The notes under the pieces are model-generated. The model made no database searches and was not told where the DNA came from. It was given only the letters and a program-made list of their open reading frames with translations. From Geopsychrobacteraceae bacterium (GTDB taxonomy: Bacteria > Desulfobacterota > Desulfuromonadia > Desulfuromonadales > Geopsychrobacteraceae), in assembly GCA_963677215.1 (NCBI GenBank), contig OY781919.1, forward strand, positions 2,701,138 to 2,733,137: a stretch of DNA of 32,000 bases. The letters are read 5' to 3'. A program made the position numbers and the translations under genes. Shown in pieces: positions 1 through 32,000 of the stretch. Positions within the stretch are counted from its first letter, which is position 1. Every line of letters starts with the position of its first letter.

Positions 1-359
1 TTCAGATGAACGTCAGTTCCGGTTCCTTTGCGGCACCGACCGCAACGGTCGAGATGGAAATCAACGGCAAGATCAAAAAGACGGCCGTGATGGGTGATGG
101 GCCGGTCGATGCGACCTTCAAGGCGATCAAGAAGCTGACCAAAAGCTCCGCACCATTACTCACCTTCACCGTTGGTGCGATCACCGGCGGCACCGATGCT
201 CAGGGGGAGTGTACGGTGCGACTGCAGTGTGAAGATGGCAGTGAGGTGCTTGGTCAGGGGGCGCACCCGGACATCATCGTTGCCAGCGCTAAAGCCTATA
301 TCAATGCATTGAACAGGATTGCCAGTCGTATCACACGTGTCGATACGGTCATGTCTTAG
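1..359 (+). CDS. 2-isopropylmalate synthase / (R)-citramalate synthase family protein, C-terminal regulatory domain only (5' end lies outside the window)
   Basis: Frame 3 is open from the window edge to TAG 357-359. The tail 'GDGPVDATFKAIKKL...VRLQCEDGSEVLGQGAHPDIIVASAKAYINALNRI' fits the LeuA-dimer/allosteric domain pattern. It lies directly upstream of leuCD. LeuA and CimA cannot be told apart from this fragment. Confidence 0.8.
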   Translation, partial: QMNVSSGSFAAPTATVEMEINGKIKKTAVMGDGPVDATFKAIKKLTKSSAPLLTFTVGAITGGTDAQGECTVRLQCEDGSEVLGQGAHPDIIVASAKAYINALNRIASRITRVDTVMS

Positions 360-398
360 AAATGCGACTACATAAAGAGAGAGTGAAAAGGAGTTTTC

Positions 399-1679
399 AT
401 GGGAAAGACATTAGCTGAAAAGATATTTGACAGCCATCTGCGTGATGAGCCGTTTCCAGGGACCAAGGTCTTGAACCTTGACCGGGTACTCTGTCATGAA
501 GTCACTACTCCGGTTGCCATTGCTGATCTGGAATGGCGCAATAAGGATCGTGTCTTCGATCCAAAGAAGATCAAGGTTGTCATCGATCACGTTACTCCGG
601 CCAAGGACAGCAAGACCGCTATCCAGGGAAAAATCGTCCGTGACTGGGCTCGCCGGCACGAGATTCCTGACTTTTTTGATGTTGGTCGCAATGGTGTTTG
701 TCACGCATTGTTTCCAGAAAAAGGGCATATCCGTCCTGGGTTTACTGTCATCATGGGGGATAGTCATACCTGTACTCACGGAGCTTTTGGCGCCTTTGCT
801 GCCGGTGTCGGAACAACTGACCTTGAAGTCGGTATCCTCAAAGGTGTCTGTGCTTTCCGTGAGCCGGAAACCATTCGTGTCAATCTGAACGGTAAGCTGC
901 CGGAAGGCGTCTTTGCCAAAGACGTTATCCTGCACGTCATCTCTTTGCTCGGGGTTAATGGTGCTACCGACAAGGTTATCGAGTTCCGTGGTCCGATCGT
1001 CGAGCAGATGAGCATGGAAGCGAGGATGACCCTGTGCAACATGGCGATTGAAGCTGGCGGGACCTCGGGGGTCTGTATGCCGGACATGGTCACCGTCGAG
1101 TATCTCTGGCCGTTCATCAAGGACGAGTTTGCCAGCAAGGAAGCCGCGCTGGCCGATTATCAGCAGTGGGTCTCTGATGAGGATGCGTCTTACGTCAAGG
1201 TTATGGATATCGATGTGTCGGTTCTTGAGCCTCAGGTCACTTATGATTATAAGCCGGACTGCGTCAAAGACGTCAAGGAACTGGCCGGGACCCCGGTTGA
1301 TCAGATCTATATCGGAACCTGCACCAACGGCCGTATCGAAGACTTGCGTCAGGCCGCTGCTGTTCTCAAGGGCAAGAAGATCGCTGATTCCGTTCGTGCC
1401 ATTGTTTCTCCGGCAACCCCGAAGATCTACAGCGATGCACTGGCTGAAGGGTTGATTCAGATCTTCATGGACGCCGGTTTCTGTGTCACCAACCCGACCT
1501 GTGGCGCTTGTCTGGGGATGAGTAACGGTGTCCTTGCTGAAGGTGAAGTCTGTGCTTCGACCAGTAACCGCAACTTTAACGGTCGTATGGGTAAGGGCGG
1601 CATGGTTCACCTGATGAGTCCTGCAACTGCCGCTGCGACAGCATTGACCGGTGTTATCACCGATGCCAGAACCCTTTAA
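399..1679 (+). CDS. leuC: 3-isopropylmalate dehydratase large subunit (short, type-2/archaeal-like aconitase-family LeuC)
   Basis: AAGGAG RBS lies 6 nt upstream of ATG 399. The 426-aa protein carries Fe-S ligand motifs 'IGTCTNGR' and 'NPTCGACLG' and 'GDSHT'. It is followed by leuD. Confidence 0.93.
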   Translation: MGKTLAEKIFDSHLRDEPFPGTKVLNLDRVLCHEVTTPVAIADLEWRNKDRVFDPKKIKVVIDHVTPAKDSKTAIQGKIVRDWARRHEIPDFFDVGRNGVCHALFPEKGHIRPGFTVIMGDSHTCTHGAFGAFAAGVGTTDLEVGILKGVCAFREPETIRVNLNGKLPEGVFAKDVILHVISLLGVNGATDKVIEFRGPIVEQMSMEARMTLCNMAIEAGGTSGVCMPDMVTVEYLWPFIKDEFASKEAALADYQQWVSDEDASYVKVMDIDVSVLEPQVTYDYKPDCVKDVKELAGTPVDQIYIGTCTNGRIEDLRQAAAVLKGKKIADSVRAIVSPATPKIYSDALAEGLIQIFMDAGFCVTNPTCGACLGMSNGVLAEGEVCASTSNRNFNGRMGKGGMVHLMSPATAAATALTGVITDARTL

Positions 1680-1698
1680 TCGATCAGGAGAGAAAACA

Positions 1699-2229
1699 AT
1701 GCAGAAGACTTTTGGCGGATCGGCAATCTTTCTTGATCGATCCGATATCAACACCGATGAAATCATCCCGGCCAAGTATCTGACCGAGGTTACCAAGGAT
1801 GCTCTGCGTCCTTTTATTCTCGAAGATCTTAAGCTCGACGGGTTTGACCCGAAGGGTGAAATTCTCAAAAATGCATCTGTCGTAGTTACCCGTGAAAACT
1901 TTGGTTGTGGCTCTTCACGTGAGCATGCGCCATGGGTTTTCGAGGTCAATGATGTTCATACCATCATTGCCGAAAGCTACGCGCGGATCTTCCGCCAGAA
2001 TATGTTCAACTGCGGTATGCTCGCTATCGAACTGCCGAAAGAGAACATTGCGGAGCTGGTGGCTTTGCAGCAGCAGGGGCCGGTGAAGATCTCCGTAGAC
2101 CTTGATGCTCAAACTGTAACCGCTGCTTCAGGCGCTAATAGCAAAAGCTACAGATTCGAGATCAGCCCGTTTGATAAGGCCCTGGTCGAGGCTGGCGGCT
2201 GGGTTGAGTTTGCGGATTCCCGCTATTAA
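1699..2229 (+). CDS. leuD: 3-isopropylmalate dehydratase small subunit
   Basis: ATG 1699 follows 'caggagag'; the longer track ORF from 1651 overlaps the leuC end and is unlikely. The 'GCGSSREHAPW' swivel-domain motif is present. 176 aa. Confidence 0.92.
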   Translation: MQKTFGGSAIFLDRSDINTDEIIPAKYLTEVTKDALRPFILEDLKLDGFDPKGEILKNASVVVTRENFGCGSSREHAPWVFEVNDVHTIIAESYARIFRQNMFNCGMLAIELPKENIAELVALQQQGPVKISVDLDAQTVTAASGANSKSYRFEISPFDKALVEAGGWVEFADSRY

Positions 2230-2251
2230 GAAGTCCTGCTGACCGGGCTTG

Positions 2252-2287
2252 ATAGGCAGCCGCATTGCGGCTGCCTATTTTATTTTG
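2252..2287 (+). terminator. Rho-independent terminator after leuD
   Basis: Perfect 12-bp stem: ataggcagccgc (2252-2263) pairs with gcggctgcctat (2267-2278) around a 3-nt loop. It is followed by tttatttt. Confidence 0.85.
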
Positions 2288-2309
2288 CAAAGCGGGTAAT
2301 CGCTTGCAA
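2285..2309. promoter_or_regulatory. Imperfect inverted repeat TTGCAAAGCG-N6-CGCTTGCAA upstream of the leuB promoter (possible regulator site)
   Basis: Arms at 2285-2294 and 2301-2309 are complementary except for one extra A. The centre lies about 27 bp upstream of the -35 hexamer at 2321. Confidence 0.3.
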
Positions 2310-2320
2310 GGCGAAAAAGT

Positions 2321-2349
2321 TTGACAAAAAAAAGACCGCTTTCTATAGT
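2321..2349 (+). promoter_or_regulatory. Sigma70-type promoter for leuB
   Basis: TTGACA (2321-2326), 17-nt spacer, TATAGT (2344-2349). It sits between the leuD terminator and leuB. Confidence 0.6.
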
Positions 2350-2354
2350 TTTAG

Positions 2355-3497
<1,143 letters not shown>

Positions 3498-3513
3498 TAG
3501 GCACCCCTGTATT

Positions 3514-3548
3514 GCGGCAGAACCTGCGGGTTCTGCCGCGATTTATTC
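3514..3548 (+). terminator. Hairpin terminator/attenuator after leuB
   Basis: 11-bp stem: gcggcagaacc (3514-3524) pairs with ggttctgccgc (3529-3539) around loop tgcg. The trailing T tract is interrupted (gatttattc), so termination may be partial. Confidence 0.6.
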
Positions 3549-3560
3549 AGGTGAGACGCA

Positions 3561-4313
3561 ATGACGGAAGGACTCTTTGTTCCGGGGGAGGGGCTCTATT
3601 ATCGACTCGACCCACGGCTTAAGCTGATCATGACTCTGGTCCTGATGATTGCGCTCTTTTCAGCGAACGGTTTCGTTCGTCCCTTACTGATTTTTCTGGC
3701 CTGGCTCGGTTTTTCCACTCTGAATTTCGTCAAGCTCAAGCAGTTATGGAAATTTGTCAGACTGCTGCGCTGGCTACTTCTCTTTACCCTGCTTCTTCAT
3801 TTGCTTCTGACGCCGGGCCGTGCGCTATTGGGCAGCAGCTGGGTAAGTTATGATGGTTTGCTGCGTGGAGTGCTGATCGATCTCCAGCTGGTCTTGGCCG
3901 TAGGTCTGTCCCTCGCTCTGGCCTGGACAACCCACCCTGTGCAGCTGGCCAGAGCCGGTGCCGCTCTGTTGGCGCCACTGCAATCTTTCAAGGTCCCGGT
4001 CCGGGAGATTGCCGATCTGGTTCCGCTGGTGCTCTATTTTATTCCGTCACTGCAACAAGAGGTCGAGCAGCTGAAAAGAGAGCGGGATGGCGAGATGGAT
4101 ATGACTCATTCGCTCTGGGTTCGCTGGCAGACGAGAGTTGAACTTCTGATCGGGCGCATGCTTGACCGCGGCGATCAGTTGGCTCGGCAGATTGCCGATG
4201 GTGACGATTATATGGCAGGAACGCTTCCGCATGAACCGTTCTCATTTGATCGGACCAGCGCATTGGCCGCTATTGTCGCTCTGGTTTTCTGTACTGCTCT
4301 GTTTATGGTGTGA
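3561..4313 (+). CDS. EcfT/CbiQ-family energy-coupling-factor transporter transmembrane component (no ATPase genes adjacent)
   Basis: 'aggtgag' RBS. The 250-aa polytopic membrane protein has the family-typical N-terminus 'YYRLDPRLKLIMTLVLMIALF' and a charged cytoplasmic helix region near the C-terminus. It occupies the ecfT position upstream of truA-rplM-rpsI. Confidence 0.65.
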   Translation: MTEGLFVPGEGLYYRLDPRLKLIMTLVLMIALFSANGFVRPLLIFLAWLGFSTLNFVKLKQLWKFVRLLRWLLLFTLLLHLLLTPGRALLGSSWVSYDGLLRGVLIDLQLVLAVGLSLALAWTTHPVQLARAGAALLAPLQSFKVPVREIADLVPLVLYFIPSLQQEVEQLKRERDGEMDMTHSLWVRWQTRVELLIGRMLDRGDQLARQIADGDDYMAGTLPHEPFSFDRTSALAAIVALVFCTALFMV

Positions 4314-4314
4314 A

Positions 4315-5049
4315 ATGATTAAGGTTAAATTGACAGTCGCTTATGATGGAACCGACTATGTCGGCTGGCAGTATCAGCCTAACGGGATCTCTGTTCAGCA
4401 ATGTCTGGAGCAGGCGCTGGCCAAGCTGACGGGGCAGGTGCATGCCGTTTACTCCTCCGGACGCACCGATGCCGGTGTGCATGCTCTGGGGATGATCTGC
4501 CATTTTCAGACCGAGCGCCAGTTGCCGCTCAAGGCCTGGCGGGAAGGGTTGAACAGTCATCTGCCGCAGGATATTGCTGTACGTGAGGCTGAATTTGTCG
4601 ATCCCGAATTTCATGCCCGGTTCAGCGCCGTTGGCAAACACTATCGCTATACAATCCTGCGTGATACCATCCGTCAGCCGCTGGAACGCCGGACAAGCTG
4701 GCAGGTCAAGGCTGAGCTTGATATGGATCTGATGCGTCAGGCGGCGGCAGCCCTGGTCGGTCGCCATGATTTTGCAGCGTTCAGGACGACGGGCTGTGCA
4801 GCGGAAACGACGATTCGCGAGATCTTTACTGTCGAGATGTCCGAGCAGGGAACCCTGCTGTTCATCGACGTGCACGGCGGCGGGTTTCTGAAAAACATGG
4901 TTCGGATGATTGTCGGTACCCTGGTCGAGGTCGGACGGGGCAAGCGGCATCCTGCCGTTGTTTCTGAGATGCTGCTGAATTCCGCTTCGTGCCTGCCTGC
5001 ACTGACAGCGCCGGCACATGGTCTCTGTCTCATCAGCGTCAGCTATTGA
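4315..5049 (+). CDS. truA: tRNA pseudouridine(38-40) synthase
   Basis: ATG 4315 lies 1 nt after the upstream TGA (4311-4313). 'MIKVKLTVAYDGTDYVGWQYQ' and the catalytic-Asp motif 'GRTDAGVHA' are present. The track ORF start at 4162 is an out-of-context extension overlapping the upstream gene. Confidence 0.93.
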   Translation: MIKVKLTVAYDGTDYVGWQYQPNGISVQQCLEQALAKLTGQVHAVYSSGRTDAGVHALGMICHFQTERQLPLKAWREGLNSHLPQDIAVREAEFVDPEFHARFSAVGKHYRYTILRDTIRQPLERRTSWQVKAELDMDLMRQAAAALVGRHDFAAFRTTGCAAETTIREIFTVEMSEQGTLLFIDVHGGGFLKNMVRMIVGTLVEVGRGKRHPAVVSEMLLNSASCLPALTAPAHGLCLISVSY

Positions 5050-5111
5050 GGCGGTATATAATAGCTATTTACAGGCCTGTCAGGCGGGCTTGATTTTGCT
5101 CAAGAATTTAC

Positions 5112-5140
5112 TTGACAGCTTGGGGGGACTCGGATAGATT
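5112..5140 (+). promoter_or_regulatory. Sigma70-type promoter for rplM-rpsI
   Basis: TTGACA (5112-5117), 17-nt spacer, TAGATT (5135-5140). Confidence 0.55.
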
Positions 5141-5196
5141 TACCGCTTTGTGAGCCCCACAAACCCTTTAGAGAAATAATTTTGGAGAGGAATGCG

Positions 5197-5625
5197 ATGA
5201 GTACACTGGTCGCTAAGGAACAGGACATAAAGAGACAGTGGTACGTTGTCGATCTGGAGGACGTAGTTCTTGGTCGTGCAGCTACCGAGATTGCCCGTGT
5301 TTTGCGCGGAAAGCATAAAGCAATTTTTAGCCCGAGCGTTGACACTGGCGATTTTGTCATTGTTCTTAATGCTGACAAGGTCAAAATGACCGGAAATAAA
5401 CTGGCTGCAAAGAAATATTACAGCTATTCCGGATACAAAGGCGGTCTGAAAGAGATTACTGCAGAGAAGCAGCTGCAGAAAAAACCTGAGATGGTTGTAC
5501 AGGCTGCTGTTAAAGGTATGCTGCCGAAGAACAAACTCGGCCGCCAAATGTTCCGTAAACTCAAGGTCTACGCTGGTGGTGAGCATCCACACACTGCCCA
5601 GCAGCCTAAAGAATTGAAGTTTTAA
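5197..5625 (+). CDS. rplM: 50S ribosomal protein L13
   Basis: GGAGAGG RBS ends 6 nt before ATG 5197. 'KRQWYVVD' and the overall L13 pattern are present. 142 aa. Confidence 0.96.
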
Positions 5626-5641
5626 CCAGGGAGATAGCTAG

Positions 5642-6034
5642 ATGGCTGAGCAGAAGTTTTATGCAACTGGTAAAAGAAAAACATCGATCGCCCGCGTCTG
5701 GATGAAGCCGGGTACCGGTGTAATCACCGTCAACAAGCGTCCTCTGGATGATTTCTTCGGTCGCGAGACCTCCAAGATGGTTGTCCGTCAGCCGCTTGAA
5801 CTGACCGAGAACATGGGTAAGTTCGATATCAGCGTCAACGTCTGTGGCGGTGGTGCCTCCGGTCAGGCCGGTGCTATCAAGCACGGCATCACCAAGGCTC
5901 TGCTTGAGGTCGATCCTGCCCTGCGTGACGTCCTCAAGAAAGCTGGCTTCATTACCCGTGACAGCCGCGTGAAAGAACGTAAAAAATACGGTCGCGCTGC
6001 TGCTCGTCGGAGTTTCCAGTTCTCCAAGCGTTAA
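5642..6034 (+). CDS. rpsI: 30S ribosomal protein S9
   Basis: 130 aa with '[15 protein letters not shown]' and the classic C-terminus '[10 protein letters not shown]'. Confidence 0.97.
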
Positions 6035-6070
6035 TCGATCTATCGTTTACGCAGAGATTGCATTACTGTC

Positions 6071-6103
6071 AAAAGGGAAGCCCTGTGTGGGTTTCCCTTT
6101 TTT
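6071..6103 (+). terminator. Rho-independent terminator after rpsI
   Basis: gggaagccc (6075-6083) pairs with gggtttccc (6089-6097), with one G-U pair. It is flanked by aaaa and tttttt. Confidence 0.8.
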
Positions 6104-6119
6104 CGTTAAGGAGATGGTT

Positions 6120-7157
6120 ATGATCAAGGTCGCTGTTGTTGGTGCCAGTGGTTACACTGGTGTTGAGCTGTTAAGAATTCTTGTCGGTCATCCTGAGGTT
6201 GAGGTTGTCTGTGTTACCTCGCGGCAGCATGAGGGCGTACCTATCAATCAGGTATTCCCCTCCTTGACCGGTTTCTGCAATCTGGCCTGTGAGCCTCTTG
6301 ATGTTGCCAGTATCTCTGAGCGAGTTGACCTTGTGTTTACCGCGCTGCCGCACAAGTCGGCCATGGAGGTGATCCCCGACTTTCTGGCGGCAGGCTGTAA
6401 GGTTGTCGATCTGTCGGCGGATTACCGTCTCAAGGATCAGGCAGTTTATGAAGCTTGGTACCAGCAGCACAGCAGTCCGGAGCTGCTGTCCACGGCTGTT
6501 TACGGTTTGCCGGAGCTTTATCGTGAGCAGGTGAAGACTGCAACACTGGTTGCCAACCCGGGTTGCTATCCGACCAGCATTATTCTCGGTCTGGCGCCGC
6601 TGCTCAAGAACACCCTGATCGACACCACAACCCTGATTGCAGACAGCAAATCCGGAACCAGTGGTGCCGGTCGCAGTGCCAAGCAGGGGAGTCTGTTCTG
6701 TGAGGTGAATGAAGGCTTCAAGGCATATTCCGTTGGCGCTCACCGGCATACCCCTGAGATTGAACAGGAGCTGTCGCTGTTGGCTGGTGTATCGGTCGAG
6801 CTGAATTTTACTCCGCATTTGTTGCCGATCAATCGGGGCATTCTGTCAACCAGCTATGCCAAGCTGACCAGAAAGGCTTCGACGGCCGATCTGCTGGCAC
6901 TCTATCGTGAGTTTTATCAGGGGGAGACCTTTGTCCGCATCATGCCGGGTGAAGAATTACCCAATGTGGCTTATCTGTCCGGAACCAATTTCTGTGACAT
7001 CGGTCTGGTCAGTGATGAACGGACCGGCAGGGTCATTGTCGTTTCAGCCATTGATAATCTGGTCAAGGGGGCGGCCGGTCAGGCGGTGCAGAACATGAAT
7101 GTCCTGTTCGGTCTCAAGGAGTCTCTGGGGCTGGCAATCGTTCCGCCATTCCCCTGA
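6120..7157 (+). CDS. argC: N-acetyl-gamma-glutamyl-phosphate reductase
   Basis: AAGGAG (6108-6113) precedes ATG 6120. '[15 protein letters not shown]' Rossmann motif and catalytic Cys motif 'NPGCYPT'. 345 aa. Confidence 0.94.
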
Positions 7158-7250
7158 TCCTCAGTTTTTGAACATCCTGCTGGCATTTTCGCAGCGCAGT
7201 AGGTAATATTTGTAGTTATTTCATTGGCAAGTTTTTATTGTTGAGGTCAT

Positions 7251-9341
7251 ATGCTGGACTCCGGTCTTCAGGTTCTTGGCTGTCAGGTTGAAGAGCTGAT
7301 CGCTTCAAATTCTGTCTACGATACTTATTCCGTCACGGCAGCAGATGGAACGAGACGTCGTCTGTTGCTTTTTTTCTCTGAAGATCTGAAGGAAAAGTCG
7401 CGCAGGCAGTCATCAGCCGTACTGGTGACGCGGCTTGCAGGACAGGATTTCAGCCAGGTTGTCCTTCCTCTTGAAGCCGGCGAGGTCGGCGAACATTTTG
7501 TCTGTCTCTGGCCGGAGCTGAGCGGTTCTGCATTGTCTGATCTGGAGGACTTGCCGCTGGCAGTGAATCAGGCTCTCGCGTTGGTTCGTCAGATTGCCGC
7601 GGCACTGATTGTCCCGCATGCCGCCAATTTTATTCATGGCGCACTCTCTTCACAGAATGTTCGTCTGCAAGGCGAAGATGTTCTGCTCTTCGATTTCGGC
7701 CTGGGTAAGATTTCCCCCCTCGACTTCAATTCAGGGATTGATCCCCAATGGATCAGCCCGGAGCAGGTGCGAGGCGAGGCGTATGGGCCGCCGGCTGATG
7801 TCTATGCCTTGGGTTGTCTCCTCTATTTTCTGTTGACGGGCACGCCACCGTTCAAGGAGAACGAGCCATTTTACATCGCCGTCCAGCGCTTGCATGAGGC
7901 TTTTCCACAACTGCCGGCCTCACTGCATCAGTGTCAGCCTCTGCTCGCAAAGCTGGTAGCTCCGCTACCCGAACGGCGCCCGGTTGCGGCGGAGATTGTC
8001 GCTGAAATCGATCAGCTGCTCGAGTCCATGACTGTTGCTGCGCAGGATGTTGAGTCTGCCGATGAGATTGAGGGCGAGTCAGAACCAGATAACGTTGCTG
8101 AGGTCGATGAAAATCTGAGTGCAGATATTGCCGCCAAGATTGAGGCTCGACTTAAGGCTCTGGAAGAAGAGACTGTACCTCTTCCGGGGCAGGTCAGTAC
8201 CGCTTTTGCTCAGCCTGACTCTGCCGATGACAGTCTGGCCTGCCGGGAGAGCAGGAGGCGAACTTCAGGCTGGAGACCCGTATTGCTGCTTCTGCTTGGA
8301 GTTGTCATCGGTGTCGTCGTCTATGCCCTGTACAGCGAACAACCGAGCGGACCTGCAGGTTCTGCCGCTGGTGGTACTGAGGATCCTCTTCTCTCTGAAC
8401 TGCAGAATGCCATCGGGCTGTGGCAGAATCAGGAGCAGCAGGCTGCCATTGTTCAGTTGCTCGGTCTGATCCAGGATTATCCTGAAGATCCTCGTGCCTA
8501 TAACGATCTTGCGGCAATTCGAGTTGCTCAGGGAAATTACGAAGAGGCTCGTACTTTGCTGGAACAGGCTTTGAATACCAGCCGTGATTATGCGACGGTC
8601 TACAATAATCTGGCTGCCGTCTATAGTGAGATGGCCAGGGCCTCCTATGGCAGAGCCCTGCAGTTGACCGATGAAAAACGGAACTTTGCTCTTGTGCTTA
8701 TCCCGCAGGTGCAAGGTCCTTCTGTCGCCACGGCAGCTTACCCGCAGGATGAGGCCGATGCCGGTTCCGCAACGGACTCTGCTTCTGTCAATGGGCCTCA
8801 GACTGTTGCTGTTGCTGCAGTTGAGAAGGCTGCTCCATTGCAATCTCAGGACAATCAACCAGAACAGCTCGCTGCCTCCGTAGAGCAGCCTGCCGATGTT
8901 CCGATGATGGCTTCTGAACCGGAACCGGAGCTGGAGTTGGAGTCTCAACAGGAGCCCTCCAGTGCTTTCGGACAGGAACAGCCGTCAGCCGTAATGACTG
9001 CAGCTGAGGCCTTTCTTGCCTCCTGGGCCGAAGCCTGGTCGCGGCAGGATGTTGAGTCCTATCTCGCTCATTACGCAGACGATTTTATACCGCGTAGCGG
9101 GGTGACAAGAGAACGTTGGGAACTGCAGCGCCGCAGTCGCCTGGCGAACCCCTCGGCCATTCAGGTCTCGCTGAAAAATTACGCCCTTGTCAAACAGGCA
9201 GAGGACCTGCTGACGATTGACGTCGAGCAGGTCTATGTCAGTGACGTCTATTCCGATCTGACGCGTAAGCGTTTTGAGTTGCGCAAGTTGTCTGGTGGAT
9301 TCGAGATCGTCCGTGAACATTCTCTTGAGGTGATTCGTTGA
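7251..9341 (+). CDS. Membrane-spanning protein: N-terminal Hanks-type kinase fold with degenerate catalytic residues (predicted pseudokinase), 1 TM helix, TPR-like repeats, acidic linker, C-terminal ~110-aa domain shared with the downstream gene
   Basis: GAGG RBS before ATG 7251. 'FIHGALSSQNVRL' sits where HRDLKPxN is expected. 'FDFGLGK' (DFG), 'ISPEQVRG' (APE-like) and 'DVYALGCLLYFLLTGTPPF' are present. TM helix 'WRPVLLLLLGVVIGVVVYALY' spans aa 342-361. A TPR-like segment reads 'AYNDLAAIRVAQGNYEEARTLLEQALNTSRDYATVYNNLAAVY'. Confidence 0.8.
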   Translation: MLDSGLQVLGCQVEELIASNSVYDTYSVTAADGTRRRLLLFFSEDLKEKSRRQSSAVLVTRLAGQDFSQVVLPLEAGEVGEHFVCLWPELSGSALSDLEDLPLAVNQALALVRQIAAALIVPHAANFIHGALSSQNVRLQGEDVLLFDFGLGKISPLDFNSGIDPQWISPEQVRGEAYGPPADVYALGCLLYFLLTGTPPFKENEPFYIAVQRLHEAFPQLPASLHQCQPLLAKLVAPLPERRPVAAEIVAEIDQLLESMTVAAQDVESADEIEGESEPDNVAEVDENLSADIAAKIEARLKALEEETVPLPGQVSTAFAQPDSADDSLACRESRRRTSGWRPVLLLLLGVVIGVVVYALYSEQPSGPAGSAAGGTEDPLLSELQNAIGLWQNQEQQAAIVQLLGLIQDYPEDPRAYNDLAAIRVAQGNYEEARTLLEQALNTSRDYATVYNNLAAVYSEMARASYGRALQLTDEKRNFALVLIPQVQGPSVATAAYPQDEADAGSATDSASVNGPQTVAVAAVEKAAPLQSQDNQPEQLAASVEQPADVPMMASEPEPELELESQQEPSSAFGQEQPSAVMTAAEAFLASWAEAWSRQDVESYLAHYADDFIPRSGVTRERWELQRRSRLANPSAIQVSLKNYALVKQAEDLLTIDVEQVYVSDVYSDLTRKRFELRKLSGGFEIVREHSLEVIR

Positions 9342-10684
9342 AAGCCAGACTACCCCTCATTGTCATTATTCTGATTGCACTGTTCGGCTTGACCGGAGCC
9401 AAGGTCGTTGCGCTCTGGCCACAGCAGGACCACGTTCTTCTGGAGCATGGTTTACCCCGCACCGATGCCCCGGATTTTTCTCCCTTGGAAGAGGATGCCT
9501 CTCGTCAAAATGCACTGATGGCTCGTCTTGATGGGCGTCTCAAGGAGAATCCTGAAGATTATGAGGCCAGCCTGCTTCGCGGTCTGCTGCTGTTTCAGCG
9601 TGGCGAGCTTGAGTCGGCGATTGCCGAACTGCGCAGCCTGGTTACGCGGGCTCCTAAATTTCAGCTGGCCCATCTGGTGCTTGGTGATCTGCTCAGTGCT
9701 CGCTTTGACCAGGTTGACTCTTTGGGGATCCGGGCTCTGGCCGGCGAGCTTGACGGTCAGCAGGAACAGCGCATTGAGCAGTTGCAGAACGAAGCGCGGG
9801 CGAGAATTCAGGGCTACCTGGCATTGGTCGAGGGGGTCGAGGTGCCGAAGGCTTTGACCAGCCTGAGCTCATCCGTTGCCTATGCGCTGATTGTCGACAA
9901 GAGCAAAAATCGGCTCTATGTCTACCGCAATGCAGGCCCCGGCCTGCCGCCTGAACTGGTTGACGATTTCTACATCGTGTTAGGTAAAAAACCGGGGAAC
10001 AAGCAGCAGGAGGGGGACCTGAAAACCCCCGATGGCGTCTATCATGTCACCTCCTATCTGCCGGATGCAAAGTTGCCGCCTCTCTACGGCAGCGGTGCTT
10101 TTCCGACCAATTATCCCAATGCCTTTGATCGTCGCCAGAATAAGAGTGGCAGTGGTATCTGGCTGCATGGAACTGAAAAGTCGCTCTATAGCAGACCGCC
10201 ACTCGACAGTGAGGGGTGTGTTGTTCTGACCAACGAGGAGTTCTTGCGCATCATCCCCTACGTTCAGGTTGGCAAAACCCCGGTAATCATCTCGGAGAAG
10301 GTTGTCTGGATCTCCAGTAGTGAATGGTTGCGACAGAATATTGAAATTCAGGCGGTTCTGGAAGCCTGGCGTCAGAGTTGGGAAGAGGCCGATACTGATG
10401 TCTATCTGGATAAATATGCCAGGGACTTCTGGTCCGGTCGTTACGATCGTGAAAGCTGGTCGCACTATAAAAAGCAGGTTTTTTCAGGCAAGACCTATCA
10501 GAAGATCGCTCTGAATGATGTTTCCATTCTGAGTTATCCGGCCAGCGAGCTCTATCCCGAGATGAAACTGGTCAGTTTTGTTCAGAATTACCAGTCGAAC
10601 AATTTCAGCGGGACAGTTGCCAAGCAGCTTTATCTGGTCAAACGGGGCTCAGACTGGAAAATTCTTTATGAGGGGAATCCCTGA
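9338..10684 (+). CDS. Periplasmic/anchored YkuD-domain protein (L,D-transpeptidase / YafK-like) with N-terminal TPR-like region and C-terminal ~110-aa accessory domain
   Basis: TTG start at 9338 overlaps the upstream TGA by 4 nt (TTGA), and a GAGGTGA RBS lies at 9327-9333. Signal-anchor 'MKARLPLIVIILIALFGLTGA'. YkuD motifs 'LIVDKSKNRLYVY', 'GDLKTPDGVY', 'IWLHGT' (His277) and 'SEGCVVL' (Cys294). Confidence 0.85.
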   Translation: MKARLPLIVIILIALFGLTGAKVVALWPQQDHVLLEHGLPRTDAPDFSPLEEDASRQNALMARLDGRLKENPEDYEASLLRGLLLFQRGELESAIAELRSLVTRAPKFQLAHLVLGDLLSARFDQVDSLGIRALAGELDGQQEQRIEQLQNEARARIQGYLALVEGVEVPKALTSLSSSVAYALIVDKSKNRLYVYRNAGPGLPPELVDDFYIVLGKKPGNKQQEGDLKTPDGVYHVTSYLPDAKLPPLYGSGAFPTNYPNAFDRRQNKSGSGIWLHGTEKSLYSRPPLDSEGCVVLTNEEFLRIIPYVQVGKTPVIISEKVVWISSSEWLRQNIEIQAVLEAWRQSWEEADTDVYLDKYARDFWSGRYDRESWSHYKKQVFSGKTYQKIALNDVSILSYPASELYPEMKLVSFVQNYQSNNFSGTVAKQLYLVKRGSDWKILYEGNP

Positions 10685-10691
10685 TCCCGGA

Positions 10692-10892
10692 TCATGCCTG
10701 GGTTTCAAGATCCTGAATCAGTTGCTTAAGGTCCCAGCCATGGTATTCAGCGACAACCTCAAGTTTTTCGAAGAGCATTTCGCAGCAGACGCAGCTCCCT
10801 GATTTTTTGTCGTAGGTCTGAAAAACCTCGAGGGTTTCAGGCCAGTCACTGAGAATGTCGAGCAGGGTCATCTGGGCAGTAATCTCGGGCAT
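10692..10892 (-). CDS. Small DUF1858-like protein (hybrid-cluster-protein-associated redox-disulfide-type domain)
   Basis: AGGAGG RBS lies 6 nt upstream of the ATG on the minus strand. The 66-aa protein reads 'MTLLDILSDWPETLEVF...SGSCVCC...LEVVAEYHGWDLKQLIQDL', which follows the DUF1858 pattern as I remember it. Confidence 0.6.
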   Translation of the reverse strand: MPEITAQMTLLDILSDWPETLEVFQTYDKKSGSCVCCEMLFEKLEVVAEYHGWDLKQLIQDLETQA

Positions 10893-11044
10893 CCTTGTCC
10901 TCCTGAAAAAGATTTCATTTTAATCCCGAACCGGCTGTACTCAAGCAACGCTTGGGGCGGCAGTGGCGAGGCGAAAAGCAATTGACAGAATCAACTTAAC
11001 TATGATTCCCTAGACCGCTATTTGCATCAGCTTCGGATATATTT

Positions 11045-12079
11045 ATGCTTTTGGACGAATTCGATTATGACCTGCCGGAAGAACTGATTGCCCAGTTTCC
11101 TGCAGAGCAACGAGATGCTTCACGACTCATGTGCCTGCAGCGTGATACCGGTTTCGTCTCTTGCAGACAGTTTACAGACATTCCCGATTATTTTAAAGAG
11201 GGGGATGTCCTGGTTTTGAATAATACCAGGGTCATTCCGGCGCGCCTGTTGGGCAGCAAGGCAACCGGCGGCAAGGTCGAGATCCTGTTGGTGCGCCAGG
11301 CCGGAGGGGAGTGCACAAGTGACTGGCTGTGTTTGACAAAATCATCGAAGGCTCTGAAACCGGGAACCAGGATTGTGTTTTCGGAAAATTTTGCGGCGCA
11401 GATCCTTGGTGAGGGAGAACCTCCCTACCGCCTGGTTCGTTTTGAATGCAGCGGAGACCTGTTTTCTGAGTTGGAGAGGATTGGCCACCTGCCTCTTCCG
11501 CCCTATATCAAGAGGGACGACAATCTGCAGGATCAGAACCGTTATCAGACGGTTTTTGCCCGGGAGAAGGGTGCTGTTGCTGCTCCGACGGCCGGGTTGC
11601 ATTTTACCGACGCCATTCTTGACCAGATTCGACGGCGCGGTGTCCAGATCTGCTCCCTGACCCTGCATGTCGGACTCGGGACCTTTCTGCCGGTAAGGGT
11701 TGAAAATGTGGCTGAACACAAGATGCACGCGGAGTATTATTCGATCCCGACTGAAACAGCGGATGCGGTCAATATGGCACATCGTAACGGCGGGCGTGTT
11801 TTTGCCCTGGGAACAACCAGTGCCAGGGCGATGGAAACGGCTGCAACGGAAGACCGACAGCTGCATGCCGGTTCCGGTGACAGTGAAATCTTTATCTATC
11901 CCGGCTATGAATTCAAGGTTGTCGATGCTCTGGTGACAAATTTCCATCTGCCGAAATCGACCCTGCTGATGCTGGTCTCGGCCCTGGCTGGAAAAGACAA
12001 TATCATGGCAGCTTATCGTCGCGCTGTTGAAGAGCGGTACCGTTTTTTCAGTTATGGCGATTGCATGCTGATTATATAA
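11045..12079 (+). CDS. queA: S-adenosylmethionine:tRNA ribosyltransferase-isomerase
   Basis: 'FDYDLPEELIAQFP...RDASRLM' N-terminus. 344 aa. Followed by tgt, as in the E. coli queA-tgt-yajC-secDF operon. Confidence 0.94.
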   Translation: MLLDEFDYDLPEELIAQFPAEQRDASRLMCLQRDTGFVSCRQFTDIPDYFKEGDVLVLNNTRVIPARLLGSKATGGKVEILLVRQAGGECTSDWLCLTKSSKALKPGTRIVFSENFAAQILGEGEPPYRLVRFECSGDLFSELERIGHLPLPPYIKRDDNLQDQNRYQTVFAREKGAVAAPTAGLHFTDAILDQIRRRGVQICSLTLHVGLGTFLPVRVENVAEHKMHAEYYSIPTETADAVNMAHRNGGRVFALGTTSARAMETAATEDRQLHAGSGDSEIFIYPGYEFKVVDALVTNFHLPKSTLLMLVSALAGKDNIMAAYRRAVEERYRFFSYGDCMLII

Positions 12080-12092
12080 AAGATGGAAGTGA

Positions 12093-13214
<1,122 letters not shown>

Positions 13215-13224
13215 GATTAATACT

Positions 13225-13246
13225 GTTACGGCACTGATGCCGTGAC
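13225..13246 (+). other. Intercistronic hairpin between tgt and yajC (no U tract)
   Basis: gttacggca (13225-13233) pairs with tgccgtgac (13238-13246): 9 bp with one G-U pair, loop ctga. Confidence 0.4.
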
Positions 13247-13266
13247 CCCTAATGAAGGAGGATGTA

Positions 13267-13575
13267 ATGGCGACAGAAGCGTTTGCAATGGCGGGAGCCG
13301 CTGCTCAGGGAGGAAACCCCTATCAACCGATTATCATGCTGGTGGCGATGTTTGCCATTTTTTATTTCCTGCTTATCAGACCCCAGCAAAAGCGGGCCAA
13401 GCAGCAGCGTGAGATGATGAACAGCCTGCAACCGGGAGAGAGTGTCGTGACCGCCGGTGGCCTGCACGGCAAGATTACCGCTGTTGAAGAGGGGATTGTC
13501 AGTGTCGAAATCGCCAACGGTGTTGTGATCAAGGTCAATCGTGCCTCGATTTCCGAAGTCAAGAGATCCGCATAA
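13267..13575 (+). CDS. yajC: Preprotein translocase subunit YajC
   Basis: GAAGGAGGA RBS precedes ATG 13267; the track start at 13252 lies inside the RBS. 'FYFLLIRPQQKRAKQQREM' and 'GGLHGKI' are present. 102 aa. Confidence 0.9.
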   Translation: MATEAFAMAGAAAQGGNPYQPIIMLVAMFAIFYFLLIRPQQKRAKQQREMMNSLQPGESVVTAGGLHGKITAVEEGIVSVEIANGVVIKVNRASISEVKRSA

Positions 13576-13620
13576 TCGATACCACTCATATATCTCATCG
13601 ATACATTCAGGGAGATCTAG

Positions 13621-15216
13621 ATGTCTAACAGTCTGAAACTCAGGAGTATACTGGTTGTTCTCTGTATTCTTCTGGCCATTTTTGCCATAGCGCCTACTGT
13701 CATGCGCGGCAGCCTGCCGCAATGGTGGACCGATACCGTCGGGCCGATCCAACTGGGTCTCGATCTTCAGGGGGGGATGCACCTGGTTCTTGGCGTTGAT
13801 GCCGACAAAGCTGTTGAGAGCCGGATCGACACGGTCATTGACCAGCTCGAAAACGATCTGCGTGAAAAGGATATCATCTTCAAGCGGATCGAACGTCAGG
13901 GGGACCGTCTTGCCGTTATCGTCTATGACGATCAGGAAGGTGCCAAGATTGATGCCCTGATGGCCGATCAGTTTCCTAGTCTGGAAGGGGAAACCCTGAC
14001 CGGTACTGGTGGATATGTTGAAAAACACTATCGTCTGAGCGACAACGAGATCGAAAATATCAAGGACTATGCCGTTCGCCAGGCGCTTGAAACCATGCGC
14101 AACCGGGTCGATCAGTTCGGCGTCAGTGAGCCGACTCTGCAGCGTCAAAGCGGTAACCGCATCCTGATCCAGCTTCCTGGTGTCGAGGATCCTGAGCGTG
14201 CCATCGCACTGCTCGGCAAGACTGCGCGCCTTGAATTCAAGATGGTCGATGAGACCGCCAATCTGCAGGACGCCGTTGCCGGCAATCTCAAACCGGGAAC
14301 CCAGCTGCTCTATGAGCGTAATGTCAACAAGGCGACCGGCGGAGTCACCGAGACCCCTCTGGTAGTTTTTGACAAGACCGCACTGACCGGTGATCTGCTT
14401 GCCGATGCCAATGTGCGTATCGATACCCGCTTCAACGAGCCCTATGTCGCTATCGATTTCAATGCCGTTGGAGCCAAGCGCTTCGATCAGATTACTGCCG
14501 CAAATGTCGGTAAGCGGATGGCCATTGTCCTGGACGACACCGTCTACTCGGCACCAGTTATTCGTGAGCGGATCTCCGGCGGCAGTGCTCAGATTTCAGG
14601 TTCCTTTACCTCGCAGGAAGCGACCGACCTGGCGATTGTCCTGCGTGCCGGTTCTTTGCCTGCGCCGGTCAAGATTCTTGAAAACCGCACCGTCGGACCG
14701 TCCCTTGGACAGGATTCGATCGACCGCGGCATCAAGTCGATCTGGGTCGGAGGTCTCCTGGTCATTCTGGCTATTCTCGTCTATTATCAGCTGTCCGGCG
14801 TCGTTGCCGTTGTCGCCCTGGTTCTCAATATCGTCTTTATTACGGCGCTTCTGTCTCTCTTTGGTGCGACCCTGACCCTTCCGGGTCTGGCCGGTATCGT
14901 TCTGACCGTCGGTATGGCTGTTGATGCCAACGTACTGATCTTTGAGCGGGTTCGTGAAGAATTGCGCCTTGGTCGGGCACCGAAGCTGGCCCTTGATTCA
15001 GGTTACAGCAAAGCGTTCTTGACCATTATCGATGCCAATATAACCACCCTGATCGCCGCTCTGGTTCTTTTTCAGTTCGGAACCGGCCCGGTCCGCGGTT
15101 TTGCCGTCACTCTGTCGATCGGTATTATTGCGTCGCTGTTTACCGCTATCTTTGTCTCTCGTGTAATTTTTGATCTGTTCTTGACTGGCCGCGACATCAA
15201 GCGGCTGAGTATATAA
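13621..15216 (+). CDS. secD: Protein translocase subunit SecD
   Basis: 531 aa with 'LGLDLQGGMHLVL', 'VGPSLG' and C-terminal RND-like TM helices. Confidence 0.95.
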   Translation: MSNSLKLRSILVVLCILLAIFAIAPTVMRGSLPQWWTDTVGPIQLGLDLQGGMHLVLGVDADKAVESRIDTVIDQLENDLREKDIIFKRIERQGDRLAVIVYDDQEGAKIDALMADQFPSLEGETLTGTGGYVEKHYRLSDNEIENIKDYAVRQALETMRNRVDQFGVSEPTLQRQSGNRILIQLPGVEDPERAIALLGKTARLEFKMVDETANLQDAVAGNLKPGTQLLYERNVNKATGGVTETPLVVFDKTALTGDLLADANVRIDTRFNEPYVAIDFNAVGAKRFDQITAANVGKRMAIVLDDTVYSAPVIRERISGGSAQISGSFTSQEATDLAIVLRAGSLPAPVKILENRTVGPSLGQDSIDRGIKSIWVGGLLVILAILVYYQLSGVVAVVALVLNIVFITALLSLFGATLTLPGLAGIVLTVGMAVDANVLIFERVREELRLGRAPKLALDSGYSKAFLTIIDANITTLIAALVLFQFGTGPVRGFAVTLSIGIIASLFTAIFVSRVIFDLFLTGRDIKRLSI

Positions 15217-15231
15217 GGAGGCTGAGCGGAA

Positions 15232-16146
15232 ATGCAGCTGATCAAACCAGATGTCAATTTCGATTTTGTTGGCAAGCGTAAAGCCGCCATCATACTTTCC
15301 GTGGTCCTGATTCTGATCGGGATCGTCTCTCTCATTGTCAAGGGCGGTCCAGATTACGGTGTCGATTTCGCCGGCGGTACCCTGATCCAGGTCAAGTTTG
15401 AGCAGGCGACAGCGCCGGCTGAAATCAAGCAGGCGATTGCCGATCTCAACCTCGGCAGTCCGGTGGTCCAGACCTTTGGCGAGAGCCAGAGCGAATACCT
15501 GATTCGTGTTGAACAGACCACCGCCGAGCTTGAAGGCCTGGCTCAGAAGGTTCAGGCTGACCTGGAAAAAACCTTTGGAACCGGCAAGGTCGATATCCGC
15601 CGGGTCGAAATGGTCGGTCCGCAGGTCGGTAAGGATCTCCGCAGCAAGGGGTTGCAGGCGATCCTCTATGCCATGATCGGGATCCTGATCTACATCTCCT
15701 GGCGTTTTGAATTCCGATTCGCCATCGGAGCGATTGTCGCCCTGGTGCATGACGTGCTGATCACCCTCGGCATGTTCAGTGTCTTTGGCAAGGAGATCGA
15801 TCTGCCGATCATCGCGGCGTTCCTGGCGATTATCGGCTACTCGCTGAACGATACCATCATTGTCTATGACCGGATTCGCGAGAATATGGCCAAGCACAAC
15901 AAGGAGAGCTTCTCGTTCATCGTCAACCGCAGTGTCAACGAGACCCTGTCCCGAACCTTGCTGACCTCCGGTACGACCTTGCTGGTTGTCCTGGCCCTGT
16001 TTATACTTGGGGGTGGGGTCATTCACAACTTTGCTTTTGCGATGCTGGTCGGGGTCATCGTCGGTACCTACTCCTCGATCTTTGTTGCCAGCCCGCTCCT
16101 GATCTTCTGGCAGCAGAAAAAAGCGAAGAAGGTCACTGCGTCCTGA
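15232..16146 (+). CDS. secF: Protein translocase subunit SecF
   Basis: AAGGAGG RBS. 304 aa with 'YGVDFAGGT' and a six-TM pattern. Confidence 0.95.
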   Translation: MQLIKPDVNFDFVGKRKAAIILSVVLILIGIVSLIVKGGPDYGVDFAGGTLIQVKFEQATAPAEIKQAIADLNLGSPVVQTFGESQSEYLIRVEQTTAELEGLAQKVQADLEKTFGTGKVDIRRVEMVGPQVGKDLRSKGLQAILYAMIGILIYISWRFEFRFAIGAIVALVHDVLITLGMFSVFGKEIDLPIIAAFLAIIGYSLNDTIIVYDRIRENMAKHNKESFSFIVNRSVNETLSRTLLTSGTTLLVVLALFILGGGVIHNFAFAMLVGVIVGTYSSIFVASPLLIFWQQKKAKKVTAS

Positions 16147-16159
16147 TAAGGGAGCTGTC

Positions 16160-16735
16160 ATGAAAAAAGAAACGGTTCTGCTGGTTGTCGTCGTCCTGAT
16201 CGCCGGAATTCTGATCGGTGTGATCGTTTCGAACATGCATAAAGATAAAGGGCGGCCGTCGCCGGCTCCGGGTAGTACGCCGGCGGCGATTGTCGATCAT
16301 CAGCAACGGATCACTACGCTTGAAGAGATCGTTGCCAAGGAACCGAAGAACCGCAATGCCTGGGTTCAGCTTGGTCACAACTTCTTCGATTCCGACCAGC
16401 CGATGAAGGCGATCGATGCCTATGACAAGGCCCTGGCGCTTGACGGCAGGGACCCGGATGTCCTGACCGATCAGGGGATCATGTTTCGCCGGGTCGGCTG
16501 GTATGATCGGGCGATCGCCAACTTCATCAAGGCTAATGAGGTCAGCCCCGGCCATCAGCAAAGTCTGTACAATCTGGGGATCGTCTACAGATATGATCTC
16601 AAGGATTTTGCCAAAGCGGCACAGGCCTGGGAGCGCCTGCTTGAGCTCGACCCGAACGGCCCCAATGCATCACAGCTTAAGGCCGAAGTTGAATTCCTCA
16701 AGACTCATGCGCAACTGGCCCAACCCCAACAATGA
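16160..16735 (+). CDS. Single-pass membrane-anchored TPR-repeat protein, last gene of the secDF operon
   Basis: AAGGGAG RBS, 13 nt after the secF stop. TM helix 'TVLLVVVVLIAGILIGVIVS', then TPR-like repeats ('AWVQLGHNFFDSDQPMKAIDAYDKALALD', 'SLYNLGIVYRYDLKDFAKAAQAWERLLELDP'). 191 aa. Confidence 0.8.
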   Translation: MKKETVLLVVVVLIAGILIGVIVSNMHKDKGRPSPAPGSTPAAIVDHQQRITTLEEIVAKEPKNRNAWVQLGHNFFDSDQPMKAIDAYDKALALDGRDPDVLTDQGIMFRRVGWYDRAIANFIKANEVSPGHQQSLYNLGIVYRYDLKDFAKAAQAWERLLELDPNGPNASQLKAEVEFLKTHAQLAQPQQ

Positions 16736-16738
16736 GAT

Positions 16739-16768
16739 GAAGCCGGGCTTTGCCCCGGCTTTTTTTCT
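16739..16768 (+). terminator. Rho-independent terminator after the TPR gene
   Basis: gaagccggg (16739-16747) pairs with cccggcttt (16754-16762) around loop ctttgc, followed by a T run to about 16767. Confidence 0.8.
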
Positions 16769-16779
16769 TGGATGAAAAG

Positions 16780-18489
16780 ATGCAGCCTATCTCCCACAGA
16801 CGCTGGCAATTGCGCCAGACTGAACCAAGACCAGAACTGGTCAACGAACTGGCCACGCGCCTGCGGATCAATCCTCTGACGGCGCAGATTATGGCGTTAC
16901 GCGGGATCTGCGATGCGGACAGCGGCGAAGAGTTCCTGCACGCTAACCTGAGCCGTCTGCCCGATCCCGATCTGCTGCCTGACATGAACATTGCCTGTCA
17001 GCGGATTGAACAGGCCTTATCACGCGGTGAGCGGATCGCTATTCATGGCGATTATGACGTCGATGGCATTACTGGCTGCTCTCTGCTGGTCGAGGTGCTG
17101 CGCAAGCTTGGCGCAGATGTCGATTATCATATTCCGTTACGTCTGGTCGATGGCTACGGTCTTTCGGCCGAGGCTCTGCGTCAGGCCGCTAAACATGGCT
17201 GCAGCCTGGCCATTTCGGTTGACTGTGGGGTCAGTGCCGTGGCTGAAGCAGAATTGGCGGCCGAGCTTGGTCTCGATCTGATCATCACCGATCACCATCA
17301 GCCGCCGGAGCTTCTGCCCCGGTGTCTGGCCCTGATCAATCCGCATCTGCCGGGCTGTCGTTTCCCCTGGCGGGATCTCTCCGGAGTTGGCGTCGCCTTC
17401 TTCCTGCTTGCAGGACTGCGTCGCCGGTTGCGGGAAAGCGGTTATTTTCATAATCGCTCAGAACCGGACCTGCGTCAGAGCCTTGATCTGGTCGCACTCG
17501 GAACAATTGCCGATATCGTTCCTTTGGGCGGGGTGAATCGGATTCTGACCCGCAGCGGCCTGCAACTGATGGAACGGGACAGTCGACCGGGGATCAGTGC
17601 CCTCAAGCAGGTAGCCGATGTCAAACAGGTGACCAGCGGGGTGGTCGGTTTCAGATTGGCACCGCGTCTGAACGCCGCAGGCCGCCTGGAAGATGCCGCT
17701 CTGGGGGTGCAGCTGCTGCTCAACGAGGAAGAGGATCTATCCGGACTCGCGAGTCTGCTCGACGGCTTCAACCGTGAACGCCAGCAGCTTGAGCAGAAGA
17801 CCTTGCAGGAAGCCTGTCGCAAGGTTGAAGAAGAAATTTCCGATGACAGCTTCAGCATCGTTCTGGCCGGCGAAGACTGGCACCCTGGTGTCATCGGTAT
17901 TGTCGCCAGCCGCCTGGTGGAGCGCTACCATCGTCCGGTTGTCATGCTTGCCGTCGATGGTGATCAGGTTAAAGGGTCGGCCCGTTCGATCAAGGGGTTC
18001 CATCTGCATCGTGGTCTGCAAGAGTGCGCCGGGCAGCTCAGCGCGTTTGGCGGTCATGAGATGGCGGCCGGCATGGCGCTGAAAAAAGGCAACATCGACA
18101 TGTTCAGAAACAGCTTCGAGCTGGCCTGTCGCAGTCAGCTGCAGGCGGATGACCTGGTTCCGGTTGTGCTTCATGATGGCGAGGTCGAGCTTGAGCAGAT
18201 CACCCGGGAATGGCTTGCTGAACTTGAGCTTCTCAACCCCTGTGGAGCGGGAAATCCCCAGCCTGCTTTTCTAAGCGTCCGCTGCCGGGTTCTTGATGCA
18301 CGTATTTTAGCTGAGAAGCATCTCAAGTTCAGTGTCGAACAAGAGGGCGCACGGGTTGATTGCATTGCCTTTGGCATGGCTGAACGCTATGCAGAACTGT
18401 CAGGCTGCGTAGATTTGTTATATCGTCCCGGCCTGAACACCTGGCGCGGAACAACATCAATTCAGCTACAGGTCACAGATTTTCATTGA
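16780..18489 (+). CDS. recJ: Single-stranded-DNA-specific exonuclease RecJ
   Basis: ATG 16780; the longer track ORF from 16750 would start inside the terminator. DHH-family motifs 'IAIHGDYDVDGITG' and 'IITDHHQP', plus DHHA1 'GGHEMAAG'. 569 aa. Confidence 0.93.
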   Translation: MQPISHRRWQLRQTEPRPELVNELATRLRINPLTAQIMALRGICDADSGEEFLHANLSRLPDPDLLPDMNIACQRIEQALSRGERIAIHGDYDVDGITGCSLLVEVLRKLGADVDYHIPLRLVDGYGLSAEALRQAAKHGCSLAISVDCGVSAVAEAELAAELGLDLIITDHHQPPELLPRCLALINPHLPGCRFPWRDLSGVGVAFFLLAGLRRRLRESGYFHNRSEPDLRQSLDLVALGTIADIVPLGGVNRILTRSGLQLMERDSRPGISALKQVADVKQVTSGVVGFRLAPRLNAAGRLEDAALGVQLLLNEEEDLSGLASLLDGFNRERQQLEQKTLQEACRKVEEEISDDSFSIVLAGEDWHPGVIGIVASRLVERYHRPVVMLAVDGDQVKGSARSIKGFHLHRGLQECAGQLSAFGGHEMAAGMALKKGNIDMFRNSFELACRSQLQADDLVPVVLHDGEVELEQITREWLAELELLNPCGAGNPQPAFLSVRCRVLDARILAEKHLKFSVEQEGARVDCIAFGMAERYAELSGCVDLLYRPGLNTWRGTTSIQLQVTDFH

Positions 18490-18494
18490 TTGGT

Positions 18495-19472
18495 ATGACT
18501 ATGGAAGAGACAGATCTTTTAGCGCAACTTGCCGCCAAGCTGGCGTGTAAAGCCGAGATCGGGGCTGTCCTGGCTGAGCACAACAGCTGGAAAATCGGTG
18601 GCCGGGCCGATCTGCTGATCGAACCGGAGAACATCGCTCAGGTCGCTGAAGCCGTGCGGCTGGTGCGTGATTCCGGGTTGCCGCTACTGGTGGTCGGGCA
18701 GGGAACCAACCTGCTGTTTGACGATGCCGGTGTCCGCGGTGTAGTCATGAAGCTGGGAGAACGTTTTTCGGCAATCCGCTTTGACGGTCAGGACATTTAT
18801 GCGCAAGCCGGGGCCTGGGTGCCGCAACTCGCCCGGTTGGCGATGAAGCAGGGCCTCGCCGGTCTTGAACACTGCATCGGTATTCCGGGAACATTGGGTG
18901 GTCTGGTTGCCATGAATGGCGGCAGTCAGCGTCACGCCATTGGTGAAAATATTGTCAGGGTGACAGTTGTCGACCCGCAGGGGAATATTGTCGCGCTCAG
19001 CAATGAGCAGTGTCATTTCAGTTACCGGCACAGTGCTTTGCAAGAGACCGGGCAGATCGTCGTTGCCGCGCAACTGTATTGCCCGCAGGCGGTCGTAACT
19101 CAGGTACGCCGGGAGATGCTTAACGATCTGCGCACCAGGCGGACAAAATTCCCGCGCAAGGAGCCGAACTGCGGCTCGGTTTTCTTAAGTACCAGTGAGA
19201 TGCACGCGACCGTCGGACCGCCGGGCAAGATCATTGAAGAGGCGGGTCTCAAGGGAGAACGCTGTGGCCAGGCCCAGGTCTCGCACAAGCACGCCAACTT
19301 CATTGTCAATCTCGGTGGCGCCAGTTCCCGCGATGTCCTCTGTCTGATCGCTCGAATCCGGACCCTCATCCGGGAACGGATCGGTTTCGACCTCTGTTGT
19401 GAGGTCCGCTACGTCAGTCCCGCCTGCGAAGTGATGTCCGCTCACAAAAAAGCGGATGAACTCTGTGATTGA
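18495..19472 (+). CDS. murB: UDP-N-acetylenolpyruvoylglucosamine reductase (MurB family)
   Basis: 'WKIGGRADLL', 'VVGQGTNLL', 'GIPGTLGGLVAMNGG', 'CGSVF' and 'KHANFIVN' are present. The start is uncertain: TTG 18486 (overlaps the recJ stop), ATG 18495 or ATG 18501. Confidence 0.85.
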   Translation: MTMEETDLLAQLAAKLACKAEIGAVLAEHNSWKIGGRADLLIEPENIAQVAEAVRLVRDSGLPLLVVGQGTNLLFDDAGVRGVVMKLGERFSAIRFDGQDIYAQAGAWVPQLARLAMKQGLAGLEHCIGIPGTLGGLVAMNGGSQRHAIGENIVRVTVVDPQGNIVALSNEQCHFSYRHSALQETGQIVVAAQLYCPQAVVTQVRREMLNDLRTRRTKFPRKEPNCGSVFLSTSEMHATVGPPGKIIEEAGLKGERCGQAQVSHKHANFIVNLGGASSRDVLCLIARIRTLIRERIGFDLCCEVRYVSPACEVMSAHKKADELCD

Positions 19473-19491
19473 GTTCATCCGCCATTTTTTC
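19445..19491. terminator. Bidirectional rho-independent terminator between convergent murB and the aminotransferase gene
   Basis: Perfect 12-bp stem: gcggatgaactc (19452-19463) pairs with gagttcatccgc (19471-19482). It is flanked by aaaaaa upstream and tttttt downstream, and overlaps the last murB codons. Confidence 0.85.
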
Positions 19492-19509
19492 ATAAAAACA
19501 ATCTATTGC

Positions 19510-20691
19510 TCAGAGTCCGACCTCTTTGGCCAGTTTCTCCCAGACCGGCAGGCTGCGTTCGATGATATCGTCATCGATACAGTAGGCGATGCGGAAGTAG
19601 CCGGGGGTACCGAAGCCGCTGCCAGGGACGAGCAGAATCCGGTTCTCCGTGGCTTTTTTGATGAATTCCATCTCGTCGGCCAGTGGTGATTTCGGGAAGA
19701 GATAGAAACCGCCACCCGGTTTGACAACCTCGAAGCCCAGTTCGGTCAGTTTGTTATAGAGCATGTCGCGTTTGCGACGATAGGGCTCAATCGGCACACT
19801 GTTGCGCTGCAGGCTGGTAACCAGCCGTTGCATCAGGGCCGGAGCGTTGACGAAGCCGAGTACCCGGTTGCAGAATATGGCTCCTTGCATGAACAGATTA
19901 ACGTCGCTCATCTGCGGGCTGGCGGCGATGTAGCCGATCCGCTCACCCGGCAGCGCCAGATCCTTGGAATGAGAGGTGACGATAACCGAGTTGGCGATGC
20001 AGTTGAAGATACAGGGGACCTCTTCACCAAAGCTGATCTTGGCGTAGGGTTCGTCGGAAATCGCCAGGATGGTAATGCCGAACTCCTGCTCCTTGGCTGC
20101 GAGCAGATCCCCCAGTTGTTTCAGGATCGCCTGCGGATAGATCACCCCGGTCGGGTTGTTTGGCGAGTTGATGATGATGCCGCGGGTTCGTTCGTTGATT
20201 GCCGAGGCGATCGCTTCCAGATCCGGCTGGAAGTTTTCGTCGGTGGTGACCTCGACCGGAATCCCCCCCTGGTTGTCGATGTAGAATTTGTATTCGACAA
20301 AGTAAGGGGTGAGGATAATCACCTCGTCCCCTGGGTTGAGCAGGGTTTTGAGGACGACATTGAGCGCGGCACCCGCGCCGCAGGTCATGACGATGTTGCT
20401 GCCCTTGACCGGCAGACCGCAATTCTCGGCAATGGCTTCAGCGACGGCGGCGCGTGTTTCGTCATAACCGGCGTTGTTCATATATCGATGCATGCCAGGA
20501 ATCGGTTGGTCAGCGATCCTTTTCAACTCCTGATGCAGAGCTTCAGGAGGTTCCATGGTCGGGTTTCCCAGGGTGAAATCGAAGACGTTTTCGGCGCCGT
20601 ACTGCTGACGCAGTGCGTTCCCTTCTTCAAACATCTTGCGAATCCAGGATGCATTCTCGATATGGCTTTTTATCTTGTTTGAAATCGGCAT
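19510..20691 (-). CDS. Class I/II PLP-dependent aminotransferase (aspartate/aromatic/prephenate aminotransferase-like)
   Basis: 393 aa with 'NSPNNPTGV', 'DEPY' and the pyridoxal-Lys motif 'TSHSKDLALPGERIGY'. It is divergent from pheA. Confidence 0.85.
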   Translation of the reverse strand: MPISNKIKSHIENASWIRKMFEEGNALRQQYGAENVFDFTLGNPTMEPPEALHQELKRIADQPIPGMHRYMNNAGYDETRAAVAEAIAENCGLPVKGSNIVMTCGAGAALNVVLKTLLNPGDEVIILTPYFVEYKFYIDNQGGIPVEVTTDENFQPDLEAIASAINERTRGIIINSPNNPTGVIYPQAILKQLGDLLAAKEQEFGITILAISDEPYAKISFGEEVPCIFNCIANSVIVTSHSKDLALPGERIGYIAASPQMSDVNLFMQGAIFCNRVLGFVNAPALMQRLVTSLQRNSVPIEPYRRKRDMLYNKLTELGFEVVKPGGGFYLFPKSPLADEMEFIKKATENRILLVPGSGFGTPGYFRIAYCIDDDIIERSLPVWEKLAKEVGL

Positions 20692-20715
20692 TGCTCAGAT
20701 CCTTCATTCATAAAT

Positions 20716-20726
20716 GAAATTGATTT
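20716..20726. repeat. 11-nt direct repeat GAAATTGATTT, copy 1
   Basis: Exact match to copy 2 at 20799-20809. It lies in the predicted 5' UTR of the minus-strand aminotransferase gene. Confidence 0.6.
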
Positions 20727-20739
20727 GAAAAACTGCTGA

Positions 20740-20768
20740 AGTTTAGCCCTCTGTTCAATCTCGGTCAA
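20740..20768 (-). promoter_or_regulatory. Sigma70-type promoter for the aminotransferase gene
   Basis: On the minus strand: TTGACC (20768-20763), 17-nt spacer, TAAACT (20745-20740). Confidence 0.5.
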
Positions 20769-20798
20769 GCACGCTTTGTCTGCCCGACACACTGTTAC

Positions 20799-20809
20799 GA
20801 AATTGATTT
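20799..20809. repeat. 11-nt direct repeat GAAATTGATTT, copy 2
   Basis: Exact match to copy 1. It overlaps the -35 hexamer of the predicted pheA promoter. Confidence 0.6.
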
Positions 20810-20831
20810 TTGTCATGCTTTGGGCTACAGT
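20803..20831 (+). promoter_or_regulatory. Sigma70-type promoter for pheA-tyrA
   Basis: TTGATT (20803-20808), 17-nt spacer, TACAGT (20826-20831). Confidence 0.45.
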
Positions 20832-20871
20832 CCTGCACTCACATTCAATTCAAGACGAAAGCGAAAATGTT

Positions 20872-21981
20872 ATGAGCGAAGACAAGCTTAAAGGGTTGCG
20901 TGAGCAGATTGATCAGATCGACGACAGTATCCTCGATCTTCTCAATCGCAGGGCGAGTGTTGTGCTTGAGGTCGGTAAGGCCAAGCATGGCCGTTCCGAG
21001 CAGGCTTTTTATGTTCCCAGCCGGGAAAAGGCGATCTATGAGCGGCTGACAGCCCAGAACCCGGGCCCGTTTCCCAATGACGGTGTCTGCAAAGTCTTTC
21101 GTGAGATTATTTCGGCGTCGCTGAACATGGAAATGCCGATGAAGGTTGCATTCCTTGGCCCTCAGGGAACCTTTACCCATATGGCTGCAACCCAGCAGTT
21201 CGGCATGTCGGCCCAGCTGTTGCCGCTCAAAAGCATTCCCGCCGTGTTTGAAGATGTCGCCCGGGGCAGAAGCCATTACGGTGTGGTTCCGGTCGAGAAT
21301 TCGACCGAAGGGGTGGTCAACCATACTCTTGATATGTTTATCGATTCTGATCTGCAGGTGATCGCCGAGATCATGTTGGAGATTACCCATAATCTGGTTT
21401 CTCAGAGCACTGATATTGGCCGGATCCGTAAAATTGTCTCTCATCCTCAGGCCCTGGCTCAGTGCCGGCACTGGCTCGAAACCAACATGCCCGATACCCC
21501 GCAGCTTGATGTTTCCAGTACCGCTGCGGCAGCTCAGATGGCAGCCGAAGATGACGCAGTTGCTGCTATTGCCAGCACTGCGGCAGCTGATCAGTATGGC
21601 TTGCAGATTGTTAAGGCTCGCATCGAAGACAACGCAAATAACTACACCCGTTTTCTGGTGATCGGCAAAACGACCTCAAACAAGAGTGGTGCGGACAAGA
21701 CTTCGATCATGTTCAGTATCAAAGATGAGCCGGGGATTCTCTATCGTATGCTCGAGCCCTTCAGTGCCCGCCGGATCAATCTGTCCAAGATCGAAAGCCG
21801 GCCGATGAAACAGCGTGCCTGGGAATACATCTTCTTTCTCGATATGATCGGTCATGTCGATGACGCGGATATTTCAGCGGCCATCGAAGAGTTGCGGCCT
21901 CATTGTCACTTCCTCAAGGTCTTGGGCTCCTATCCGATCGCCAGAAAAGAGATCCGGGACGGGGGACGCACTGATGGATAA
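20872..21981 (+). CDS. pheA: Bifunctional chorismate mutase / prephenate dehydratase (P-protein)
   Basis: ATG 20872. Chorismate mutase region 'LRGLREQIDQIDDSILDLLNRR'. Prephenate dehydratase motifs 'VAFLGPQGTFTH' and 'NYTRFLVIG'. ACT region 'SKIESRPMK'. 369 aa. The track ORF from 20776 adds an implausible hydrophobic leader. Confidence 0.92.
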   Translation: MSEDKLKGLREQIDQIDDSILDLLNRRASVVLEVGKAKHGRSEQAFYVPSREKAIYERLTAQNPGPFPNDGVCKVFREIISASLNMEMPMKVAFLGPQGTFTHMAATQQFGMSAQLLPLKSIPAVFEDVARGRSHYGVVPVENSTEGVVNHTLDMFIDSDLQVIAEIMLEITHNLVSQSTDIGRIRKIVSHPQALAQCRHWLETNMPDTPQLDVSSTAAAAQMAAEDDAVAAIASTAAADQYGLQIVKARIEDNANNYTRFLVIGKTTSNKSGADKTSIMFSIKDEPGILYRMLEPFSARRINLSKIESRPMKQRAWEYIFFLDMIGHVDDADISAAIEELRPHCHFLKVLGSYPIARKEIRDGGRTDG

Positions 21982-22843
21982 TCAGCCCCTTATCCCGCAT
22001 CTGACGGTCATTGGTGTCGGGTTGATCGGTGGCTCGTTGAGCTTGGCGCTCAAGGCTGCCGGTGCGGTCGGGCGCGTCACCGGTTGTGGGCGCGGTAAAC
22101 CTAACCTGGAAAAGGCTCTGGAGCTTGGCGTAGTAGATGACTTTGATCAGGACCCTGTTGCTGCAGTCGCCGGAGCTAATGTTGTATTTCTGGCCACTCC
22201 GGTCAAGAGTATGGCTGAGGTCGTCAGGCAGATCCTGCCCGGGCTCAAGCCCGGGGCTATTATTACAGATGGTGGCAGCGTCAAGGAGGAGGTTGCTCAG
22301 CAGATTGAGCCTCTGTTGCCGGAAGGGATTCATTTCGTGCCTGGACACCCGATTTCCGGGACCGAAAAAAGTGGCGCTGATGCGGCCTTTGCAACCCTTT
22401 ATAAAAACAAGCGCTGTATCCTGACACCGACAGAGAAGACCGATGCTCAGGCTGTCGATCTGGTGACCGCAATGTGGCAACAGGCGGGCAGTCAGGTGAT
22501 CAGCATGTCGTTGAAAAAGCATGACAGGATTCTGGCTGCAATCAGTCACCTGCCACACATGGTTGCCTATGCTCTGGTCAATGCCGTCGGCTCCTATGAT
22601 CATTTCGAGGAAAATATTCTTGAATACTCAGCCGGCGGATTTCGTGATTTTACTCGAATTGCGTCGTCTGATCCGACCATGTGGCGGGATATCGCCGAGA
22701 CCAATCGTGATGCATTGCTTGAGATGATGGAGCAGTTCGAGATCTTTTTTGCCGAACTCAAAGCGGATATCGCCGCCGGGCAGGGGGAGAAATTGTTCGA
22801 GTTCTTCTTCCGATCCAAGCAGTTGCGCGACGCAATTCTATAG
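21974..22843 (+). CDS. tyrA: Prephenate dehydrogenase
   Basis: ATG 21974 overlaps the pheA stop by 8 nt (ATGGATAA). 'VIGVGLIGGSLSLALK' Rossmann motif and 'VPGHPISG'. 289 aa. Confidence 0.9.
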   Translation: MDNQPLIPHLTVIGVGLIGGSLSLALKAAGAVGRVTGCGRGKPNLEKALELGVVDDFDQDPVAAVAGANVVFLATPVKSMAEVVRQILPGLKPGAIITDGGSVKEEVAQQIEPLLPEGIHFVPGHPISGTEKSGADAAFATLYKNKRCILTPTEKTDAQAVDLVTAMWQQAGSQVISMSLKKHDRILAAISHLPHMVAYALVNAVGSYDHFEENILEYSAGGFRDFTRIASSDPTMWRDIAETNRDALLEMMEQFEIFFAELKADIAAGQGEKLFEFFFRSKQLRDAIL

Positions 22844-22985
22844 TTTTCAGTCGCAAATGGCTCTTTTTCGCTGTGGCGGCCTCAATCTGAGGAGTTGATT
22901 GTGCGGCGTAAATCACTACGCCTTCGCACAACCTCTCAGATTTCCTGGTCACGGAAAAAATTGCTCGTATCCAAGCTGAAAACTA
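22841..22985 (+). other. Nested inverted repeats / predicted structured RNA in the tyrA-aroA spacer
   Basis: The outer repeat is a perfect 10-bp inverted repeat: tagttttcag (22841-22850, includes the tyrA stop) and ctgaaaacta (22976-22985). The inner imperfect hairpin (22885-22941) has about 21 bp (helices of 7+4+4+5 bp plus one G-U pair) and a 6-nt loop aatcac. Confidence 0.4.
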
Positions 22986-23031
22986 ACAGGCTCTACTCGT
23001 AAGTTTAACTATTAAGATAAAGAGGAATAAT

Positions 23032-24330
23032 ATGCACCCAAGTCAGACAAGACGTGTTGTCCCGGCCCCCGGCCTGCGTGGTGAGGTCGCGGTTCCTGGA
23101 GATAAGTCGATCTCGCATCGTTCGATCATGTTTGCTTCGTTGGCCGAAGGGGCGACCCGGGTCAGCGGTCTGCTGCGTGGTGAGGATTGCCTGTCGACGC
23201 TCAAGGCCTTTCAGCAGCTTGGTATTCAAGTCGAGGACAAAAGTGCTGATGAACTAGTTATCCACGGGCGTGGTCTGGCCGGGCTGCAGGAGGCCGGTGA
23301 TGTGATCGATTGTGGCAACTCGGGAACGACCATGCGTCTGATGAGTGGAATTCTCGCCGCTCAGCCGTTCTTTTCGGTGCTGACCGGGGATCAGTATCTG
23401 CGTAAGCGGCCGATGGCACGTATTATCAAACCGCTCGGGACCATGGGGGCGAAGATTCTTGGGCGCGAGCAGAATACCAAGGCTCCGCTGGCTATTATTG
23501 GCGGCAACCTGACGCCAACCACCTATGAGTCGCCGATCTCTAGCGCCCAGGTGAAATCTGCGGTGCTGCTGGCCGGCATGCAGATCGAAGGCGAGACGAC
23601 CGTGACCGAACCTTTTCTCTCCCGTGACCACAGCGAGAGGATGCTGCGCTACTTCGGCGCCGAGATTGAATCCTTTGACGGCGGTGCCCGAGTCAAGGGG
23701 CGGGTTCAGCTTCAGGGACGCGATGTCAGTGTGCCGGGCGATATCTCTTCGGCAGCCTTTTATCTGGTTGCCGGCCTGATCGTGCCGAATGCCGAGCTGT
23801 TGTTGCTCAACGTCGGGGTCAATCCGACCCGCAGCGGGATCATCGATATCCTGCAGCAGATGGGTGGCCAGATCGAACTCTGTAATCCACGCGAGGTTTC
23901 CGGTGAGCCGGTTGCCGATCTGCTGGTCAAAAGCAGTCAGCTCAAGGGGATCGATATCGCCGGAGAACTGATTCCCCGGGCGATCGATGAAATGCCGGTC
24001 GTCAGCGTCGCAGCTGTCTTTGCCGAAGGGGTGACGACCATCCGCGAGGCGGAGGAGTTGAGAGTCAAGGAGACTGATCGCATCGCTGCCATGTGTGACG
24101 TTCTTGGTAAACTCGGTGCTCAGATCGAACCCCGTGACGACGGTATGATCATCACCGGGACCGGGCATTTGAACGGTGGCGAGGTCGATTCATTCGGCGA
24201 TCATCGGATTGCCATGAGTATGGCTGTTGCGGCGCTGGCAGCTGAAGCTGAGATCGAGATCAGTGATACCGCCTGCACCGAGACTTCCTTTCCCGGCTTC
24301 TGGGAACTACTTGATTCGATTCGGGGTTGA
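23032..24330 (+). CDS. aroA: 3-phosphoshikimate 1-carboxyvinyltransferase (EPSP synthase, class II-type motifs)
   Basis: AGAGGA RBS. 'PGDKSISHRSIMF' (class II-like rather than the E. coli-like 'PGSKSVSNR'), 'GNSGTTMRL' and 'RVKETDRI'. 432 aa. Confidence 0.94.
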   Translation: MHPSQTRRVVPAPGLRGEVAVPGDKSISHRSIMFASLAEGATRVSGLLRGEDCLSTLKAFQQLGIQVEDKSADELVIHGRGLAGLQEAGDVIDCGNSGTTMRLMSGILAAQPFFSVLTGDQYLRKRPMARIIKPLGTMGAKILGREQNTKAPLAIIGGNLTPTTYESPISSAQVKSAVLLAGMQIEGETTVTEPFLSRDHSERMLRYFGAEIESFDGGARVKGRVQLQGRDVSVPGDISSAAFYLVAGLIVPNAELLLLNVGVNPTRSGIIDILQQMGGQIELCNPREVSGEPVADLLVKSSQLKGIDIAGELIPRAIDEMPVVSVAAVFAEGVTTIREAEELRVKETDRIAAMCDVLGKLGAQIEPRDDGMIITGTGHLNGGEVDSFGDHRIAMSMAVAALAAEAEIEISDTACTETSFPGFWELLDSIRG

Positions 24331-24332
24331 TC

Positions 24333-25010
24333 GTGAAGAAGCGTCTGATTGTCGCCATCGACGGTCCTTCCGGAGCTGGTAAAAGCACTCTGAGCAAGGC
24401 CTTGGCCAAGGAGCTGGGCTATATCAATCTCGATACCGGAGCAATGTACCGTTCTGTCGCCCTGCAGGCAAAACTTGCCGGGATCGATGTCGCCGATCAG
24501 GGCGAGTTGGGCGCTCTGGCTCGCGCGATGACAATCTCATTCGTAAAAGACGGCAGTAGAGAACGTGTTCTGGTCAACGGGGAGGATGTCAGCGATGCGA
24601 TCCGCACCCCAGAGGTCAGCCTGCTGACCGCCAGGGTCGCCGCCTGCCCCCAGGTCCGCGAGGCGATGGTTGCTCAGCAGCGGCGTATGGGCGGACAGGG
24701 CGGTGTTGTTCTAGAAGGACGCGACATCGGCACTGTTGTCTTTCCACAGGCTGAAGTGAAGTTCTTTCTTTCGGCTTCAGCCGCCGAGCGGGGGCGCCGC
24801 CGCTATGAGGAACTCAAGACCAAAGGGGAGAATGTCGATCTGGCCCGGACCATAGCCGAGGTCGAAGCCCGCGACGCAGCTGATTCAGCCCGTGAACATT
24901 CGCCATTGCTTCAGGCCGAAGATGCCATTGTTATCGATTCAACCCGCCTGACGATCGCTGAGGTCCTGGACACCATGTTGAGGGCGATCAGGGCCCACGA
25001 AGAAGAATAA
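24333..25010 (+). CDS. cmk: (d)CMP kinase (cytidylate kinase)
   Basis: 'IAIDGPSGAGKST' P-loop. The start is either GTG 24333 or TTG 24327 (the latter overlaps the aroA stop by 4 nt). Conserved cmk-rpsA order. Confidence 0.9.
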   Translation: MKKRLIVAIDGPSGAGKSTLSKALAKELGYINLDTGAMYRSVALQAKLAGIDVADQGELGALARAMTISFVKDGSRERVLVNGEDVSDAIRTPEVSLLTARVAACPQVREAMVAQQRRMGGQGGVVLEGRDIGTVVFPQAEVKFFLSASAAERGRRRYEELKTKGENVDLARTIAEVEARDAADSAREHSPLLQAEDAIVIDSTRLTIAEVLDTMLRAIRAHEEE

Positions 25011-25029
25011 CTCCCTGAAAAATATTGTT

Positions 25030-25058
25030 TTGTTTTTTCCCGGAGGCTGTGCTATCTT
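25030..25058 (+). promoter_or_regulatory. Candidate extended -10 promoter for rpsA
   Basis: TTGTTT (25030-25035), 17-nt spacer ending in TGc, then TATCTT (25053-25058). Confidence 0.35.
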
Positions 25059-25122
25059 GCGCGTCTCTACGCGAGTCCGCCGCCGTCAGGCGCCGGGAAA
25101 TTCTTAAGGGGGTATCATCCCA

Positions 25123-26841
25123 ATGGTTGAAGAGAAAGACATGTACGACGAAAACGAAATGGAACTATTTGATGGCGAGGAGAGCTTTGAGGAGCTTCTC
25201 AAGGATTACGAGCAGGGCGGTTTCGAACTGAAGCGTAATGACGTCGTCGAAGGCACAATTGTCCAGGTTAATCCTGATTCGGTTGTTGTCGATGTCGGTT
25301 ACAAATCGGAAGGTGTCATTCCGATTCGTGAGTTCGCCGACGAAAACGGTGAAATCAACGTCAAGGTCGGTGACGTCTACGACGTCCTGTTCGGTGGCGG
25401 TGAAAGCGATAGCGGTCTGATCGTCCTGTCCAAGGAAAAAGCAGATCGTCAGAAAATCTGGAACTCTCTGGAAGAGGGTGCGGTCGTTGAAGGTCGTATC
25501 GTCAGCCGGATTAAAGGTGGCCTGTCAGTTGATATCGGCGTTAACGCCTTCCTGCCTGGTTCCCAGGTTGACCTGCGTCCGGTCCGTAACCTGGACAAGG
25601 TCATTGGCCAGTCTTTCGATTTCAAGATCATCAAGCTCAACAAGCGTCGTGGCAACATCGTTCTGTCCCGTCGTGTTCTGCTCGAAAAAGAGCGTGAGTC
25701 CCAGCGCGGTGAGACCCTCAAGACCCTGGAAGAAAATCAGGTTGTTGAAGGTGTCGTCAAGAACCTGACCGATTACGGCGCATTTATCGACCTCGGTGGT
25801 ATCGACGGCCTGCTCCACATCACCGACATGTCCTGGGGGCGCGTCAAGCACCCATCCGACATCCTGGCTGTTGGCGACAAGATCAACGTCAAGGTTCTCA
25901 AGTTCGACAAGGATAAAGAACGCGTTTCCTTGGGTCTCAAGCAGATCGCTCCTGATCCATGGCTCGACGTCACCGCCAAGTACCCGATCGGTGCCAAGGT
26001 TGTCGGCAAGGTTGTCAGCCTGACCGATTACGGCGCATTCATCGAGCTGGAAGAGGGTGTCGAAGGCCTGATCCACGTTTCCGAAATGAGCTGGACCAAG
26101 CGCGTTAAGCATCCGAACAAGGTTCTCAATATCGGCGATGATATAGAGTCTGTTGTTCTGGCTCTCGACTCCGAAAACCGTCGTATCTCCCTGGGCCTCA
26201 AGCAGATCGAGCCTAACCCATGGGACATCATCGGCGAGAAATTCCCGATCGGTACTATCATCGAAGGTCAGGTCAAGAACATCACTGACTTCGGTATCTT
26301 CGTTGGTGTTGACGAAGGGATTGACGGTCTGGTTCACATCTCCGACCTGTCCTGGACCAAGCGCATCAAGCATCCTTCCGAAGTTTACAAGAAGGGTGAC
26401 CTGGTCAAGGCCGTTGTCCTGAACATCGACCGTGAGAACGAGCGTTTCTCTCTCGGCCTCAAGCAGCTGAACCTGGATCCATGGGAGACTGTGCCAGTTC
26501 GTTATACCCGTGGTACCATCGTCAGCGGTAACGTCACTTCGGTCACCGATTTCGGTATCTTCATTGAGCTGGAAGAGGGAATTGAAGGTCTGATCCACGT
26601 TTCCGAACTGAGCAAAGAAAAAATCGACAGCCCGAAAGATTTCGCCAAGGTTGGTGACACTCTGGAAGCTGCCGTTCTTCAGGTTGACACCGTTGATCGC
26701 AAGATCGCTCTGTCCGTCAAGAACCTCGACGAGCAGAAAGAAAAAGCTGAAGTCAACGAATTCATGGGCGCTGGCAAGAATGCAACGTCCAACCTGGGCG
26801 ATCTGCTGAAAGGCGCGCTCGACAGCAAGTCTGAAGATTAA
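25123..26841 (+). CDS. rpsA: 30S ribosomal protein S1
   Basis: 572 aa with six consecutive S1 domains (recurring 'G.V..I..FGAF..L..G..GL.H.S' blocks). AAGGGGG lies 10 nt upstream of ATG 25123; ATG 25141 is an alternative start. Confidence 0.95.
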   Translation: MVEEKDMYDENEMELFDGEESFEELLKDYEQGGFELKRNDVVEGTIVQVNPDSVVVDVGYKSEGVIPIREFADENGEINVKVGDVYDVLFGGGESDSGLIVLSKEKADRQKIWNSLEEGAVVEGRIVSRIKGGLSVDIGVNAFLPGSQVDLRPVRNLDKVIGQSFDFKIIKLNKRRGNIVLSRRVLLEKERESQRGETLKTLEENQVVEGVVKNLTDYGAFIDLGGIDGLLHITDMSWGRVKHPSDILAVGDKINVKVLKFDKDKERVSLGLKQIAPDPWLDVTAKYPIGAKVVGKVVSLTDYGAFIELEEGVEGLIHVSEMSWTKRVKHPNKVLNIGDDIESVVLALDSENRRISLGLKQIEPNPWDIIGEKFPIGTIIEGQVKNITDFGIFVGVDEGIDGLVHISDLSWTKRIKHPSEVYKKGDLVKAVVLNIDRENERFSLGLKQLNLDPWETVPVRYTRGTIVSGNVTSVTDFGIFIELEEGIEGLIHVSELSKEKIDSPKDFAKVGDTLEAAVLQVDTVDRKIALSVKNLDEQKEKAEVNEFMGAGKNATSNLGDLLKGALDSKSED

Positions 26842-26859
26842 GCTGCAATGCATATCCAC

Positions 26860-26887
26860 CAGGACCCCGGTTTTTATCGGGGTCCTG
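26860..26887 (+). terminator. GC-rich hairpin after rpsA (no U tract; weak terminator or stabiliser)
   Basis: Perfect 10-bp stem: caggaccccg (26860-26869) pairs with cggggtcctg (26878-26887) around loop gtttttat. Confidence 0.4.
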
Positions 26888-26900
26888 ATCAATTGTTGAG

Positions 26901-27785
26901 ATGAAAAAACGACCTTTTTTAATGGCGGCCTGCGCCGTTGGCGGCGTTTTTGTTTTTTTTCTGCTGGTCATCCTGGCCGCAGGACTACTTCGCCAAGGCA
27001 GCTTTCATGTACCTGTTGGTGCCAGAATCGGCATTATCAAAGTTCGTGGAACTATTACCGACTCGGGGCTCCTGCTCCAGCAGATTGACCAATTCAGAAA
27101 ACAGAATACTGTCAAGGCTGTCATCTTACGTGTCGATTCTCCCGGTGGCGGGGTAGGTCCCTCGCAGGAGATATACGAGGAGCTTAAGCGTCTGGCTGCC
27201 GAAAAGCCCCTTATTGTTTCGATGGGGTCGGTTGCTGCATCGGGTGGCTATTACATCGCTGTAGCCGCACAACGTATCTTCGCAAATCCCGGAACGATCA
27301 CCGGCAGTATTGGCGTCATCATGTCTTTCCCTGATTATCAGGAATTGATGGGTAAGGTCGGTGTTAAAACGGAAGTCGTCAAGAGCGGACGTTTCAAGGA
27401 TGTCGGCTCGTCAACCCGTGATTTTACCGTTGAAGATCGTGCTTTGCTGCAAGGCTTGATCGACGATGTTCATCTGCAGTTTATCGAAGCAGTGAGTGCC
27501 GGGCGCAATATTCCGGTCGAGCAATTGATACCGCTTGTTGACGGGCGTATCTTTACCGGACGCCAGGCTCTGGAAAAGGGGCTGATTGATGAATTGGGCT
27601 CACTGCCGGATGCTGTGCGTTACGCAGCTCAGCTAGTCGGTGCCGGTGATGATCCGGAACTGTTGTATCCGGATGAGCAACCCGCCGGGCTGTGGGAACG
27701 TTATCTGAATTCTGCGGTAACACGGCTTGGTTTTGACCTGAATCTGAATTCTCCGGTGGGCCCTCAGTTTATCTGGAGCCGATAA
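26901..27785 (+). CDS. sppA: Signal peptide peptidase SppA, 36K type
   Basis: N-terminal TM helix, then 'VDSPGGGV', 'GSVAASGGYYIA' (catalytic Ser region) and 'GSIGV'. 294 aa. Confidence 0.9.
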   Translation: MKKRPFLMAACAVGGVFVFFLLVILAAGLLRQGSFHVPVGARIGIIKVRGTITDSGLLLQQIDQFRKQNTVKAVILRVDSPGGGVGPSQEIYEELKRLAAEKPLIVSMGSVAASGGYYIAVAAQRIFANPGTITGSIGVIMSFPDYQELMGKVGVKTEVVKSGRFKDVGSSTRDFTVEDRALLQGLIDDVHLQFIEAVSAGRNIPVEQLIPLVDGRIFTGRQALEKGLIDELGSLPDAVRYAAQLVGAGDDPELLYPDEQPAGLWERYLNSAVTRLGFDLNLNSPVGPQFIWSR

Positions 27786-27831
27786 GTCCGATTTGATGGA
27801 ATAACTTTTTTGAGAAACATGGATGGGAATA

Positions 27832-28110
27832 ATGACTAAAAGCGAATTGATTGAAAAACTTTCTGATGGTCATGATCTTCTGAACAAGAAGGAAGCAGAA
27901 ACGGTCGTTAATCTGATTTTTGGTGGTATTGAGCAGGCCCTTTCCACGGGCGATCGTGTCGAAATTCGTGGTTTTGGTTCCTTCTCGGTCAGGGAGCGGG
28001 AAGCGCGGGAAGCTCGTAACCCCAAAAGTGGCGAACTGGTCAAGATTCCCTGCAGGAAGACTCCTTTTTTCAAGACGGGCAAGGAGTTGCGCGAGAGGGT
28101 TGACGAGTAG
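27832..28110 (+). CDS. ihfB: Integration host factor subunit beta
   Basis: 'MTKSELIEKL', 'IRGFGSFSV', 'ARNPKSGE' and 'FKTGKELRERV'. 92 aa from ATG 27832. rpsA-ihfB linkage as in E. coli. Confidence 0.9.
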   Translation: MTKSELIEKLSDGHDLLNKKEAETVVNLIFGGIEQALSTGDRVEIRGFGSFSVREREAREARNPKSGELVKIPCRKTPFFKTGKELRERVDE

Positions 28111-28122
28111 AGTAAGGATATG

Positions 28123-28153
28123 AAAAAGGCCCTGTGAATCAGGGCCTTTTTTG
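28123..28153. terminator. Bidirectional rho-independent terminator after ihfB
   Basis: aaaaaggccctg (28123-28134) pairs with cagggccttttt (28140-28151) around loop tgaat. An A run upstream and a T run downstream make it usable on both strands. Confidence 0.85.
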
Positions 28154-28345
28154 ATTGATCTCCAGGATGCCGGACTAACTCTGTTCGTCTGACCTTAGCT
28201 ATACGCTTAAGTCACAGATGATGCTTCAGGCGTCCTGCTTATGGACAGGCTTGCTCACCACATCACCACAGAAATGACAGGCCAAAAGGAACGTTGGTCA
28301 CGAGACCAGAATTAATCCGCGCATCCCAGATAACCGGACTCTAGT
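28123..28345 (-). ncRNA. Candidate ~220-nt minus-strand small RNA (hypothetical; family not recognised)
   Basis: The interval is ORF-free. It is bounded by a minus-strand promoter-like element (28352-28379) and the bidirectional terminator at 28123-28153. Confidence 0.2.
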
Positions 28346-28351
28346 AGGTCT

Positions 28352-28379
28352 ATACTATCAATTTACCGGCATTTTTCAA
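28352..28379 (-). promoter_or_regulatory. Candidate sigma70-type promoter reading leftward into the ORF-free spacer
   Basis: On the minus strand: TTGAAA (28379-28374), 16-nt spacer, TAGTAT (28357-28352). Confidence 0.3.
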
Positions 28380-28421
28380 TCTTCTAAAAAAGTATGAATA
28401 GTGCTAAGATGGCGTGTTGTT

Positions 28422-29351
28422 ATGTCTAGCAAATGGCAAATTCATAAACTGAAAGTAGAGAATGTCGGAGCGGATCGTCTGGATCTGTTTCTGGCATCTT
28501 CAAACTACGACATTTCACGCAGCAAAGCTAAAAAAATCATCGATATCGGTGGAGTTCACCTGAACGGAAGGAGAGTCAGGAGCTGTTCTCAGTCTGTACG
28601 TCCCGGTGATTCCATTGAGATTTATATCGATCCGTTTCCTCTCGAGCCATACCGGCTCAGTGCAGATCAGGTCCTGTTTCAGGACAAATTCCTGATTGTT
28701 GTCAATAAGCCGCCCTACGTTGATACCCAGCCGACCCATGCCAGGTATAAGGGGACCCTCTACGAGGCGCTGCAGGTCTACCTTCAGGATCCATTCAGGC
28801 CGCGCCTGAAGCCTGAGCTCGGTATGGTTCAGCGGCTGGACCGCGGGACATCGGGGATTATGGCATTTTCAACCCATCAGCGTGCGCATAAAGAGATGAC
28901 TGCTATGTTTGTCGAGCATCGCATCGATAAGCGCTATCTGGCTCTGGTCAGGGGTGTATTTACCGAGCCGCAGGGTGAGGTCCGCAGCTTGCTGGCCCGA
29001 TCGCGGCAGCAGAACAGGGTTCAGTCTGTCGTTCGAGGGGGCAAGGAAGCGATCACCCGCTATCGGGTTGTTGAACAGTACGCTGACGCGGCACTGGTCG
29101 AGGTTGAGTTGTTGACCGGTCGTTCGCATCAGATCCGCGCTCACATGTCAGAACTGGATCATCCTCTGTTTGGAGATGTCAAGTATGGCGGGCCGAAGTC
29201 GCTTGCTTCTGTTGTACTGAGCAGGCCCATGCTTCATGCTTCAAAGCTCAGTTTCAAGCACCCGGTAATGGGTTCTGCTCTGGCCTTTGAGCTCGATCCT
29301 CCTGAGGATATGCAGGCCCTTCTCAAATTTCTGCGTGAGGAAAGACGATGA
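28422..29351 (+). CDS. RluA/RluD-family rRNA pseudouridine synthase with N-terminal S4 domain
   Basis: ATG 28422. 'RLDLFLA' (S4 domain), 'VQRLDRGTSG' (catalytic Asp) and 'GRSHQIRAH'. 309 aa. An extended -10-like TGcTAAGAT at 28402-10 argues against the GTG 28401 start in the track. Confidence 0.88.
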   Translation: MSSKWQIHKLKVENVGADRLDLFLASSNYDISRSKAKKIIDIGGVHLNGRRVRSCSQSVRPGDSIEIYIDPFPLEPYRLSADQVLFQDKFLIVVNKPPYVDTQPTHARYKGTLYEALQVYLQDPFRPRLKPELGMVQRLDRGTSGIMAFSTHQRAHKEMTAMFVEHRIDKRYLALVRGVFTEPQGEVRSLLARSRQQNRVQSVVRGGKEAITRYRVVEQYADAALVEVELLTGRSHQIRAHMSELDHPLFGDVKYGGPKSLASVVLSRPMLHASKLSFKHPVMGSALAFELDPPEDMQALLKFLREERR

Positions 29352-30127
29352 CTTACCCGCATATCGATCCGGTCATTCTCTCGTTGGGTCCACTGGCTAT
29401 CCGCTGGTACGGACTGATGTATCTGTTAGGCTTTGTCGGCGGCCTGTTTATGGTCAGGCATGTTGCCCGGTTACGCAATTTTGCTCTTGATAAAGAGGGC
29501 ATTTCCGATCTGTTGTTCTATGCCGTCGTCGGTGTAATCGTCGGCGGTCGCGTCGGCTACACTCTTTTTTATAATGCCTTCTATTACCTCCATCATCCTC
29601 TGGAAATCCTCTATGTCTGGGAAGGGGGGATGAGCTTTCATGGCGGGCTTATCGGTGTGGTCATCGCTTTGGTTGTTTATTGCAAGAGAAAGAAACTGCC
29701 GCTGCTGATGATCGGTGACCTGGTTGTCGTTGCGGCCCCCATCGGTCTGGCCCTGGGACGTCTTGGCAACTTCATCAATGGTGAGTTGTGGGGGCGGGTG
29801 ACGGATGTTCACTGGGGAATGGTTTTTCCTGGTGCGGGACCTTTGCCTCGGCACCCCAGTCAGCTCTACGAAGCGTCCCTTGAGGGGGTAATACTGCTGA
29901 TTGTCATGTACCTTCTTCATCGGACGAAGCCGGCAATGGGGGTCCCGGTTTTCGTCTTTCTGCTGGGTTACGGTTTGTTGCGTTTCATTGTTGAGTTTTT
30001 CCGTCAGCCGGACAGTCAGTTAGGCTTTCTCTGGGGGGGCGCAACGATGGGGCAGCTTCTCTGTGTTCCGATGATTGTCATCGGTTTTTGCGGTATGATA
30101 CTGCTGTTGAACAAGGGCAAGGAATGA
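29348..30127 (+). CDS. lgt: Phosphatidylglycerol-prolipoprotein diacylglyceryl transferase
   Basis: ATGA overlap with the upstream gene. 'IRWYGLMYLLGF', 'GGMSFHGGLIG' and 'GRLGNFINGELWG'. 259 aa. Confidence 0.94.
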   Translation: MTYPHIDPVILSLGPLAIRWYGLMYLLGFVGGLFMVRHVARLRNFALDKEGISDLLFYAVVGVIVGGRVGYTLFYNAFYYLHHPLEILYVWEGGMSFHGGLIGVVIALVVYCKRKKLPLLMIGDLVVVAAPIGLALGRLGNFINGELWGRVTDVHWGMVFPGAGPLPRHPSQLYEASLEGVILLIVMYLLHRTKPAMGVPVFVFLLGYGLLRFIVEFFRQPDSQLGFLWGGATMGQLLCVPMIVIGFCGMILLLNKGKE

Positions 30128-30744
30128 AAACACTGCAAGCTGTAATATTTGATTGTGATGGTGTCATGTTTGACAGCAAGGGAGCGAACCTTGCTTATTA
30201 TAATCGTATTTTGACCGAGTTTGGTTATGAGCCGGTATCGATGGAACAGCAGGAGCGGGCGCACCTCTGTCATACCGGTAGTTCTGCAGACGTGATCAGA
30301 GCACTGATTGCTGAAGATCAGTTTGAGCAGGCCATGAACTTTGCGATGTCACTTCACTATGAACCCTTCATCCCTGAAATGCGGCCAACAGAAGGACTGT
30401 GCGAGGTTCTCGACAGGCTGCACGACAACTATCCCCTGGCGATTGCGACGAATCGTGGGCGCAGTATCGATCTGGTCCTGGAGTACTTCGGACTGGAGCG
30501 TTATTTTGATGTGGTTGTCAGCTGTCAGGATGTCAAACGCCCGAAGCCAGCTCCGGACATGCTGCTTCTGGCCGTTGAGAAGTTAGAGGTTGTAGCCGGA
30601 AACTGTCTGTTCATCGGAGATTCCGAACTGGATCAGCGGGCTGCGCAAGGTGCCCGGGTTCGCTTCGCCAGCTACGGTGGGGCCGTCCCCGGTGAAGAGT
30701 TCGCGTTAAACAGTTTGAACGGTTTGTTTGATTATCTGGATTGA
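30124..30744 (+). CDS. HAD-IA family hydrolase (phosphoglycolate-phosphatase-like)
   Basis: ATGA overlap with lgt. Motif I 'VIFDCDGVMFDS', motif II 'IATN' and motif IV 'IGDSELD'. 206 aa. Confidence 0.85.
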   Translation: MKTLQAVIFDCDGVMFDSKGANLAYYNRILTEFGYEPVSMEQQERAHLCHTGSSADVIRALIAEDQFEQAMNFAMSLHYEPFIPEMRPTEGLCEVLDRLHDNYPLAIATNRGRSIDLVLEYFGLERYFDVVVSCQDVKRPKPAPDMLLLAVEKLEVVAGNCLFIGDSELDQRAAQGARVRFASYGGAVPGEEFALNSLNGLFDYLD

Positions 30745-30746
30745 GA

Positions 30747-31181
30747 TCATCTGAGTTTTTTACTCAGAATCATAACGTTGAGACTGTCCTCACGATGGTT
30801 GTACAGGTTATCCATCAGTTCACGCATCAGATGGATGCCACGTCCACCTTCATCGCTGTGGCGGGAGGCCTTCTGGCTCTGCGAGTGCAGATCGAATCCA
30901 CGCCCCTGATCATAGATCTTGATGACAAGTTCCTGATCAGAGGCTGTGATAAGAATACGGACGCTTTTTTCCGGATCGCGATTGTTGCCATGGTCGATCG
31001 CGTTGGCAATCGCCTCGGTCAGCACCAGATTCAGATTGTAGGGAAAGTCAGCCCACTCTTTGCCTTTCGGCATCAGGGAGTTGGCTAGATCTTCGCCCAT
31101 GCGACCGACCATTCCCAGATACCTGGTGTCACTGGGAATGGAGATGTCGATTCTGATTTTTGGCGCGCTGCGATCTTTCAT
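30747..31181 (-). CDS. Anti-sigma-factor-type serine kinase (SpoIIAB/RsbW-like, HATPase_c)
   Basis: 144 aa. N-box 'LTEAIANAIDHG', G1 'YDQGRGFD' and G2 'GGRGIHLMRELMD'. It starts 6 nt after the STAS gene. Confidence 0.85.
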   Translation of the reverse strand: MKDRSAPKIRIDISIPSDTRYLGMVGRMGEDLANSLMPKGKEWADFPYNLNLVLTEAIANAIDHGNNRDPEKSVRILITASDQELVIKIYDQGRGFDLHSQSQKASRHSDEGGRGIHLMRELMDNLYNHREDSLNVMILSKKLR

Positions 31182-31187
31182 ATGGCT

Positions 31188-31523
31188 TTAGAAGCTTCCA
31201 AGTGCTTCTTCGGCTGTGGCAAAAATTTCAAAGACACGATGCAGGCGGGTCAGTTCGAACATCGACCGGACCTGAGGCTGAAGGCAGCAGAGTTTGAGAT
31301 TTCCTTCGCGGGCACTGGCGTTTTTGAAGCCGGAGACGAGGGCTCCGAGGCCTGATGAGTCGATAAAACGAACGGCACCAAGGTCAATCACCAGGTTGGC
31401 TTTTCCCTCGTCGAAAATCTGCAGCATGCGTTCCTTGAGATCTCCGCTGTTGTGAGCATCCATACGTTCTTCATTGACAGTGATGACGACAATGTCACCT
31501 TTTTCATTCATATCCAATTGCAT
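31188..31523 (-). CDS. STAS-domain anti-sigma-factor antagonist (SpoIIAA/RsbV-like)
   Basis: AAGGAG RBS. 111 aa with 'VRFIDSSGLGALV', which carries the conserved phosphorylatable Ser (S56/S57). Confidence 0.88.
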   Translation of the reverse strand: MQLDMNEKGDIVVITVNEERMDAHNSGDLKERMLQIFDEGKANLVIDLGAVRFIDSSGLGALVSGFKNASAREGNLKLCCLQPQVRSMFELTRLHRVFEIFATAEEALGSF

Positions 31524-31667
31524 AAAATGGTCTCCTTGAGTTGCCGTTAGCGTTTACGCTGGCAGGTTATTTAAAGGTGTTATTAGTAGCTTTTCTGCTT
31601 CGATAACGATTTTTTTACAGCCTGCAAGCGATTATAACCGACTTGACCCATTTAGGGTGAATATCTT

Positions 31668-32000
31668 TTACATTTTGACCTTCATGGTCAGCAGTGTCAC
31701 GTCGTCTTTGAAATGACGGACACCGGTGAAGATCCGAACCTGATTCATGATGAAGTCGATCAGTTCATCCGGTGGCAGTGAGCTTCCCTCTTCAAGTAGC
31801 TTGGTCAACCGCTCCATGCCAAATAGCTGATTGTTGCGATCTTCGGCTTCTATGATGCCATCGGTATAGAGTAGCAGGATGTCACCCGCATGGAGGGTGG
31901 TGACTTTTTCTTCGTAGGTCAACTCTTTCATGATACCAAAAATCAGCCCTTCTGCGTCGAGAGCTTCGCAGCGGCCATCTGCAGCTCTCCAGACCAGCGG
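31668..32000 (-). CDS. PP2C-type (SpoIIE/RsbU-like) serine phosphatase, C-terminal part (5' end outside the window)
   Basis: The minus-strand frame is open to the window edge (I translated 31932-32000 by hand as PLVWRAADGRCEALDAEGLIFGI with no stop). 'HAGDILLLYTDGIIEAED' and 'DDVTLLTMKV' are typical of the SpoIIE-domain C-terminus. Confidence 0.85.
   Translation of the reverse strand, partial: PLVWRAADGRCEALDAEGLIFGIMKELTYEEKVTTLHAGDILLLYTDGIIEAEDRNNQLFGMERLTKLLEEGSSLPPDELIDFIMNQVRIFTGVRHFKDDVTLLTMKVKM

Follow-up and report, generated by a model that had tools for sequence, protein, structure and literature searches.

A translationally coupled pseudokinase protein and a predicted L,D-carboxypeptidase share a paralogous NTF2-like domain

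Described relatives and the A-B locus

Csd6 of H. pylori (4XZZ), Pgp2 of C. jejuni (6XJ6) and Bd1075 of Bdellovibrio bacteriovorus (7O21) are three solved enzymes that have all been shown experimentally to be L,D-carboxypeptidases setting cell shape (PMC4599014, PMC8038945, PMC8938487). Csd6 and Pgp2 act in helical shape, and Bd1075 generates vibrioid curvature (PMC8938487). Each combines a YkuD-fold domain with an NTF2 domain, an architecture so far described for carboxypeptidases only. The NTF2 pocket of Pgp2 binds peptidoglycan, and pocket mutants lose helical shape (PMC8038945); the NTF2 domain of Bd1075 directs the enzyme to one cell face, the convex one (PMC8938487).

Other wall-associated systems resemble parts of the locus described here. 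In H. pylori, Csd1 pairs with an inactive homologue, Csd2, with the transmembrane protein Csd7 as a stabilizer, and Csd5, a transmembrane protein, uses an SH3 domain to bind peptidoglycan and binds CcmA and MurF on its cytoplasmic side (PMC9507126). The PASTA Ser/Thr kinases (PknB, Stk1, PrkC) are bitopic proteins with a wall-binding ectodomain. In mycobacterial MviN (MurJ), a C-terminal, cytoplasmic Hanks-type pseudokinase recruits FhaA, providing a docking platform on a membrane protein of cell-wall biogenesis.

We analyzed a window of 32,000 nucleotides, the whole stretch of DNA presented above, which contains two overlapping genes, A and B:

7251..9341, + strand: gene A (ORF call), a 696-aa bitopic membrane protein with pseudokinase, TM helix, TPR, linker and NTF2
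9338..10684, + strand: gene B (ORF call, TTG start), a 448-aa predicted periplasmic L,D-carboxypeptidase of the Csd6/Pgp2/Bd1075 family
7243..7246, + strand: GAGG ribosome-binding site of gene A, read from the sequence, with the ATG 4 nt further on
9327..9341, + strand: coupling junction, with Shine-Dalgarno GAGGTGA (9327-9333), TTG of B (9338-9340) and TGA of A (9339-9341)

In the raw sequence, the two genes overlap by 4 nt (TTGA), and the GAGGTGA lies within the final codons of A, with the TTG of B 4 nt downstream. The TTG start is supported because homologues conserve the N-terminus of B from residue 1 in the family consensus. In the AT-rich, 93-nt spacer between argC and A, we found no terminator and no sigma-70 call. 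A sequence-only reading of this DNA had located both reading frames and the overlap in the same places, and its domain boundaries agree with Pfam, the AF2 models and the translation to within a few residues.

Domain make-up and family of gene B

Gene B encodes the following features:

9338..9403, + strand: N-terminal hydrophobic signal peptide or signal anchor (aa 1-22), MKARLPLIVIILIALFGLTGAK, conserved in the family consensus; residues 5-19 are helical in AF2
9482..9829, + strand: N-terminal helical TPR-like region (aa 49-164), AF2 helices with pLDDT 60-84
9854..10297, + strand: YkuD-fold catalytic domain (aa 173-320), Pfam YkuD 2.2e-18 over aa 182-318
10166-10168, + strand: His277, from the translation, with Gly278 as the next codon
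10217-10219, + strand: Cys294, from the translation
10316..10675, + strand: B-type NTF2-like (Cds6_C) domain (aa 327-446), Pfam PF24125 2.9e-27 over aa 337-445

The TPR-like region matches Pfam TPR_16 and TPR_14 below their cut-offs and has many invariant columns among homologues. His277, Gly278 and Cys294 are invariant in 75 homologues and align with the H141-A142-C156 triad of Bd1075 (PMC8938487), bearing out the earlier claim that the YkuD active site of B is competent.

Both sequence and predicted structure place B among the cell-shape enzymes of the Csd6/Pgp2/Bd1075 L,D-carboxypeptidase family. The closest solved relative is Bd1075, with a phmmer E-value of 1.5e-46 over aa 170-445 and 32% identity; Pgp2 and Csd6 follow at 8e-28 and 1e-26. 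When superposed with Foldseek, the AF2 model of B matches 7O21 over both domains (TM-score 0.86-0.88, rmsd 2.6-3.1 A) and the shared two-domain core of Pgp2 and Csd6 with TM-scores of 0.72-0.78. Like B, Bd1075 has a YkuD-fold domain followed by NTF2, keeps the His-x-Cys triad and has a tyrosine at the base of the pocket (Y274; Y418 in B). Bd1075 also carries a C-terminal extension with W303. Unlike B, it lacks the 170-residue N-terminal TPR-like region, and no partner protein is reported for it (PMC8938487), whereas B has an overlapping partner gene. Pgp2 and Csd6 dimerize through short N-terminal helices (PMC4599014) where B has its TPR-like region instead, and neither a paralogous NTF2-only partner nor a kinase-like protein has been described for them.

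Gene A and the shared NTF2-like domain

Gene A encodes a longer series of domains on both sides of the membrane:

7251..8045, + strand: cytoplasmic Hanks-type pseudokinase domain (aa 1-265), Pfam Pkinase 66.7 bits and AF2
8112..8168, + strand: conserved cytoplasmic juxtamembrane helix (aa 288-306), motif S.IAA[KR]IE.RL, from the family alignment and AF2
8274..8336, + strand: single TM helix (aa 342-362), RPVLLLLLGVVIGVVVYALYS, AF2 helix with pLDDT 80-84
8385..8657, + strand: periplasmic TPR module (aa 379-469, five helices), Pfam TPR_11, TPR_19 and TPR_14, and AF2
8703..8981, + strand: acidic Pro/Glu/Gln-rich disordered linker (aa 485-577), AF2 pLDDT <35
8988..9332, + strand: A-type NTF2-like (Cds6_C) domain (aa 580-694), Pfam PF24125 4.1e-13

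The Pfam Pkinase match spans aa 101-251, and the AF2 model shows the whole fold across aa 1-265 at pLDDT of about 90 or higher, with a TM-score of 0.79 to S. aureus PknB/Stk1. In this domain HRD is replaced by HGA, the Gly-rich loop is absent and the alphaC Glu is Gln. Full-length homologues of A number at least 59; in the family alignment every homologue has HG[ANSGH] in place of HRD and lacks the Gly-rich loop, while the DFG motif is variable and the C-lobe strongly conserved. Judged from these substitutions, the domain is a true pseudokinase, complete in fold and catalytically dead, as the sequence-only reading had claimed. PASTA kinases have the kinase domains structurally closest to that of A and share its bitopic layout with a wall-binding ectodomain; A differs from them in its dead kinase domain and in carrying TPR and NTF2 in place of PASTA repeats, it reaches 93 bits with NCBIfam PknB_PASTA_kin, where the cut-off is 450, and its host is a diderm bacterium. 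The MviN pseudokinase, unlike that of A, forms part of a lipid II flippase rather than being joined to a TPR-NTF2 ectodomain, and it is not known to have an L,D-carboxypeptidase as its partner. Our literature searches found no characterized system with the architecture of A, in agreement with the earlier note.

Beyond the kinase fold, residues A295, I297, E298, R300 and L301 of the juxtamembrane helix are almost invariant. AF2 predicts disorder at aa 268-290, on both sides of the TM helix (cytoplasmic aa 308-339, periplasmic aa 363-377) and throughout the 93-residue linker (aa 485-577), which has no secondary structure and a consensus that cannot be aligned across the family. The TPR module is common to all A-type partners, including those without a kinase domain: in Beta- and Gammaproteobacterial loci, the gene preceding B is matched by the A_tmTPR HMM with E-values of 1e-22 to 1e-32. 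Between the TPR regions of A and B there is only a generic likeness (hhalign E 1.5e-4, 35 columns).

The C-terminal domains of A and B are paralogous. BLASTP aligns them with an E-value of 2e-7 and 24% identity over 110 aa, and hhalign of the A-type and B-type profiles gives a probability of 98.4% (E 4.6e-15, 104 columns), far beyond chance; a control comparison of kinase with YkuD returned nothing. The relationship had been proposed from about 10 identical residues among the first 25, a count that we reproduced, together with a guess at an NTF2/SnoaL-like fold. Indeed, both domains match Pfam Cds6_C (PF24125), with 50.0 bits for A (aa 587-689; pLDDT >90 in AF2) and 95.6 bits for B against a gathering cut-off of 27. 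The NTF2 domains of A-type proteins fall into one clean clade (81/0/0), and the identity between A and B at the same locus equals the overall A-B mean, 25%; this pattern indicates one ancient duplication that was retained as a pair. In other architectures (ExeA-like AAA_22, BamE, T2SS-C), the same domain takes the place of known wall or envelope modules.

We compared the pockets of 81 A-type and 87 B-type domains, using Pgp2 numbering. The equivalents of W221, W225, Y237 and K307 are present in 100% of both types; Y233 and Y296 (Y274 of Bd1075) are present in 100% of A-type and 95-98% of B-type domains, with Phe otherwise, and F242 is conserved at 90-100% in both. B itself keeps the residues matching Y233, Y237, F242, K257, Y296 and K307. 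In contrast, the A-type pocket departs systematically from the B-type, with K257 changed to Arg in 100%, I260 to Arg in 97% and A254 to Glu in 79%. Thus the residues that Pgp2 needs for peptidoglycan binding and shape (Y233, F242, K257, K307) are conserved in B and conserved or conservatively changed in A, so that the peptidoglycan-binding pocket of A is, to judge by its residues, intact, although its ligand may differ from that of B. The proposal that both domains recognize the same ligand has experimental precedent in the homologous domains of Pgp2 (PMC8038945) and Bd1075 (PMC8938487).

Conservation and likely role of the pair

The pair is widespread and unstudied. We surveyed 80 loci, the best B matches among more than 595; distant relatives, including Bd1075, Csd6 and Pgp2, lie outside this set. 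All 76 informative loci, which come from Desulfuromonadales, Gammaproteobacteria and Betaproteobacteria, place an A-type TPR-NTF2 gene immediately ahead of B in the same orientation. Of 82 junctions, 31 have a spacing of -4 nt, 24 of -1 nt and 25 of 0 to +7 nt, and the other two overlap by 8 and 14 nt, so the coupling suggested earlier is conserved across lineages. The surrounding genes vary by lineage among four contexts: argC|DUF1858-queA, radical-SAM|acpH, cysS|ppiA-ppiB-lpxH, and lipA downstream. Within Desulfuromonadales by themselves, the adjacency might reflect nothing more than synteny; it is the comparison across classes that carries the argument.

A kinase domain is found on the partner in only 12 loci, all Desulfuromonadales; 64 of the 76 partners have no cytoplasmic domain. 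Partners outside these 12 loci measure 330-400 aa and are either secreted or anchored in the membrane; those of Beta- and Gammaproteobacteria lack both kinase domain and anchor and are soluble secreted proteins. At its core, therefore, the pair functions in the periplasm. The conserved unit is an enzyme and a non-catalytic paralogous partner, with the pseudokinase a late, lineage-specific cytoplasmic addition.

We favor, with a probability of roughly 0.55, a reading in which the two translationally coupled genes form an operon that edits the stem peptides of peptidoglycan locally. The YkuD-fold domain of B, with His277-Gly278-Cys294, would cleave the terminal D-Ala off tetrapeptide stems, and the NTF2 domain of B would bind the wall and set the site of action. 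The non-catalytic core of A, a TPR module, flexible linker and NTF2 domain with the same kind of pocket, would grip the sacculus and then recruit, position or gate B on the same region of wall, either through a conserved TPR surface or merely through a common glycan-strand neighborhood. In the Desulfuromusa/Malonomonas/Pelovirga lineage, to which the window belongs, the partner has become an inner-membrane protein whose dead Hanks-type kinase domain would serve as a docking scaffold, tying the place or extent of wall trimming to some partner in the cytoplasm; candidates are the cytoskeleton, precursor synthesis or a phospho-signaling protein, and none is identifiable within the window. B's family comprises peptidoglycan-trimming enzymes that make bacteria curved, and A carries a copy of B's wall-binding domain; the pair might affect cell curvature. 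By analogy, the H. pylori complexes follow a similar logic, a hydrolase with a non-enzymatic homologue and a bitopic protein linking peptidoglycan to a cytoplasmic partner, and A may unite both partner roles in one polypeptide. This likeness is functional only: Csd1 and Csd2 are M23 peptidases with no sequence relationship to A or B, and Csd5 has an SH3 domain and no kinase-like domain where A has NTF2 and a pseudokinase.

The sequence-only reading suggested a transmembrane sensor of peptidoglycan state. The NTF2 domain of A would detect a muropeptide, for example the substrate or product of B, and ligand-induced clustering or dimerization would act through the pseudokinase on a cytoplasmic effector allosterically, much as in PASTA kinases. 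Its elements, the shared domain, the coupling and the pseudokinase, stand; A shares its topology with receptor kinases, PknB/Stk1-type receptors are its closest structural relatives, and conservation of the C-lobe and juxtamembrane helix suggests a conserved cytoplasmic partner. The distinct charges in its intact pocket (R, R and E at K257, I260 and A254) could mean that it recognizes a stem-peptide state other than that recognized by B. But because most partners have no cytoplasmic domain, transmembrane sensing cannot be the ancestral or core function. The disorder around the TM helix and the long linker before the NTF2 domain make rigid-body transmission unlikely, though clustering would be compatible with them, and argue for a tether over a conformational sensor. 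Among the annotated neighbors of the pair, we identified no kinase, phosphatase or FHA gene. We consider a sensor unlikely; A is most likely a targeting or regulatory scaffold.

A second alternative, which we think quite improbable, is that tandem duplicates are held together by co-regulation only, B acting alone like Bd1075 and A being an independent tether that binds the wall, or a structural protein of the periplasm, and in this lineage linking inner membrane to peptidoglycan. Bd1075 is monomeric, and its own NTF2 domain suffices for targeting (PMC8938487). Many unrelated envelope proteins that have no YkuD partner also carry Cds6_C domains, and A evolves much faster than B (~35% against ~60% identity within the clade). 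Against this, the pair persists in all 76 loci across three classes and four contexts, never separated by more than 7 nt, and neither copy of an ancient duplication has relocated. Translational coupling, moreover, usually accompanies stoichiometric co-production.

Carboxypeptidase and transpeptidase chemistry is set by loop geometry near the active site (PMC4599014) and cannot be separated by sequence alone; we infer the former for B. That B is instead an L,D-transpeptidase (3-3 cross-links or protein attachment) or a DpaA/YafK-type amidase detaching lipoprotein, with A as specificity factor, is very doubtful: the YkuD fold and H-(S/G/D)-x14-19-C motif are common to all these activities (PMC4599014) and public annotations name the family 'murein L,D-transpeptidase YafK', but the YkuD+NTF2 architecture is so far that of carboxypeptidases (PMC4599014, PMC8038945, PMC8938487), and DpaA (8IKR) matches B at only E 2e-4 and TM-score 0.5, against 1e-46 to 1e-26 and 0.72-0.88 for the two-domain carboxypeptidases. 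The YafK-like, L,D-transpeptidase label that B had been given earlier was likewise replaced by the Csd6/Pgp2/Bd1075 assignment, B scoring 31 bits with the NCBIfam LdtF_DpaA_YafK model, whose cut-off is 365.

The gene pair and the enzyme encoded by gene B

Our ORF calls place gene A at 7251-9341 (696 aa) and gene B at 9338-10684 (448 aa) on the plus strand, exactly where the sequence-only reading had put them. In the raw sequence, the TTG start codon of B (9338-9340) overlaps the TGA stop codon of A (9339-9341), and GAGGTGA at 9327-9333 lies ahead of this TTG; A has its own GAGG, which ends 4 nt before its ATG. There is no Rfam match anywhere in the window and neither a terminator nor a sigma-70 prediction in the spacer between argC and A; the sole terminator-like site near the pair is inside B and falls under the shuffle expectation. 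A small, conserved convergent ORF with a weak likeness to DUF1858 marks the 3' end of the A-B unit; related genomes carry a minus-strand ORF of 66-89 aa at the same position, with a weak DUF1858 match in some.

Features around and within the gene pair
Upstream of A: leuC, leuD, leuB, cbiQ, truA, rplM, rpsI, argC, inferred from matching gene order in a related locus (L003)
8265-8948, minus strand: antisense ORF inside the pair, 227 aa
8985-9320, minus strand: antisense ORF inside the pair, 111 aa
9980-10465, minus strand: antisense ORF inside the pair, 161 aa
10692-10892, minus strand: 66-aa ORF convergent with B, weak DUF1858 match (4.6e-6, under the Pfam cut-off)
Downstream of B: queA, tgt, yajC, secD, secF, inferred from matching gene order in L003
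16160-16735: TPR protein (Pfam scan)
16750-18489: recJ (Pfam scan)
18486-19472: murB (Pfam scan)

The stretches at 399-7157 and 11045-19472 show housekeeping synteny. The only other cell-wall gene nearby is murB, and nothing ties it to the pair. The antisense ORFs inside A and B have no match with the HMMs of the A and B domains; in all likelihood, they merely shadow the coding strand.

Pfam finds TPR-like matches in B, followed by a YkuD domain (aa 182-318, 2.2e-18) and PF24125, the Cds6_C family (aa 337-445, 2.9e-27). Translation confirms the motif His277-Gly278-x15-Cys294, which is invariant in 75 homologues and satisfies the YkuD-type motif H(S/G/D)x14-19C, as defined for the catalytic domain of this fold (PMC4599014). 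In a search of solved structures with residues 170-445, the best match is Bd1075 of Bdellovibrio (7O21, 1.5e-46), followed by Pgp2 of C. jejuni (8e-28) and Csd6 of H. pylori (1e-26); DpaA/YafK (8IKR) reaches merely 2e-4. The AF2 model of B, built from a 75-sequence alignment (pTM 0.71), gives the same ranking in Foldseek: it superimposes on 7O21 with a TM-score of 0.86-0.88 (rmsd 2.6-3.1 A), on 6XJ6 (Pgp2) with 0.78, and on 4XZZ (Csd6) with 0.72, over 285-342 aligned columns that span both domains, and on 8IKR with only 0.5. As in the solved family members, the NTF2-like domain lies directly C-terminal to the YkuD domain.

The sequence-only reading had taken B for a YafK-like protein or L,D-transpeptidase. 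We reject this assignment on the structural ranking and on the NCBIfam YafK/DpaA (LdtF) equivalog NF040599, against which B scores 31.1 bits with a cut-off of 365. The sequence and structure matches, the low YafK/DpaA score, and the conserved motif instead place B, as far as sequence and model can assign it, as a new member of the Csd6/Pgp2/Bd1075 L,D-carboxypeptidase family, and its YkuD-NTF2 architecture is already known from that family. Csd6, Pgp2, and Bd1075 have been shown experimentally to be L,D-carboxypeptidases that convert tetrapeptide stems to tripeptides, and they determine helical or vibrioid cell shape (PMC4599014, PMC8038945, PMC8938487). By homology to these three characterized enzymes, B would remove the terminal D-Ala from tetrapeptide stems and would have a deep active-site pocket that is entered from one side only.

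The pseudokinase encoded by gene A

In A, the Pfam matches comprise a protein-kinase domain, TPR repeats, and, at the C-terminus, a PF24125 domain (aa 587-689, 4.1e-13). The AF2 model, built from 59 homologues, arranges these parts as follows.

Features of the protein encoded by gene A (plus strand)
aa 1-265: complete kinase fold, pLDDT about 90 or higher
aa 288-306 (8112-8168): conserved juxtamembrane helix
aa 342-362: TM helix (model and translation)
aa 379-469: five TPR helices
aa 485-577: acidic linker of 93 residues, disordered (pLDDT below 35)
aa 580-694: NTF2 domain, confident

The protein-kinase fold is well supported: the Pfam Pkinase score is 66.7 bits (cut-off 31.7), and the nearest structure to the kinase domain in Foldseek is S. 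aureus PknB/Stk1 (TM-score 0.79-0.80), followed by M. tuberculosis PknB, PknA, and PknI. The catalytic machinery, as the sequence-only reading had held, is gone. At the catalytic loop (HRDLKPxN), A reads FIHGALSSQN, aligned to IIHRDLKPEN or IIHRDVKPAN, and every homologue has HG[ANSGH] in place of HRD, down to the most distant sequences, those of Pelovirga and a Geobacteraceae MAG; the HRD to HGA change also appears in an independent HMMER alignment of A to a CaMKII structure. A does not carry the combination of HRD Asp and catalytic-loop Lys/Asn that marks an active Hanks-type kinase. No glycine of the Gly-rich loop GxGxxG is found in any family member shown (IASNSVYDT in A, LGFGGMSEV in PknB). 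At the residues of the beta3 Lys/alphaC Glu salt bridge, relative to an approximate PknB reference that also underlies the Gly-rich loop comparison, the family carries Lys or Arg two alignment positions off the VAIK Lys, and Gln in place of the alphaC Glu. DFG is kept in the A protein of the window and reads DFS, DFA, EFS, or QFA in relatives; the C-lobe is strongly conserved (SPEQVRGE, D.YSLGC, PPF). With the HRD motif replaced and the Gly-rich loop absent, A is a pseudokinase, and we reject an active kinase on motif alignments over the whole A family; the motifs leave residual nucleotide binding as a possible property of the domain.

Two known architectures resemble A in part. The NCBIfam model PknB_PASTA_kin scores 93.4 bits on A (cut-off 450), matching only the kinase and TM region; PASTA receptor kinases have extracellular PASTA repeats, whereas the ectodomain of A consists of TPR repeats and Cds6_C instead. 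The top Foldseek match of the full-length A model is the CaMKII holoenzyme (5U6Y). It ranks first because CaMKII, too, has a kinase domain joined through a linker to an NTF2-like hub. This likeness is probably convergence; in A, the membrane separates the kinase domain from the NTF2 domain.

Residues 288-306, located after the pseudokinase and before the TM helix, form an amphipathic helix with the strongly conserved pattern S.IAA[KR]IE.RL, flanked by disorder on both sides. This helix may serve for binding or for association with the membrane.

The pair across genomes and its shared NTF2 domain

We scanned one genome per GTDB species with the B-family alignment and took the best 80 of more than 595 relatives; these are the loci of the best-matching B orthologues, and those of Bd1075, Csd6, and Pgp2 lie outside the survey. 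Six loci from an exact protein look-up and the window were also searched, using six-frame ORFs and HMMs for each domain of A and B. A gene with TPR repeats and an A-type NTF2 domain directly precedes B on the same strand in 76 of the 76 loci with enough upstream sequence, and its NTF2 domain always scores far above the B-type profile with the A-type profile. The distance from the stop of A to the start of B is -4 nt in 31/82, -1 nt in 24/82, and 0 to +7 nt in 25/82. Flanking genes are wholly different between lineages: rplM-rpsI-argC upstream and DUF1858 and queA-tgt downstream in the Desulfuromusa clade; a radical-SAM gene upstream and acpH downstream in a Desulfuromonadales MAG (L010); cysS upstream and ppiA-ppiB-lpxH downstream in Azovibrio; and lipA downstream in Thiohalomonas. 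In the surveyed loci, which span three classes, co-encoding of the translationally coupled pair is thus obligate.

The kinase domain is found in only 12 loci, those of the window, Desulfuromusa, Malonomonas, Pelovirga, and related MAGs; the nearest named relatives are Desulfuromusa and Malonomonas. In L010, the partner is TM-anchored and has no kinase domain. In Gammaproteobacteria (Thiohalomonadaceae, Thioalkalispiraceae, Chromatiales) and Betaproteobacteria (Zoogloea, Azonexus, Azovibrio, Azospira, Dechloromonas, Gallionella, Nitrosovibrio, and others), all partners are 330-400 aa long with a classical cleavable signal peptide. The kinase-less partner family is very large: with E below 1e-10, it counts at least 8000 clusters, whose sole annotations are 'tetratricopeptide repeat protein', 'DUF4440 domain-containing', or 'L,D-transpeptidase Cds6 family protein'. 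Judged by these distributions, the pair is much older and wider than the kinase domain, and the alignments and models show that the partner of a single lineage has gained a dead kinase fold facing the cytoplasm.

Apparent extra N-terminal domains on three kinase-less partners (L036, L037, L055) proved to be stop-to-stop read-through in high-GC sequence, with the true starts just before the signal peptides. A conserved third gene was also rejected: the cyclophilin genes and lpxH downstream of Betaproteobacterial pairs are ordinary cysS-ppiB-lpxH housekeeping synteny. In a Thiohalomonas denitrificans MAG (L021, 5081-6324), the partner is in two overlapping ORFs, with TPR and NTF2 in different frames, so that it is a frameshift pseudogene or else the assembly is wrong there; an automated check of the 76 informative loci flagged no other split partner, and the domain table suggests similar splits in L040 and L078.

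The C-terminal domains of A and B are homologous. Both score above the PF24125 cut-off of 27 bits (A 50.0, B 95.6), BLASTP aligns them with an E of 2e-7, and their family profiles match in hhalign with a probability of 98.4% (E 4.6e-15, 104 columns); a control comparison of the kinase and YkuD profiles gives no match. Both are modeled as three helices and a four-stranded curved sheet, with pLDDT mostly >85 (about 82-95 by 10-residue block). The NTF2/SnoaL-like fold guessed from the sequence was thus right. Demonstrable homology between A and B stops at these domains: hhalign gives just a weak match of the TPR regions (E 1.5e-4 over 35 columns), and the linker of A cannot be aligned. We therefore did not adopt the reading of the periplasmic half of A as simply a paralogue of B after loss of the YkuD domain, although it may hold.

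The NTF2 pocket of Pgp2 binds peptidoglycan and requires Y233, F242, K257, K307, and E324 (PMC8038945); in Bd1075, the NTF2 domain (Y274) directs the enzyme to the convex cell face (PMC8938487). We compared this pocket in an alignment of 81 A-type and 87 B-type domains that included Pgp2 and Bd1075 as references, with the sequences of these two taken from the solved-structure search with B. The B protein of the window carries the equivalents of Pgp2 Y233, F242, K257, and K307 and of Bd1075 Y274. Among B-type domains, F242, K257, and K307 are conserved in 100%, Y233 in 95%, and Y296 (Bd1075 Y274) in 98%, with Phe otherwise. In the A-type domains, the equivalents of W221, W225, Y233, Y237, Y296 (Bd1075 Y274), and K307 are 100% conserved, the F242 position is F or Y, and the C-terminal Glu is retained. 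The alignments thus show in the partner a paralogous peptidoglycan-binding pocket that is intact and looks functional, together with a conserved TPR module. The charges differ, and three diagnostic positions tell the two paralogues apart in all taxa: at K257, A-type domains have Arg (100%) and B-type domains Lys (100%); at I260, Arg prevails in the A-type (97%) and Val in the B-type (88%); and at A254, the A-type mostly has Glu (79%). In A itself, this diagnostic stretch (aa ~624-630) features W623, R627, and R630. A pocket that is kept and re-charged is compatible with A binding peptidoglycan in a different state from the ligand of B.

An NJ tree of 170 NTF2 domains separates the A-type from the B-type together with Pgp2 and Bd1075, with zero exceptions, and the identity between A and B of the same locus (25.1%) equals the overall A-B mean. 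This clean split and the same-locus identity point to a single ancient duplication whose copies were retained as a pair; they rule out recent duplication or gene conversion between the two domains.

Proposed function of the pair

The motif and domain analyses show that the pair consists of a carboxypeptidase-family enzyme with an intact active site and a non-catalytic partner. The partner may bind the sacculus and then recruit, position, or gate B; the long disordered linker would allow a membrane-anchored partner to reach the wall, and the pseudokinase could serve as a docking platform for a cytoplasmic factor. The nearest functional precedents are the H. pylori shape proteins. There, the hydrolase Csd1 acts together with an inactive homologue, Csd2, and with Csd7, a TM protein, and Csd5, also a TM protein, binds peptidoglycan through its SH3 domain and CcmA and MurF inside the cell (PMC9507126).

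The sequence-only reading, whose observation of the paired domains held up and whose interpretation is here partly supported and sharpened, proposed a candidate module that senses the state of the peptidoglycan and links it to a cytoplasmic scaffold. In the pseudokinase lineage this is possible through ligand-driven clustering, but a conformational relay fits poorly with the disorder around the TM helix, and because most partners lack a cytoplasmic part, transmembrane sensing is not the core function.

We give roughly one chance in five to a fuller proposal, in which the pair is a widespread writer and reader of stem-peptide state: B would trim tetrapeptides, and the A-type pocket, whose charges differ from those of the B-type (Lys to Arg, Ile/Val to Arg, Ala to Glu), would recognize the product of B or a distinct wall feature and feed back on the site of B, a circuit that in Desulfuromusa-type bacteria would be wired through the membrane to a pseudokinase platform. 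If true, this writer and reader would provide a trans-envelope link from wall geometry to the cytoplasmic machinery that sets curved-rod shape, and a diderm, kinase-dead counterpart of PASTA-kinase signaling. The carriers Azovibrio, Nitrosovibrio, Gallionella, and Azospira are curved or bean-shaped. Curved rods have been called diagnostic of Desulfuromusa (PMC4961709). Rod-shaped carriers of the pair exist too, and the link to curvature is only suggestive.

Few enzymes have been shown to give cells a curved or helical shape, and L,D-carboxypeptidases like Csd6, Pgp2, and Bd1075 belong to them; how they are aimed at one wall region is an open question; for Bd1075, the mechanism of lateral-side targeting is stated as not known (PMC8938487). 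In the surveyed loci, a large branch of this family (Rhodocyclales, Gallionella, Nitrosomonadaceae, Thiohalomonadaceae, and Desulfuromonadales) is accompanied without exception by an uncharacterized partner that is translationally coupled and carries a paralogous wall-binding domain. The fusion of the partner to a TM pseudokinase in one lineage is a natural 'Rosetta stone', suggesting that the partner can be coupled to the cytoplasm and offering concrete, testable candidates for the way in which trimming is localized or regulated. Since few bacterial pseudokinases have, to our knowledge, an established role, the conserved pseudokinase attached here to a wall-binding ectodomain in a diderm deserves interest in its own right. 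In the literature searched on PF24125, on bacterial pseudokinases and peptidoglycan, and on Csd6 and Bd1075 in recent years, neither the pair nor the architecture of A is described. The operon of enzyme and paralogous partner is a widespread, undescribed variant of a known shape-enzyme logic, and the pseudokinase-TM-TPR-NTF2 protein is a lineage-specific elaboration without a characterized counterpart.

In Malonomonas rubra (L002), a 259-aa protein with Lcl_C and an A-type Cds6_C domain is encoded directly after B (9494-10273; 2e-30 with the A NTF2 HMM, 1e-16 with Pfam), so that three genes in a row carry this domain in that genome. A phmmer search with the NTF2 domain of A against 1.84 billion representative proteins returned 4305 matches at E up to 1e-3, many with 2-5 tandem Cds6_C copies. 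Among these matches (P0319-P0343), Cds6_C is combined with TPR (4-5 copies), BamE, a T2SS-C domain, or an N-terminal AAA_22 ATPase. The last layout resembles that of ExeA, and ExeA uses a peptidoglycan-binding ectodomain. By this analogy, the Cds6_C fusions support the view that Cds6_C may be a general periplasmic wall-binding module, and the domain layouts show that the combination of a cytoplasmic NTPase-like domain, a TM helix, and Cds6_C arose more than once. The tandem and fused proteins form a large undescribed repertoire of envelope proteins on one NTF2 module.
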